This document shows positions 1-64,000 of a stretch of DNA of 64,000 nucleotides, one piece after another. The stretch comes from an uncultured Lentisphaeria bacterium (GTDB lineage: Bacteria > Verrucomicrobiota > Lentisphaeria > Victivallales > Victivallaceae): positions 4,174 to 68,173 of the forward strand of contig CASFJW010000048.1 in the NCBI GenBank assembly GCA_949295105.1, written 5' to 3'. The position numbers and the translations under genes are program-made. Positions within the stretch are counted from its first letter, which is position 1; each line of letters starts with the position of its first letter. The notes below the pieces were generated by a model. The model was not told the DNA's origin and made no database searches. It worked only from the letters and a program-made list of their open reading frames with translations.

Positions 1-1427
1 AGACGGTGCGCCGTTTCCGGGCGCGTTTCGGGGATGACCTGAGTGTGTTGCACAGCCGTCTCTCCGAAGGTGAACGTTTCGACGAATGGAACCGGATCAA
101 CTCGGGAGCGGTGAAAATCGCCATCGGCGCACGGTCGGCACTGTTCGCGCCCTTCCGCAATCTCGGGTTGATCGTGGTCGACGAGGAGCACGAATCGACC
201 TACAAGCAGTCGGAAGCGCCACGTTATCATGCCCGTGACGTCGCAGTAATGCGGGCGAAGTTTGAAAACGCGGCGGTGATACTCGGTTCGGCGACGCCGT
301 CGGCGGAATCGCTTTTCAATGTCCGCAACGGCAAATTTCTGCTGGCGGAGATGAAGGCGCAGGCCGAAAACCAACCGGCGCCGCGCTTCACGATCGTCGA
401 TCAGCGGCTCAGCGCTCCGGAGCCGGGTTCGGGGGAGAGCGCGTTGTTTTCGCGTCCGTTGCGGGAAGCGGTGGAGGCGCGTCTGGAAGCGGGCGAACAG
501 GTGATCTTGTTTTTAAATCGTCGGGGTTATTCGCGGGTATTGAGTTGCAGTGCCTGTGGCTACGAGGCGCGTTGTCCGGAGTGTTCGGTCAGTTTCACCT
601 ACAGTCGGGCGCGGGAGACGCTCGCCTGCCACCTCTGCGGCAATGTGGTTCCCGCTCCGCCGGTGTGTCCGGAGTGCGGCAGTCCGAAACTCTCCTACCT
701 CGGGAGCGGCACCGAAAAGATCGAAAAAATGGCGCGGGGAGCATTTCCGGGGGCGCGGTTGGCGCGGATGGACTCGGATTCCATGCGCAGCGCGGCCGAT
801 TACGAGCAGGTGCTGGAGAAGTTTCGCCGCGGCGAACTGGATCTGCTGATCGGAACGCAGATGATCGCCAAGGGGTTGCACTTTCCGAAGGTGACGCTGG
901 TCGGGATTCTCAATGCCGACCACGGTCTGGCGATGCCCGATTTCCGGGCTCCGGAGCGGGTATTTCAGCTGATCACCCAGGTGGCGGGTCGGGCCGGGCG
1001 CGGCGACCGTCCCGGGGAGGTGATATTGCAGACCTGGCACCCGGAGAATGAGGTGATTGAGTTTGCCTCGCGGGGTGATTTCGCCGGTTTTGCGGCCTAC
1101 GACCTGGAGATGCGGGAATTGCTGGCTTATCCGCCGTTCACCCGGTTGATTGCGATATTTTTCCGCGGACCGGAGGAGAGTTCGGTGGCGCGTTATGCTG
1201 AGAGCTTCAAAAATGCGCTTGCGCCTTTCACGGCCGAAGGCATCCGGGTAGCGGGGCCGCTGCCGGCGCCGATCGAACGGATCAAAGGCAAATTCCGCTA
1301 TCTGATGACGCTGCGGGGGCGCAATCTGAACCGGCTGCGGCAGGCATTGCGGGAGCTGGTGCTGCACCGGACGCCGCCGGACGGGATCGAGGTGGTTGCG
1401 GACGTTGATGCGCAATCGCTGCTGTGA
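1..1427 (+). CDS. priA: Primosomal protein N' / replication-restart helicase PriA, C-terminal ~473 aa (5' end outside window)
   Basis: ORF 6..1427 is open to the window edge. It has a DEEH box (IVVDEEHESTYKQ), a Cys-rich zinc insert (CSACGYEARCPEC...CHLCG...CPECGS) and helicase motif VI (QVAGRAGRG). Confidence 0.9.
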   Translation, partial: TVRRFRARFGDDLSVLHSRLSEGERFDEWNRINSGAVKIAIGARSALFAPFRNLGLIVVDEEHESTYKQSEAPRYHARDVAVMRAKFENAAVILGSATPSAESLFNVRNGKFLLAEMKAQAENQPAPRFTIVDQRLSAPEPGSGESALFSRPLREAVEARLEAGEQVILFLNRRGYSRVLSCSACGYEARCPECSVSFTYSRARETLACHLCGNVVPAPPVCPECGSPKLSYLGSGTEKIEKMARGAFPGARLARMDSDSMRSAADYEQVLEKFRRGELDLLIGTQMIAKGLHFPKVTLVGILNADHGLAMPDFRAPERVFQLITQVAGRAGRGDRPGEVILQTWHPENEVIEFASRGDFAGFAAYDLEMRELLAYPPFTRLIAIFFRGPEESSVARYAESFKNALAPFTAEGIRVAGPLPAPIERIKGKFRYLMTLRGRNLNRLRQALRELVLHRTPPDGIEVVADVDAQSLL

Positions 1428-1741
1428 TGTTCCGAAACCGGGAAACGCGGGCAGTGCTGCGTTGCGTTTGTTTCCTTCTATTCATCGTTTTCCAATTGAA
1501 CGATCATTCGACATATCAGCTGCCGAGTTGGGATAAGCATATTCGGCCGCAGTGAACAATCCGCAATACCCAACCTTTCCGCAATCGGCGGGAGTGCTCG
1601 TTCCGGACACCTGCGCGGGAAACCGACGGGAACAGCGCAACGAGTATTGGCCGGGTACGGTTCAGAAACGACCTGTAAAGATATGAGAAGGGAGGGCAAT
1701 CGCCAAAATGTAAAATATTTTAAGATTTTTTCAAAAAATAG

Positions 1742-1769
1742 TTGACAAAGTACGTTTCTTAACTATAAT
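1742..1769 (+). promoter_or_regulatory. Sigma70-like promoter TTGACA-N16-TATAAT upstream of the GntR-family gene
   Basis: TTGACA at 1742-1747 and TATAAT at 1764-1769, inside an AT-rich island and preceded by an A-tract. It lies about 40 nt upstream of the ATG at 1807. Confidence 0.5.
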
Positions 1770-1806
1770 ATTAATTGCAAACCTACTTGCGAACGGAGAA
1801 CGTCAC

Positions 1807-2652
1807 ATGGCTGAACATGTTGTTGAACCGGTGCCGAAAGCGGAGGAACTCCCGGCCGGGGCTACCGCCTTCATACAATTGATGCAGGAGCTGTTGAACG
1901 GCGGGTTGATCTGTGGAGAAGCGGTCCGGGAGACGAAGATAGCGGCAAAACTCGGACTCTCGCGGGCGGCGATTCGGGAGGGGCTGAACCAGCTGGTCAA
2001 TCTTGAGCTCATGGAATACATGCCCTACCGGGGTTACCGGCTGCGCAACTTCACGCTTTGCGACATGCTGGATTGGTGTGAATTGCGGGAAGCGATTGAG
2101 CCGATGGCGGCGCGGCGGCTGGCCCAATATCGGCCGCTGGAGGTACTGCACAAACTGGAAGAGATCCTGGTGGAGGAGGAAAAGAGCCTCCAGGAAGGTG
2201 ACAAAGCGCAGACGGTACTGTGTGACCACAATTTTCATTTGACAATGGTCGGGGAGTGCGGCAACCGGCGGCTGGGGGTATTTTATTTTCAGAGTTCGGT
2301 GATGATACTTGCGTTGATGAGCAGCGGCAAGGTTGATGGAGAGATTGCGGAGTATCAGAAACTCGGGAAGGCGTTCGACAATCGTATGCTCTTGAACGAT
2401 ATGCATGTACGGGATGCGCAGTTGCATCACCAGAAGATATTTGATTACATCTGTGACGGAGATGAAGCGAAAGCGGAGAGTACAATGCGGGAGCACATTT
2501 CCTATCAGATTGGAAAGATAAAGAACTTCATGGTGGGCAGACAGCAACAGCGGGAACGGGAGGAGGAGTCAAACCGTTCGAGCGTATCTCCTTCAACGAT
2601 GATCAAAAACAGTACGCTGACGCTGATGAGGCAATGGTCGGCAACGAAATAA
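1807..2652 (+). CDS. GntR-family transcriptional regulator (FadR/FCD-like C-terminal domain)
   Basis: 281-aa ORF with a winged-HTH signature (ETKIAAKLGLSRAAIREGLNQLVNLELMEYMPYRGYRLRNF) followed by an all-helical effector-domain-like region. Confidence 0.8.
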   Translation: MAEHVVEPVPKAEELPAGATAFIQLMQELLNGGLICGEAVRETKIAAKLGLSRAAIREGLNQLVNLELMEYMPYRGYRLRNFTLCDMLDWCELREAIEPMAARRLAQYRPLEVLHKLEEILVEEEKSLQEGDKAQTVLCDHNFHLTMVGECGNRRLGVFYFQSSVMILALMSSGKVDGEIAEYQKLGKAFDNRMLLNDMHVRDAQLHHQKIFDYICDGDEAKAESTMREHISYQIGKIKNFMVGRQQQREREEESNRSSVSPSTMIKNSTLTLMRQWSATK

Positions 2653-2914
2653 GATTCCGGTACGGGGAGTGAAACCGGGGTGGCGAGGGGGGGGACTCGG
2701 GGAAGATATTGATTATCAGTGATTTTGAGGTCCCTGAGATTGGCGGGGTGGGTAGTCAGCTGGCGTTCCACCCGGGTTTCGGGTAGGAAATCAGCACTGG
2801 TATGAAGACAATGGTTGTAACGAAAGGTTTCAACATGGAGTGGCGGCAGGTTCAGAGAGCCATACCTGCGACCTCCCATCAGATTTCAACCTGCTAACAG
2901 CCGGAGGTATAACT

Positions 2915-4108
<1,194 letters not shown>

Positions 4109-4124
4109 TCGTGGAGCTTGAAAG

Positions 4125-5987
4125 ATGAAACGAATAAAAACAATTGCGGCGGCACTGCTGGTACTGGGGACGGTGTTGGCGGCGGGAGGAGCGGAAAAGC
4201 GTTTTTTCACGACGGTGGACATACTGGACAACTACTGGAAGTGTTTCCACACGTTTTCGGACAAGGATGCTCCGGCGGAGCGTCCGGCGGGGGCGGGCAG
4301 TTACCGGCTTGCCGATCTGGAGGCGATGGTTGAAGCGATCAGGGATCTGGGGATTTCGCGTCTGTACTGGATCACCAATTTCTCCGACATCTACAACCAT
4401 GCGAACGCGGTACTTGACGACGGCGAACCGCTTGGTGGAGTGGAACTGCTCCGGCAGGTGGCGGCGATGTGTCACCGTCGTGGGGTGGAGTTCTTCATCA
4501 TACTCAAGCCGTTTGAGACCAAGGAATCGGGAACGTTTCCGGTCACGGTGTCGGCGCCGGAAGAGTTCAAATGTGTGCCGCGGCTGGGGGGAGCGGCTTC
4601 GGTGATTGATCTGCTGGCGGAACATCCGGAGATGCGGTTGCGGAGGCGTCTCTCCCGGCGTCCCGCGGATGACCGGGTGGCGGAGGTGACGCTGGTATCG
4701 ACGAGCAGCGGACCGATCGAACTCGAGCGGGCGGATCTGCAGCTTTTTGCGGGACCGGACAACGGGGTGTACCGGGAACTCACCGACTTCAGTGTGGAAG
4801 CGATTGAGGTTGAACGGGATGGTTTTCAGCGTCCGGCGCTGAGGCTGCGGATTGCCGAACCGAAAGCCGGAGATCGTTTTTTCATCGTGAAGTGCAACAA
4901 ACGCAACGAGAAGCCGCAGGTGGTCAATTCGCTGGCCTCGCTGGTCGAACTGCGCAATCCGGCGGGAGAGCTGCTGCCGCGGAGCATTGGTACTGGGCAG
5001 ATCAGTCGGGCGGGACTGATTGAGACGCTGCAATGGGCGCGGCTCAACAGCCATGTCGGAGACACGAAGGTACCGGAAGAGTGGCTGCCGCCGGCCGAAT
5101 ACGGCACATCGCTTGAGACTACGGCATTCGATTACAACAACGCGTCGTCGCTCTTTCCGATAGCGCTGGACGGCAAGGACGGCTATGTCGCCTTTTCGTC
5201 GCTGGAGGATGAATATCTCTCCAGCCCGCATCCGGCGTATCCGGAGGTGATGAAGCTGTGGTTGGACACGATAGCGAAGCTGAGTGAAACCGGAGCCGAC
5301 GGGGTGGACATCCGGATCAGCGATCATGCGAGCTGGACGATTGACGGCGACGAGTACGGGTTCAACGAACCGGTGGTAACGGAGTTCAAAAAGCGCTACG
5401 GGGTGGATGTGCTCACGGCGCCGGAGTTCGACCGGGCGCGGTGGCGGGCACTGAACGGAGAGTACTTCACGACATTCATGCGCCGGAGTGCGAAAATTCT
5501 GCATGACCGGGGGATGAAGCTGCATGTTCACATTTCGATGCAGATGCTTGACCGGGATTTCTGGACGCTGAACGATGCGCCGGTCAATTTCAAATGGGAG
5601 TGGCGCAAGTGGATCGAGGAGGGTTTGATCGACGGTATTTCGCTGAAATATCTGCCGTTTCCGTTTGGAGCCAAGGCGGGCAGCGGCTGGAAATACATCA
5701 ATATGCTCACTGAACTGGCGCACCGGCATGGTCTGGAAACCAGTGCCGAGGCGCGGCTGATGTGGTGGGTGGAACCGGCCAACCATACTTCACCGCCTTT
5801 CACGGATGCGGAATACAATCAGATGCTCGAGAAGTTCACACCGATGATGGAGTCCGAACTGGACGGATTGAATTTCTACGAAGTCAGCGACTATTTCGTG
5901 ATCGACGCATACGGCAAGGCCCGGAAATCGGCGAAGTTCGCCAATCTGCTCAACACTTTGAGAAACAGGGAAAAAGATAAAAAATGA
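4125..5987 (+). CDS. Secreted hypothetical protein, TIM-barrel glycoside-hydrolase-like (family not assigned)
   Basis: 620-aa ORF with GGAG 8 nt upstream and signal peptide MKRIKTIAAALLVLGTVLAAGGA. It shows an alternating beta/alpha pattern with GH-like strands (RRGVEFFIILKPFETK, GADGVDIRISDHASW, GMKLHVHISMQ, IDGISLKYLP). The antisense ORF 4092..5786 is R-rich and was rejected. Confidence 0.6.
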   Translation: MKRIKTIAAALLVLGTVLAAGGAEKRFFTTVDILDNYWKCFHTFSDKDAPAERPAGAGSYRLADLEAMVEAIRDLGISRLYWITNFSDIYNHANAVLDDGEPLGGVELLRQVAAMCHRRGVEFFIILKPFETKESGTFPVTVSAPEEFKCVPRLGGAASVIDLLAEHPEMRLRRRLSRRPADDRVAEVTLVSTSSGPIELERADLQLFAGPDNGVYRELTDFSVEAIEVERDGFQRPALRLRIAEPKAGDRFFIVKCNKRNEKPQVVNSLASLVELRNPAGELLPRSIGTGQISRAGLIETLQWARLNSHVGDTKVPEEWLPPAEYGTSLETTAFDYNNASSLFPIALDGKDGYVAFSSLEDEYLSSPHPAYPEVMKLWLDTIAKLSETGADGVDIRISDHASWTIDGDEYGFNEPVVTEFKKRYGVDVLTAPEFDRARWRALNGEYFTTFMRRSAKILHDRGMKLHVHISMQMLDRDFWTLNDAPVNFKWEWRKWIEEGLIDGISLKYLPFPFGAKAGSGWKYINMLTELAHRHGLETSAEARLMWWVEPANHTSPPFTDAEYNQMLEKFTPMMESELDGLNFYEVSDYFVIDAYGKARKSAKFANLLNTLRNREKDKK

Positions 5988-6538
5988 ATATCAGGGGATT
6001 ATTACTGGCGGGATTGTGTGCCGGCTGGTGCGCCGTGGTCGGCGGCTCGGATATCGTCACGTTGATGGCGCCGGATTTCGGGAAAGTGAAACCGACGGAA
6101 GTTTTCGCACTCTATTGCCATCCTGGCTACAAGGCGACACTGAGCAGCGGGCAGACGGAAGATCGGGCGGAGATCCGGCTGCTGGTTGATGAGGCTCCGG
6201 AAAAGCCGAAGAACAATCAGCAGCTGCAGCTGCGTACCCTGCTGAAAAAGCCGTTGAAAGCAGGGACGGAGTACCGGATTGCGTTCCGTTGCCGCTCCGA
6301 CCGTCCGGCGTGGATCAGCTTCCGGGTGCAGGAGTCGGTACGCCCCTGGGAGTCGCCGACCGAAAAGGCGGGAGGCAGCATGCAGGTGACACCGGAATGG
6401 AAGAGTGTGGAATATTGCTTCACGGTGGCAAAGGAGAGCGGGAACGTGGTGGTGTGGACGCCGAATTTCGAACTCGGGCGACTGGGTGCCGGAAATTGTT
6501 TCCACCTCGCCGACCTGAAGATTGAATCCCTCGACTGA
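5984..6538 (+). CDS. Secreted hypothetical protein, carbohydrate-binding-module-like jelly roll
   Basis: 184-aa ORF whose ATGA start overlaps the stop of the upstream gene. It has a signal peptide (LLLAGLCAGWCAVVGG) and a beta-rich pattern (...GTEYRIAFRCRS...WKSVEYCFTV...FHLADLKIESL) reminiscent of CBM4/9-type modules. Confidence 0.55.
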   Translation: MNIRGLLLAGLCAGWCAVVGGSDIVTLMAPDFGKVKPTEVFALYCHPGYKATLSSGQTEDRAEIRLLVDEAPEKPKNNQQLQLRTLLKKPLKAGTEYRIAFRCRSDRPAWISFRVQESVRPWESPTEKAGGSMQVTPEWKSVEYCFTVAKESGNVVVWTPNFELGRLGAGNCFHLADLKIESLD

Positions 6539-6588
6539 GGCGGTGGTTGCGGGCTGTTTCCGCCGAAGTCAAGCCGGGAGGGCGGCAA

Positions 6589-7269
6589 TCACCATAGTTC
6601 ACCGGATCGTTCAATGCGCCGGAGCATTCGGCGGCGCGCCTCGAAATCGGGCATCATCAGCCGGAGTCTCGCCCAGAAGGCGGGGGAGTGGTTGAAAACA
6701 AACCGGTGACAGGTTTCGTGACAGATCACATAATCGATCAGCGTTTCGGGAAGCTGTACGAGGCGCCAGTTCAGGTTGAAACCGCCGTTCCGGTTGCACG
6801 ATCCCCAGCGGGTCCGGGCCGCATTGATGCGGATGGCGGCGGGAACCAGCCCGGACGCGGCGGCAATTTCGCGGCAGCGTCCCGGCAGGCAGGCGGCAGC
6901 GAGCCGCCGGTAGAGCGTCTCCAGAGCCTCCGCCGGATCAGCGGCGCGGGGGATGATGAAAGCGTCGTCAAAGGTGAGCAGCCGGGAACTGAACCGCAGC
7001 GGGTAATTCCTTCCGAGATAGAGAAAGTTCTCTCCTTCGATAAAATTCTTCTTCGCCGGAACGGCGGCGGTGCGTCGGCGCAGTTCGTCGATCAGCCTGC
7101 GATTGTCGTCCAGCAGACGCCGGATGAGTGAGTCGGGTACGGCGACGGGAACCCGGAGTTCAATTTCGCCGCCGGCGACGGCGACAAATGCCGCCCGCTT
7201 CCGCCGCGGCTGACGCACCACGCGAACTCCGGGGGATCCGTTTTCCTCAAACGGCAACATCATCAACAA
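6589..7269 (-). CDS. YgjP/DUF45-family (M48/WLM-like) metal-dependent hydrolase
   Basis: 226-aa ORF with a C-terminal HExxH in the typical context (DYVICHETCHRFVFNHSPAFWARL). Confidence 0.8.
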   Translation of the reverse strand: MLMMLPFEENGSPGVRVVRQPRRKRAAFVAVAGGEIELRVPVAVPDSLIRRLLDDNRRLIDELRRRTAAVPAKKNFIEGENFLYLGRNYPLRFSSRLLTFDDAFIIPRAADPAEALETLYRRLAAACLPGRCREIAAASGLVPAAIRINAARTRWGSCNRNGGFNLNWRLVQLPETLIDYVICHETCHRFVFNHSPAFWARLRLMMPDFEARRRMLRRIERSGELW

Positions 7270-7509
7270 CCTCCTGTTCCGGTTCCGACCGGAAATTCCC
7301 CCGCACCGGTTGAACCATATCGATACAATAATATACGGCGACAGCGAAAAATATCAATCCATCCGCCATTATTGCCGGTAAATCGGGGAGGAACGGCTTG
7401 CGTTTCATCGCATTCGGGGATATATTTCTACAAGCGGCGCCGAAACGACCGGGGCGCGTCCGGCAACCGCCGGGCCGGGAATGATGATGTTAAAACGGAG
7501 GATTGATAA

Positions 7510-8208
7510 GTGTGGAGTTTTCCGATAACGCGTCGTTCGGCGGTGATCATCATTGTCAGTGTGGTGATGAATTACCTGCTCTTTCTGTTCACCAGCGCTC
7601 TCAACCTGCCGATTCGCCTTGATGACACCGGAACGGTTTATTCGGCGCTGCTGCTCGGGCCGGCGGCAGGAGTGGTGGTGGGAGTGGTACAGGCGTTGAT
7701 TCTGGCGGGATTTTATTACGGCTGGGCCGGCGGCTTGAATCTGATTGTCAGCGTAGTGCTCGCGCTGATTGCCGGGATCGCCGGTCGTCGCGGGGACCCC
7801 CGGGGATTTCTTTCCGCGCTCGGCTTGATGACATTGGGTTACTTTGCATTGCTTTTCATCGCTTCGCTGCCGCTGCTCATCCCGGAGTGTTGTGGAGGGG
7901 TGTCACTCTGCGTGCCGTTCGCGGAAATCGTTTCCAGACACTGGTTTAATGTCTCTTTTCCCGGATATTTCACCATGCCGATGATTTCGGCGATGGCGAT
8001 GACGCTGCTGGCCGCATTTGCGGTCATAATCACCTCTGGCGTCCCACCGCAACCGGTGCCGGAGAGGCAGTCCGCCGTCAAAGCAGGGAAAGGAAAAAAG
8101 AAAAAAAAGAAAAAGAAGAAAGACCGCAAGCAGAAAGCAGCCAAGAGTGACGGGGAAACGGTATCGGTTCCGTTATCTCCAGAAACCCAAAAAACGGAGG
8201 TGCACTAA
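7510..8208 (+). CDS. Multi-pass membrane protein, ECF-transporter S-component-like, with C-terminal poly-lysine tail
   Basis: GTG start with GGAGGA upstream and 5-6 hydrophobic helices. The LPIRLDDTGTVYSALLLGPAAGVVVG pattern is typical of ECF S components. The tail reads KAGKGKKKKKKKKKDRKQKAAK. Confidence 0.6.
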   Translation: MWSFPITRRSAVIIIVSVVMNYLLFLFTSALNLPIRLDDTGTVYSALLLGPAAGVVVGVVQALILAGFYYGWAGGLNLIVSVVLALIAGIAGRRGDPRGFLSALGLMTLGYFALLFIASLPLLIPECCGGVSLCVPFAEIVSRHWFNVSFPGYFTMPMISAMAMTLLAAFAVIITSGVPPQPVPERQSAVKAGKGKKKKKKKKKDRKQKAAKSDGETVSVPLSPETQKTEVH

Positions 8209-8879
8209 TGAACCAAATAAGAAAAATGCTGACGCTGGGAATCATTTTGAGCGGCGGGTTACTTTTCGGAGCCGAGGAGAGTGAAGCCTTTAAAGCGGCA
8301 TCGACAGCGGAGATCTCGCCGCTGCTGTATGATTTCTCGGTGCAGGACGGCAAGATCACTCAGAAAACGAATGGATACGCCGCCGAATATATCTCCATTA
8401 CGCCGGACAACAAAATTCTGCTTATCCACGATCACAACAATAACAAAGCTGAATATCAATGCCTGCAGTGGAGAACGCCGTCGGTGTTCGACGCGAAAAG
8501 CGGGATGTTCGCCTTTGAATGGGAAGTCCGGGTAGTTTCCACGCAGGCGGACAAGCCGGAGAGCTTCATGGTGGTAATCCGGAGCGGAGAAGACAAGAAG
8601 CTGGCGCGCACCGCGGTGTTCCGGGTGGCGGCGGATTTCGTATCGACGCCCTGGGGGAAATTTCCGGTTGACGCCAGCAAGCCGATTGTCTGCCGGGTGC
8701 TGCAGGATATGTCGACAGGCGATACTGCACTTTATGTAGACGGCAAGTTCATCGCCTCGGGGCTGCTCAAAACCGAGGCCGATGAGAAACAGCGTACCTG
8801 TTTGGTTTTCGGCGATGGTTCAGGAGCGGTCGGCGGCCGGGTTGAACTCGGTTATTTCAAGGTCGGCGAGATCGAATAA
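8208..8879 (+). CDS. Secreted stand-alone lectin-like (LamG/ConA-type) jelly-roll protein, paralogous to the C-terminal module of the four ~940-955-aa proteins
   Basis: TAATG overlap with the upstream gene and a signal peptide. It has the shared signature ...TALYVDGKFIASG...CLVFGDGSGAVGGRVELGYFKVGEIE. Confidence 0.7.
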   Translation: MNQIRKMLTLGIILSGGLLFGAEESEAFKAASTAEISPLLYDFSVQDGKITQKTNGYAAEYISITPDNKILLIHDHNNNKAEYQCLQWRTPSVFDAKSGMFAFEWEVRVVSTQADKPESFMVVIRSGEDKKLARTAVFRVAADFVSTPWGKFPVDASKPIVCRVLQDMSTGDTALYVDGKFIASGLLKTEADEKQRTCLVFGDGSGAVGGRVELGYFKVGEIE

Positions 8880-8905
8880 TTTCTGAAGGGGAGCAGCCGC
8901 AGTAA

Positions 8906-10063
8906 ATGCCGGGCAGGGATTTCATCGACCGGGTGGCGACCCGTTTTGAAGACCTGGACGCGTCGGCGCGTCAGGCGTATTTATTGCGCCTGGCGCGGGA
9001 ACGCGGTTTTTTCCGGACGGTTTTCGATGCGGTCGACGAAGGGATCATGGTGATCGACCGGCGGCTGCGGCTCCGCTACGTGAACCGGGCGGCGCGGGAA
9101 CTGCTCGCGCTTCCCGAGGAGAGCACCGAGGTACGGATCTCCCAGCTGCTGCCGGGAGTGGACTGGCGGCGGGTGCTCGCGGAAAACGAGGCCGGCTGGG
9201 ACCGGGTGGCGCGTCAGGAACTGGAGATATTCTATCCGGAACACCGTTTTGTGCAGTTTTCGCTGACTCCGCTGCCGGAGGATCCGACGCTGGCGGCGGC
9301 GCTGCTGCGGGACGTCACCGAAGGGCGGCGGCGGACGATGAGCGAACTGGAACGGGAAACGGTTCGTGCGGTTTCGCTGCTCGCGGCCGGAGTGGCGCAC
9401 GAGATCGGCAATCCGCTCAACAGCCTCTATCTCAATCTGCAACTGCTGGAACGCGGGGGAATCACTCCGGCGGAGAGTGCGGAAATGATCGGGGTCTGCA
9501 AGCAGGAGGTTGAACGCCTTGACAGCATCATCCACGGCTTTCTGAATGCGATCCGTCCCGGGAAGCCGGAGTTCGCCCCGGTTGATATCCGGGAGCTGAT
9601 AGTTGAAGTGCTGCGTTTCATGCGTCCGGAAGTGGAGGCGCGGAGCGTCGAGGTGAATTGCGCCTGGATGGGAGAGATTCCGAAAATATCCGGAGACGCG
9701 GCCCAGCTCAAGCAGGCGTTCTACAACATCATCCGCAACGCGGCGCAGGCGATGACCAACGGCGGGCAGCTGACGGTATGCGGTTACACGGATGAGGATT
9801 TTCTTACCGTTGAATTTGCCGACACCGGGCGCGGGGTGTCGGCGACGGAAATCAATACGATGTTCGACGCCTTCCGCAGCCACCGGTCCGGCGGCAACGG
9901 CATCGGCACCATGATTATCGAACGGGTCTGCCGCGAACACGGTGCTGAGTTCGGTCTGGTGTCGAGGGAGGGGCGAGGGACGGTGTTTCAGATCCGATTT
10001 CCGCTCCATCCGCGACGGATGCGTCTGATCGGCGAGGAGTCTTCGCAGGAGACGAAACCATGA
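8906..10063 (+). CDS. Cytoplasmic PAS-domain sensor histidine kinase (HisKA + HATPase_c)
   Basis: PAS-like FDAVDEGIMVIDRRLRLRYVNRAAREL, H-box AAGVAHEIGNPLNSLYLNL, N-box YNIIRNAAQAM and G-boxes DTGRGV / GGNGIGTMI. There is no TM segment. Confidence 0.85.
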   Translation: MPGRDFIDRVATRFEDLDASARQAYLLRLARERGFFRTVFDAVDEGIMVIDRRLRLRYVNRAARELLALPEESTEVRISQLLPGVDWRRVLAENEAGWDRVARQELEIFYPEHRFVQFSLTPLPEDPTLAAALLRDVTEGRRRTMSELERETVRAVSLLAAGVAHEIGNPLNSLYLNLQLLERGGITPAESAEMIGVCKQEVERLDSIIHGFLNAIRPGKPEFAPVDIRELIVEVLRFMRPEVEARSVEVNCAWMGEIPKISGDAAQLKQAFYNIIRNAAQAMTNGGQLTVCGYTDEDFLTVEFADTGRGVSATEINTMFDAFRSHRSGGNGIGTMIIERVCREHGAEFGLVSREGRGTVFQIRFPLHPRRMRLIGEESSQETKP

Positions 10064-11304
10064 GAACCGGATTGGTTTCCGCGGCCGCGGCGTTGCTGGT
10101 CACCGTGGCAACGCTGTTACCCGGAGTTGCGGAAAATTCCGGCGCGCCGTTGATTTACGTCGATGAGGAGATCGAACGTCCCGCCGTAACCGAAACCGGT
10201 TCCGTGGTGACAATCTCAGCCCCCGGCGGCGACAGCGTTGCCGGTACTCCGGCGGGGATGGCGGCGGCCCGGCTGGCGGCGCACGACAGGATATTTCAGT
10301 GGACGCCGTCACCGGCGCGCCGGGCGACCGGCGGGGCGGACCTGGTCGGCGCGGCGCTCTCTCCGGATGAAAGCCTGCTGGTGCTCGCCGAACGGGTCGG
10401 CGGCGAAGGAGAACTGAACTCCACCCGGCTGATTCTGATCAACCTTCTCAACGGCAAGATTGCAAACATCCTGGAGATCCGGGAACGGCGGCTCGGGGAG
10501 ATAATTTTTCCGCCGGGAGGAGATGCGGTGGTGGCGATTCAGTACGCCCAGCCGGAATTCGACCATCCGGCGGGTCTGGTGCTGATCGATCTGCGCAGTG
10601 GGGGCATCCGGTCGGAATCCGCCCCGATGCCGGAGGCGCCGCGTTCGTTGTCTTCGAACGGGGAGAGCGTGTGGTACACGCTGCCGGGCGAGGATGAATA
10701 CTTTTTTGAATTGAAACTCTCCAACCTCGCCGGAGAAGCGCTTTCCCGCCGCACCCGGGCGACGGTTCCGCGGCTGCTGCTCGACGGCGGCGGTCGCGAT
10801 CTGGTGGTATACGGCAGAGGCCGCTGCGAATACTACCGCCTCGAAGCGAACGGGGCTACCTACGACGGCGGAATTGCCCTGCCGGAGAAGTTCTCTCCGG
10901 AATGGGCGGCGGTGACGACGCTGCCCGGCGGGCGGAACATTGTTTTCGGGGAAGCTGACGGTCCGGCCTTTCTGATCGGCGGCGGAGGAGCCCTCCGGAT
11001 CGCCGACAAATCCGGCGTGCAGAGCTGCTGCCTGCCCTCCGACGGAACACTGCTGCTGGCGATCGAAGCCCGGGATGCACTCGTCCCTTACGCGCTGCCG
11101 AATACCGCTCCGGGACGCGAAATCATCCCCGGACGTATCAAGCCGGTAAACCGCAACCGGATCTGGCGGCTGATTCCGCGCAGCGGTGCGGAAGATAATC
11201 TCGTTCTGGTCGACATCCGCGGCAATGTCTTCACGCTGACGGTCGATGAGCGGAGGCCGAAAAAAAATCCGGTGCTGATCGTCGATCGCACCGGTATCAA
11301 GTAA
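10060..11304 (+). CDS. Secreted hypothetical protein (possibly beta-propeller-like)
   Basis: 414-aa ORF whose ATGA start overlaps the kinase stop. It has a signal peptide (MRTGLVSAAAALLVTVATLLPGVA) and repetitive beta-rich segments. I recognise no family. Confidence 0.6.
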   Translation: MRTGLVSAAAALLVTVATLLPGVAENSGAPLIYVDEEIERPAVTETGSVVTISAPGGDSVAGTPAGMAAARLAAHDRIFQWTPSPARRATGGADLVGAALSPDESLLVLAERVGGEGELNSTRLILINLLNGKIANILEIRERRLGEIIFPPGGDAVVAIQYAQPEFDHPAGLVLIDLRSGGIRSESAPMPEAPRSLSSNGESVWYTLPGEDEYFFELKLSNLAGEALSRRTRATVPRLLLDGGGRDLVVYGRGRCEYYRLEANGATYDGGIALPEKFSPEWAAVTTLPGGRNIVFGEADGPAFLIGGGGALRIADKSGVQSCCLPSDGTLLLAIEARDALVPYALPNTAPGREIIPGRIKPVNRNRIWRLIPRSGAEDNLVLVDIRGNVFTLTVDERRPKKNPVLIVDRTGIK

Positions 11305-11479
11305 GCCGTTGAACCGGTTCCGGATCCGGAGAGTTCCCCGCCGAAGGCGCGGGAACCCCGGCGCCGGTTATTTTTTACCTTGAAAGATGGTTGTACAGAA
11401 CAATTTTGTTATATATGCGGCGCCGGTGTTCCCGACGCCGGATTCACTTTCAAATCGATTGCGGAATGGAGGAAAAGAG

Positions 11480-11722
11480 ATGCCGATTTTTCGTTATGAG
11501 TGTCGCAGTTGCGGGAAAAACTTTGAACTTCTACTGCCCCGTTTTGATTCGGAAGCGGCCTGTCCGGAGTGCGGTTCGCACGATCTGGCCAAGGCGCTGA
11601 ACCATTTCGCCGCGGTTACCGGACGGAGTTCGGGCGGTTGCGCCGCCCGCGGAGAATGTCCGGCGGCCGGTTCGCCGGGCTGCGGTTGCGGCTGCGGCTG
11701 CGGCGGTCACCATTCCCATTAA
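11480..11722 (+). CDS. FmdB-family zinc-ribbon regulatory protein (CxxC_CxxC_SSSS)
   Basis: MPIFRYECRSCGKNFELL...CPECGSHDL with a GGAGGAAAAG RBS, and a Cys/His/Gly-rich tail (GCGCGCGCGGHHSH). Confidence 0.8.
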   Translation: MPIFRYECRSCGKNFELLLPRFDSEAACPECGSHDLAKALNHFAAVTGRSSGGCAARGECPAAGSPGCGCGCGCGGHHSH

Positions 11723-11736
11723 CGCCGGTGCCGTAC

Positions 11737-12579
11737 ATGAACAAAAAGGAGCTGCTCACCGAACTCGAAAAACTCGGGATGCGTCCCGGCCGCGGTCTCG
11801 GTCAGAATTTCCTGCTCGACGGAAACCTGCTCGATCGGATTGTGAGGCTCGGAGAGTTTGAACCGGGAGCACGAATACTGGAGGTGGGACCGGGATTCGG
11901 CGCGCTGACGCGACGGCTGCTGGCGGCGGGGGCGCAAATCTGTGCGATTGAGTTCGACCACCGGATCGCCGAATACCTGCGTCATGAAGTGTCCGATCCC
12001 GCGCTGGAACTGATCGAAGGCGATGCCTGCCGCATCGATCTGTCGACGTTGTTCGGAGGAGCGGACTACCGGATCATCGCCAATCTGCCCTATGCAATCA
12101 GTTCGGTTTTCATCGCGAAGGTGCTGGAACTCGACCAGCTGCCCGACCGGATGGTGTTCATGCTTCAGCGGGAGATGGCCGAACGACTCGCCGCCGCCCC
12201 CGGCACCAAAGCCTACGGTGCGCTTTCAGTGCGGACTCAATTTTTCTACCGGCTTAAAATCGAGAAGATCGTGCCGCCGGAGGTCTTCTATCCGCCGCCG
12301 GAGGTCGAATCGGCGGTGCTCACGCTGTCGCTGCGAGGGGAGTTCCCCGGCGATCCCGCCATTCGCAAACGCCTTGCCTCATTGGCCAGACTGCTCTTTT
12401 CCCAGCGGCGCAAACAGGTGGGGAAGGTACTCGGAGGAGCTTACGGGCGCGATCGGGCGGCGACGGCGCTGGCGAAATGCGGCCTGCCTCCGGAAATTCG
12501 TCCGGACCGGATCGACATCGCCAAATTTGCGGCGCTGGCGGCAGCTCTGGACGGCGACACGGACTTGAAAAATCCCTGA
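11737..12579 (+). CDS. rsmA: 16S rRNA (adenine1518/1519-N6)-dimethyltransferase
   Basis: MNKKELL...GQNFLLDGNLLDRIV...ILEVGPGFGALT...IIANLPYAISS. The longer ORF starting at 11569 overlaps the fmdB-like gene and was rejected. Confidence 0.9.
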   Translation: MNKKELLTELEKLGMRPGRGLGQNFLLDGNLLDRIVRLGEFEPGARILEVGPGFGALTRRLLAAGAQICAIEFDHRIAEYLRHEVSDPALELIEGDACRIDLSTLFGGADYRIIANLPYAISSVFIAKVLELDQLPDRMVFMLQREMAERLAAAPGTKAYGALSVRTQFFYRLKIEKIVPPEVFYPPPEVESAVLTLSLRGEFPGDPAIRKRLASLARLLFSQRRKQVGKVLGGAYGRDRAATALAKCGLPPEIRPDRIDIAKFAALAAALDGDTDLKNP

Positions 12580-12694
12580 CTGGAGGCTATATTAAATGAA
12601 TCGCGTCGGAGTATCCGACGAAACAACAATTCAACCCATGGCGACTTGATAACAATTTAAAGCGCCGCGAAGAGAAGGAAAGGATGCCGTAAAA

Positions 12695-13633
12695 ATGGCG
12701 AAGATCACTGTCAACGATTTACTGGAAGCCGGTTGTCATTTCGGACACCAGACCCGCCGCTGGAACCCGAAGATGAAGGAGTATGTCTACGGGGCGAAGA
12801 ACGGCATCAGCATCATCGACCTCACCAAGACCATGTATCAGATCGCCGGCGCCTGCAACTTCCTGCAGCGGGTGGTCGCCGACGGCGGTGATGTGCTCTT
12901 TGTCGGCACCAAGCGCCAGCTTCGCGATCTCATCCGCAATCTGGCGGAAGAGACGGGGATGTACAGCGTTTCCGAGCGCTGGCTCGGCGGAACTCTGACC
13001 AACAACGTGACGATCCGCAAGAGCATCGAGAAGATGAACGAAATCGATGCGACGCTCAATTCCGACGCGATCAATGCGATGAAGAAAAAGGAGGTTTCGA
13101 GCCTCACCCGCCACGCCGAGAAGCTTCACCGCGATCTCGACGGCATCGCCGGAATGAAGAAGCTGCCGGCGGCGCTGGTGGTCGTCGACGTCTGCAACGA
13201 ACTCAACGCGGTTCGGGAAGCGGTGAAACTTCACATTCCGATCGTGGCGATCGTCGATACCAACGGCGACCCGACGATGATCGATTACCCGGTGGCCGCC
13301 AACGATGATGCGATCAAGTCGGTCGAAATCATCACCGGACTCTTCAAGGAGGCGATCAAGATCGCCCGGGAGATCCACTTCAAGCGCGTTGCCGAAGCCC
13401 GCGACGCCGCCGAAGCGGCCAAGAAGATCGCCCAGGAAAAGGCTGAGGACGAAGAGGCCGAGGAGAAGAGCGCTGCACCGAAGCGCCGGGCGCCGCGCCG
13501 CAAGAGCGAGGGCGAAGGCGAGACCAAGCGCGAATCCAAACCGCGCACCCGCAAGAGTGCGGCGACCGAGGCTCCTGCCGAGGCGGCTGCGGAAGCTCCG
13601 GCGGAAGCACCGGCTGCCGACAAGGCTGAGTAA
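12695..13633 (+). CDS. rpsB: 30S ribosomal protein S2 (with ~80-aa K/A/E-rich C-terminal extension)
   Basis: LLEAGCHFGHQTRRWNPKM, FVGTKRQ, ERWLGGTLTN. Confidence 0.95.
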   Translation: MAKITVNDLLEAGCHFGHQTRRWNPKMKEYVYGAKNGISIIDLTKTMYQIAGACNFLQRVVADGGDVLFVGTKRQLRDLIRNLAEETGMYSVSERWLGGTLTNNVTIRKSIEKMNEIDATLNSDAINAMKKKEVSSLTRHAEKLHRDLDGIAGMKKLPAALVVVDVCNELNAVREAVKLHIPIVAIVDTNGDPTMIDYPVAANDDAIKSVEIITGLFKEAIKIAREIHFKRVAEARDAAEAAKKIAQEKAEDEEAEEKSAAPKRRAPRRKSEGEGETKRESKPRTRKSAATEAPAEAAAEAPAEAPAADKAE

Positions 13634-13693
13634 TCGGCTGTTGACGGAATGTTTGAGAGAATTCAGCATATATAATCAGGACATGGCAGAAAT

Positions 13694-14500
13694 ATGATTA
13701 CCGCGAAAATGGTTCAGGACCTCCGGGAGAAGACCGGAGCCGGGATGATGGATTGCAAGAAGGCGCTGGTTGCCGCCGACGGCGACATGGAGCTGGCGAT
13801 TGAAAACCTCCGTAAATCCGGAGCCGCGAAGGCGGAGAAGAAATCCGGCCGCGCTACCAACCAGGGCAAGGTGCTCACCAAGATCGCCGACGGCAAAGCG
13901 GCGATCGTGGAAGTTCTCTGTGAGACCGATTTTGCGGCCAAGACCGACAAGTTCGGGGCGATGGTCGATCACATTCTGGACACCGCGCTGGCGGTGGACG
14001 GCGACGGAGATGTAACCGCTCAGGTCAACGAGATCGACAAGGATTTCCTGACCAGCCATATCGCGACGATCGGCGAGAATATGCAGATCCGCCGCGCGGC
14101 CAAGTGGGTCAGCAACGGGGCGACCGCCTTTGCCGGTTATCACCATGACAACGGCCGTATCAGCGTACTGGTCGAGGCCGAGGGCGCCGATCCGGTGCTG
14201 CTCAATGACATTTGCCTGCACATCGCGGCGTTCAATCCGACCTACATCTGCTCTTCGGAAGTTCCCGAGCAGGTGATCGCCAAGGAGAAGGAGATCGCGA
14301 TGGCCGCCGATCCTTCGCTGGCCAAAAAGCCGGAGAACATCATTGCCAAAATTCTTGACGGCAAGATTGCGAAGTTCTTCTCCGAAGTCTGCCTGATGAA
14401 TCAGAACTGGGTCAAGGATGACAAAACTTCGCTCGCGAAGCTCTACCCGAACCTGAAAGTCCGCCGCTTCGTCCGCTGGGCGGTCGGCGAAGAACAATAA
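13694..14500 (+). CDS. tsf: Translation elongation factor Ts
   Basis: MITAKMVQDLREKTGAGMMDCKKAL, immediately downstream of rpsB. Confidence 0.95.
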   Translation: MITAKMVQDLREKTGAGMMDCKKALVAADGDMELAIENLRKSGAAKAEKKSGRATNQGKVLTKIADGKAAIVEVLCETDFAAKTDKFGAMVDHILDTALAVDGDGDVTAQVNEIDKDFLTSHIATIGENMQIRRAAKWVSNGATAFAGYHHDNGRISVLVEAEGADPVLLNDICLHIAAFNPTYICSSEVPEQVIAKEKEIAMAADPSLAKKPENIIAKILDGKIAKFFSEVCLMNQNWVKDDKTSLAKLYPNLKVRRFVRWAVGEEQ

Positions 14501-14519
14501 TCCGGGATAACCCCATTAA

Positions 14520-15539
<1,020 letters not shown>

Positions 15540-15562
15540 GCGAAAGATTTTTTCGACCTGGA

Positions 15563-15595
15563 AACGGGCGGGCGCAACGCCCGCCCGTTTTATTT
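15563..15595 (+). terminator. Rho-independent terminator after gap
   Basis: Perfect 12-bp stem AACGGGCGGGCG-CAA-CGCCCGCCCGTT followed by TTATTT. Confidence 0.7.
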
Positions 15596-15623
15596 AGAAC
15601 CTGAAAAGAGGAGTTGTGATTTT

Positions 15624-16880
15624 ATGAATAAGAAAACTCTGCGTGATGTCGATCTCAAAGGCAAGCGCGTAGTGATGCGCGTTGACTTCAACGTTCCGAT
15701 CAAAGAGGGAGTCATCCGGGACGACACCCGGATCAAGGGCGCGCTTCCCTCGATCAAATATGTGCTCGACAACGGCGGCAGCCTGGTGCTGATGAGCCAT
15801 CTCGGCCGTCCCTCCGGCAAAGGCTACGAAGCCGATTTCAGTCTGAAACCCGTCGCCGAATATCTGAGCAAGGTTCTCGGCAAGCCGGTCGCCTTTGCCC
15901 CCGACTGTGCCGCTGCCGGTGAAATGGCCGCTGCGCTCAAACCCGGCGAAGTGCTGATGCTCGAAAATACCCGCTTCTACAAGGAAGAAGAGGGCAAGGT
16001 CAAGAAGAGCGACGAGATGAGCGACGCCGAATATCAGGAGAAAAAGGCCGCGATGAAGGCGAAACAGCAGCAGCTGGCCGAGAAACTCGCCTCCTACGGG
16101 GACCTCTACTGCAACGATGCATTCGGTTCCGCCCACCGCGCCCACGCTTCGACCGCGGTCGTCTGCAAGTACATCAAGGGTGCTTCGGTCGCCGGATTCC
16201 TGATGGAGAAGGAGCTCGAATATCTCGGCAGCGCGGTGGAAAATCCCGTGCGTCCCTTTGTCGCCATTCTCGGCGGCGCCAAGGTTTCCGACAAGCTCGC
16301 GGTCGTCCGCAACCTGCTCGGCAAGGTTGACACGCTGATCATCGGCGGCGGCATGGCCTACACCTTCCTCAAGGCCGAGGGACATTCGGTGGGAAATTCG
16401 CTCTGCGAACTTGACCAGCTCGACTATGCCCGCGAAATGATCGACCTTGCGAAGTCGCGCAACGTCAAGCTGATGCTGCCGATTGACAACATTGCTGCCG
16501 ATCGCTTCGCCGCCGACGCCGATACCCGGGTGGTCGGCGCGGACATCCCCGACGGCTGGATGGCTCTCGATATCGGTCCGGAAACCACTAAACTTTACGC
16601 GGATGTGGTTCGCAACGCCAAAACGGTGGTGTGGAATGGGCCGATGGGCTGCTTTGAAATGGAGAAATTCGCGGCCGGTACCTTCGGCGTCTGCAAGGCG
16701 GTCGCTGAAGTCAAGGCCAATGGCGGCGTTTCAATCATCGGCGGCGGCGACAGCGTTTCCGCGGTCAATAAGTCCGGTCTGGCCGACAAGATGAGCCATA
16801 TCTCCACCGGTGGCGGAGCTTCGCTGGAATTTCTCGAAGGCAAACAGCTTCCCGGCGTAGCCGCGCTCAACGATAAATAA
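15624..16880 (+). CDS. pgk: Phosphoglycerate kinase
   Basis: [31 protein letters not shown]. 418 aa. Confidence 0.95.
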
Positions 16881-16903
16881 TCGGCGCCAAGCCCTGCTGT
16901 TTC

Positions 16904-16938
16904 GGCGAAAACGGGGGATCCTTGTTTTCGCCGTTTTC
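16904..16938 (+). terminator. Rho-independent terminator after pgk
   Basis: GGCGAAAAC-(11-nt loop)-GTTTTCGCC followed by GTTTTC. Confidence 0.6.
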
Positions 16939-17203
16939 AACAATCAGAAAGAGCTCTGCGTTGTTTCGGTCGGAGAGGGGAAGAGGCTCCTCTTTTCGCC
17001 GTGTTCAAAGGCGGACGACCGACAGCGGTGCGCTGATAGGTGAAAAGAAAGCAGGCAAATGCCGGGGGAGAGGGGAACCTCTCCTAACGGCCTTCAAACT
17101 GTAGACCGGTTTTTCCGGAAAGGCATGGTGGTGGAACTCCTCCGGTTACGGCATCCCGTTTCGGAGTCGTTCTTGAGCCACCATCAGGACTGTTTAAACT
17201 CAC

Positions 17204-17244
17204 AACACCCGCGACAACCAGATCGCGGGCGTTGTTTTCATTTC
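17204..17244 (+). terminator. Second terminator-like hairpin inside the pgk/RND intergenic region
   Basis: AACACCCGCGA-(8-nt loop)-TCGCGGGCGTT (one mismatch) followed by GTTTTCATTT. Confidence 0.4.
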
Positions 17245-17520
17245 GACGCCGGAATACCGGATCCCGTATCCATGAAGTCCTAACCCACTCCGGTCGAATG
17301 AAACTCTATTCTTCGGCACCGGGCATGAAAGATTTTTCAGCGGCAAAAAATGAGCTGTTCGGGAGCTTTTCGTCGAAAAAAAGCCATTTCCGCAAATTTT
17401 TATTAATTTCCTCTGTTCGTATAAAATAAAATCGTTTTTTAGCCCGTTTTACGGGTAACCGGATGAGCGTTTTCCGGTTGGGGTGGGTGCGTCTGATTGT
17501 AACCGCGGAGAAAATTCGGC

Positions 17521-18783
17521 ATGGTATCAAGAAAGAAAATCACCGCCGCAGTATTGCTGACGGGGGTCGCCGCGTTGGCGGTGTTTGTGGGCTACCGGGT
17601 GGCGACGACCACCGATCCGACGAAACAGAAGGCCAAAGTGGAAGCCCCGGTCGTCGTCAACATGGTATTGCCGGAAACCGAAACCATGCGTGACGAACGC
17701 AGTTTTTCCGGCACCACCTGGGCGTGGAGTTCCTACGATATCGATCCCAAGGTTTCCGGCAAACTTGAAAAGCTCAACTTCGATATCGGCGACGCGATCA
17801 AACGCGGTGACCTCATCGCCAAGATCGATGATGTGGAATATATCCAGCAACTGCGACAGGCGGAGGCGAACCTCGAACTGGCCCGCGCCAAATCAATCGA
17901 AGCCGCCGAACTGCTGAAGCTGCGCACCAATGAATATAACCGTCAGGTGCAGCTCTTCGAAAAAAACGCCACTACCCAGGCGAGTTTCGAGTCCGCCGAA
18001 AGCACCATGAAAGCCCAGACGGCAACTGCGGCGATGTGTGAGGCCGAGGTGAAAAGCTGGGAAGCGCAGGTGGCGAATGCCCAGTTACGGGTGGCCGACA
18101 CCACGATTTCCGCCGACTGGACGAGTGGTTCCGATTACCGATATGTCGGCGAACGCTACGTTGACGAGGGGACATTGATTGCCACCGGCAAACCGATTCT
18201 TCAGATTCTGGAACTCGACCGGATCAAAGTCTATGTCCAGGTCATCGAACGCGACTATCCCTACCTGCAGATCGGTCAGGAAACGACCGTCGTCGCCGAT
18301 GCTTATCCGGAACGGGAATTTTCCGGTACCATCACCAACATCGCCAACGCGCTGAGCGAGAAAACCCGCAACGCGCTGGCGGTGATAACAGTCCCGAACA
18401 ACGATCTCAGTCTGCGTCCGGGCATGTTCGTCCGGGTAAAAGTGGTGCTCTCCGTACACACCGACGCCCAGACGGTGCCGCTCAACGCCGTGCTGACCAA
18501 GAACAACGTTCAGGGGGTGTTCTGCTACGATCGGAAAACCGAGACCGCGCAGTTCGTACCGGTCAAGACCGGTCTCTCGACCCGCGAGCGGGTGGAGATC
18601 GTTGAACCCGAACTGACCATGCCGGTCATCACCGTCGGCAACCATCTGCTGGAGTCCGGCAAACCGGTGGCCATCTCCGAACTGTCACGCCGCCAGCTGG
18701 TCGATTCACTCTACCAGAAAGGCAAAACGGCGGATCCGGAAAAAACCCAGAACGATCAGCCCGGGGATGATGTCCAGCCATGA
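17521..18783 (+). CDS. Efflux RND transporter periplasmic adaptor (membrane-fusion protein, HlyD family)
   Basis: N-terminal TM anchor, a lipoyl-like motif (GDLIAKIDD), a coiled-coil hairpin and beta-barrel segments. The 4-nt ATGA overlap couples it to the RND permease. Confidence 0.85.
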   Translation: MVSRKKITAAVLLTGVAALAVFVGYRVATTTDPTKQKAKVEAPVVVNMVLPETETMRDERSFSGTTWAWSSYDIDPKVSGKLEKLNFDIGDAIKRGDLIAKIDDVEYIQQLRQAEANLELARAKSIEAAELLKLRTNEYNRQVQLFEKNATTQASFESAESTMKAQTATAAMCEAEVKSWEAQVANAQLRVADTTISADWTSGSDYRYVGERYVDEGTLIATGKPILQILELDRIKVYVQVIERDYPYLQIGQETTVVADAYPEREFSGTITNIANALSEKTRNALAVITVPNNDLSLRPGMFVRVKVVLSVHTDAQTVPLNAVLTKNNVQGVFCYDRKTETAQFVPVKTGLSTRERVEIVEPELTMPVITVGNHLLESGKPVAISELSRRQLVDSLYQKGKTADPEKTQNDQPGDDVQP

Positions 18784-21700
18784 ACATCGCTGAATTTTCC
18801 GTCCGGCGGCCGATCTTCATCTCGATGGTCTGCTGTATTGTGATCGTCCTCGGCGGTATCGCCCTGCGTTACCTGCCGGTGGACCTCTTTCCGGAAATCG
18901 ATTTTCCGGCGGTTTCCATCACCACCACCTACGATGACGCCAGTCCCGAAGAGGTCGAGGAATTGATCTCCCGCCCGATCGAACGCGCCATCAGCGCGGT
19001 CACCGGCATTGAGGAGATCAGTTCCAATTCCGCCGAGGAGACCAGTTCGGTCACGGTGAAGTTCACCTGGGGAACCAACCTCGAGGAGGCGGTTTCCGAT
19101 ATCCGGGACCGCATCGACCGGGTCATCAAATCGCTGCCGGATGACGTGGAACGCCCGACGCTGCGCCGTTTCGATTCGTCGGCGATGCCGATCATGCGAC
19201 TCGGCGTGAGTACCTCCATGGATCTGCTCGAAGCCAACAAACTGCTCGAGGACCAGGTGCAGTACCGGCTCGAACGTATCGAAGGCGTCGCCTCCGCCAA
19301 CATCACCGGCGGCCTCACCCGGGAAATTCAGGTGCTGCTCGACGTCGACAAGGCGAAGTTGCTCAACATCCCGCTCAATACCCTGCTCGAAAAACTGCGG
19401 GCGGCCAACGTCACCACTCCGGCCGGCAACCTCAAATCCGGAACCAAGGAAATCCGGATGCGCACCCTCGGCACCTTCGAAACCCTTGACGATATCCGCA
19501 ATCTTTTCGTCACCATCGGACCGGATGGTTCGCACATCCTGCTCAAGGACATCGCCGAGGTGATCGATACCCATACCGACGTTACCCGCCACGTCCGAAT
19601 CAACGGAAAACCGGGTATCTACATTCAGATCTACAAACAGTCCGGCGCCAATACCGTCGCGGTGGCCACGGCGGTCAGCGAGGAACTCGAAAAGATCAAC
19701 GAGGAGATGAGCCACGAATTCAACATCGTCGCCGTCTCCGACTCCTCGGAATACATCCGCCGGTCGATCGACAACGTCGCCGACACCGCGGTCACCGGCG
19801 GTCTGCTCGCAGTGATTGTGTTGTTCATGTTTCTCTGCAACATCCGCAGTACGCTGATCATCGCGCTCAGCATCCCGCTCTCGGTGATTGCAACTTTCGT
19901 GCTGGTTTACTTCTGCGGTTACACCATCAACATCATGACCCTGGGTGGACTTGCCCTCGGCGTCGGCATGCTGGTGGACAATTCGATCGTGGTGCTCGAA
20001 AACATCGTCCGACTTCACGATGAGGGCATGGAGCGCAAGGAGGCGGCGATCCAGGGAACCAGCGAAGTCACCGGGGCGTTGGTCGCCAGTACTCTCACCA
20101 CGGTGGCGGTGTTTCTGCCGCTGGTCTTTACCCAGGGCATGGCGGGAGTGATGTTCCGTCAGCTGGCGGTGGTGATCGCGTTCTCGCTGCTCTGTTCGCT
20201 GGTCTCGGCGCTTTCACTGGTGCCGATGCTCGCCGGGTTGCTGCTCAGCAAAAGTCTTCATTCAGGGAGTTCCGATTCATGGTCAGCTCGGCTGGGCGGG
20301 ATCTTTCTCCGGGCCTTCGACGCCCTCTCCGACTACTACGCGGAGATGCTTGATCTCGTGTTGCGCCACCGGCTGATGACCATTATGATCTCGTTGCTGC
20401 TGCTGGCGGCTTCGCTGCTGCTGACGCCGATGATCGGTACCGAACTGATGCCGTCGAGTGACGAGGGACAGCTGCGAATCGAACTCGAGGACGCCGTCGG
20501 TACCGGCGCCGATTTCGTAAATGAAACGGTAATGATAACCGAACCGATCATCCGGCGAGAAGTCCCCGGCCTGATCAGCTGGACCAGTTCCGCCGGGGCC
20601 AGCAGCTGGCGTTCGGACGGCGGTCACAAGGCGGACTACAACCTGAAATTGACCCCGCGCTCACAGCGCGAAGAGAGTTCCGAAGCCATCGCCGCGCGGC
20701 TCGGAAAGATCCTCAACCAATTGCCGGGCACTGTATTCCGGGTACGCTCCCGCCAATCCTTCTTCGGCGGCAGCAGCGGCGGGGAATCGCTGACCATCGA
20801 TGTCCGCGGCTTTGATTTTCAAACCTCCGAGGAGCTGGCCAAACAGATCTCGGAAATCGTCGCCGGCGTCCACGGCGTCACCGACGTGCGGCTCAGCCGC
20901 GATCTCGGCATGCCGGAAACCCGCGTGATCATCGACCGCCAGAAAGCGGGAATCATGAAAATTTCCGTCGAAACCATCGCCGACACCCTGCGGACGGTTC
21001 TGGCCGGCAGCGAAGCGGGCAACTTCCGTGAAGACGGCGACGAATATGAGATCCTGGTCAAGGTGCGGGATGCCGATCAGCTTAACGCCGAACGTATTCT
21101 TGATATGACCGCCCGCAACGATGACGGTGAAAGCATCGCTCTGCGCAACCTCGTGACAATGGAACAGGTATTGGGTCCGGTGGCGATCGAACGTAAAAAC
21201 CAGCAGCGGGTGTTGACCGTTTCGGCGAACCTTTTCGAACGCGACCTCGGTTCCGCGGTCGCCGAGGTCAGAGAGAAGCTCAAGGCGCTCGAACCCCTGC
21301 CGGCGGAATTTTCCATCGCGTTTACCGGCAATTACGAAGATCAACAGGAGACCTTTGAAGAGCTGGGAATGGCCTTCGCACTTGCGCTGATACTGGTCTA
21401 CATGGTGATGGCCTGCCAGTTCGAATCGCTGATCGACCCGCTGATTGTGATGTTCTCGGTGCCGTTAAGTGCCATCGGGGTACTGATCGCGCTTTTCACC
21501 ACCTACACCACTTTCAACATGCAGTCCTTCATCGGATGTGTGATGCTCGCCGGAATCGTGGTGAACAACGCCATTCTGCTGGTGGATACCGCTAATCTGC
21601 TGCGCCGGCGCGACGGAATGAAGCTCAGCGTCGCGATCCGGGAAACCGGCAGACGGCGGCTGCGGCCGATTCTGATGACCACGTTGACCACGGTTCTCGG

Positions 21701-21878
21701 ATTGATTCCGCTGGCCCTCGGCTGGGGCGACGGCGGCGAAACCCAGGCGCCGCTGGCCCGGGCGGTGATCGGCGGGTTGACGAGCTCCACCCTGATCACG
21801 CTGTTCTTCATTCCCGCGTTATACTCGCTGGTCGAAGCTTTGCGCGAACGGATCATTGAAAAAAGGCGTAAAGCGTGA
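18780..21878 (+). CDS. Efflux RND transporter permease (AcrB/AcrD/AcrF-CzcA superfamily)
   Basis: 1032 aa with N-terminus MNIAEFSVRRPIF. It has 12 predicted TM helices in a 1+6/1+5 arrangement with two large periplasmic loops. Confidence 0.9.
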   Translation: MNIAEFSVRRPIFISMVCCIVIVLGGIALRYLPVDLFPEIDFPAVSITTTYDDASPEEVEELISRPIERAISAVTGIEEISSNSAEETSSVTVKFTWGTNLEEAVSDIRDRIDRVIKSLPDDVERPTLRRFDSSAMPIMRLGVSTSMDLLEANKLLEDQVQYRLERIEGVASANITGGLTREIQVLLDVDKAKLLNIPLNTLLEKLRAANVTTPAGNLKSGTKEIRMRTLGTFETLDDIRNLFVTIGPDGSHILLKDIAEVIDTHTDVTRHVRINGKPGIYIQIYKQSGANTVAVATAVSEELEKINEEMSHEFNIVAVSDSSEYIRRSIDNVADTAVTGGLLAVIVLFMFLCNIRSTLIIALSIPLSVIATFVLVYFCGYTINIMTLGGLALGVGMLVDNSIVVLENIVRLHDEGMERKEAAIQGTSEVTGALVASTLTTVAVFLPLVFTQGMAGVMFRQLAVVIAFSLLCSLVSALSLVPMLAGLLLSKSLHSGSSDSWSARLGGIFLRAFDALSDYYAEMLDLVLRHRLMTIMISLLLLAASLLLTPMIGTELMPSSDEGQLRIELEDAVGTGADFVNETVMITEPIIRREVPGLISWTSSAGASSWRSDGGHKADYNLKLTPRSQREESSEAIAARLGKILNQLPGTVFRVRSRQSFFGGSSGGESLTIDVRGFDFQTSEELAKQISEIVAGVHGVTDVRLSRDLGMPETRVIIDRQKAGIMKISVETIADTLRTVLAGSEAGNFREDGDEYEILVKVRDADQLNAERILDMTARNDDGESIALRNLVTMEQVLGPVAIERKNQQRVLTVSANLFERDLGSAVAEVREKLKALEPLPAEFSIAFTGNYEDQQETFEELGMAFALALILVYMVMACQFESLIDPLIVMFSVPLSAIGVLIALFTTYTTFNMQSFIGCVMLAGIVVNNAILLVDTANLLRRRDGMKLSVAIRETGRRRLRPILMTTLTTVLGLIPLALGWGDGGETQAPLARAVIGGLTSSTLITLFFIPALYSLVEALRERIIEKRRKA

Positions 21879-22004
21879 TATTTTATGCCGTGAAAAAGCG
21901 GCGGTGATATCCTCCGAATCCCCTCTTCTGCCGGGAGGGGGGCAGGCGATGTCGACGCACCGGAAACAGATATCTCCTGTCTTTGCGGTCATCCGACGTC
22001 TGGC

Positions 22005-22119
22005 GCGGAAAACCAGCGCCTGCCGGGTCACGATCCGGGGGGGGTGGAACCGAAAGAACCAGCCTCTGCGGTTGATTGGTTTCCTGCGGAAAACCAGCGC
22101 CTGCCGGGTCACGATCCGG
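22005..22119. repeat. Perfect 34-bp direct repeat (22005-22038 and 22086-22119, 81-bp period) in the RND/mreC intergenic region
   Basis: GCGGAAAACCAGCGCCTGCCGGGTCACGATCCGG occurs twice. Confidence 0.9.
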
Positions 22120-22287
22120 AGGCGGGGAATGAGATCGAAATCAATCTGTCTCCGCGGTCCGTCGGCGCCTGGAAGCGGCGGCAGGTAAATCAATGCGAAA
22201 TACCGCCGCACGCAGGGGAAAACCGTCCGGCAGAAGCGTATCCCTGCGTGGTTGACAGCCGCTCGGTACGCGGGGAGAAATCGGAAA

Positions 22288-23154
22288 ATGAACAATTTTA
22301 ATGCCGACTGGAACCGGCGTCTGATCCGGATAGGGGTGGCAGCCCTGTTGATTTTGCTGCTTTTTTCCGGTTATCAGGTATTGCGCAGCGGAGCCGGAAG
22401 GCTTTTCGGTGACTTTTTCTATCCTTATCTGGAGATCTCGCGGCTGGGCAGCCGGGGAATTGCCGATCAATCACTGTTGGCGCTCAGTCACTCTGCTCTT
22501 GCGTCCAGATGTGAAACCCTCCAGGAGCAAAACCGCATTCTCGCGCTTCAGGCCGCCGCCGCGACGGAACTGCTCGAAGAAAATGATGAACTGCGCCGCC
22601 TCGGCGGCCTGCGTCCGCCGGCACAATGGAACTACATCGGCGCCGAGATCATTCTTCGCGATCCGCTTGACTGGCAGGAACGTTTCACCATCAACCGCGG
22701 TGAAGCCGATGCTCTGGTTCCCGGTGCAGCCGCGCTGACGGTTTCTCCGGACGGGCGGCCGCTGCTGGTGGGAGTGGTGGAACGGGTCGGCAAGCGCAGC
22801 AGTACGGTTATTACCCTTTTCAACCCGGCCCTCCGGGTATCCGGCAGCATCAGTTCGTCCGGCGGAGCGGTCGGCTTTCTCAACTGCGGAGAGCGAACCG
22901 GGCGTGGCCGGGTTCCGCTCGGCTTTCTCCCTGCCCATCTCCATTACACCCCCGGAGCGGCAATTCTGAGTACCGGATTCGAAGCGAACATCCCCGGAGG
23001 AATCCTGCTGGGTTTTCTCGATTCGGTGGAGGAGACGGATCCGGTCTATTCCAACGTCACGGTACTTTCCGGATTGATGACTCCGGCGACGGATTTCAAT
23101 TCGCTGCGTTTTCTGGTCGTATGCCGGAGAAACGAGGAGATTGAACGGCCATGA
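22288..23154 (+). CDS. mreC: Rod shape-determining protein MreC
   Basis: TM anchor, a coiled coil (LQEQNRILALQAAAATELLEENDELRRLGGL) and beta-barrel repeats, upstream of mreD-mrdA. The ATG at 22288 was chosen over 22252. Confidence 0.8.
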   Translation: MNNFNADWNRRLIRIGVAALLILLLFSGYQVLRSGAGRLFGDFFYPYLEISRLGSRGIADQSLLALSHSALASRCETLQEQNRILALQAAAATELLEENDELRRLGGLRPPAQWNYIGAEIILRDPLDWQERFTINRGEADALVPGAAALTVSPDGRPLLVGVVERVGKRSSTVITLFNPALRVSGSISSSGGAVGFLNCGERTGRGRVPLGFLPAHLHYTPGAAILSTGFEANIPGGILLGFLDSVEETDPVYSNVTVLSGLMTPATDFNSLRFLVVCRRNEEIERP

Positions 23155-23723
23155 TGAATATATTTTTTCTCATTGTCGCGGTCACTGCACTGTTGCTGAG
23201 CGAGTTCATTCTCGGCAATCTCGGCTTGTCATTTCATCTGCCGGTATATCTCTTCGGTTTCCTCCACGTGGTTTACGGATTTCCTGCCGCCGCCGCTACC
23301 GCGGCAATCACCGGAGTCGTCATCGACTGGACTTACGGCAGAGGCGTCTGTCTGTCCGCACCGCTGCTGCTGGTCGTGCTGGCAGTGGAAGCCCGGCTCT
23401 TCTCCCACCTCAAACGCGAAAACTACTATCCGGCGGCGCTGCCGGGCGCGGCAGCCGGACTGACCGCGGCGATCGGTGATGTGGTGCTGCTGACGGCCTA
23501 TGAAACTGCGCCCCCCTGCAATGTCTTCTGGCTGTTGCTGTTTTCCACCGCGTTTGGAGCGGTGATGATGGTGGGATTTCTGGCGTTTTTCGACCTTGTT
23601 TCCGGAGTGCTGGGAATGAAAACCTACCGGGAGGCGGTGCGATCACGCCTCGACGAAGATACGCCTCGACGCCGGATCCGACGGGTGCGGGAACGAATGA
23701 CCAGACCCGGGAGAAGTTCATGA
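23151..23723 (+). CDS. mreD: Rod shape-determining protein MreD-like membrane protein
   Basis: 190-aa polytopic membrane ORF lying between mreC and mrdA with 4-nt overlaps on both sides. The call rests on position; sequence conservation in this family is weak. Confidence 0.55.
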   Translation: MMNIFFLIVAVTALLLSEFILGNLGLSFHLPVYLFGFLHVVYGFPAAAATAAITGVVIDWTYGRGVCLSAPLLLVVLAVEARLFSHLKRENYYPAALPGAAAGLTAAIGDVVLLTAYETAPPCNVFWLLLFSTAFGAVMMVGFLAFFDLVSGVLGMKTYREAVRSRLDEDTPRRRIRRVRERMTRPGRSS

Positions 23724-25600
23724 ACCGCCGCCATCGGGTATCGCGCTCCCACTCCGAAAATGAACCCGGTACCGACGAACGTATTCGGATTGTCATCGTC
23801 GGCATCATCATGCTGGCCGGCCTGCTGCTGATCGGAGCCCGCCTTTACAACGAACAAATCCGTTCCGGCGAAGAACACCGCAAGAAGATCTCCAACCAGT
23901 CGGTCCGGCGGATCCGCATCCCGGCGCGGCGCGGCAAAATCTATTCGGCGGACATGCGGCCGCTTGCCGACAACCAGCCGGAACTCTCGCTACTCTTTTA
24001 TCCGGAGGAGATGCGCATGACCAACCGCTCTTCTTCGGTGGAATACATCCTCGGCGCCGCCGGACGTCTGGCCGTGGCAATCGGCCGGGAAAACCCGCTG
24101 GATAAACTCTCGGTGCTGCGCCACCTCAATACTCGCCCCGGTCTGCCGATCACGGTGTTCGAACGCCTGACCCCCCGGGAGACCGCCCTGGCGCTCGAAT
24201 GTGCCCGCGAACTCCGCGGCGTCGCCATTCAACCGGATGAATCCCGCCGCTATCCGGAAGGCAGACTGGCCGCTCATATCATCGGTTACGTACGACTGGA
24301 CGACACTTCCCGCGCTCCCGATCACAAGGATTTCTTTTACTACCTGCCCGACCTGGTCGGACGCAGCGGAATCGAACGTGCTTTTGACCGGCTGCCGGGA
24401 AGCGATCGTGACGAAGACGACGATACTCCGCCCGGCCTGCGCGGTTACCCCGGCTATACGCTCGCCCAGGTGGATTATCTCGGCTTCGTCCACAAGAATC
24501 TGATTGAAAAGATTGAGCCCATTCACGGCAACAACGTGATTCTGACCCTGGACAGCCGCGCCCAGCAAATCGCCGAAAACCTGCTCGCCGGCAAACGCGG
24601 CGCCATGGTGGTGGTCGACGCCGACAACGGCGATGTGCTTGCGGCCGCCAGCGCGCCGGCCTACGATCTGACCAACTTCTCACCGATTCTGCCGCGTGAT
24701 TATTACCGTTCGCTGCTCGAAGACAAGCGGCTGCCGCTGCTCAACCGGGCGCTGCTCGGCACATTCACGCCGGGTTCGATTATCAAACCGCTGAATGAAC
24801 TGGCTTTTTTCGATGCCGGCATCGATCCCGAGGAAACCACCATCTGCGATGGCGCAACTACCGTCGGCAATGCCGCGATCCGTTGTGCCTCCTATCTTCG
24901 CGGCGGCCACGGTGAAGTCAACATGGTCGATGCGCTGGCCTGGTCATGCAACGACTATATGATTGAACACGCGCTGGCCATCGGTCCGGAACCACTGCGC
25001 CGGGTACTCAAATCAGCCGGAATAGGCACGCCGACCGGAATTGAACTTGCCGAGGCCGGCGGCACCTTTCCCTCCGACGCCGCCAAACGAAAATCTGCCG
25101 GCACCGGCTGGAACCGTTACGACACCGCGCTGCTCTCCATCGGTCAGGGTACCATTACCGTTACGCCGTTGCAGGCGGCACTCTTTACCGCTGCGCTGGC
25201 CAACGGCGGGACGTTGTGGAAACCCCACCTTGTCGCCAAGGTGGTTGATCCCTACGGCAATCTGGTTTACCGCCGAGTTGTGGAGAAACGCAACCGTCTG
25301 GCCGCTTCGGATGAGGCGCTGGCCCGGGTTCGTCAGGGAATGCTGGAGGTAGTCGAACGTAACAACGGTTCGGGACGGCGGGCGCGGACCGAAGGTCTCG
25401 AAATCCGCGGCAAAACCGGTTCCGCCGAACGCGGCAGCCGGGAAAACCGCACCAAAGATGTCTGGTTCATCGCCTATACCACCTGGCGGGAACGTACTCT
25501 GGCACTGGCGGTGGTGATTCAGGAAGGAGACAGCGGCGCCACCGACTGCGCACCGCTGGCCTCACAATTTTTCCGCCGTTACCTGCTGGAGGAGGAGTAA
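23720..25600 (+). CDS. mrdA: Penicillin-binding protein 2 (elongasome transpeptidase)
   Basis: TM anchor, SxxK (TPGSIIKP), SxN (WSCND) and KTG (RGKTGSAE). 626 aa. Confidence 0.9.
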   Translation: MNRRHRVSRSHSENEPGTDERIRIVIVGIIMLAGLLLIGARLYNEQIRSGEEHRKKISNQSVRRIRIPARRGKIYSADMRPLADNQPELSLLFYPEEMRMTNRSSSVEYILGAAGRLAVAIGRENPLDKLSVLRHLNTRPGLPITVFERLTPRETALALECARELRGVAIQPDESRRYPEGRLAAHIIGYVRLDDTSRAPDHKDFFYYLPDLVGRSGIERAFDRLPGSDRDEDDDTPPGLRGYPGYTLAQVDYLGFVHKNLIEKIEPIHGNNVILTLDSRAQQIAENLLAGKRGAMVVVDADNGDVLAAASAPAYDLTNFSPILPRDYYRSLLEDKRLPLLNRALLGTFTPGSIIKPLNELAFFDAGIDPEETTICDGATTVGNAAIRCASYLRGGHGEVNMVDALAWSCNDYMIEHALAIGPEPLRRVLKSAGIGTPTGIELAEAGGTFPSDAAKRKSAGTGWNRYDTALLSIGQGTITVTPLQAALFTAALANGGTLWKPHLVAKVVDPYGNLVYRRVVEKRNRLAASDEALARVRQGMLEVVERNNGSGRRARTEGLEIRGKTGSAERGSRENRTKDVWFIAYTTWRERTLALAVVIQEGDSGATDCAPLASQFFRRYLLEEE

Positions 25601-26259
25601 CCGGTCCCGCCGTCGAGCAGCGGCGAAACAATTTCGGAAATTTTCTCCACCACCGCAGTCACCGGCATGCCGGTAGTGTCGATAATAAGCGCATCCGCAG
25701 CCGGACGCAGTGGAGCAACCGCCCGGGTCGAGTCCTGGTGATCGCGTTCGGCAATCTCCGCCATAACGCTTGCCAGCGTCGCCCCGGCAACGGTTTCCCC
25801 CTGTTGAGCCAGGCGACGACGCGCCCGTTCCTCAACCGAGGCGGTGATGAAAAATTTTGCCCGGGCCTCCGGAAAGACCACCGTCCCGATATCACGCCCT
25901 TCCATCACAATCCAGCGTCGCGCCGCCGCGTTGCGCTGGACCGGCATCAGAAAATCACGCACGGCGCTCTGCCGGGAAATCAGACTGGCGGCGGCGGCAC
26001 ATTCCGGACGCCGGAGTTCCGGACCGAGCTCCCTGCCGTTGACCATAACGGCATCGGTCAGTGGTTCAACCGTCAACCCGGCAAGAAAATCGATCGACAA
26101 CGGTTCGAGTTTCTCCCCGGCGCACAACGCCGTCCACGCCAGCGCCCGGTAAAGATTGCCGGTGTTGACATAAAGCAGATTGAGTTTCTCCGCGAGCAGA
26201 CGCGCCACGGTGCTCTTACCGGCGCCGGCCGGTCCGTCGATTGCTACCACATTATCCAT
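25579..26259 (-). CDS. cmk: Cytidylate kinase
   Basis: MDNVVAIDGPAGAGKSTVARLLAEKLNLLYVNTGNLYRA. The start at 26259 is preferred to the ORF start at 26343. The 3' end overlaps mrdA convergently by 22 nt. Confidence 0.9.
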   Translation of the reverse strand: MDNVVAIDGPAGAGKSTVARLLAEKLNLLYVNTGNLYRALAWTALCAGEKLEPLSIDFLAGLTVEPLTDAVMVNGRELGPELRRPECAAAASLISRQSAVRDFLMPVQRNAAARRWIVMEGRDIGTVVFPEARAKFFITASVEERARRRLAQQGETVAGATLASVMAEIAERDHQDSTRAVAPLRPAADALIIDTTGMPVTAVVEKISEIVSPLLDGGTGYSSSSR

Positions 26260-26562
26260 TCTGATTTCCCCGCATACACCGGACGATCTCCGGAATCGCC
26301 GATATTTTGCGGCTAAAATAGTCCCGGTTGCGCTCTTTTTCAAGGTTTGGCGTTCGATTTTCCTCCACCATTTTCCCTTCCCGTCCGGAAAAACCGCAGC
26401 CTATCCACAATAGGTATATTTTTCGCAGCCATGGTGAAAATTCCGAACCATCAGCGGGCAACGTCCGTTTCGATTCCGAACGGTTGTAACTATATTTCCG
26501 CCAACTTGTTCAATTGTGGCACCCCTTTCTGACCTCCCGCTTCCGGGCGGGATGAGGCGATC

Positions 26563-26591
26563 TTGAAAAATACTTTTAAAAGTGTTATATT
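26563..26591 (+). promoter_or_regulatory. Sigma70-like promoter TTGAAA-N17-TATATT with a 12-bp perfect palindrome (ACTTTTAAAAGT, 26572-26583) in the spacer; candidate MarR operator
   Basis: Motifs read directly. The promoter lies about 45 nt upstream of the MarR start at 26636. Confidence 0.45.
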
Positions 26592-26635
26592 ATTGAAATT
26601 AACATATTCAGACTATACTAATTTAAATAAAGGTC

Positions 26636-27127
26636 ATGACAATGGGAGAACTGGACGGGAGTTCCTGGAGTTTCTGCCAGAACCTGTTCGAAACCGTGGA
26701 CGATATCAGAGAACTCGCCCTGTACACTCGAAGCGGTGACGAGATCCGTACTCTGATGATGCTCACCCTCAATCAGGAACGTATGGTAAGAACCATCGTC
26801 CGGATGACCCGTGACAATCCCGAAGGCATTGCGCTCAAAGATCTGGCCGACCGGCTTTCCCTGTCGTCCAGCGCCGTCTCGGTGATGGTTGAAAATCTCG
26901 TCCACAAGGGCGTTCTTGAACGGCTGACCAGTCCTCGCGACCGACGGATGGTGCTGATCCGGCTCGGAGAACCGGGACGCGCTTTCATGTGCGAATGGAA
27001 AAACTACCTATCCGAAATTGCCGGGCAATTTCTGGAAAAAGAGAGTGAGGCAAACCGGCGGAACTTCTTTGAAATGCTGGATCGCTTCCACGATTACATC
27101 AAGACGATGAAAGGATTTTCTAAATGA
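26636..27127 (+). CDS. MarR-family transcriptional regulator
   Basis: Winged HTH: LTLNQERMVRTIVRMTRDNPEGIALKDLADRLSLSSSAVSVMVENLVHKGVLERLTSPRDRRMVLIRL. Confidence 0.85.
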   Translation: MTMGELDGSSWSFCQNLFETVDDIRELALYTRSGDEIRTLMMLTLNQERMVRTIVRMTRDNPEGIALKDLADRLSLSSSAVSVMVENLVHKGVLERLTSPRDRRMVLIRLGEPGRAFMCEWKNYLSEIAGQFLEKESEANRRNFFEMLDRFHDYIKTMKGFSK

Positions 27128-27255
27128 AACACCTCTTTGCCATCGCGGTCTCCGCCTTGGCTTTGCTGGGAGCTTTTGCCGCTGATAAAGACGATTCCGC
27201 CGCCAGTGAACCGCAGCGCAAACAGCCGCCGCCGAAATCAGAAGACGGGAAATAA
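27124..27255 (+). CDS. Small ORF (43 aa) encoding a signal-peptide-bearing peptide, absent from the >=60-aa ORF track
   Basis: ATGA overlap with the MarR stop. Translation is MKHLFAIAVSALALLGAFAADKDDSAASEPQRKQPPPKSEDGK, a hydrophobic h-region with an A-F-A cleavage-like site and a charged tail. The next gene starts 4 nt after its stop. Confidence 0.4.
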   Translation: MKHLFAIAVSALALLGAFAADKDDSAASEPQRKQPPPKSEDGK

Positions 27256-27258
27256 GCA

Positions 27259-28002
27259 GTGAACCTTTTCCGGAAATCCGCAGTGGTATTGACAGCGCTC
27301 TCCCTGTTCGCCGCCGGTGCGGCTGAGACGGAGGCGACCGTCGATGAACTGCGTCGCGAAAATGAGGCCCTGAAAAAGCGTAACGCGCAATTGGGTGCGG
27401 AACTGGAAAAGCTCCGCACTCAGCTTGCGGAGAGCGAGGCCCGGCGTCGCAACTCTCAACTCTGGCTCGGCGAAATCATCGACAGCGGCGAAAACATCCC
27501 CTCGATCCGCCGGGAGGAGTCGCTGCTCATCTCCCTGGACGAGACGGTCAGGCGCGGAACTGCGCTGGCCCTCACGGCGTTCTCACTCTGCGACGATATC
27601 GAGAACCTGCTCCGGCAATTTCCAATTGCCGACAGCCGTCGGGTGCAGATGATGCTGCGCGTGGATGAAACCAGACGTGATATCCGCAACTTCACCGCGC
27701 TGACGACAACCGCGGAAGATTCCGAAACGGATGCGCTGCGCACCTGCCGGATCTTGGCAATCAACCCCGGATTGAAGATCGTCGTGCTCTCCGTCGGGAC
27801 GCTGCAGGGCGCCTTTGTCGGGTTGATTTACAACGCCGGGAATGTCCGGCTGCGCCTGATCAGTGTACGTTCGCACGTCGCCGCGGCCGAGGTGATTGAA
27901 GGGGATTTCAATTCGCTGATTCCGGGAATGTCCGCCACATCAGTCTCTTCCGGCGGCGGCGCCTCGCCGTTTCTGATACGTCAGGATTCCCAGCCGGAAT
28001 AA
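27259..28002 (+). CDS. Secreted coiled-coil hypothetical protein
   Basis: GTG start, a signal peptide (MNLFRKSAVVLTALSLFAAGAAE), a heptad-rich segment (VDELRRENEALKKRNAQLGAELEKLRTQLAESEARR) and a beta-rich C-terminus. Confidence 0.6.
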   Translation: MNLFRKSAVVLTALSLFAAGAAETEATVDELRRENEALKKRNAQLGAELEKLRTQLAESEARRRNSQLWLGEIIDSGENIPSIRREESLLISLDETVRRGTALALTAFSLCDDIENLLRQFPIADSRRVQMMLRVDETRRDIRNFTALTTTAEDSETDALRTCRILAINPGLKIVVLSVGTLQGAFVGLIYNAGNVRLRLISVRSHVAAAEVIEGDFNSLIPGMSATSVSSGGGASPFLIRQDSQPE

Positions 28003-28034
28003 CTTCATAAGCCTCCCTGCCGACGATTTCCGAT

Positions 28035-28082
28035 CGTGGTTCGCAAGCCCCCGTCATCTCATCGGGAACCACGGCGTTTTTT
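28035..28082 (+). terminator. Terminator-like interrupted hairpin after the coiled-coil gene
   Basis: CGTGGTT...AACCACG outer stem and CCCG/CGGG inner stem, followed by GCGTTTTTT. Confidence 0.4.
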
Positions 28083-28264
28083 CGTCCGGAGCCGTTCAAT
28101 GCAACATATCCAGCTGTCCAATTGTTGCTGCAATTCACCCGTTTCATGCCATACGCCGGATGATCCGCCGCTTTCGCCCGGCCCCCCCCGACGCAGGAAA
28201 GAACCACCCATTGTGCCGAATGCAAAAAGGAACTCATTTCAGACAGGCACGGCTTCCCGGCAAC

Positions 28265-28301
28265 AAAAAAACCGATTATGCGATAATTCGCATAACCGGT
28301 T
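28265..28301 (-). terminator. Rho-independent terminator of the three-paralogue operon (minus strand)
   Basis: On the minus strand: AACCGGTTATGCG-AATTAT-CGCATAATCGGTT (12 Watson-Crick pairs plus 1 G-U) followed by T7. Confidence 0.7.
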
Positions 28302-28327
28302 TTCATCTGGAACCGCGACAACCTGAT

Positions 28328-31156
28328 TTATTCGGCCACCGTCCCGATCGTCAGATAAGCAAGTTCCGCCTTGCCGCCGACCTGCCCGGAGGCATCGCCG
28401 ATGTGGCAGAAGGGAGTTTTTCTCCAGGCGCCGTCCGTGGTTGTTCCGACCTGCATAAGTTTGCCGTTGATCCACAACGCGTAGGCACCGTTTCCGGTGT
28501 CGAGCGCCACCCGGAAGGTGTTCCACTGGCGAAGATCAACCCCCGGGAACTTTACTTCGCCCCGGTTGCAGATCACCCGCGTCGGAGTAAAACGGTAGAA
28601 TACCTCGTATGATCCTTCGCCACTTTTGCGCGGCGGCGCCAGGGCGACCTGGAACGATGGCTGCTCCTCACCGTTTTCCGCCGGAATCCGCAGCTTCCAT
28701 TCGGTCACCATAAGCGGCGGCAACGTCTTGAAAAGGGCCGGATCGTTGATGGTGAAACGCATATAATCCGCGCCCTTCTCTCCGGAGTCATGGATCAACT
28801 TCATCGCGCCGTCCTCGATCGGCATGAACTGCGGCTTGTAACCGTTTTTGAGTTTACCGGTGACCTGGGCCTTGCCGTCAACCACCGCAACCCCGGCGAC
28901 CGGAGTGATCGCCCCGGACGCGGCCGGTTCCAGTTCGGGAGCCAGTTCAATACCGCAGGTGCCGACCATCACATAAGCAAGTTCCGCCTTGCCGCCGATG
29001 CCGGCCGAACCGTCGCCGATGTGGCAGAAGCCGTTTTCCCGATCAGCACCGGCGCTGGTCACCCCCGCCTGCCGAATCTTGCCGTTTACCCACAATGCAT
29101 AAGCGCCGTTGGAGGTGTCGAGCGCCAGCCGATAGGTGTTCCACTGGGTGAAGTCAACCCCCGGCAGCTGTACCACACTCTGATTACAGGTCATCCGCGT
29201 CGGAGTAAACCGGTAAGAGATCTCATAATCCCCTTTTCCGCTTTTGCGCGGCGGCGCCAGAACAATCTGAAATGACGGCTGCTCCTCGCCGTTTTCCGCC
29301 GGAATCCGCAACCTCCACTCGGCAACCAGCACTCTCGGCGGCACTTGGACAATCTGCGGATCCGCAGCCGAAAATCTCATATAATCCGCACCTTTTTCGC
29401 CGGAATCATGGATCAGTTTGATCACCCCGTTCTCAACCGGCATGAATTTCGGTTTGTAACTGTTCCTGAGCTTTCCGACGATCTTGGCCTTGCCGTCGAC
29501 AACGGAAACGCCGACGATCGGCTCGATGGCTTCCGAAGCCGCCTGTTCCAACCCCTCCGGAGCAGTCGGAGCATACTTGATCCGGACGCAAAAGTCCCGA
29601 ACCATCAGCTCGGTATTGCCGGACGCGTCGATGGTGACCGCAAAATCGTTGGCGCCCTTTTTGATCGATTCCGGAGCAAGGCTGAACGTAACCAGTCCAT
29701 CCTTCCGGCCGGTCGGAGCAAATTCCCTGCCGTTGACCGAGAGCGAGATCTTCGCATCCTGCGGAGCATCCACCAGCAGTTCAGCGGTGACGGCGGGGTC
29801 ACGCTTCAACGCTTCCGGGGAAGCGGTGTCATCACCGATGGTGATCGAGAAATTCAATGGTTTTCCGGAGACGACCTTCAACGGTTCGCCGGGATCCAGC
29901 TTCGGCAAATTGTTGAAGCGGTCACCTTCCCGGAGGAAATGGAAACTGCGGTAGCCGCCGGAACCCCGTTCTGTCGCATAATAAACCTTGTCATAACGGT
30001 CAAGTTGATCGAGCGGGGTCCGGGTTATATCGCGCAACCCTTTGTATTCAAGGTTGAAGTGGTAAACGCCGTCGCAGCCGTCAGCCATCGCCGCCGCTGA
30101 ACGGGCAAGATAGAAGTCGCGCCCGCCGCGCCCGGGAATGTACTTCACCCCTTTGCGCTGAATTCTGGATTCGTCGAGCGAAGCATAGAATTTGATCCCA
30201 TACTTGTGCGCAAGCTCCGCGGAAACCCGCCACGGATTGAGCTGGAAGTAGCTCGCCCCGATCATGATGTCGAAAAGTTTCTCTTTCATCCACTGCTCAA
30301 GATCGATCCCGACCGCCCGGCAGTATTCCACCGAATCGGGAACCCGGATCGCCACCAGAATCGGCCGCCCGCGCTTGCGTCCGGCCGCTTCGGTGATCTC
30401 CCGCAGTTCCTTCATGAAGTCGGTCATCATCTTCAGTTCCCGCGGCGAAGCGGTGCCGCCGTCGGCGACCGATTTCAGAAGCTGCATGTGACGCATGAAG
30501 TCATATTCAATTCCGTCGATATCGTAATTGGCGCAGATTTCCGCGACGATCGCCGCCATCCGGTCCCGCACTTCCTTGTGGGTGAAATCAGCCGCGCTCC
30601 AGGAGCAGTTCTTCGGTGGTTTCGCCTTGGAGCCGAGCAGAAATTCCGGATGCTGACGCTTGAAGGGCGACATCAGAAACATCGGCTTCTCTTCGGTATG
30701 GCCCTGATCGTGGGTATCGTTGACACGCAATGAAGCGAAGAACTCCAATCCCTGTTCCCGGCAATATTCCTCGGCGATTTTCAACGGATCAGTCCCCATC
30801 GCAAGGAGTTCTCCGGTCACGTTGCGCATCTTCGGCGCATGCGGCGGATCGGCCAGCAGCTGATCTCCCGCGGTCGTCCGGTACGTCAAATGGCCGAAGC
30901 CACTCGACAGCGGACAGTAAAATACCGAATCGATTGCGGTTCCCTGCGTATATACCAGCCGCCGATTGATGAAATTTTCCTTGCTGGCGGCAAGTTCCCG
31001 CGGATAATAGATCGCGTCACAGCCGTCGGTGTTGTAGATGATCTCTCGCTTGCGGTTGAGCATTTCAGCGCGTTTCGCTTCGAAATCATCCGCAGCCAGC
31101 GCCATCCCGCCCAACAGCAGCGCCGCCAGCGACAATGACCAGTACTTTGTTCTCAT
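28328..31156 (-). CDS. Secreted multidomain protein, paralogue A: GHL10/DUF187-like TIM-barrel N-terminus + Ig-like + two tandem lectin-like jelly-roll modules
   Basis: Start ATG at 31156, with the GGAGGAAAAG RBS inside the 3' end of the upstream gene. Signal peptide MRTKYWSLSLAALLLGGMALA. Family motifs: YNTDGCDA, AGDQLL, LEFFASLRVNDTHD, EVRDRMAAIVAEICANYDIDGIEYDFMRH, GRKRGRPILVAIRVPDS. The C-terminal ~207-aa module is duplicated. Confidence 0.8.
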   Translation of the reverse strand: MRTKYWSLSLAALLLGGMALAADDFEAKRAEMLNRKREIIYNTDGCDAIYYPRELAASKENFINRRLVYTQGTAIDSVFYCPLSSGFGHLTYRTTAGDQLLADPPHAPKMRNVTGELLAMGTDPLKIAEEYCREQGLEFFASLRVNDTHDQGHTEEKPMFLMSPFKRQHPEFLLGSKAKPPKNCSWSAADFTHKEVRDRMAAIVAEICANYDIDGIEYDFMRHMQLLKSVADGGTASPRELKMMTDFMKELREITEAAGRKRGRPILVAIRVPDSVEYCRAVGIDLEQWMKEKLFDIMIGASYFQLNPWRVSAELAHKYGIKFYASLDESRIQRKGVKYIPGRGGRDFYLARSAAAMADGCDGVYHFNLEYKGLRDITRTPLDQLDRYDKVYYATERGSGGYRSFHFLREGDRFNNLPKLDPGEPLKVVSGKPLNFSITIGDDTASPEALKRDPAVTAELLVDAPQDAKISLSVNGREFAPTGRKDGLVTFSLAPESIKKGANDFAVTIDASGNTELMVRDFCVRIKYAPTAPEGLEQAASEAIEPIVGVSVVDGKAKIVGKLRNSYKPKFMPVENGVIKLIHDSGEKGADYMRFSAADPQIVQVPPRVLVAEWRLRIPAENGEEQPSFQIVLAPPRKSGKGDYEISYRFTPTRMTCNQSVVQLPGVDFTQWNTYRLALDTSNGAYALWVNGKIRQAGVTSAGADRENGFCHIGDGSAGIGGKAELAYVMVGTCGIELAPELEPAASGAITPVAGVAVVDGKAQVTGKLKNGYKPQFMPIEDGAMKLIHDSGEKGADYMRFTINDPALFKTLPPLMVTEWKLRIPAENGEEQPSFQVALAPPRKSGEGSYEVFYRFTPTRVICNRGEVKFPGVDLRQWNTFRVALDTGNGAYALWINGKLMQVGTTTDGAWRKTPFCHIGDASGQVGGKAELAYLTIGTVAE

Positions 31157-31157
31157 T

Positions 31158-34007
31158 CTACTTTTCCTCCATGGGGGTTGAAGTTGGTTCATCTGCGCTC
31201 GGGATTGCACCGATTCTCACATATTCCAGTTCGGCCCGGCCGGAAACCCCGGCCGAACCGTCGCCAATGCTGATAAACGGTTCGGGACGACTCGCTCCGT
31301 CGGAGATCACCCCGTTGGCAACCGGCTTGCCGTTGATCCACAAAGCAGCATCCCCGCTCCGGGTATCGATCGCCACCCGGAAGGTATTCCATTCATCCGC
31401 TTTCAACGCGGCGGGACCAACCACGCCGAGATTGGTCACTACCCCGTCCGGAGTGGAACGGCAGCTGAATTCCCAGACCCCGCCGCCGGCTTCACCGCGC
31501 GAGGGCGCGAGCACCAGTTGAAAACTCGGCGCTCCGGTTTCTCCCCCCGTCACCCGCACCCGCCATTCCGCGCCGAGAATCGCCGGAGGATTTTCGAGCA
31601 GCTGCGGATCGGTCACCGCAAACGCCTGGTAATCGGCCCCCGCCTCTCCCGAATCGTGAACGAGGCGGATCACATCCCGTTGAACCTCCGCATATTCCGG
31701 ACGATAATCGTTGCTCACCATGCCGGTGGTTTCGATTTTACCATTCCGGCTGAAGATCTCCGCCTGCGGCACAATCTCCGCCGCCACCGCATCGACTAAA
31801 GCCGGCGCCAGCGGCCGACGGTAACGGATGCCGAGCGCGAAGTCATTGAGCAACACCCAGGATTGATGGAGCCGGATGTTTTTCCACAACCCGGAACCGG
31901 TACCGAAACCGGAAAGCGAACCGAAAAGCAAACTGTTCTCATTCATTCCGGAAACATTTTCCGTGTTGCCGGAAATTCGTCCTCCCTCATCGCTGACGCG
32001 CATCCGCACCGCCGACACCAGCAGCGGCTTGCCGTCGACGGTAAGAGTGATCTTATTGTCATCGAGCACGATTCCGTAGTGATGGAAACCGTCGGCCGTG
32101 TTGAACGCAACACTGCCGCCTCCGAACTTGAACGCGATTTTTTCCGGTTCAAAGGAGACCACTTCGACATTTTTCCCGTTTGCGATCCGCACCGCAACCG
32201 CTTCCGGATCGGTGCTTTTCTCAACTTTGAGTTCAAAATCGACCTTCAGCCGTTGTCCGTTGAGAGCGGGCAGCGGATAAAGCAGGCTGGTTGCGTAACC
32301 CGGACGGCTGGTGTTGTCGGCCAGCCGATAAGCCCCGTCAACAATTTTTTCCGCCTCGGCGAAATCCTCGATCATGAAGATCCGCCGCCACGGCGGCTGG
32401 TTGGCGCCGGAGAGGAGTTCGGTGCCGGAAAGAATCGTTTTCGCCTCCCCGCCGCCTGACCGGGACGAGGGCGGCAGCGAGATGATCAGATCATTGACGC
32501 CACGCCGGATATCCTCGGGACGAATCGAATAGACCAGCACATCACCGCGACGCTGGATCGCCTCATAACCGACGCCATTGACCTTCAGAATAAAATTGTG
32601 GCCGGGCTCATTGCTGCGCAGCATCGCCACCACCTCGGGCGAACGCTCTCCCGCCGCTCCCGGATCATCGCCGATCGTCATCTGAAAACTGTACGATCCG
32701 CCGGGAGCAATCAGCCGCGGCGCTCCGGGTTCGAGCTTCGGCAGGTTGTGGTAACGCGCGCCATCCCGCAGATAGGTGTCCGGAGTGTAACCGCCGGTAC
32801 CGCGTTCGGTCGCGTAATAGACCTTGTCTTCAAATTCAAGATCGGCGCGGTTGCCCCGGGCCCGGTCACGCAGCGGCTCGTACTCCATGTTGAAGTAGTA
32901 AATACCGTCGCAACCGCCCTCCAGCGCCGCCAGCGCCCGCGCACTGTAGGCCTCCCGGCTGTTGCGCGCCCCCAGCGGCAGCGAACCGCTGATCCGCGAC
33001 TCATCGAGCGAAGCGTAGAACTTCAAATTATGACGCCGGGCAAACGCGACGGTCGACGCCCAGGGATTCAACTGAAAGTAGCTGCTGCCGATCAACAGGT
33101 CGAAACTCTTATTCCGCGCCCAGGCCGCAAGATCAATGCCGACCGCCTTGCAATAACGCAGGGAGTCCGGCACCCGGACCGCCACCAGAATCGGCCGGCC
33201 GCGTTCGCGTCCGGCGGCCTCGGTAATCGAACGCAGACGCTTCATGAAATCAGTCATGAGTTCGAGTTCCTGATCAGAGGCACTCTCCCCCCACGCCACA
33301 CTCTTGAAAAGCTGCATGTGGCGCATGAAATCATATTCGATGCCGTCAATATCGTAGTTGGCGCAGATTTCAGCAACGATCGCCGCCATCCGGTCACGCA
33401 CCTCCTCGCGCGCAAAATCCACCGCGGTCCAGGAACAATAGGGCGGCCGCTCGGTTTCACTGCCGAAAAGCAACTCCGGATGCGCAGCTTTGAAAGGGGG
33501 AAACAGGAAATAAGGCTGGTTGCGGCTGTGTCCCGAGTCGTGGGTGTCGTTGACCCGAAGCGAAGCGAAAAACTCCAGATTCTCCCGTTTGCAGTACTCC
33601 TCGGCGAGCTTCAGGGGATCGGTTCCCTGCTTCAGTAGTTCACCGGTCGCATTGAACTCATCACCGGAACACTCCTCCGGCGGGGGATCAATCAGCAGCT
33701 GATCACCCGCGGCGGTTCTGCTGGTAAGATAACCGAACCCGCTCGATACCGGACAGTAGAAGAGGGAGTCGATTTTGCTTCCCCGGGTGAATCCGAGCCG
33801 CAGATTCTGGAAATTCTCCCCGGTCACCGGCAATTGGCGGGGATAGTAAAGCGCATCACAACCGTCGGTGTTGTAAATCACCTCGCGTTTCCGGTTGATC
33901 ATCTCCTGCCGTTCCGCTTCGAACTCAAAATTGAACATCTCGCAACCGGCTCCGAAAAACATCAGCGCCGGCACCGCCAACCGACCGATCGTTTGCAATT
34001 TTCTCAT
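31158..34007 (-). CDS. Lipoprotein/secreted multidomain protein, paralogue B: GHL10-like TIM barrel + Ig-like + two different jelly-roll modules
   Basis: 949 aa. The signal peptide has a lipobox-like FGAGC. It carries the same N-terminal motif set, a middle module (QPPWRRIFMIEDF...SLLFGSLSGFGTGSGLWKNIRL) and a C-terminal module ending FISIGDGSAGVSGRAELEYVRIGA. Confidence 0.8.
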   Translation of the reverse strand: MRKLQTIGRLAVPALMFFGAGCEMFNFEFEAERQEMINRKREVIYNTDGCDALYYPRQLPVTGENFQNLRLGFTRGSKIDSLFYCPVSSGFGYLTSRTAAGDQLLIDPPPEECSGDEFNATGELLKQGTDPLKLAEEYCKRENLEFFASLRVNDTHDSGHSRNQPYFLFPPFKAAHPELLFGSETERPPYCSWTAVDFAREEVRDRMAAIVAEICANYDIDGIEYDFMRHMQLFKSVAWGESASDQELELMTDFMKRLRSITEAAGRERGRPILVAVRVPDSLRYCKAVGIDLAAWARNKSFDLLIGSSYFQLNPWASTVAFARRHNLKFYASLDESRISGSLPLGARNSREAYSARALAALEGGCDGIYYFNMEYEPLRDRARGNRADLEFEDKVYYATERGTGGYTPDTYLRDGARYHNLPKLEPGAPRLIAPGGSYSFQMTIGDDPGAAGERSPEVVAMLRSNEPGHNFILKVNGVGYEAIQRRGDVLVYSIRPEDIRRGVNDLIISLPPSSRSGGGEAKTILSGTELLSGANQPPWRRIFMIEDFAEAEKIVDGAYRLADNTSRPGYATSLLYPLPALNGQRLKVDFELKVEKSTDPEAVAVRIANGKNVEVVSFEPEKIAFKFGGGSVAFNTADGFHHYGIVLDDNKITLTVDGKPLLVSAVRMRVSDEGGRISGNTENVSGMNENSLLFGSLSGFGTGSGLWKNIRLHQSWVLLNDFALGIRYRRPLAPALVDAVAAEIVPQAEIFSRNGKIETTGMVSNDYRPEYAEVQRDVIRLVHDSGEAGADYQAFAVTDPQLLENPPAILGAEWRVRVTGGETGAPSFQLVLAPSRGEAGGGVWEFSCRSTPDGVVTNLGVVGPAALKADEWNTFRVAIDTRSGDAALWINGKPVANGVISDGASRPEPFISIGDGSAGVSGRAELEYVRIGAIPSADEPTSTPMEEK

Positions 34008-34028
34008 AATCTGCTCCGAGTTCAGAAA

Positions 34029-36851
34029 TTACTTCGCGGAATTTCCGGGCACTCCAATCCGGAAATATTCAAGTTCTGCCTCTCCTCCGACATTACCGGA
34101 ACCGTCCCCAAAGAAGAAAAACGGCGCCTTGCGTCCGGTTCCGGCCGAGATCTCTCCCGAAGCCGCCAGTTTACCGTTGATCCAGAGCGCCCCCTGACCG
34201 GAAACGGTATCGACGACCGCCCGGAAATCGTTGAATTTCCGGGTGTCAATGCCGGCGACCGCGCCCAGACTGGTATCCACGCTGCCGTTGCCGAGACGGA
34301 CGTAAAGCTCCCAGTCACCGGAATTATCGGACCGCCGCGGCCCGATTACAAACTGAAGCGCATTCTCCCCCGCTCCGGCGTCAACCACCCGGGCCCGCCA
34401 TTCGGCGATGATCACCGGCGGCGGAGTTGCGCTCATGAGTTCAGGAGAGAGAATTGTGATAGTCTGATACGCTGCTCCGGTCCCCACCCGTTCGATATCA
34501 TGAATCATTCCGAGCGCATTGCCGCGCACCGGAAGAAATTCCCGGCGGTAGCTGTTCTTGATCTGGCCGGTGATCTCCGGCCGGCCATCCGCAACTCCGA
34601 CCGCGGCCAGCGGAACCAATTCGGCGGTCCCGGCCGCCTTGATCGATTCAGCCAGCGGAGCCGGATAAGTGACGCGGATACCGAAATCATTGAGTTTCAG
34701 CATCGTATCGGCAAAGGTAACATTCTTCCACAGCGACGCGCCGGTCCCCGGGCCGGAGATCGAACCGAGGATGATTCCATTGGTTTCCAGTCCGGGGATG
34801 TTCTCGCTCTTGCCGATCAACATCGCCTCCTCGGAACCAACCTTCATCACCGGTTTTGCACTGAGGATCTCCCGGCCGTCGGCGCAGAGCGTCATCCGGT
34901 CGGCGTCAAAGAGAAGTTCATAATGGTGGAATGCATCCGCAGTGTTGAAATCCACGCTCTCGCCGGCGAATTTGAAACCGATTTTCGTCGGCTCAAAGGT
35001 GATGGTCTCAACAAATTCACCGTTGGCAACGCGAAGAACCACCGCCTCCGGATTATCGGATTTTTCCACCTTGAGATCGAAACCAAGTTCGATTTTCTCC
35101 CCGGCATACCCGATCAGCGGATAGAAAAAGCTCGTCGCAAAACCGTCACGGGCAGTCGGATCCTCAAGCCGCAACGCCCCGTCCACAATGCTCTCCTGAT
35201 TGGGGATACTGGTGTCCATCCGGAAAAAACGCCGCCAGGGCGCCTGATCGCGCCCGACCAGCATCTTGTTTCCGGACAGAATGACCAGCCGCCGATCGAG
35301 AACTTCCGCCTCCGGAGAGACCTTGATTTCGATTTCGTTGTCGCCGCAGCGCAGCGCGCCGGCGTCGAGATCGAAGAAGTGGTCGTTTCCGGCGGTGCGG
35401 ACCGGTTTGAAGAGTTTACCGTTGATGCCGAGGGAAATATCTTCGGTTTTGACATTGGTGCGCAGAACCGCGGTCACCACCGGATTACGTTCAGCCACGG
35501 CGGGATCGCTGAAGTCGTCGCCGATCACCATCGTAAAACGATATGATGACCCCGGAGCGATCAGCCGCGGCGAAGCGGGGTCGAGCTGGGGAAGCAGATT
35601 GAAACTCTCGCCGTTGCGGACGTAACCGCCGGCCTGGTATCCGCCAGAACCGCGTTCGGTCGCGTAATAGGATTTGTTCACCAATCCGAGCTGATCGCGA
35701 TTGCCGAGCGCCCGTTCCCGCAGCGGGGCCTTCTCCAGGTTGAAATAATATACGCCGTCACAGCCGCTCGTGATCGCCGCCAGCGCCCGCGCACTGTAGG
35801 CCTCCCGGCTGTTGCGGCCCCCGAGCAGCGGCAGCGAACCTGAGATCCGCGATTCGTCGAGCGAAGCATAGAATTTGATCCCGTGCCGATGGGCGAGTTC
35901 GACCGAATCCTTCCACGGCGAAAGCTGGAAATAACTCGAACCGATCATGATGTCAAAGAGCTTATCCTCCATCCACCGTTCAAGATCGATGCCGACCGCC
36001 CGGCAATAACCCACCGAATCAGGGACCCGGACCGCCACCAGAATCGGCCGACCGCGTTTGCGTCCGGCCGCCTCGGTGATTTCGCGCAGTTCCTTCATGA
36101 AACCGGTCATCATCTCCAGCTCCTCTTCCGAGGCGTGCCCGCCCCACGCAACCGATTTCAGAAGCTGCATGTGGCGGTGAAAATCGTATTCGATGCCGTC
36201 GATGTCGTAGTTGGCGCAGATTTCGGCGACAATCGCCGCCATCCGGTCCCGAACCTCCTGATGGGTGAAGTCCGCCGCACTCCAGGAACAGTAGGGAGGA
36301 CGGTTGTCGATGGTGCCCATCAGAAACTCAGGATGCTGACGCTTGAAGGGCGACATCAGAAACATCGGCTTCTCCTCGGTGTGCGCCTGGTCATGGGTGT
36401 CATTGACGCGCAACGAGGCGAAAAACTCCAGATTTTCATCCCGGCAGTATTCCTCGGCGATCTTCAGCGGATCGGTACCCTGCGCGAGCAATTCACCGGT
36501 CACATTGCGCATCTTCGGCGCATGCGGCGGATCGGCCAGCAGCTGATCGCCGGCGGTCGTCCGGCTCGTCAGATGGCCGAACCCGCTCGACAGCGGACAA
36601 TAGAAAACCGAATCGATTTTACTGCCTTGGGTATATTTAAGCCGCTGATCGATGAAATTCTCCTTGGTCGCGGCAAGTTCCCGCGGGTAATAGACCGCAT
36701 CACAGCCGTCGGTGTTGTAGATCACCTCGCGAGGGCGATTGAGCATTTCCTGCCGCCGGGCTTCAAATTCGTCTCCGGAAAAGAACGAACACCCGCATGC
36801 CGTCAGCAACAACAACGGCACTGCAACTCCGGTCAGTCTCCGCAACTCCAT
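34029..36851 (-). CDS. Lipoprotein/secreted multidomain protein, paralogue C: same architecture as B
   Basis: Start ATG at 36851 with AGGAG 8 nt upstream. The signal peptide has the lipobox LLLTAC. The N-terminal domain shares long near-identical runs with paralogue A. The middle module reads QAPWRRFFRMD...IILGSISGPGTGASLWKNVTF and the C-terminal module ends FFFFGDGSGNVGGEAELEYFRIGV. Confidence 0.8.
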   Translation of the reverse strand: MELRRLTGVAVPLLLLTACGCSFFSGDEFEARRQEMLNRPREVIYNTDGCDAVYYPRELAATKENFIDQRLKYTQGSKIDSVFYCPLSSGFGHLTSRTTAGDQLLADPPHAPKMRNVTGELLAQGTDPLKIAEEYCRDENLEFFASLRVNDTHDQAHTEEKPMFLMSPFKRQHPEFLMGTIDNRPPYCSWSAADFTHQEVRDRMAAIVAEICANYDIDGIEYDFHRHMQLLKSVAWGGHASEEELEMMTGFMKELREITEAAGRKRGRPILVAVRVPDSVGYCRAVGIDLERWMEDKLFDIMIGSSYFQLSPWKDSVELAHRHGIKFYASLDESRISGSLPLLGGRNSREAYSARALAAITSGCDGVYYFNLEKAPLRERALGNRDQLGLVNKSYYATERGSGGYQAGGYVRNGESFNLLPQLDPASPRLIAPGSSYRFTMVIGDDFSDPAVAERNPVVTAVLRTNVKTEDISLGINGKLFKPVRTAGNDHFFDLDAGALRCGDNEIEIKVSPEAEVLDRRLVILSGNKMLVGRDQAPWRRFFRMDTSIPNQESIVDGALRLEDPTARDGFATSFFYPLIGYAGEKIELGFDLKVEKSDNPEAVVLRVANGEFVETITFEPTKIGFKFAGESVDFNTADAFHHYELLFDADRMTLCADGREILSAKPVMKVGSEEAMLIGKSENIPGLETNGIILGSISGPGTGASLWKNVTFADTMLKLNDFGIRVTYPAPLAESIKAAGTAELVPLAAVGVADGRPEITGQIKNSYRREFLPVRGNALGMIHDIERVGTGAAYQTITILSPELMSATPPPVIIAEWRARVVDAGAGENALQFVIGPRRSDNSGDWELYVRLGNGSVDTSLGAVAGIDTRKFNDFRAVVDTVSGQGALWINGKLAASGEISAGTGRKAPFFFFGDGSGNVGGEAELEYFRIGVPGNSAK

Positions 36852-37151
36852 TACCTGATCTCCTGTTTTTATTATAAGCTTGTTCAGGCGCTGCAACCCG
36901 CCACGACAAAATCGTTTATCCTTCCCGGACCGGAAACGCAGCCGCACCGGCATCGGTCAGCCCGGAAAAAATCCTCGTTCCGCCGGCTTCCGAACCTATT
37001 TCCACCCTCACGGGCTTGCTCCCGCCGCACTGTCGGGCGGAGCTATAATACACCCATGCGAATGTAAATTCAAGTCTTCCAGAAAAAACCATCCGGAAAA
37101 ATTGCCTGCTTGTCAGCGATATCCGTCCGGAATCCCCCCCCTCCCGGACAT

Positions 37152-37180
37152 TTGCAAAAGGAGCTCCGGCGTGATATATT
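37152..37180 (+). promoter_or_regulatory. Promoter-like TTGCAA-N17-(TG-n)-TATATT about 200 nt upstream of trpB
   Basis: TTGCAA at 37152-37157, TG at 37172-37173 and TATATT at 37175-37180. Confidence 0.35.
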
Positions 37181-37385
37181 TTAAAAAAGAGGTGTCCGCA
37201 TTCAGGGTCTTCGTCGCGAGGCTTCGGCGAACGACTGAAACCACCGGTTTCAAGATACCGGCACGGCACGATTCGGCGGATCGAACCGCTTCCGGTTTGG
37301 TCCGCTTTCGGTTTTCCAGGGGCCCGGAGAGCGAACAGATCCCGACCGGAAAGGCAAAATTTCACAATATCTTAAGGTATCGAAT

Positions 37386-38603
37386 ATGGATTTCTCCCGC
37401 TACTTCCGCGAATATCCGACCGAGGATGGTTTCTTCGGACCCTACGGCGGCGCCGAACTTCCGCCTCAACTGGTCAAGGCTTTTGAAGAGATCAACACCG
37501 CCTACCAGGCGATCTGCCAGTCGGCCCACTTCATCAACGAGCTGCGGCGCATCCGTCGGGAATTTCAGGGACGGCCGACGCCGGTCTACCACTGCGACCG
37601 GCTGTCACGCCTGATCGGCAACTGCCAGATCTACCTCAAACGGGAAGATCTCAACCATTCCGGCGCCCACAAGCTCAACCACTGCATGGGCGAGGGGCTG
37701 CTGGCCAAGTACATGGGCAAGAAGCGCCTGATCGCCGAAACCGGCGCCGGACAGCACGGCGTGGCGCTGGCGACCGCGGCCGCCTACTTCGGTCTCGAAT
37801 GCGAAATCCACATGGGCGAAGTCGATATCGCCAAACAGGCGCCCAACGTCAGCCGGATGAAAATTCTCGGCGCCAAGGTGGTACCGGTCAGTTTCGGACT
37901 TAAAACCCTCAAGGAGGCGGTCGATTCCGCATTTGAGTCCTACGCCCGCAACTACCGGGATTCGATCTACTGCATAGGTTCGGTGCTCGGCCCCCACCCG
38001 TTCCCGCTGATGGTGCGTGACTTCCAGTTCTGCATCGGCGAGGAGTCGCGCGAACAATTCCTGGAGATGACCGGCCACCTCCCCGACGCGGTCTGCGCCT
38101 GCGTCGGCGGCGGCTCCAACGCCGCCGGCAGCTTCGCCGCCTACCTCAACGACCCGGTCGATCTCATCGGCGCCGAACCCCTCGGCACCGGCAGCGCCCT
38201 CGGGCAGCACGCCGCGTCGCTTACCTACGGCACCCCCGGCAGCATGCACGGCTTCTCCAGCTACATGCTCAAGGACGCCGAAGGCGGACCGGCCCCAGTC
38301 TACTCCATCGCCAGCGGCCTCGACTATCCCTCGGTCGGACCGGAACATGCGTTTTGGAAAGATCTCGGCCGGGTCAAATATGTGACCGTCAGCGACGAGG
38401 AGGCGGTGGACGCTTTCTTCAAACTCTCCCGCTACGAAGGGATCATTCCGGCGCTGGAGAGCGCTCACGCCGTCGCCTGTGCGATGCGGTGGGCGCGGGA
38501 ACATGCCCACGGGTCGATCCTGGCCACCTGCAGCGGCCGGGGAGACAAAGATGTCGACTACGTCATCGAACACTACGGTTACGGTGAAGATCATAAATTC
38601 TGA
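37386..38603 (+). CDS. trpB: Tryptophan synthase beta chain (TrpB1-like), no adjacent trpA
   Basis: [25 protein letters not shown] (PLP lysine), [54 protein letters not shown]. Confidence 0.9.
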
Positions 38604-38638
38604 ACCGGAACACGTTCAAACTGCTTTGAGGTGAATAT

Positions 38639-39730
38639 ATGCCATTCAACCGGGGATCGTTTTCCTTCACCATCTTTGAAATCTCCAGCGAACTGCCGGA
38701 GAACATCATCGATCTTTTCGCCGCCCGCAAGGCCGAGGCCCTCGACGCCGTCACCGCCGACGAACAACTCGGCTGGGTGACCGGACGTCATCTGCTCGAC
38801 ACCGCAATCGACGGCGCCACCGCCCAGCTCGGCGGTTGTTACTATTTGACCCTCCGGCGCGCGGCGCGCAAGATTCCCGCCTCGCTGCTCAACGCCCTGT
38901 GCAAACGCGAGGAACAGATTTTCATGGCCGCCAATCAGCTGGAATATGTTTCCGCGAAAATGCGCCGCCAGATCCGGGAAGAGACGATAGAGAAATACAT
39001 TCAGAAAATGCCGCCCCAGCTTTCGGGGATTCCGATGGTACTCGATCCCGTCTCCAAACTGCTCTTCGTCGGCGCCTCCAGTCGTTCCCAGCTCGACCTC
39101 TTTATCGACAATTTCTACCAGACCTTGAAGATCGAACCGGTTCAGCTGACTCCGGAACTGCTGCTCGAACGCCTCCTCGGTACCACCGCCGCCGGCTTCC
39201 CCACGCTCGATCTCGGCGGCCCTTCCGCGTCGGAAATAACCCCCGGGCGGGACTTCCTGCTCTATCTGTGGTACTACAGTGAGACCGTCGGAAAACTCGC
39301 CGTCGAGGACGAGGGAGAGTTCGACGTGCTGATCGAAGGACCGCTGCTCTTTGCCGGTACCGGAGATGACAACGGTTCCGGGGAGGCGGTGATCAAGAAG
39401 GGCGACAACCCGCTGCACAGCGCCGAAGTCAAGGCGGCGATGTCGGTGGGCAAGAAACTTAAACGGGCGAAGCTGTCGATCACCCGCGATAATCAGATCT
39501 GGAGCGGAACCTTCGATGCCGATCTCTTCGCCTTCAACTCTTTCACGCTCCCCGAAGGCGAGGAGATGAATCCCGACGAGATTTTCGCCGACCGCATCCG
39601 TGATCTCTGCGTCTTCAAGGCGGCGATCAGCGCTTACTTCAAGCGCTTCGTCGAGGCGATGAGCGGCGACAATGCCGTCGCCACCGGCAAGGCGGTTCGC
39701 GAATGGATCCGCGACCGTGAAGCATTTTGA
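38639..39730 (+). CDS. rdgC: Recombination-associated protein RdgC-like
   Basis: 363 aa. The N-terminus (MPFNRGSFSFTIFEIS) and the overall pattern (GWV..., basic central region, acidic C-terminus) resemble RdgC as I remember it. The assignment is tentative. Confidence 0.45.
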   Translation: MPFNRGSFSFTIFEISSELPENIIDLFAARKAEALDAVTADEQLGWVTGRHLLDTAIDGATAQLGGCYYLTLRRAARKIPASLLNALCKREEQIFMAANQLEYVSAKMRRQIREETIEKYIQKMPPQLSGIPMVLDPVSKLLFVGASSRSQLDLFIDNFYQTLKIEPVQLTPELLLERLLGTTAAGFPTLDLGGPSASEITPGRDFLLYLWYYSETVGKLAVEDEGEFDVLIEGPLLFAGTGDDNGSGEAVIKKGDNPLHSAEVKAAMSVGKKLKRAKLSITRDNQIWSGTFDADLFAFNSFTLPEGEEMNPDEIFADRIRDLCVFKAAISAYFKRFVEAMSGDNAVATGKAVREWIRDREAF

Positions 39731-39887
39731 TTGACAACCGCCGGGAACCGGTTTCACATACCGGTTCCAGCCTCTTGGGGCCGGACTCGGGGGTCGGCGC
39801 CCGGCCGCAGCGAATGATCTCTCCGCCCGTCCGAACACCCCGGACGCCGGCCCCGGGCGAAGAAACTGATGGAATACTTTTCTGAAG

Positions 39888-40502
39888 ATGAGCGGTCACC
39901 CGGAAGATGCGCAGATACAGATTCTCACCGGCGAATACACTCTTTTTTCACCCCGGGGAGCCGTAGTCGAACTTGATCTCGGCTGCGGTTCCGGCAGTTA
40001 CACCGCCGCACTGGCAGCCCGTTTTCCGGAACGGCGGATCATCGCCGCCGACGTGATGCTCGGGCGCCTGCGGCGAGTGGTGCGACGGATCAATACCGCC
40101 GGACTCGCCAATGTTGACATACTCCGGGTCGAGGCGGGAATGCTGGTATCCCGAATGCTCCCGGACCGGTCGCTCAACCGGATCCATCTGCTCTGCCCGG
40201 ATCCCTGGCCCAAGGAACGGCACCGCGGCCACCGGCTGATGACCAGTGACTTCACCGCCCAGCTTCACCGGGTGCTCCGGGAGGAGGGAATCTTCCACTT
40301 CTCCAGTGATGACGAACCATGCCGCGAGATGGTTCGCGAGGTCCTCGAAGAGTCCCGGTTGTTCGCCCCCGCCCCGGAAGCGCTTGCGGATCTCGACGGA
40401 CTTTGCAGTGACTTCGAACGCCGCTGGCAGAAAGCAGGACGCCGGGTGCTTCACTTTGCCTGGCGCCGACTGCCACCGCCGCCCAAGGGAGTCGGACATT
40501 GA
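39888..40502 (+). CDS. trmB: tRNA (guanine46-N7)-methyltransferase
   Basis: SAM motif ELDLGCGSG and the signature LLCPDPWPKERHRGHRL. Confidence 0.85.
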   Translation: MSGHPEDAQIQILTGEYTLFSPRGAVVELDLGCGSGSYTAALAARFPERRIIAADVMLGRLRRVVRRINTAGLANVDILRVEAGMLVSRMLPDRSLNRIHLLCPDPWPKERHRGHRLMTSDFTAQLHRVLREEGIFHFSSDDEPCREMVREVLEESRLFAPAPEALADLDGLCSDFERRWQKAGRRVLHFAWRRLPPPPKGVGH

Positions 40503-41860
40503 TGCGTCCCGCCGCAAATACTGACAAGAGTTCCCGGCTTCTGCTGGCCCGGCTGCGTCAGATCAGCGATGCCGCCGGAAATATTCTCTCGGCAATTTTT
40601 CTGACGCCGTTTCCGGCGGACCGGTTGCTGGCCGACTATTTCCGCGCGCACCGTTCCTGTGGTTCCCGGGATCGAACGCAAATCTCCCGCTCCATTTACG
40701 CGCTGTTGCGTTACTGGGGATGGTGCCGCCAATTGCTGCCGGAAGCGAAACTCGTCAGGATTGAAAAGGGAGAGCGTGCACTGAGCCTCGAGGCATTGAC
40801 CGGCCTGGTCGGCGGCGCCCTCTGGATCGAAGGCGCCGACGCCAGTTTCGCCGCAGAAATTTTCCGAACTCTTGAACTGGAGGTTCCGGCGGCCGCCACA
40901 ACTCCGGCGGCACGGGCGGCGGCCGCGGCCGCGGTCTTCGGGGTTGACCGGAGTTTTTCCGCTGCCGAACTTGCGCCCAGTTGGCTGGAACCGCTGCTGC
41001 CGCCGGATTTCCACCGCGAAGATTTCTTCACCGCGCTGACCCGGCGGCCGCCGCTGTGGCTGCGGATCCAGAAGCCGGACGGCGAACCACGCCTCGCCGC
41101 CGAACTCAACAAGCTCGGAGTGAACTTCTTCCGCCATCCCGACATCGCCGACGCGATCGCAATACCGGAGGCAAAACTAAATCTCCACTCGCTCCGGAGC
41201 TTTCTTGACGGTGATTTCGAAGTCCAGGATCTCGGCAGCCAGTGCATCGGCCTGATCGCCGCTCCCGCCCCCGGCGAACGCTGGCTCGACGCCTGCGCCG
41301 GCGCCGGCGGCAAATCTCTGCAGCTGGCAACCCTGATGCAGCGCCGGGGGGTGCTGACCGCCGGAGATATCCGCGCCAGCGTGCTTGAGGAACTGAGGAA
41401 ACGGGCCCGTCGGGCGGGATTTCCAAATATTCAGCTCCGGCCCCATCCCGGCCGTTTCTGGCGCGGCGGGCACGCCTATGACGGCGTACTCATCGATGCG
41501 CCCTGCAGCGGTTCCGGTGTCTGGAGGCGCAATCCCGGCAGCCAGTGGAGTTTCAATCCGGAAACCATCCCCGATTTCGCCCGCCGGCAGCGGGAAATCC
41601 TCGAAGCCTTCGCCGCCGCCGTCAAACCGGGTGGCGTGCTGATTTACGCCACCTGTTCGATTTTTACCGCTGAAAATGAAGAGGTCGTACAGTCGTTCCT
41701 CGATTCCCATCCCGATTTTGTCCCCGAGGGCTTCAACCATCCGCTCACCGGAGCCAGAGCAATGGGCATGACCCGCATCGACTGCCGGGACGGCGACTGC
41801 GACTGCTTCTTCGCAGCACGACTGCGGCGCCGCCATCCGGTTGCCCAACCGGGGAGATGA
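40499..41860 (+). CDS. RsmB/NOL1/NOP2/Sun-family rRNA cytosine-C5 methyltransferase
   Basis: DACAGAGGKS, LIDAPCSGSGVWRRNP, VLIYATCSIFTAENE. Confidence 0.8.
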   Translation: MMRPAANTDKSSRLLLARLRQISDAAGNILSAIFLTPFPADRLLADYFRAHRSCGSRDRTQISRSIYALLRYWGWCRQLLPEAKLVRIEKGERALSLEALTGLVGGALWIEGADASFAAEIFRTLELEVPAAATTPAARAAAAAAVFGVDRSFSAAELAPSWLEPLLPPDFHREDFFTALTRRPPLWLRIQKPDGEPRLAAELNKLGVNFFRHPDIADAIAIPEAKLNLHSLRSFLDGDFEVQDLGSQCIGLIAAPAPGERWLDACAGAGGKSLQLATLMQRRGVLTAGDIRASVLEELRKRARRAGFPNIQLRPHPGRFWRGGHAYDGVLIDAPCSGSGVWRRNPGSQWSFNPETIPDFARRQREILEAFAAAVKPGGVLIYATCSIFTAENEEVVQSFLDSHPDFVPEGFNHPLTGARAMGMTRIDCRDGDCDCFFAARLRRRHPVAQPGR

Positions 41861-41867
41861 TGGAAAG

Positions 41868-42350
41868 ATGGTTGTTTTCAACATCGTTCTCGTTGCCCCG
41901 GAGATCCCTCAGAACACCGGCACCATCGGCCGGCTCGCCGTCGCAACCGACGCCCGGCTCCATCTGATCGAACCGCTCGGCTTTTCACTCGACGAGAAAC
42001 ACCTGCGACGCGCCGGAATGGATTACTGGCGCCATCTGGATCTCACCGTCTACCCAAACTGGGAGGATTTTCTCTCCCGCCATCCCGATGCCCGACTTCA
42101 CTTCTTCTCCACCCACGGCGAGCGCAGTTACTACGATGTTTCCTACCAGGCGGATGATTATCTGGTTTTCGGCCGGGAATCCTCCGGCCTCCCGGCGGAA
42201 TTTTACGTCCGTTACCGCAAACAGCTCAATTTGATTCCGATGCCGGGGCGCTTCAACCGGAGTTTAAATCTTGCCAATTCGGTCTCAATCGTTCTGTACG
42301 AGGCTCTCCGGCAAACCCGGGCGGAATGGGAAAACCCCGCCGATACTTGA
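41868..42350 (+). CDS. trmL: tRNA (cytidine/uridine34-2'-O)-methyltransferase (SpoU/TrmL)
   Basis: NIVLVAPEIPQNTGTIGRLAVATDARLHLIEPLGF, GRESSGLP, SLNLANSVSIVLYEAL. The ATG at 41868 is preferred to the TTG at 41841. Confidence 0.85.
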   Translation: MVVFNIVLVAPEIPQNTGTIGRLAVATDARLHLIEPLGFSLDEKHLRRAGMDYWRHLDLTVYPNWEDFLSRHPDARLHFFSTHGERSYYDVSYQADDYLVFGRESSGLPAEFYVRYRKQLNLIPMPGRFNRSLNLANSVSIVLYEALRQTRAEWENPADT

Positions 42351-42475
42351 AAAAACGGCGGTTTCAGGATATATTTAATATGATGTAAACTCTTTTAACG
42401 AAGTGAAATTACTTCATTTCCTGATTTACAAAATTCACCTCTGCCGCGCGGAGAGACCCGAAGCAGGAACGGCTG

Positions 42476-43720
42476 ATGGCTAAATTTGACTACGATTACG
42501 ATTATGACGATGAACCGAAGTGGCCGAAGCGATTTCGGATCATCCTTATTTTTGTGGTGATCGCCGCAATTACCGCCGGGGTGATCTACCTGCTGGTGCC
42601 GCCGGGGAGCGACGAGTCGGATCCGGGAAACGCCCCCGGAACTCCGCCGACCCTCACCGACAACTCGAGCGGGATGGACGCCAACGGAAATGGTGCCGGC
42701 GTTACGGAAACTCCGGACACCGGTTCCGACGATTCCCCACTGCCGGTCGCGGATAATCCGGAAGACGCCAAAGAGCTCCCGGATGCGGGCAGCGACACCA
42801 AAACCTCCGGCCAGGAAACGGAAACCGGAGAAGAACTTCCTGACGACACCAAACCCGATTCCTCCGCCGAACCGCCGCCAACCGTCGAGCCGGAAAAAGG
42901 GGTACCGTGGATCGGAGATCCGCCGCCGGAGGAGGATCAGCCGGAGGTTATTCCCGCGCCGCCGCTGAGCGCCGGGGATGCCGAACGACTCCGGGAAGCG
43001 GAGCGCAAACTTGCCGACCGGGACTATCCCGGAGCAGCGAAACTCGCCGCCGAAGCCCTGGCAACCCTGCCGCCGGGCAGTGAGTATGGACGGGAATTCG
43101 GCGACATACTGAGTTCGGCCAACTGGGAGGCCTGCGTGAACCGCACCCAGCTTCCCGGCGTCACCGAAACCCATCTGGTACGCGCCGGCGACAGCCTGAG
43201 CCGGCTCGCCGTCAAATACCACACCACCGTTGAAGCGTTGCGGATTCTCAATCAGCTCAAGGGTGATACCATCATGGTCGGGCAGAAACTTTTCGTCGTC
43301 CCCGGCCCGTGGCGTATCGAAGTCAGGAAAGGCGAACGCCGCCTCTATCTCTACCGGGAACCGGCTGAAGGAGAGTCCCGGCTGTTTCTGGTGTTCGACG
43401 TCGGTATCGGCCGGATGGGAAAAACCCCCACCGCATCGTTTGTTATATCGGCCCGTCTGCGCCATCCGGACTGGTATGCGCCGGACGGAGGCATTTACAA
43501 ATATGGAGAGAAAGAGAACATTCTCGGCGATTATTTCCTCAAGTTGGCCGCCTCCGGCAACCCCGGTCGCCCGTTGCGGGGTTTCGGCATTCACGGTTCG
43601 CCCGAAGGGGTGGATGTGACGCGCTCGCTCAGCAACGGCTGCATCAGAATGCGCAACGCCGACGTCGAGAAGATATATCTGCTCTCACCGAACCGCACCC
43701 CGGTCGGCTTTGTCGACTGA
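42476..43720 (+). CDS. Membrane-anchored LysM-domain L,D-transpeptidase (YkuD family)
   Basis: TM anchor, a P/D/E-rich linker, LysM (HLVRAGDSLSRLAVKYHTTVEALRILNQL) and the catalytic motif GIHGSPEG...SNGCIRM. The antisense ORF 42395..43594 was rejected. Confidence 0.85.
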   Translation: MAKFDYDYDYDDEPKWPKRFRIILIFVVIAAITAGVIYLLVPPGSDESDPGNAPGTPPTLTDNSSGMDANGNGAGVTETPDTGSDDSPLPVADNPEDAKELPDAGSDTKTSGQETETGEELPDDTKPDSSAEPPPTVEPEKGVPWIGDPPPEEDQPEVIPAPPLSAGDAERLREAERKLADRDYPGAAKLAAEALATLPPGSEYGREFGDILSSANWEACVNRTQLPGVTETHLVRAGDSLSRLAVKYHTTVEALRILNQLKGDTIMVGQKLFVVPGPWRIEVRKGERRLYLYREPAEGESRLFLVFDVGIGRMGKTPTASFVISARLRHPDWYAPDGGIYKYGEKENILGDYFLKLAASGNPGRPLRGFGIHGSPEGVDVTRSLSNGCIRMRNADVEKIYLLSPNRTPVGFVD

Positions 43721-43755
43721 TCCCGACCGGAACCTCTTTTCAGGAGAAAACAATT

Positions 43756-44790
43756 ATGCCGGAAGTCTCATTCGAGTTTGAAAAACCGATTCTTGAGTTG
43801 CAGCGGAAAATCGAGGATCTGAAAAAAATTTCCCTCGACGACATCGACATCTCTGCGGAAATCTCCGCCCTTACCGACCGTCTCGACACCATGCGCCGTG
43901 AGATCTACGATAACCTTTCTCCGTGGCAGCGCATTCAGATCGCGCGCCATCCGAACCGTCCCTATACGCTCGACTACATCGAACGACTTTTCAACAACTT
44001 CATCGAACTTTCCGGAGATCGTCGCTTTCACGACGACAAAGCCATCGTCGGCGGATTCGCCTTCTTTCACGGAAAGCCGGTGATGGTTATCGGCACCCAG
44101 AAGGGACGCGACATGAAAAGCAACGTGATGCGCAACTTCGGCTGGCCGTCGCCCGAGGGATACCGCAAGGCCATGCGGCTCATGCAGCTGGCCGACAAAG
44201 CCGGAGTGCCGATCATCACGCTGATCGACACCCCGGGAGCCTTTCCCGGCATCTCCAGCGAAGAGCGCCATATTGCCGAGGCAATCGCGGTCAACCTGCG
44301 GGACATGTTCAAACTCCGGGTGCCGGTCATTTCGGTAATCATCGGTGAAGGCGGTTCCGGCGGAGCGATCGGCATCGGCGTCGGCAACAAGGTGCTGATC
44401 ATGGAAAACGCCTATTATTCGGTAATCACGCCGGAAGGCTGTGCCGCCATTCTCTGGAAAGACCGCAAGTTCGCACCCCAGGCGGCGGAGGCGCTGAAGC
44501 TCACCGCCGAGAAACTTCTCGAACTCGGCGTCGCCGATGAAATCGTCCCGGAACCGCCGGGCGGCGCTCATTCCGATTTCGATCAGGCGGCGGCCAGACT
44601 CGGCGAAGCGCTGGCCCGCAATCTTGCCGCGCTGCGGCGCTCCTCGCCTTCGGCGCTCGTGGAACAACGTTACCGGAAGTTCCGGAACATGGGCAAGGTC
44701 ATCGAACTCGAGCCGGAACCGGCGGCGACGGATACCAATCCCGCTCCCGGAACTGCCGAGAATGAAAAAGCGGGGAGCGGCAAGGCGTGA
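43756..44790 (+). CDS. accA: Acetyl-CoA carboxylase carboxyltransferase alpha subunit
   Basis: RHPNRPYTLDYI, GDRRFHDDKAIVGG, PIITLIDTPGAFPG, GEGGSGGA. Confidence 0.95.
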   Translation: MPEVSFEFEKPILELQRKIEDLKKISLDDIDISAEISALTDRLDTMRREIYDNLSPWQRIQIARHPNRPYTLDYIERLFNNFIELSGDRRFHDDKAIVGGFAFFHGKPVMVIGTQKGRDMKSNVMRNFGWPSPEGYRKAMRLMQLADKAGVPIITLIDTPGAFPGISSEERHIAEAIAVNLRDMFKLRVPVISVIIGEGGSGGAIGIGVGNKVLIMENAYYSVITPEGCAAILWKDRKFAPQAAEALKLTAEKLLELGVADEIVPEPPGGAHSDFDQAAARLGEALARNLAALRRSSPSALVEQRYRKFRNMGKVIELEPEPAATDTNPAPGTAENEKAGSGKA

Positions 44791-45260
44791 AAAACCTGCT
44801 CGTCATCCGCAATGCGGAGGAGAGAGACGTTCCGGAAATCTTCCGGCTGCTGGAAATATATGCGAAACAGGGAATCGTGCTCCGCCGCAGCGAGGATGAT
44901 ATCCGGTTTTATCTCGGTAACTTTCTGGTCGCCGAACGTGGCGGTCTCATCCGCGGCTGCGCGGCGGTGCGCGACTTCGGCGGCAACCTCTACGAGGTGC
45001 GGTCGGTCGTCGTCGCACCGGAGGATCAGGGCAAGGGGGTAGGCCGGGCGATGATCGAAGCGATTATCGCCGGAATGCGGCTGCGTTCCGGCCGCTGGCG
45101 TCTATTCACTCTGACCGGCCAGCCGGAGTTTTTCATGCGGCTCGGTTTCCACATTGTCGATCGGCGGCAATTCCCGGAGAAGATCTGGAGCGACTGCGCC
45201 AACTGCCCGAAAAACGAATGCTGCGACGAAGTCGCGCTGATGATTGAACCGGAAGGATGA
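44787..45260 (+). CDS. GNAT-family N-acetyltransferase
   Basis: 157 aa with a GTGA overlap with accA and the acetyl-CoA motif VVVAPEDQGKGVGRAMI. Confidence 0.75.
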   Translation: MKNLLVIRNAEERDVPEIFRLLEIYAKQGIVLRRSEDDIRFYLGNFLVAERGGLIRGCAAVRDFGGNLYEVRSVVVAPEDQGKGVGRAMIEAIIAGMRLRSGRWRLFTLTGQPEFFMRLGFHIVDRRQFPEKIWSDCANCPKNECCDEVALMIEPEG

Positions 45261-45401
45261 CCTCTTCCCCAGTAACCGGCCCGAACAACCGGAAATCAGG
45301 AAAACTGCGGCAGCCCCCGCCCCGGAATGGACACCGATCGGGGAACACGGAAACCAGGGGACTTTGGCACCCGGCAATACGTTGACGTTTCCGGCCGATG
45401 T

Positions 45402-46490
45402 TCAATCCTCCGGAACCGGCTCTCCGGGAGTGAAGTCATTGCAGGCCTGAACATAGGCGATAATGTTTTCCAGCGGGACTTCAGGTTCGACCAGATGGGT
45501 GGGGGCGGCCAGCAATCCCCCCTGCGCCCCGGCGATCCGCAGATTGCCGATGGTCTCCCGGTAGACCTCCTCCGGAGTTCCGTGCGGAAACAACGTCTGA
45601 GTACCGAGCGTACCCCAGAAGGAAAGCCGCGAACCATACTTCCGGTGGATATCGGCAAAGTTCATGCATTCCGGCTGAACCGGATTCAGAATATCCACCC
45701 CGACCTCAATCAGATCTTCGATAAAGGGTTCGATGTAGCCGCAGGAGTGGTAGCAGATCAACACCTCCGGTTTCTTCGCCCGGGCCGCCGCAATCACCCG
45801 CGCCAACCGCGGCTTCAGCCATCGCCGGTACAACTCTTCCGACATCATGATCGTGTGCTGCATGCCGATATCATCGCCGAGAAACACCAGATCCGCCCCC
45901 GCCTCGGCGTAAGCGGCGGCGCGGCGGCTGGAAATCTCCGTGACCCGGTCGAGATGGTAAACCGCACATTCGCTCTCCTCCATCATATCGACCATCAACG
46001 CCTCCATACCGCGCATATACCAGGCGGTCTCCCAGACCGTGCACTGCATATTGCCGCAGACGAAAATATCCTTCTCGTGCAGTTCCCGGATTTCCCGGGC
46101 GGCCGCCTCCTGCTGGGAAGCAGCAAACTCCGGATAGGGGTACTTCCGGAACTGCTCCAGTTCAGTGAAGTCCCGCATCGGGAAGTACATCCGGCTCATA
46201 TGCATCGATTCCGGAGTGGATTCCCGGGCGACGCCCCAGAGGTCGAAATTGGTTGACGGCAGAAACTTCACGTCCGAGAAAAACTTCCGCTGCCAGTCGG
46301 TGAAGTCCTGACGGAGAAACGAATATCCGGAGTTCCGGATCGGCAGACCGAATACTCCGGCATAGTCCCGGCTTCCGAAACGCCGTTCCACCTTGTCGAT
46401 CATCGCCGGACAAAGCGAGAACTCCGGAACCGCGTGCCGGATTCCCTGCCGCCGAAAAATATTCAGGAGATTGCTTCTGCCGCCATCCAT
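45402..46490 (-). CDS. Uroporphyrinogen-decarboxylase (URO-D) family protein (HemE/MtaA-like)
   Basis: 362-aa TIM-barrel pattern with LICYHSCGYIEPFIEDLIEVGVDILNPVQPECM. The antisense ORF 45327..46256 was rejected. Confidence 0.7.
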   Translation of the reverse strand: MDGGRSNLLNIFRRQGIRHAVPEFSLCPAMIDKVERRFGSRDYAGVFGLPIRNSGYSFLRQDFTDWQRKFFSDVKFLPSTNFDLWGVARESTPESMHMSRMYFPMRDFTELEQFRKYPYPEFAASQQEAAAREIRELHEKDIFVCGNMQCTVWETAWYMRGMEALMVDMMEESECAVYHLDRVTEISSRRAAAYAEAGADLVFLGDDIGMQHTIMMSEELYRRWLKPRLARVIAAARAKKPEVLICYHSCGYIEPFIEDLIEVGVDILNPVQPECMNFADIHRKYGSRLSFWGTLGTQTLFPHGTPEEVYRETIGNLRIAGAQGGLLAAPTHLVEPEVPLENIIAYVQACNDFTPGEPVPED

Positions 46491-46783
46491 ATTCGCCCTG
46501 CCTTTCCTCGTTCAACCGACCAGGTGCCTCCCGATCCGCCGAAATGCTCTGCTCTCTTTTATGAAGATGATCAACGCCCGACTGGATACAACGACCTCCC
46601 GTCGACAACATCTTACAATAGCATTTCCCGGTCGATTTTCAATCCCCCTCAGGAGGCACCGGCGAAATCAGGCAGAGCCTCCGGAGGCCGTCGTTTTTTT
46701 TCCGGACATCCCCCCAAAAAAACGATGGAGCAGCAACTTATCTATCACTTGTTCGTAAATTACCTAAATCGGCCCCCCTCCCC

Positions 46784-46814
46784 AAAAAAAACGACGGAGC
46801 CGCAGCTCCGCCGT
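46784..46814 (-). terminator. Rho-independent terminator after pseudopilin paralogue 1 (minus strand)
   Basis: On the minus strand: ACGGCGGAGC-TGCG-GCTCCGTCGT (one mismatch) followed by T8. Confidence 0.6.
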
Positions 46815-46845
46815 ATCCGCGACCACGTCGCGCCTGAACCGAAAA

Positions 46846-47610
<765 letters not shown>

Positions 47611-47722
47611 CGAAGCTCAAGAGGCTTTCTGTTTTTCAATTGCTCGCATTTTTCCCTCCATTCGAATTTAACCAGGTGCCATTGACGATGACCAAAAACG
47701 TATCATAATTTGCATATATAAT

Positions 47723-47796
47723 ATTTTAGGCGGGGTGGTGAAAAAAAGCAACATCTACTGGTGTCAATTTTCGTAACCAATTGCTGTCAATTTTTC
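47723..47796 (-). promoter_or_regulatory. Promoter with upstream direct repeats: 2x GAAAA(A)TTGACA (23-bp period), N10, TTGCTT, N17, TAAAAT (minus strand)
   Basis: Plus-strand coordinates: TGTCAATTTTC at 47762-47772, TGTCAATTTTTC at 47785-47796, AAGCAA at 47746-47751 and ATTTTA at 47723-47728. The geometry is identical to that at 48968-49040. Confidence 0.5.
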
Positions 47797-48015
47797 AAAA
47801 ACCCTTGATTTATCAAGTTTTTCCGTATCCTTCCGGCGCGCCGGAAGAATATAAGTTCTCTCCGGCAACCGCGATGGTGATGCATGAAAAACAACAATTT
47901 TTGCTCGACTCAACCGGAGAGATTCCGCTGCCCGCGGCTCAGCCGGCACCGCTGCCGCAAAAGAGCTCCTTTCCGGCGCATGTTGCCCGAAAAGGCCGGT
48001 TATGCTTCAAGCGGC

Positions 48016-48041
48016 AAAAAAAAAAAAGCGCCTTCCGGCGC
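48016..48041 (-). terminator. Rho-independent terminator after pseudopilin paralogue 2 (minus strand)
   Basis: On the minus strand: GCGCC-GGAA-GGCGC followed by T12. Confidence 0.65.
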
Positions 48042-48100
48042 CGCGCTCCGGAGGAGGAGGATTCCCCGGGGCAGTTCGTTCTATTTCTGTTTCCGGCGAT

Positions 48101-48895
48101 TCAGATTGTTCTCTTGTTGCCGTTCGCGTCGCCGTAAGAGACAAACAGCGATGTACCATCTTCGTTCTTGATTTCCGCCTTGACCTCCTGCGGAAGTGCT
48201 TTGGCGACATGTCCGTCGATCCAACCTATATTCGCACGGTCGCTGTGCCGGAAGTGGGCGATATTGGTACTGCCGCTCGCAAACGACCATTCAAATATCT
48301 GCTTGCGGGGAGTCAGGGTTGTGGCGATGGAATCGGTAAGAATCATCTTGTTCCCGGTTATTCCGTTAAATTCGATACATTCACTGCCGCCGGGAGTGAC
48401 GGTATAGGAACGGAGGTACGGCCCCCAGTTGGTCATATAACGGGGCATGCCGTAAATCAACTGACGGGCCGGATCGACGGCGGCATTGAATTTGCCGTCC
48501 GGATTCAGCGATGGGCAGATCATCAGATCGACATTCGATACATATCCGGTGTAGTTCAGCAGATACCCCCAGGGCATGTTCTTGACATACCAGGTCTCCG
48601 AAGCTCCACCACGGACAATGAACTTTCCCTTATTGTCATTGATATAAAAACTGAGACTGGAAAGCACCTCTTTCTCCCGGCCGACGCAGGAAGTCGCCTT
48701 GGCAGCTTCCCGGGCTCTGGAAAGTGCCGGCATCAACATCGCCGCGAGAATCGCAATGATCGCAATCACCACCAGCAATTCGATCAATGTGAACCCCTGC
48801 CGCTTTGGCAAAACCGACTTGGAGTATCCGTTGTCCGGTGATGATTGACTTCTCTGGACAGTAACAACTCCTGCCGGTTGCTTCAACATCTTCAT
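48101..48895 (-). CDS. Prepilin-type N-terminal methylation-motif / H-X9-DG protein (pseudopilin-like paralogue 2)
   Basis: GGGAGG RBS 7 nt before the [38 protein letters not shown], and [15 protein letters not shown]. Confidence 0.85.
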
Positions 48896-48967
48896 TTAGC
48901 ATCCTCCCTTTTTTGATTCGGTGATTTCCCGTCGCCATCCGGAAATATTCCTGGATTGCCAATAATT

Positions 48968-49040
48968 ATTTTAAACAGACGGGTACAAAAAAGCAATGGA
49001 GCCCTATGTCAATTTTCATTATAAAATCATGTCAATTTTC
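48968..49040 (-). promoter_or_regulatory. Promoter with upstream direct repeats: 2x GAAAATTGACA (23-bp period), N10, TTGCTT, N17, TAAAAT (minus strand)
   Basis: Plus-strand coordinates: TGTCAATTTTC at 49007-49017 and 49030-49040, AAGCAA at 48991-48996 and ATTTTA at 48968-48973. Confidence 0.5.
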
Positions 49041-49104
49041 GTCATTTGGGGTTAAGGCGAGAAAATCTACACATCAATCCAACCCCGTACCGTTGAGAAT
49101 TTTT

Positions 49105-50013
49105 CTAATCAGATTGATTCTCCTCTCCGGACTTTTCCGCTCTCTCGGTGGTGATGCGGCGCAATTTATCTTCCCATCCCGGTGCCGCGGCCTCGGCGAT
49201 CCGCCACCAGGAGCCCCCCTCCTCACGACAGCGACGAGAAAATTCCGTCGGAGAAATCGCGAACACCCTCCGGAAAACCCGGGAAAAATAGGTGTGCGAA
49301 CGCCATCCGGTCATGGCGGCGATATGTACCACCGGTTCGACATCCTCCGCCAGCATCTCACAGGCGTGGCGCAACCGCACCAGAGTGATGTGGCCGCGCA
49401 CGGTGGTTCCGTAATGTTCCCGGAACAACCTGGTCAGATGGTGACAGCCGACCCCGGCATTGCGCGCGATCTCCGTCGCGGAAAGCCCCGGCCGACGGAA
49501 ATTAACGTTGATATACCGGTTGGCCATATCCGCGGCGTCACCGATACGTTCGTTTATTCCATCTCCGAGGGTACGCTGGAGAAGCTGAAGAATCTCTCCA
49601 AGCAGCGGGAGGACGTGTTCCGCCAGCCGCCGGGGCGGCAGACCCACCCGGCGCCAGCGCTCGAGCATCTCCAGGTGGGAAACCAGAAGTTCGCTCTCCT
49701 CGAAAACCGCGTCCGAACCCAGAATCGACTGGTTCAGGTAGGAACAGCTCAACCAGCACCATCCCACCCCCATCACCATGCTCGTCCCGAGCCCGGCGGG
49801 AGAAAGCCGCCGGTGAACACACCCGGGAGGAATCAGAATCAAAGCGGAAAATGTACGCTCACTGGGGCGCCGGGACAATACGATTTCCCAGAATTTATGC
49901 GTATGAACGCCATCACCGGGCAAATCATCCGCCAGCTCAAAATCCAGCGCCCGATGGCTGTCAAGGCAACGCTCCAGTTCCTCAAGAAGCCTCTTTTGTG
50001 CCGGTGTCATCAT
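49105..50013 (-). CDS. AraC/XylS-family transcriptional regulator (cupin-like N-domain + dual HTH)
   Basis: C-terminal LSATEIARNAGVGCHHLTRLFREHYGTTVRGHITLVRLRHACEMLAEDVEPVVHIAAMTGWRSHTYFSRVFRRVFAISPTEF. Confidence 0.85.
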   Translation of the reverse strand: MMTPAQKRLLEELERCLDSHRALDFELADDLPGDGVHTHKFWEIVLSRRPSERTFSALILIPPGCVHRRLSPAGLGTSMVMGVGWCWLSCSYLNQSILGSDAVFEESELLVSHLEMLERWRRVGLPPRRLAEHVLPLLGEILQLLQRTLGDGINERIGDAADMANRYINVNFRRPGLSATEIARNAGVGCHHLTRLFREHYGTTVRGHITLVRLRHACEMLAEDVEPVVHIAAMTGWRSHTYFSRVFRRVFAISPTEFSRRCREEGGSWWRIAEAAAPGWEDKLRRITTERAEKSGEENQSD

Positions 50014-50131
50014 GTTGACTCCGCAATACCGGAACCGGCGACATGATCTCCTGCCGCCGGTTGGATGAGTGACTACTCTTTAACTATTAATATAGTCGAA
50101 CCGCGGGTAAAATCAAGCATGAATTGTGGTT

Positions 50132-50164
50132 CAATTTGACAAATTGCACACTTCTGAATATATT
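50132..50164 (+). promoter_or_regulatory. Sigma70-like promoter TTGACA-N17-TATATT whose -35 lies inside a 15-bp perfect palindrome CAATTTGACAAATTG
   Basis: Palindrome at 50132-50146, TTGACA at 50136-50141 and TATATT at 50159-50164. It lies 57 nt upstream of the ATG at 50221. Confidence 0.5.
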
Positions 50165-50220
50165 ATTCCAGAAGGATTCCGTCGCCCATTCCAGCCATTC
50201 AACCGGAAGTAAACCACGTC

Positions 50221-52368
50221 ATGTACTGCAATTTCAGAAATCTTTCCGTCATCTGCGACGAAGACAGCCTGAATTTTTCCTGCCTCTTTTGTCCGAATGG
50301 AGCGGATCAGGAAATCAAATTCATCGACAACGCCGTTCTCAAAGTGATTACCGCATCAGGAGCTCATCCGGCAGCCGCCGACTATCCCTGCCGCAAACAT
50401 ATCATACAGCGCGAAATCGACCGTCAGGTGTTGATTATTCAGCTGTCCGGCGGAACTTATCCGGCAGAGACTCTGGAACTCCGTTTCACTCTGACGGCGG
50501 AGCGGCTTCTGATCCAGAGCTTCTCCCGGGCAACCGTCGGAATCGAAGGCGAAATCCTCTGGGGAAAAGAGCCGGCGACTTCCACCTTCGGCGTCCGACT
50601 CAATGCGGAAGAATCCCGACTCCGCTCCGCCTGCGGTCCGGCCTTCTCCATCCACGACAACGCTCTCTTTGACCGGCAGGAGGATCGGGTTCTGGAGTTC
50701 TGCAGCACCGACAAATTCCAAGTTGGTTTTGACTGGCAATCCGGAACATATCGTTTCCGCTTTGAATCCGGTCTCGATTATGGCCGCTCAATCGCCTTCA
50801 AAATTCACGAACACTTCTGCCGCGACAAATTCCATATTCCCTACGCTCCGGTGGACAAACGCCACGGCTTCACCACCCCGCCGGTCGGCTGGATGACCTG
50901 GTACGCACTCCAGTTCCGCACCGACGCCGGCGCCGTGATCGAAAACGCCCGGAAACTGGCTGAAACCTTCGGCAGATTCACCGACAAACTCTGCATCTGG
51001 GTTGACTGGGAGTGGGGACACCGTGCTTTTGGCGGACTCGGTCAGGACGGCGTGGACATTTTCACCCCCCGTCCCGAAGCCTACCCCGATGGACTGGCGG
51101 CAGTTGCAGCACAAATCCGCGCTCTTGGTCTGGTTCCCGCCCTCTGGATCGGCGCCACCAACGACGGCCGCCGCAACCGCCTGATGCGGGAACACCCCGA
51201 ATGGGTTCTGGCCCGGCATCCCGTCTGGTGCGGGCAATGGTGGGTGGATCCCAGCCACCCCGGCGTCATCGATCAATACATTCCAACGGTTTTCCGCCAG
51301 ATTTCCGACTGGGGGTACCTCGCCGTCAAATGGGACTGTCTTCCGGTCACTCTGACCATTTGCGATGAATACCATGACCGGTTTTTCAACGATGCCATCT
51401 CCTCTGACACCGCGCTCCGCAACGCCGTTTCTGCGGCACGTGAAGTTCTCGGTCCAGAGGTCTACCTGCTCTCATGTTCCGGGGAGACCGAACGGGACAT
51501 CACTTTTGCCATGGACAAATTCAGCGCCGCACGAATCGGCGGAGATGTTTTCGGCTGGGAGGAATTTCTCAACAACAGCGTCCGCCGGGTTCACCATTTC
51601 TATCCCTGGCACAATACGGTTCTGTACGCCGACGCCGACAATCTGGTGTTGCGCCGGGAGTTCAACACTCCGGCTCAGGCGCGTTCGCGGGTCTCCTTCA
51701 TCGGACTTACCGGACTGCCGGTGACGATCGGCGATGAACTTGCGGAGTTGGATGATTTCCGGATCGATCTGCTCAAACGGATCATTCCGGTTGCGGATAT
51801 TCATCCGATGGATCTGCACTGTCAGACCGCCGGAAAAACCGCGGTGGTCGTCAACCTCACGGTCTGCAAGCCGTTCGGCGAATGGCATGTGGCCGGAATC
51901 ATGAACCCGGGAGACACCCCCCTGGAGCTCTCCCTGAACCTGAATGCCGATCTCCATATTTCCACCGGAGACGATAAATGGTTCGCCGTTTACGATTTCT
52001 GGGCGGAAAAATTCCTCGGGATCAGCCGCGACAAACTGTTCCTCACGATCCCCGCGGGAGATACAACGGTGGTCCGGCTCACCCCGGTTGCGGATATCCC
52101 GCAGCTGATCTTTTCGTCACGCCATATTACCCAGGGTGGTTATGAATTGAACCATCTCCACTGGGATGCCGATTCCAAGACCCTGTACGGCAATATCAGA
52201 GCCGTTATTGGCGAACCGCTGAGAATGGCATTTTACCTGCCCGAACAATATCGTGCCGGAATACGCAACGCCCGGGGTATAAAATGTTCCGGTCCGGAGG
52301 GTGCGGTCCTGAATGCGGAACTGCTTCCAACCCGCGCCGGTGACGCCGCCTGGTCGATCAACTTCTGA
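50221..52368 (+). CDS. Alpha-galactosidase-like glycoside hydrolase (clan GH-D, GH27/GH36-like), apparently cytoplasmic
   Basis: 715 aa with no signal peptide. PPVGWMTWYA (compare GWNSWN), GYLAVKWDC (compare YLKYDNC, the nucleophile Asp) and ARIGGDVFGW (compare RTTGDI, the acid/base Asp). These motifs are compared from memory. Confidence 0.6.
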   Translation: MYCNFRNLSVICDEDSLNFSCLFCPNGADQEIKFIDNAVLKVITASGAHPAAADYPCRKHIIQREIDRQVLIIQLSGGTYPAETLELRFTLTAERLLIQSFSRATVGIEGEILWGKEPATSTFGVRLNAEESRLRSACGPAFSIHDNALFDRQEDRVLEFCSTDKFQVGFDWQSGTYRFRFESGLDYGRSIAFKIHEHFCRDKFHIPYAPVDKRHGFTTPPVGWMTWYALQFRTDAGAVIENARKLAETFGRFTDKLCIWVDWEWGHRAFGGLGQDGVDIFTPRPEAYPDGLAAVAAQIRALGLVPALWIGATNDGRRNRLMREHPEWVLARHPVWCGQWWVDPSHPGVIDQYIPTVFRQISDWGYLAVKWDCLPVTLTICDEYHDRFFNDAISSDTALRNAVSAAREVLGPEVYLLSCSGETERDITFAMDKFSAARIGGDVFGWEEFLNNSVRRVHHFYPWHNTVLYADADNLVLRREFNTPAQARSRVSFIGLTGLPVTIGDELAELDDFRIDLLKRIIPVADIHPMDLHCQTAGKTAVVVNLTVCKPFGEWHVAGIMNPGDTPLELSLNLNADLHISTGDDKWFAVYDFWAEKFLGISRDKLFLTIPAGDTTVVRLTPVADIPQLIFSSRHITQGGYELNHLHWDADSKTLYGNIRAVIGEPLRMAFYLPEQYRAGIRNARGIKCSGPEGAVLNAELLPTRAGDAAWSINF

Positions 52369-52414
52369 TCGCCTCGGTACCGTCAGCAGCAATACCGGGT
52401 ATTGCGGTGGAAAT

Positions 52415-52945
52415 TTATGCGCCCCGCTTCTGCTTGCGGGCCCGCGCCAGATTGGAGATGATGAAAACGGCGATGCCGACGCAGATGGCAATGTCCGCGA
52501 CATTGAAAACCGGATAACGCCAGACCTCCTTCCAGTGGAAGTCCAGAAAATCGACCACTCCCCCGCGCCAGAGGCGGTCGATGGAGTTGCCGACAAGTCC
52601 CGCCAGCACCAGCATGATGGCCAGATAACGTTCCGGAAAACCTTCGGCCAGCGAACGGAAAAAAACCACCGCCGCCAACCCGACCACCCCCGCGATCACC
52701 AGCAATGCACCACCGTGACCGGAGAACATACTCCAGGCCGCACCGTAATTGACCACATAGGTGAGCGAAAACAGATTGGCGATAACCGGGCGGCTTTCAT
52801 GCAGCTCGAACGAATGGGTAACCCACAATTTGGTCGCCTGATCGAGCACGACCACCGCCGCCGCAATAATACCGGTGATGATGAGAACCCGGCGTTCCCG
52901 GGGAGTGCGCGCCTCGATCGGCCGGAAACCGGCGCCGGAATTCAT
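52415..52945 (-). CDS. lspA: Lipoprotein signal peptidase (signal peptidase II)
   Basis: VVLDQATKLWV, NYGAAWSMF, VVDFLDFHW, PVFNVADIAI. The ATG at 52945 overlaps the dksA-like stop (ATGA). Confidence 0.85.
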   Translation of the reverse strand: MNSGAGFRPIEARTPRERRVLIITGIIAAAVVVLDQATKLWVTHSFELHESRPVIANLFSLTYVVNYGAAWSMFSGHGGALLVIAGVVGLAAVVFFRSLAEGFPERYLAIMLVLAGLVGNSIDRLWRGGVVDFLDFHWKEVWRYPVFNVADIAICVGIAVFIISNLARARKQKRGA

Positions 52946-53343
52946 CCGCGCTGCATCTCCTCGTGACGGGATTTGCACTTCACGCAGAAAACCGCGTAGG
53001 GACGGATCGCCAGCCGTCCCTCGGAGATCGGTTGACCACATTCCTGACATTTCCCGTAGGTACCGTCAACCAGACGCTTGATCGCGTCCTCGATCAGCTT
53101 GAGCACGTCGCCTTCCTCAGAAAGCATTTTAAGCTCCATTTCGTGCCTGGCATTGTCGGTCGAAATATCCGCCATGTGAGTGGTGGTGCCGCGGCGGTCG
53201 GCGTTGCTGCAGTCGAGAGCATCCTCGGCATGATACTGCATCTGGCGAAGAACCGCCTCGCGCGCCTGCATAAGCGCCTCGTAATGCTCCCGCGCTTTGC
53301 CTTCAAAATTAAGCCCGCTGACCCGTTTCGCCATATCAACCAC
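52942..53343 (-). CDS. DksA/TraR-family C4 zinc-finger protein
   Basis: 133 aa with a coiled-coil N-terminus and CQECGQPISEGRLAIRPYAVFCVKC. Confidence 0.8.
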   Translation of the reverse strand: MVDMAKRVSGLNFEGKAREHYEALMQAREAVLRQMQYHAEDALDCSNADRRGTTTHMADISTDNARHEMELKMLSEEGDVLKLIEDAIKRLVDGTYGKCQECGQPISEGRLAIRPYAVFCVKCKSRHEEMQRG

Positions 53344-53404
53344 CCTCCATAATATGTTATGACCTCATTGATAAAGAAGTCGTTGACAACTTGTACGTTT
53401 TCAT

Positions 53405-53433
53405 AATATAACGGTATTGACGGATTTTTTCAA
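53405..53433 (-). promoter_or_regulatory. Sigma70-like promoter TTGAAA-N17-TATATT (minus strand) for the dksA-like/lspA pair
   Basis: Plus strand: TTTCAA at 53428-53433 and AATATA at 53405-53410. The -35 overlaps the ychF stop codon. Confidence 0.4.
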
Positions 53434-54530
53434 ACCGAGAATCTCACATGAATCACATCTCCGTCGGCCACTTCGTACTCCTTGCCCTCGATGCGGAGTT
53501 TTCCCGCCGCCTGCGCCTTGCTCCATCCACCGGCAGCCACCAGATCATCGTAGGAGACGGTTTCCATGCGGATGAATCCCCGACACATATCGGTGTGAAT
53601 TTTACCCGCCGCCTGGGGTGCAAGCGATCCCTTCGTTACCGTCCAGGCGCGGGACTCCATCGGTCCGGCGGTGAAAAAGGTGATATAGTTGAGCAGCCGG
53701 TAGCCGGTACGGATCACCCGCGACAATCCCGATTCCTGAATGCCGAGCTCTTCCATGAACATCGCCGCCTCATCCGGCGAAAGTTTTCCGAGCTCATCCT
53801 CCAGTTTGGCGCAGACCGGAATGACTTCGAGGCGATGTCCGGCGGCATATTCGAGCAGAGGCTGAGCTTCCGGAAGTTTTTCGAAATCGGCCAGCTGGTT
53901 TTCGCCGACATTCGCGCAGACAAACGCCGGTTTTACGCTGAGCAGCCCGAAACTCTCCACCAATGCGGCAATTTTCGGATCATCCCGATCGTAATCGGGG
54001 CGGGTTCCGGCCTCCAGTTGTTCGATCAGTTTAAGGATCAGTTCATACTCGAGTTTGGCGTCCGGCTCGTTGGTACGGGCGTTTTTGTGAGCTTTGTCGC
54101 GCCGTTTCTCGAGCATTTCGAGATCGGCGAGCATCAGTTCGGTGAAAATGACCTCGAGATCGTCGGCGGGATCGCACTTGCCGGCGACGTGCACGACATT
54201 ATCATCCGGAAACAGCCGGACGACGTGAGCGATCGCATCGACGCCCCGGATATGACCGAGAAACTGGTTGCCGAGCCCCTGGCCCTGACTGGCGCCGCGA
54301 ACCAGTCCGGCAATATCGATGAACTTCAGCGTGGCCGGCACAATCCGGCCCGATTTCTCCAATTCGGCGAGTACCTGAAGCCGTTCATCCGGCACCGCCA
54401 CGATACCGGTGTTGGGTTCGATGGTGCAGAAGGGGAAGTTGGCCGCTTCCGCCCCTCCCTTGGAAAGCGCGTTGAAAAGCGTCGATTTGCCGACATTCGG
54501 CAATCCGACAAAACCGCAGGAAAAACTCAT
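53430..54530 (-). CDS. ychF: Redox-regulated ATPase YchF (Obg-like GTPase family)
   Basis: MSFSCGFVGLPNVGKSTLFNAL, DIAGLVRGAS and a C-terminal TGS domain (FIRMETVSYDDL). The start at 54530 is preferred to the ORF start at 54728. Confidence 0.9.
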   Translation of the reverse strand: MSFSCGFVGLPNVGKSTLFNALSKGGAEAANFPFCTIEPNTGIVAVPDERLQVLAELEKSGRIVPATLKFIDIAGLVRGASQGQGLGNQFLGHIRGVDAIAHVVRLFPDDNVVHVAGKCDPADDLEVIFTELMLADLEMLEKRRDKAHKNARTNEPDAKLEYELILKLIEQLEAGTRPDYDRDDPKIAALVESFGLLSVKPAFVCANVGENQLADFEKLPEAQPLLEYAAGHRLEVIPVCAKLEDELGKLSPDEAAMFMEELGIQESGLSRVIRTGYRLLNYITFFTAGPMESRAWTVTKGSLAPQAAGKIHTDMCRGFIRMETVSYDDLVAAGGWSKAQAAGKLRIEGKEYEVADGDVIHVRFSV

Positions 54531-54790
54531 GATTGCAAACCCTGATCTGTAATACTCCGCTGTCTCCGGAAAGTTACCGCCACTCCGCAGAAAATTCCGG
54601 AAACCACCGCCGTTTCCTGATGAAAAAAACCGCAGCCGGCGCTTCTCCGCTTCCGGATAACCTCCGCTCCGATTTTTCCGTATCAACGAAAGAATCGCGG
54701 CAGATACTCCACCGCGATTCCCCGTCAATCACTTTCAACCCCGCTCCGCAAACGGCGCACACTCCGGTGCCATTGCGGAACAATCAGGCG

Positions 54791-55225
54791 TCAATACGTT
54801 TCCGAAACGATCGCGCCGCGGTCAAAAATGAAGTTGTTCCAATCGTGTTCAACATCGACAACCCACGCCGGCCGCATCAGCGGGCCATAGCCGTAACCAA
54901 AACCATTCGGGTTGTCCGGGCAGTTGGGAAGCGGGAAGGGGAAGGTCACGATGTCAACCACTCCGACCACCTCCCGGGCGATGAAAAAGGTCACGCCGCG
55001 CAGAGTACCATAGGTGAGTCCGGCGATTCCGCCGGCTCCTTCGTTGACATCCCACATCTTCATCGGCACTTCAAGGGCGCCGAAGGCGACATTGGCGATA
55101 CCCCGGCTGAGTTTCTCAACCGGCTTCATGATCCACCAGTCTCCTTCCTCGGCCATCAGCTGTCCACCGCCGAAAACCGTTGCCGCCAGAATCATCGCCG
55201 CGAAAAACCGTTTCCCAAATTTCAT
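54791..55225 (-). CDS. Small secreted protein, possibly exosortase-system-associated TIGR04073-like
   Basis: 144 aa with a signal peptide. The pattern KLSRGIANVAFGALEVPMKMW...GLTYGTLRGVTFFIAREVVGVVDIVTFPFPLP resembles that family as I remember it. Confidence 0.5.
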   Translation of the reverse strand: MKFGKRFFAAMILAATVFGGGQLMAEEGDWWIMKPVEKLSRGIANVAFGALEVPMKMWDVNEGAGGIAGLTYGTLRGVTFFIAREVVGVVDIVTFPFPLPNCPDNPNGFGYGYGPLMRPAWVVDVEHDWNNFIFDRGAIVSETY

Positions 55226-55428
55226 TTGAATGTCCTCAGAAATATTTCCTAATTATTTCAGGTACGTTCCTCAAGCCATCGTTCACCAGGCCTGTAAAAC
55301 ACACCGGTCGACACGCATCCTTGATGCAATATAGTTTTAAATTTGCGAAAATGCAAGAAAATTTTTTTCATCGCAACATTTTTTTTCGATTTTTGTTGCC
55401 GCGACGACCCCAAAAGGTGGAAATCAAG

Positions 55429-55455
55429 TTGACAAAGAGTCTAAAATGATATATC
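55429..55455 (+). promoter_or_regulatory. Promoter-like TTGACA-N15-(TG-n)-TATATC upstream of paralogue D
   Basis: TTGACA at 55429-55434, TG at 55447-55448 and TATATC at 55450-55455. The short spacer is offset by an extended -10. Confidence 0.35.
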
Positions 55456-55532
55456 TTAACAGAGAAACGCTCCGCCAGGAAACCTGGTGGGAACTCTCGG
55501 TATTTGTTTCCAGAAACCCATGGAGGAATCTT

Positions 55533-58400
55533 ATGCGCCTACCCCAAAGAATGTCTCTCCCGCTTCTGCTGACAACCGTGATGGCCACTTTTCTGTTCGC
55601 GTCTCCACTCTCCGGCGAAGAACGCGATGACGCCTGGGAGAAATTGCGTACCGAGGCGTTGAACCGGAAACGACGGGTTATTTACAATACCGATGGTTGC
55701 GACGCGGTCTATTTCCCGCGCGAGCTGGAGGCGACCAAGGAGAATTTCATCAGCCGGCGCATCGGAAACACCCGGGGAACCCGGGTTGATTCACTCTTTT
55801 ACTGTCCGCTGGCGTCCGGCTTCTGCCAGGTGACGAGTCGGACCACCGCCGGAGATCAGCTGCTGGTCGATCCTCCGCACGCGCCCCATACCCGCAACGT
55901 GACCGGGGAATTGCTCGCGCAGGGCACCGATCCACTGAAGATCACGGAGGAATACTGCCGGGAACAGGGGCTGGAGTTCTTCGCCTCGATGCGGATGAAC
56001 GACACCCATGACGTCTCTCTCGCCGCCGATACTCTCCGCCCCGACGGCATGCACATGCTCTTTCCGAAGTTCAAGGCCGATCATCCGGAATATCTCTGCG
56101 GCTCCCCGGACAAAAAACCACCGCATGGTTCATGGAGTGCGGTGGACTTCACCCATCCGGAGGTTCGCGAACGGCTCAAGGGTGTGATCCGGGAACTCTG
56201 CGAAAACTACGATATCGACGGCATTGAATATGACTTCACCCGGTCGGCGTGTTACTTCCGCAGCGTCGCCTGGGGAAACACCGCCAGCCCCGAGGAGCTG
56301 GAGACCATGACGAACTTCATCGCCGAACTGCGTAAAATGACCGAGGAGATCGGCAGGAAGCGCGGCCGGCCGATTCTGGTGGCGTTCCGGGTCTCCAATG
56401 CGATCAAATATCTCCGGGCGACCGGACTTGACGTGGAAGAGTGGCTTCGGCGCGGCCTCGGGGACATGATCATCGCCGACAACATGAAGAAACTCAACTC
56501 CTGGGAGGATACCGTGGCGATGACCAGGAAATACGGCGTCAAATGTTACGCCGCGTTTGACAACCTTGCCTGTGACCGGGTATCCGCCGCCGCCCCTTCA
56601 CGTCACGCCGCTTTGTTTTACGGATGGATCGGTTCAGCACTGATGAGCGGTGTCGACGGGCTCTGCTACTTCAATATGGAAAACCCGGTCTGGATGAAGG
56701 AACTCTTTCTGGCCGACCTCTCGGAAGTCGCCGGTCTCGACAAACGTTACATGGCCAGCGACGCCAGAGCCCTGGCTTACGTCACCAACCGCGATCTGCG
56801 CGACGGTTCGAGTTATGCGGAACTGCCGATAATCGTGCCGGAGCAGCCGCTGGCGATCTCTCCGCGCAATCCGTGTCGAATTTCATTTATGCTCTCGGAC
56901 GATTTCGACTCCCCGGAACTGCGCGAGTCCCCGCCGGAGGTCACCGCCGAAGTGACCGTGGATGCCTTCCCGGAGGTGGAATTCACGCTTGATGTCAACG
57001 GTTCAACGCTGAAACCGGTGGCGAGAAACGGCAAGGTAGTCACCTTTTCGATTCCGGCGACGCTGCTGCACCAGGGGAAAAATGAGTTCATCATCCGGGA
57101 ACTGCCCCGCACTACCGTGAATGTCGAGCAGTTCCGGATGATTCTTCACGGCAGTTCGCTGCTGCGCGGTTCGCTTCAACCGCCGTGGCGACGGATTATG
57201 AAGATCGGCGATTTTTCGGTTGCGGAATCGATCGTCGACAACGCCTACCGCCTGAACGATGCCGAAACCGAACCTCAATACGGCGCGTCACTGCTCTACC
57301 CGCTGCTGAATCTGCCCGGCTACCGGTTGCGCACCCGTTTTAAAATGAAGTTTGAATACAGCGACACTCCGGAAGCGGCGATAGTCCGGGCCGCCAACGG
57401 CAGTTTCGTGGAGATGCTCTGCTTTTCGCCTGACGGCATCACCTTCAAATATGCGGATCGTTTAGTTCCGTTCCGAACCGACGACAAATTTCACAGCTAT
57501 GAGCTGATCATGAAGAAGAAAAATCTCGTGCTCTTTGCCGACGAGAGAGAGATCGCAAATGTGCCGCTGGTCATGCCCGCCGACTCACCGGAGGCGGCGA
57601 TCACCGATGCAAGCGAAAATGTACCGGGAATGAACAACCGCAGTCTGATTTTCGGTTCGATCTCCGGCGCCGGCCGCGGAGCGACGCAATGGAAGCACAT
57701 TGAGCTGGTCAAGAACTGGAGTTCGATCGAGGACTTCCTGTTGCAGATCAAATTCCCGAAGAAACAGTCGAAAGAGTTCACCGCCGCCATGAACGAAACC
57801 CCGGAATGGTTTTTCAATTTTGCCGCCGTTGACGGCAAGCCGCCGCACGACATCTCTTTCAACAATGCCTACCGCCCGAGACTGCTGACCGTCAACCCGG
57901 AAAACGGCGCTCTGCTTCTCAATCACGATTCGAAGCAACCCGACGCGGGCTTTCAGAATATCTCGGTGCGTTCCAGTGAAATCACCGAAAAGTACAGCGG
58001 CTTCTACGTCGCCACCTGGCGGCTGCGGGTGATCAAGAACAACGGCGGAGAGCCGGCGTTCCAGATCATGATCGCTCCGGTCGGTCCCTCCGGCAAAAGC
58101 GACCGGACGCTGACGGTTAAGATCTCCGGGGATAGTGTGCTGCCCAATTTCGGGGAGCCGGTTTCACTCGACACCAGGGAATGGCACGATTACCGGATCC
58201 TTTTCAATCCAGCGGACGGCGAAGCGGGTCTCTGGATCGACGGTAAACTCGTCGCCACGGACACCATCGGACGGGACGCCGGAGCCCCGCGCGGGCGCGC
58301 TTTCTTCGGAGATGGTTCCGGTCAGGTGAGCGGACTGGTCGAACTTCAGGAGCTGAAAATCGGCGCAATTCCGCTTGAAAAAATCGCCGCAACGAAGTAA
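55533..58400 (+). CDS. Secreted multidomain protein, paralogue D of the GHL10-like + jelly-roll family
   Basis: ATG at 55533 with GGAGGA 5 nt upstream and signal peptide MRLPQRMSLPLLLTTVMATFLFASPLSG. Motifs: YNTDGCDAVYFPRE, AGDQLL, LEFFASMRMNDTHD, NYDIDGIEYDF, GRKRGRPILVAFRVSN. The middle module reads QPPWRRIMKIGDF... and the C-terminus ends AFFGDGSGQVSGLVELQELKIGA. Confidence 0.8.
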   Translation: MRLPQRMSLPLLLTTVMATFLFASPLSGEERDDAWEKLRTEALNRKRRVIYNTDGCDAVYFPRELEATKENFISRRIGNTRGTRVDSLFYCPLASGFCQVTSRTTAGDQLLVDPPHAPHTRNVTGELLAQGTDPLKITEEYCREQGLEFFASMRMNDTHDVSLAADTLRPDGMHMLFPKFKADHPEYLCGSPDKKPPHGSWSAVDFTHPEVRERLKGVIRELCENYDIDGIEYDFTRSACYFRSVAWGNTASPEELETMTNFIAELRKMTEEIGRKRGRPILVAFRVSNAIKYLRATGLDVEEWLRRGLGDMIIADNMKKLNSWEDTVAMTRKYGVKCYAAFDNLACDRVSAAAPSRHAALFYGWIGSALMSGVDGLCYFNMENPVWMKELFLADLSEVAGLDKRYMASDARALAYVTNRDLRDGSSYAELPIIVPEQPLAISPRNPCRISFMLSDDFDSPELRESPPEVTAEVTVDAFPEVEFTLDVNGSTLKPVARNGKVVTFSIPATLLHQGKNEFIIRELPRTTVNVEQFRMILHGSSLLRGSLQPPWRRIMKIGDFSVAESIVDNAYRLNDAETEPQYGASLLYPLLNLPGYRLRTRFKMKFEYSDTPEAAIVRAANGSFVEMLCFSPDGITFKYADRLVPFRTDDKFHSYELIMKKKNLVLFADEREIANVPLVMPADSPEAAITDASENVPGMNNRSLIFGSISGAGRGATQWKHIELVKNWSSIEDFLLQIKFPKKQSKEFTAAMNETPEWFFNFAAVDGKPPHDISFNNAYRPRLLTVNPENGALLLNHDSKQPDAGFQNISVRSSEITEKYSGFYVATWRLRVIKNNGGEPAFQIMIAPVGPSGKSDRTLTVKISGDSVLPNFGEPVSLDTREWHDYRILFNPADGEAGLWIDGKLVATDTIGRDAGAPRGRAFFGDGSGQVSGLVELQELKIGAIPLEKIAATK

Positions 58401-58420
58401 ATTATCTTGATTGACAACCG

Positions 58421-58459
58421 CCTCCAAAGCCCGTTGTCGAGGGCTGCGGAGGTTTTTTT
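58421..58459 (+). terminator. Terminator-like hairpin after paralogue D
   Basis: CCTCCAAAGCCC-(8-nt loop)-GGGCTGCGGAGG (2-nt internal loop) followed by T7. Confidence 0.55.
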
Positions 58460-58502
58460 CAAATTAATTTTCCGGTAAAATACAATCTTTTCAGGGACGG
58501 CG

Positions 58503-59786
58503 ATGAATATTTTTCAGGAGTTGAAAGCGCGGGGATTCTGTTTCCAGAGTACGGATGAAAACGCCGTTGAGCAATTACTCGAACGCGGCGGCGTCAAGTT
58601 TTACGTCGGCTTCGACCCGACCGGCAGCAGCCTGCATGTCGGCCATCTGCTGCCGGTGATGGCGATGCGGATATTGCAGAAAGCGGGAAACACCCCGATC
58701 GTGCTGATCGGCGGAGCGACCGCCCGGATCGGCGACCCCTCGGGCAAGCAGACGGCGCGGCCGATGATGACAATTGAGGAGATTAACCATAACGTTGAAT
58801 GCCTGCGCAGTCAGTTGAGCCGTTTTATTTCGGTTGAGAATGACGGGGCGATTTTCGTCAACAACGCCGACTGGCTCTGCCGGATCGGCTACATCGACAT
58901 GCTGCGGGAAGTGGGAACGATTTTCAGCGTCAACCGGATGATGGCGCAGGAATCGGTGAAGTCCCGTCTGGAAAACGGGCTGTCGTTTCTGGAGTTCAAC
59001 TACTCGATACTTCAGGCCTATGACTTCTGGACGCTCTACCGCCGCTACGGCTGCGAACTCCAGATGGGCGGCCAGGATCAATGGGGCAACATGGTCGCCG
59101 GAACCGAATTGATCCGACGCAAGGAGGGGGTCAACGTCCAGTGCATGACCATTCCGCTGCTGCTCAATGCCAACGGTCAGAAGTTCGGCAAGACCGCCGG
59201 CGGCCACAATGTCTGGCTGGACAGCGAACGAACAAGCGTTTTCGATTACTACCAGTTCTGGCGCAACTGCGACGATACCCAGATCCGCAAGCTGCTGTTC
59301 TACTTCAGCAGCCTGCCGATCGCGGAAATCGACCGGCTGACCGCGCCCGGGGCGAACATCAACCGGGCCAAGGAGATTCTCGGCTGTGAAGCGACCGCGC
59401 TCGCCCACGGAGAAGCGGCAGCGAAAGAGGCGTTCGCCGCCGCGGGAACCCGTTTCGGCTTTGCCGATCCGGAAAACCGGGTGGAGACCAGCTGCCGGAT
59501 CGCGTTCGTCGATGCGGAACGGATCACCGCCGAACTTCCGGCGTGCGTGATCGATCGTGAGGAATTTGCTTCCGGAAACGGAGTGCTGATCGCGCGCCTG
59601 CTGGTGCTGTCCGGAATCTGCCGCAGCAACAGCGACGGCCGCCGGCTGATCCAGGGAGGTGGCGTGTCGATCAACGACAGCAAAATCACCGATCCCAACG
59701 CGACGTTGCAGGAATCGGAGCTGGCCGGGGGCGCGCTGACGCTTCGCGCCGGCAAGAAGAATTTCCGGCGGCTGTTACTCGGCTGA
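58503..59786 (+). CDS. tyrS: Tyrosine--tRNA ligase
   Basis: HIGH-type motif (GFDPTGSSLHVGHLLP), KMSKS-type motif (KFGKTAGG) and a C-terminal S4-like domain. Confidence 0.95.
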   Translation: MNIFQELKARGFCFQSTDENAVEQLLERGGVKFYVGFDPTGSSLHVGHLLPVMAMRILQKAGNTPIVLIGGATARIGDPSGKQTARPMMTIEEINHNVECLRSQLSRFISVENDGAIFVNNADWLCRIGYIDMLREVGTIFSVNRMMAQESVKSRLENGLSFLEFNYSILQAYDFWTLYRRYGCELQMGGQDQWGNMVAGTELIRRKEGVNVQCMTIPLLLNANGQKFGKTAGGHNVWLDSERTSVFDYYQFWRNCDDTQIRKLLFYFSSLPIAEIDRLTAPGANINRAKEILGCEATALAHGEAAAKEAFAAAGTRFGFADPENRVETSCRIAFVDAERITAELPACVIDREEFASGNGVLIARLLVLSGICRSNSDGRRLIQGGGVSINDSKITDPNATLQESELAGGALTLRAGKKNFRRLLLG

Positions 59787-59910
59787 CCCGCGGGGAGGTG
59801 CCCTCTGGTTTTGCCGGAGAAGAATGCCATGGAGATACCCGGCTGACCGGCGACGGGAGTCCCTGGTTTTGCCGGAGAAGAATGCCATGGAGATGCCCGC
59901 TGACCCGCAA
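59781..59910. repeat. About 2.2 copies of a 57-60-bp tandem repeat that begins at the tyrS stop codon
   Basis: GGCTGACC...GGTTTTGCCGGAGAAGAATGCCATGGAGAT(A/G)CCC begins at 59781 and 59841, with a partial third copy from 59899. Confidence 0.85.
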
Positions 59911-60568
59911 GAAGAAGGGAAGCCGCGTCGTTGATCCGGGAAAACCGGTTGTAATTAAAAGCCCGGGGGAGGCGGCGGCTGAGGTTTCATTGTTTCAGCG
60001 TTCGATGCCCGGACCAGCAGAAAACCCGGCGCCGCCATCAAAGATGACCGCCGAAAATCGCCGGCGGCGCCGGATAATGATTTTTTTTGCCGGTTTTTAT
60101 GAAAAACTGCGGTTAACCATTTGAAAAATCCCGATTTGCGGGATATTTTATGAAACGGCTGCGATATAGCCAGCGAAGGGAAGCGCGGCAATCGCGGTTT
60201 GCCGGAAGAATTTTCCGGGGGTACGGAAGACCGGGACGGCCTGCGATGCTGCGGGTTGTCGAGGTGTTCAGGATCCGCGGAAGAGGTTTTCCGGTGCCGG
60301 AGGCGCGGGAAGCGTTTTGATCGGACCTTACCCGATGAGAACGCTGCGGGAAAGCGCGCCGGCAGAGTGCGAAGCGGTACCGTTGATACGGGACGCGGGG
60401 TCTCTCCTGCGGCTCCCCGGGATGACGACGGCGATCGGAGTCCGGAGAAAGTCCGGACAGTGCGAAAACGATCGCTGTGCACCCGGAGGAAGCAACAGGG
60501 GCGGCTTTGTTGTGTTCGGGAGGAAGTGTTCCGTAATAAAAGCAGATCAAGGTAGGAACCAGATTTTT

Positions 60569-60898
60569 ATGGAAGTTAGAGCTTTAACTAAAAACGTGCG
60601 GATATCTCCGGAAAAGGCGCGTCACATTTCGCGTCTGATTCAGGGAAAGAGCGCGGTTGAAGCGCTGGCGATCGTCGAACTCAGTCCGCGGAAAGCCGCC
60701 GCGTTGATCGGCGACACCCTGCGTTCGGCGGTGGCGAACGCTGAAAACAACTGCGATGTCAACCGCAAGGCGCTGACCGTCAAGGCGGCGCTGGTCAGTC
60801 CGGGGCCGATCATCAAGCGTTTTCGCCCGAAGGCTCGCGGTTCGGCCGGTCGTATCCGTAAGCGGACCAGCCATCTGGAAGTTATTTTGACCGATTAA
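60569..60898 (+). CDS. rplV: 50S ribosomal protein L22
   Basis: [44 protein letters not shown]. The N-terminal part of ORF 60317.. is R-rich and was rejected. Confidence 0.9.
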
Positions 60899-60911
60899 TG
60901 GAGAAGAGATC

Positions 60912-61619
60912 GTGGGACAAAAAGTAAATCCGATCGGTTTGAGAACCGCGCTCACCCGCGACTGGGAGTCACGCTGGTTCGCCGATAAGAAGAGCGCCGG
61001 TAAAACGCTGTTCGGCGAGTGGCTGCACGAGGATCTGGCGATCCGCAAGTACATCAAGGAAAAATTTTCGGCGGCGGCCATTGCCAGGATTCAGATCGAG
61101 CGGTTTTCCAACCGCGTCCGGGTCAACATTTTCTCGGCCCGCCACGGACTGCTCATCGGCAAGAAGGGTGCGGAGCTTGAAGCGCTTCGCGCGGCGATTT
61201 CCAAGCTGGTAAACGGCAAGGAAGTTTACGTTGAACCCAAGGAAGTTCGTCGTCCTGAAACGTGTGCGCAGCTGATCGCGGAGAATGTCGCGCAGCAGCT
61301 GGAGCGCCGGATCGGTTTCCGGCGGGCGATGAAACGGGCGATCCAGTCGGCGATGGATATGGGCGCCGACGGCATCAAGATCAACTGCGCCGGACGTCTC
61401 GGCGGCGCGGAACTTGCCCGTGAGGAGCAGTACAAGGAAGGTCGGATTCCGCTGCACACGCTGCGTGCGAATATCGACTACGGGTTCACCGAGGCGAACA
61501 CGACGGCCGGAAAGATCGGCGTCAAGGTTTGGGTGTGTCACAAGGACTCTGCGGAGGAAGAAGATTATGCCGTTAATGCCAAAAAGGGTAAAGTACAGAA
61601 AGGTGCAGCGCGGAAGTAA
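60912..61619 (+). CDS. rpsC: 30S ribosomal protein S3
   Basis: GTG start, [11 protein letters not shown], and a KH domain. Confidence 0.95.
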
Positions 61620-61980
61620 CGCTGGACTCGCCACGGCCAACAACAAGTTGGACTTCGGCGATTTCGCGCTTCAGACGCTGACCCGCGGGTACATCACCAA
61701 CAATCAGATTGAAGCCGCCCGTGTGGCCATCAACCGGCATCTGAAACGCCGCGGCAAAGTCTGGATCAGAATGTTTCCTTATCGTTCCTTCACCAAGAAG
61801 CCGCTCGAAGTCCGTATGGGCAAGGGAAAAGGCGCGGTTGAAGGCTGGGTTGCTCCGGTGCTTCCGGGCCGGGTTCTCTTTGAAGTGTCCGGCTGCAGCG
61901 AGTCGGTTGCCAAGGAGGCGATGAGCCGGGCGGCCAACAAGCTTTGCGTGCGCTGCAAATTTCTCTCCCGCGAGGGATAA
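61567..61980 (+). CDS. rplP: 50S ribosomal protein L16
   Basis: [16 protein letters not shown]. It overlaps the 3' extension of rpsC by 53 nt. An alternative start lies at 61576. Confidence 0.9.
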
Positions 61981-62001
61981 GTACGGAGAGACAATTCTAA
62001 A

Positions 62002-62202
62002 ATGAAGAACAAAGACATCCGTGAGATGACCGACGTCGAACTCAAGGCCAAGCTGGTTGAGATGCGTCGGGAAAAGTTGAATCTGAAGATCCAGTCCCGG
62101 ACCGGGCAGCTGGAGAAATCGGCTCGCATCCGTGAGCTGCGCCGCGACATTGCGCGTATTCTCACCGAGACGACGGCCCGCAGCAACGCCGAGGTGAAGT
62201 AA
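62002..62202 (+). CDS. rpmC: 50S ribosomal protein L29
   Basis: 66 aa: [26 protein letters not shown]. Confidence 0.9.
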
Positions 62203-62483
62203 TGAGTGAATCAGTTAATGCCGTCGAACGCGGCAACCGTAAGGAGCGGGTCGGCGTAGTGGTCAGCGACGTTCAGGACAAGACCATCGTCGTCAAGGTT
62301 GAGCGCCGCACTGCGCACCCCCTCTATCGCAAGATTGTGAAAGTGAGTAAGAAGTTCACTGCTCACGACGAGAACAACGAGGCCAGGAAAGGCGATTTCG
62401 TCCGGATCTCCGAGACGCGCCCGCTGAGCCGTAACAAGCGCTGGCGGCTGCTGGAAATCATCAGTCGCGCCGCTCAGGAATAA
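62202..62483 (+). CDS. rpsQ: 30S ribosomal protein S17
   Basis: [42 protein letters not shown]. Confidence 0.9.
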
Positions 62484-62504
62484 GCTGCGGGAGGATCATT
62501 CATC

Positions 62505-62870
62505 ATGTTGCAGATGCAGAGTATTCTCGAGGTGGCCGACAATTCCGGCGCGAAATCGCTGCTGACGATCACGGTTCTCGGGCAGTCGAAAAGATTCGCC
62601 GGGGTCGGAGACATCGTGAGCTGCGCCGTGCAGGAAGCGCTTCCGGACGGTTCGGTCAAGAAGGGCCAGCGGGTGAAGGCGGTGATCGTGCGCACTGCGA
62701 GCAAAATTCGTCGTCCCGACGGTTCCTATCTCAAGTTCGACGAAAACGCGGCGGTGATCATCGACAAGGACAAGAATCCGGTCGGCACCCGTATTTTCGG
62801 ACCGGTTGCGCGGGAATTGCGTGACAAGGATTTCATGAAGATCATTTCGCTTGCGCCGGAGGTATTGTAA
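62505..62870 (+). CDS. rplN: 50S ribosomal protein L14
   Basis: [17 protein letters not shown]. Confidence 0.95.
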
Positions 62871-62871
62871 G

Positions 62872-63177
62872 ATGCAGAAATACCACGTCAAAAAAGGCGA
62901 CAAGGTCGTCGTCAACGCCGGTAACTTCAAGGGCGAAAGCGCCACGATCAAGGCGATCATCGCCAAGAACGACCGGGTCGTGCTCGAACTTGCCAGCGGC
63001 GAAAGCAAACTCGGCAAGCGTACGGTCAAAAAGAGCAAGGAGAACCCCAACGGCGGCATGATTGAGCGTTCGGTTTCGGTGCATGTCTCCAATGTGGCGC
63101 TGACTCCGGAGGCCGCGAAGGCCAAGCTCGAAGCCAAAGCGGCGCGCCGCGCTGCGAAGGCCACCAGGACGGAGTAA
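62872..63177 (+). CDS. rplX: 50S ribosomal protein L24
   Basis: [22 protein letters not shown] (KOW motif). The ATG at 62872 is preferred to the ORF start at 62851. Confidence 0.9.
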
Positions 63178-63183
63178 TGTAAA

Positions 63184-63720
63184 ATGCCTGATATGAAGAA
63201 AAAATACGTCGAGGAAGTGCGGAGCGCTCTGGCCGCGCAACTCGGGCTCAAGAATGTGATGCAGATTCCGAAGCTCACGAAGATCGTGATCTCCACCGGT
63301 ATCGGCAGCGACAAGGAGCGCGACGCCTTCACCGAAGCCAAGAAACACATCGGCGCGATGACCGGTCAGGAACCGGTGATCACCAAGGCGCGCAAGAACG
63401 TTTCCAACTTCAAGCTCCGGGTCGGGATGCCGGTCGGTGTGATGGTGACGCTTCGCGGCAGCCGGATGTATGAATTTCTCGATCGTTTTGTGCACAACGC
63501 GCTGCCGCGGGTGCGCGACTTCCGGGGGATTCCGAAGACCGGTTTTGACGGCGTCGGCAATTACAACATGGGCATCAGCGATGTTTCGGTTTTCACCGAA
63601 GTGGATGCCGACAAGCTCAAATATCCGCTCGGCGTGAACATCACGATGGTCACGACCGCCAAGGATGACGAGGGCTGCCGGGCGCTGCTCAAGCTGATGG
63701 AAGTTCCGTTCGAGGAATAA
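63184..63720 (+). CDS. rplE: 50S ribosomal protein L5
   Basis: [30 protein letters not shown]. Confidence 0.95.
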
Positions 63721-63736
63721 ACAAGAGGGTGCAATA

Positions 63737-63922
63737 ATGGCAAAACTCAGTTTGATGGTCAAGGCTGCCCGCCCCAACAAGTTTCCGGTTCGGAACTACA
63801 CGCGCTGCAAGGCGTGCGGCAGGCCGCGGGCATATATCGGTAAATTTCAACTCTGCCGGATCTGTTTCCGGGAGCTGGCCAGCAAGGGTCAGATTCCGGG
63901 CGTGACCAAGGCGAGCTGGTAA
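63737..63922 (+). CDS. rpsZ: 30S ribosomal protein S14 type Z (zinc-binding, 61 aa)
   Basis: [25 protein letters not shown]. Confidence 0.9.
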
Positions 63923-63940
63923 TAGGAGGAGTAACTGGTT

Positions 63941-64000
63941 ATGAGTATGCAGGATCCTATCGCCGATATGCTCACCCGAATCCGCAATGCCGGTGCCGCC
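63941..64000 (+). CDS. rpsH: 30S ribosomal protein S8, first 20 codons (3' end outside window)
   Basis: MSMQDPIADMLTRIRNAGAA with a GGAGGAG RBS. Confidence 0.8.
   Translation, partial: MSMQDPIADMLTRIRNAGAA

Follow-up and report, generated by a model that had tools for sequence, protein, structure and literature searches.

Gene content and transcription signals of the locus

Within the 64-kb stretch of DNA analysed here (the window), three genes, designated A, B and C, lie back-to-back on the minus strand and encode proteins of 940, 949 and 942 amino acids (Table 1). The coordinates and the intergenic gaps of 21 and 1 nt given by a first-pass annotation proved exact when ORFs and junctions were checked, and independent gene calls on two metagenome contigs from ENA contain an identical 940/949/942-aa trio, in an identical context. 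Each gene is preceded by a ribosome-binding site (RBS): AGGAG for A, GGAG for B, which starts after the 21-nt gap, and GGAGGA for C, whose start codon is separated from the stop codon of B by a single nucleotide (TAG-a-ATG). The strong terminator proposed to be shared by the three genes is present downstream of C, and the 91-nt stretch that bears it folds with -38.9 kcal/mol (z = -5.1 versus shuffled sequences). A simple terminator scan missed this hairpin and showed no surplus of internal terminators (11 found versus 11.4 expected). About 190 nt upstream of the start of A lies a candidate sigma-70-like promoter, defined by its match to the consensus alone, and an Rfam scan of the region from 27.5 to 38 kb returned no RNA element. 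The common direction, the short gaps, the RBSs and the single strong terminator thus bear out the proposed layout and point to an operon-like unit. Scanning the flanks of the trio for nan genes, transporters and carbohydrate-active enzymes (CAZymes) revealed housekeeping genes only, and no NanA-like gene turned up anywhere in the window; the neighbors include genes for PBP2, MreC and an L,D-transpeptidase.

Table 1. Genes, predicted modules, key residues and candidate signals in the window.
Feature	Position (nt)	Strand	Details
Secreted free-standing T-module protein	8208..8879	plus	223 aa; directly upstream of PAS histidine-kinase gene
Intrinsic terminator	28265..28301	minus	16-bp perfect stem, 4-nt loop, U7 tail
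Gene C	31156->28328	minus	942-aa ORF
C T2 module	28334-28903	minus	
C T1 module	28952-29524	minus	
C Ig-like domain	29612-29971	minus	
C barrel	29984-31051	minus	
C key residues			D44, R144, H149, R222, N368
Gene B	34007->31158	minus	949-aa ORF
B T module	31200-31772	minus	
B M module	31818-32432	minus	
B Ig-like domain	32448-32801	minus	
B barrel	32814-33881	minus	
B key residues			D48, R151, H156, R229, N373
Gene A	36851->34029	minus	940-aa ORF
A T module	34047-34619	minus	
A M module	34647-35279	minus	
A Ig-like domain	35292-35654	minus	
A barrel, GH156-type	35667-36734	minus	
A key codon N371	35739-35741	minus	
A key codon R226	36174-36176	minus	
A key codon H153	36393-36395	minus	
A key codon R148	36408-36410	minus	
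A key codon D48	36708-36710	minus	
RBS of gene A	36860-36864	minus	AGGAG
Sigma-70-like promoter candidate	37045..37073	minus	TTGAAT, 17 nt, TATTAT; consensus match only
Paralogue D	55446-58400	plus	984-aa ORF; likely start is internal Met at 55533

Protein architecture and divergence of the paralogues

The prediction of three signal peptides, two of them with a lipobox, agrees with our analysis. According to a PROSITE-style rule, A (LLTAC) and B (FGAGC) carry predicted lipid-modified cysteines at Cys19 and Cys22, respectively, and C has a cysteine-free site of the signal-peptidase-I type (ALA-A); the rule detected no lipobox in C or D. The latter is the fourth copy announced at about 55.5 kb, which we located on the opposite strand. 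AlphaFold2 (AF2) models and Foldseek searches confirmed the suggested build of a TIM barrel followed by Ig-like and lectin-like modules. The C-terminal halves differ as claimed: the Ig-like domain is followed by modules M and T in A, B and D, and C lacks M and carries two copies of T (T1 and T2, 66% identical).

The C-terminal modules were modeled with a pLDDT of 92, and Foldseek places them closest to ConA-like lectin folds (BT3469, the wings of the Vibrio cholerae sialidase and pairs of laminin LG domains), so that M and T are, in the models, shuffled ConA/LamG-like β-sandwiches. Profile scores for T fall short of the Pfam cutoffs (Laminin_G_3, PF13385, 24.5 versus 27.6 bits; 3keto-disac_hyd or DUF1080, PF06439, 22.9 versus 26.8 bits), and M likewise stays under the Pfam thresholds. 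Tandem jelly-rolls of this sort accompany glycan-active enzymes in the V. cholerae sialidase (PDB 1KIT) and in BT3469 (4JQT), which we take to be a protein of two DUF1080 domains, but the likeness is at fold level only, with a TM score of 0.23 to 0.28 for the two-domain alignment and 11 to 12% identity. From these models we infer that M and T bind glycans. A secreted protein elsewhere in the window consists of a free-standing T module with 29 to 34% identity to those of A to D, showing that T is an autonomous, portable domain. Local hidden Markov models (HMMs) built for the Ig-like domain, for M and for T were run on all loci retrieved, and the first of them matches every member of the wider clade described below.

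Over residues 1 to 440, B and C share 69% and 73% identity with A, in line with the strong conservation claimed for the first ∼400 amino acids; the C-terminal halves are only 27 to 44% identical to that of A. Paralogue D is more distant: its identity to A is 43% overall and rises to 52% when the N-terminal part is compared. The first-pass annotation had further noted that identical peptides are written with different synonymous codons, which it ascribed to selection on the protein. Both points stood: the ranges that it compared all encode RDRMAAIVAEICANYDID, and in an identical run of 26 amino acids, EVRDRMAAIVAEICANYDIDGIEYDF, 14 of the 26 codons are not the same in all three genes. With dS at ∼1.0 to 1.5 overall and dN/dS at 0.16 to 0.31 in the barrel, where constraint is strongest, these sequence comparisons confirm A, B and C as old duplicates under purifying selection.

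The catalytic half resembles GH156 sialidases

The family to which the barrel belongs had been described as biochemically uncharacterized and related to GHL10, and the proteins as having no established function. Our searches lead elsewhere. Protein A retrieved EnvSia156 (PDB 6RZD), the founding inverting exo-α-sialidase of CAZy family GH156, from the PDB by phmmer (E = 1.8e-14), and a profile built from 27 clade sequences retrieved it at E = 1.1e-24 over residues 92 to 501. GH156 was founded in 2018. Residues 92 to 501 of EnvSia156 were then rebuilt from the HMMER alignment and used to retrieve full-length relatives, and hhalign aligned the two profiles with 99.8% probability (E = 8.8e-30) over 430 columns that include the N terminus; the N-terminal 150 amino acids alone, which we used in the hope of placing Asp14, found no PDB match by phmmer. 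The barrel and Ig-like part was modeled with a pLDDT of 89.2 and a pTM of 0.89 as a (β/α)8 barrel, which confirms the proposed TIM barrel, and its three best Foldseek matches are the EnvSia156 structures 6S00, 6S04 and 6RZD (E of ∼2e-22, ∼530 columns, both domains, TM 0.62). The N-terminal ∼500 amino acids of A to C are thus very probably a GH156-type module, composed of the barrel and the Ig-like domain, a β-sandwich that every GH156 enzyme possesses. For the catalytic half, this confident match to a characterized CAZy family removes the novelty that had been claimed.

The relationship to GHL10 holds at the superfamily level and not as a family assignment. PF02638 scores 16.6 bits in A and 14.1 bits in both B and C against a gathering threshold of 27.9, and appears below threshold in 8 of the 27 clade members; many proteins of the EnvSia156 clade do carry PF02638, in keeping with a relationship at this level. 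Pfam and NCBIfam scans were likewise below threshold or empty for Melibiase, GH18, Laminin_G_3 and DUF1080 as the family of A to C. Membership of the classical sialidase family GH33 was rejected as well, given that A to D have no BNR match in Pfam and a TIM barrel instead of a six-bladed β-propeller.

The weak GHL10 scores could be read as a sign of a peptidoglycan hydrolase or neutral-sugar glycosidase that remodels the cell's own envelope and has no nutritional role, as might the cell wall genes (PBP2, MreC, L,D-transpeptidase) located nearby. Cwp19 of Clostridioides difficile (PDB 5OQ2, 5OQ3), which shares the TIM-barrel superfamily with the trio, is indeed the second-best structural neighbor (E = 5e-13), and the GH156 paper names it as the closest structural neighbor of EnvSia156 itself. 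However, Foldseek favors GH156 by about nine orders of magnitude, Cwp19 is 12% identical to the trio and reaches E = 0.22 in the profile search that gives 1e-24 for GH156, the Pfam scores remain under threshold, and the cell wall genes lie beyond the terminator, in separate transcription units. Together with the invariance of the GH156-specific residues, these relative scores led us to drop a Cwp19-like function, which we consider highly improbable.

Active-site residues are retained and sugar contacts are replaced

The equivalents of Asp14, Arg129, His134, Arg202 and Asn346 of EnvSia156, whose roles have been described (PMC6811678), are invariant in A to D and in 27 of 27 clade members, and so are those of Arg246 and Trp164. 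The catalytic positions were placed by the alignment of YNTD with LNED of EnvSia156 for Asp14 (hhalign) and of SLRVNDTHD with SMRMNDVH for His134 (phmmer, profile and hhalign); in the profile-based alignment, Asp14 corresponds to D48 in A and B, D44 in C and D83 in D, the last of which keeps the catalytic residues as well as the barrel-Ig-M-T order of A and B. EnvSia156 and A to D have in common the barrel with a C-terminal Ig-like β-sandwich core, the Asp14/His134 dyad, the Arg129/Arg202/Asn346 clamp, the buried Arg246 and Trp164, and the motifs N-x-D in β1 and R-x-N-D-x-H in β3. The published membership criterion for GH156 is at least four of five active-site residues, and A to D retain all five (Mann et al. 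2022).

This degree of conservation bears on the idea that the proteins are inert surface lectins or adhesins that use a GH156-like fold as a binding scaffold. Two additional ConA-like modules per protein and a probable lipoprotein anchor in two of the three trio members would suit such a role, and the D14A variant of EnvSia156 bound sialosides weakly on glycan arrays. Against this, the catalytic and carboxylate-binding residues are invariant in the 27 clade members and the four paralogues, and the barrel is under the strongest constraint (dN/dS as given above). On residue conservation and relative scores we therefore dropped the lectin reading, too, as very unlikely.

The surroundings of the dyad and clamp have changed. 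Around the -1 subsite, the clade has G for N15, C or N for S16, D for H17, S for C53, D for N/Y135 and E for M348, together with an altered Q351/T352 loop, and Y20 stays Y in only half of the sequences. Hence the contacts of EnvSia156 to the glycerol chain, C4-OH and C5 of the sugar (Asn15, Ser16, Tyr20, Cys53, Tyr135, Gln351 and Thr352) are not kept, and near the site the clade has gained three invariant acidic residues (D51, D154 and E373). In the +1 platform, W190 (Trp164 in EnvSia156) is retained, whereas F203, F278 and W279 are replaced by H227, Y307 and F308 in 26 of the 27 clade members; paralogue D has S, M and K at these predicted +1 positions. Since residues in contact with the glycerol chain are less conserved within GH156 itself (PMC6811678), their loss bears on specificity and not on family membership, and the replacements may alter the specificity of the clade.

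Distribution and genetic neighborhood of the wider clade

At E ≤ 1e-30 the clade numbers ∼800 cluster representatives (50% identity); it has no name in databases, and its members are annotated as hypothetical in all the sources that we consulted. Its hosts are Lentisphaeria, Victivallales and Kiritimatiellae of gut and rumen, mostly metagenome-assembled genomes (MAGs) from herbivore rumen and hindgut; the named homologues of the trio come from MAGs of Victivallales and Lentisphaeria and suggest a gut or rumen bacterium of this type as the source of the window.

Ten loci encoding the clade barrel have a NanA-like gene in the same orientation no more than 10 kb away, as does locus L032, where the contig end cuts the GH156-like gene. 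The order is GH156-like, NanA-like and SiaT-like in L021 (gaps of ∼200 and 17 nt) and GH156L-PATR-BNR-NanA in L006, L007 and L010, while NanA is directly upstream of the GH156-like gene in L019 and L048. The lyases match NanA better than DapA in the PDB (1e-42 versus 1e-29) and have NanA models as top NCBIfam hits, at scores under the equivalog cutoff. The symporter matches 5NV9 at 1e-85, marking it as SiaT-like. Domain fusions within the clade involve BNR sialidase propellers (2), CE4 (3) and GH20 (1). Such nan-type surroundings were observed for short forms alone (∼530 to 570 aa, mainly Kiritimatiellae); the trio and the other long-form loci have housekeeping genes as neighbors. At the long-form locus L043, an SSF symporter scores equally with SMVT and SMCT, which led us to reject a specific SiaT-like assignment, and a second SSF protein there has no PDB match. 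Finally, the clade member at L046 lies among GH78, GH28, GH29, GFO/IDH/MocA and DUF1080 genes.

GH156-type machinery could have been retuned away from Neu5Ac toward another ulosonic or nonulosonic acid. Plant pectin RG-II would offer Kdo or Dha, and microbial glycans legionaminic or pseudaminic acids; KDN and sialic acids that are O-acetylated or de-N-acetylated are further candidates. The clade-fixed changes at or beside the glycerol-tail, C4 and C5 contacts, the new acidic residues among them, and the altered +1 platform speak for this reading, and the pectin-like or mixed glycan gene set at L046, the predominance of herbivore hosts and the CE4 fusions, which fit modified sugars, point in the same direction. 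NanA-like lyases under the equivalog cutoff could cleave other 2-keto-3-deoxy acids, and one Opitutales GH156 protein that falls outside the EnvSia156 cluster showed no activity on 4MU-Neu5Ac. However, NanA-like, SiaT-like and BNR sialidase neighbors recur, fusions to BNR sialidase and GH20 are a classic sign of host sialoglycan use, and EnvSia156 tolerates variation at C5, binding Neu5Ac, Neu5Gc and KDN, with glycerol contacts that vary within the family (PMC6811678). On balance, we regard retuning as unlikely, if worth serious consideration, and it appears rather doubtful that the clade is a functionally distinct GH156 subfamily that takes off a non-Neu5Ac acidic cap sugar.

Proposed function and significance

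We favor the reading of the trio as an operon-like set of exported GH156 enzymes, including a sialoside-type substrate, with a probability of roughly 0.6. It is supported by the nan-type neighbors and the fusions of clade relatives; the absence of nan-type context from the long-form loci examined, the window included, and an identity to EnvSia156 of only ∼19 to 23% speak against it. By analogy with EnvSia156, the proteins are most likely inverting exo-sialidases, either secreted or anchored in the envelope, or enzymes of this type that act on a related ulosonic acid. Asp48 of A (Asp14) would act as the general base that activates water, His153 (His134) would serve as the general acid, and the substrate, a 2-keto-3-deoxy acidic sugar, would be held at its C1 carboxylate by Arg148, Arg226 and Asn371 (Arg129, Arg202 and Asn346). 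The outcome would be a single-displacement, inverting, exo-acting cleavage of a terminal sialic acid or near relative (Neu5Ac, Neu5Gc or KDN). Going by their signals, a lipid anchor would fix A and B in the envelope, and C would be soluble. M and T may bind glycans and steer the three proteins to different sialoglycans, for example those of host mucin or N-glycans, and we propose that this targeting is the reason why three old paralogues have been kept side by side.

To our knowledge, only three GH156 enzymes have been shown to be active so far, all from one sequence cluster. The only literature that we found linking GH156 to the taxa of the trio is the preprint of Mann and colleagues (Mann et al. 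2022, bioRxiv 10.1101/2022.06.28.497753), which describes GH156 proteins from “Verrucomicrobiota,” among them Victivallis vadensis, with a subset longer than 800 amino acids and with fusions to GH33 and CE4. Taxa and fusions match those seen here, the enzymes with demonstrated activity all belong to the EnvSia156 similarity cluster and not to the clade of the trio, and the available part holds no description that we found of the barrel-Ig-M-T build or of a triple tandem array. A to D are members of a divergent GH156 clade, a known kind of enzyme and no new kind of system, and the trio differs from EnvSia156 by its signal peptide or lipobox and two added ConA-like modules (∼940 versus ∼500 aa).

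With this assignment, a clade of hypothetical proteins gains the GH156 name and a mechanism open to experiment, four large genes of the window receive a corrected annotation, and the NanA-like, SiaT-like and BNR neighbors link the clade to sialic acid utilization clusters. A to D are also worth considering as sialidases or ulosonic-acid hydrolases of new specificity that bring their own lectin-like modules. If the clade were indeed a distinct subfamily, the tandem paralogues and their different ConA-like modules would form a toolkit with which bacteria of herbivore and human guts attack distinct acidic glycans.

A GH156-type catalytic half is highly probable in the tandem paralogues

For the catalytic half of the proteins encoded by the tandem genes A, B, and C, a Pfam scan gave only sub-threshold matches (e.g., GHL10, 14 to 17 bits versus a cutoff of 27.9) and an NCBIfam scan gave no meaningful match. 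In a phmmer search against the PDB, residues 134 to 373 of A matched EnvSia156, the founding inverting exo-sialidase of CAZy family GH156 (“exosialidase from uncultured bacterium pG7”; E = 1.8e-14), and a profile of 27 members of the GH156-like clade that includes A, B, C, and their fourth paralogue, D, matched EnvSia156 over residues 92 to 501 (E = 1.1e-24), a stretch comprising the Ig-like domain and the greater part of the barrel. We rebuilt these EnvSia156 residues from the HMMER output, retrieved full-length relatives, and aligned 21 of them into a second profile. The two profiles matched with 99.8% probability (E = 8.8e-30, 430 columns), in an alignment that reaches the N terminus, where YNTD of the clade lies over LNED of EnvSia156. 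An AlphaFold2 model of A residues 1 to 500 (pLDDT, 89.2; pTM, 0.89) had the GH156 structures 6s00, 6s04, and 6rzd as its top three Foldseek matches (E ~2e-22, TM score of 0.62, both domains aligned), in agreement with the barrel fold proposed in the first-pass annotation. Next came Cwp19, which would allow the trio to be read as Cwp19-like wall hydrolases, but its E value (5e-13 versus ~2e-22) leaves that reading poorly supported; generic TIM-barrel glycosidases followed. Taken together, we assign a probability of about 0.9 to a GH156-type catalytic domain in the trio.

The GHL10 resemblance noted in the first-pass annotation thus stayed below the Pfam cutoff as a family assignment, but it is understandable because many full-length EnvSia156 relatives carry the Pfam GHL10 tag. 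Its claim that the proteins are without established function has to be given up on its own terms, since the catalytic half confidently matches a characterized CAZy family.

Conserved catalytic residues and altered subsites

In EnvSia156, Asp14 is the general base and His134 the general acid; Arg129, Arg202, and Asn346 form the carboxylate clamp, Arg246 is a buried conserved arginine, and Trp164, Phe203, Phe278, and Trp279 form the +1 platform (PMC6811678). All five key GH156 residues are present in A (D48, H153, R148, R226, and N371), at least four of five being needed for a sialidase-like call according to a published survey (bioRxiv 10.1101/2022.06.28.497753). R275 and W190 (A numbering) are likewise retained, and all of these residues are invariant in A to D and in 27/27 clade members; a reading of the trio as inert lectins is poorly supported. 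The clade has also fixed several changes relative to EnvSia156 (E13T, N15G, H17D, N/Y135D, M348E, F203H, F278Y, and W279F), and its loop bearing Q351/T352 is altered. Several changed positions, or their direct neighbors, touch the glycerol tail, the C4-OH, or C5 of sialic acid in EnvSia156 (PMC6811678). Among the clade members examined, only D carries S/M/K at the three replaced +1 positions. The conserved key residues, together with the changed subsites, suggest that the chemistry at the anomeric center and carboxylate is kept in the clade, while the clade may recognize the rest of the sugar, as well as the leaving group, differently from EnvSia156.

Mainly because of these subsite replacements, our confidence that the natural substrate of the trio is a conventional sialoside is moderate, somewhat better than even. 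A further reason is that, in the survey, every GH156 with shown activity belongs to the EnvSia156 cluster, and one member outside it was inactive on 4MU-Neu5Ac (bioRxiv 10.1101/2022.06.28.497753). The main rival explanation is that the GH156 mechanism was kept and the sugar changed, to Kdo, Dha, KDN, Leg, Pse, or modified sialic acids.

Gene neighborhoods of the clade

Homologues were found in Victivallales, Lentisphaeria, and Kiritimatiellae MAGs whose gut hosts are sheep, goat, deer, horse, and human (Hadza); a single MAG can hold as many as five loci. Relaxing an exhaustive profile search from E ≤ 1e-30 to E ≤ 1e-3 raised the number of cluster representatives from 809 to 3700, and a name for A, B, or C was found in none of the sources. 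At 10 loci with a clade barrel, a NanA-like gene lies on the same strand within 10 kb, as it does at L032, where the contig ends within the GH156-like gene. Gene orders are GH156-like, NanA-like, SiaT-like (L021); GH156-like, PATR protein, BNR protein, NanA-like (L006, L007, and L010); or SiaT-like, NanA-like, and then GH156-like ~4 to 7 kb on (L015 and L018), and in L019 and L048 the NanA-like gene is immediately upstream of the GH156-like one. The lyases match NanA structures in the PDB at ~1e-42 versus DapA at ~1e-29, and NanA models rank first in NCBIfam, yet under the equivalog cutoff. The SiaT-like symporter matches 5NV9 (1e-85), the Proteus mirabilis sialic-acid symporter SiaT. All nan-type contexts belong to short-form members (~530 to 570 amino acids), whose barrels are 41 to 55% identical to that of A, whereas long-form members lie among housekeeping genes or beside GntR/FCD regulators and non-specific SSF symporters. 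The trio itself is flanked by housekeeping genes (PBP2, MreC, cmk, MarR, PLP enzyme, RdgC, TrmB, and RsmB), and the 64-kb window contains no NanA-like gene.

A ~950-amino-acid protein with faint matches to PATR (autotransporter-associated repeat), e.g., L047 11593-14457, is encoded immediately downstream of the short-form gene at seven loci (L047, L006, L007, L010, L026, L028, and L032), often between it and BNR and NanA-like genes. Some clade members are fusion proteins that also contain a BNR sialidase propeller, CE4, or GH20, and the survey lists GH33 and CE4 among GH156 fusion partners (bioRxiv 10.1101/2022.06.28.497753). In L046, BNR genes are mixed with GH78, GH28, GH29, and DUF1080 genes, a set that is also compatible with pectic glycans of plants. 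The clade member there is flanked by two GFO/IDH/MocA oxidoreductase genes and a gene of DUF1080, a 3-keto-disaccharide hydrolase family (11715-14309 and 18161-19558). This pairing is linked to the oxidative (3-keto) cleavage of glycosides; the T modules of the window proteins give sub-threshold matches to DUF1080 as well.

Within the window, a GntR/FCD regulator and a prepilin-type protein are 36% and 33% homologous to the pair directly upstream of a GH156-like gene in L043, suggesting a recurring “regulator/pseudopilin-like/secreted enzyme” module in Lentisphaeria. The protein encoded upstream of D has weak similarity to GH36 alpha-galactosidases (Pfam Melibiase, 23 bits, sub-threshold; PDB AgaA, E ~5e-4) and may be another divergent TIM-barrel glycosidase.

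Features of the window discussed in the text
Feature	Position	Strand	Remark
GntR/FCD regulator	1807-2652	plus	
Prepilin-type protein	2840-4108	plus	N-methylation motif
620-aa protein	4125-5987	plus	no Pfam or PDB match
Small secreted protein	5984-6538	plus	184 aa, apparently β-rich; directly behind 620-aa protein
Predicted multi-pass membrane protein	7510-8208	plus	232 aa; C-terminal KKKKKKKKK; stop overlaps next start
T-module-only secreted protein	8208-8879	plus	223 aa; 29-34% identical to A-D C-terminal modules
PAS/HisKA/HATPase sensor kinase	8906-10063	plus	directly downstream of T-module gene
Intrinsic terminator	28301->28265	minus	16-bp perfect stem, U7 tail
Gene C	31156->28328	minus	942 aa
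Gene B	34007->31158	minus	949 aa
Gene A	36851->34029	minus	940 aa
Weakly GH36-like protein	50221-52368	plus	715 aa; 3 kb upstream of D
Paralogue D	55446-58400	plus	fourth family copy

C-terminal modules

An AlphaFold2 model of A residues 431 to 940 (pLDDT, 92) is all-β, with the Ig-like domain first and then a pair of jelly-roll sandwiches, the middle (M) and terminal (T) modules. Foldseek returned ConA/LamG-type folds, as fold-level matches with low TM scores for the domain pair, including BT3469, which has two DUF1080 domains, the lectin wings of Vibrio cholerae sialidase, laminin and neurexin LG pairs, galectins, and botulinum toxin receptor-binding domains; the modules would thus be expected to bind glycans. 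Local HMMs place the Ig-like domain after the barrel throughout the clade, the order also seen in EnvSia156, while M and T are confined to long forms of Lentisphaeria and Victivallales and occur in shuffled order. The differing module content seen in the first-pass annotation was borne out: A, B, and D share the order M-T, C has two T modules that are 66% identical (T-T), and L004 is M-T-T. The free-standing T-module protein of the window indicates that T is an autonomous unit; this protein may partner the adjoining kinase in sensing glycans. A 1,449-amino-acid ORF (P0002; L001 10016-14365, Lentisphaeria MAG Tb.RUG.64) has two GH156-like barrels in the order barrel-Ig-M-barrel-Ig-T, as if two tandem paralogues had been fused, although it may also be an artefact of assembly or of a frameshift; P0256 (1,649 amino acids) has four matched stretches.

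Age and expression of the gene trio

Barrels of A, B, and C are 62 to 73% identical to each other and 47 to 52% to that of D, and the C-terminal halves of the paralogues are 22 to 44% identical. The three stretches in which identical peptides with different synonymous codons had been noted all translate to RDRMAAIVAEICANYDID, and 14 of the 26 codons in the identical run around it vary across A, B, and C. With barrel dS at ~1.0 to 1.5 and dN/dS at 0.16 to 0.31 (0.29 to 0.54 in the C-terminal halves; Nei-Gojobori), the substitution pattern indicates old duplicates under purifying selection and, in line with the first-pass annotation, argues against recent gene conversion.

The trio, with the same lengths (940, 949, and 942 amino acids) and an unchanged neighborhood, is also called in two independent ENA metagenome assemblies, and the coordinates, spacing, and single strong terminator of the first-pass annotation were all recovered. 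A GGAG-type ribosome-binding site precedes each start. The three genes are likely transcribed as one unit, since the spacers are short (21 nt for A-B and 1 nt for B-C), a strong terminator lies 26 nt after the C stop (91-nt stretch, -38.9 kcal/mol, z = -5.1 versus shuffles), and a simple scan found no internal terminators in excess of expectation and one sigma-70-like promoter candidate ~190 nt upstream of A. No Rfam family matched the trio region. Signal peptides and two lipoboxes were likewise predicted (LLTA-C19 in A and FGAG-C22 in B by a PROSITE-like rule; a signal peptidase I site, A-L-A|A, in C).

A and B would thus be envelope-anchored and C soluble GH156-family exo-hydrolases, predicted to cleave off terminal sialic acid or a closely related acidic sugar of the 2-keto-3-deoxy type by an inverting Asp/His mechanism as in EnvSia156, with the differing ConA-like modules possibly steering the paralogues to different glycans. 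The family to which the catalytic half very probably belongs has been described before. What is new is modest: a populous GH156 clade without name or biochemistry and with a distinctive subsite signature, the barrel-Ig-M-T architecture, and a three-gene tandem array of GH156-type genes.
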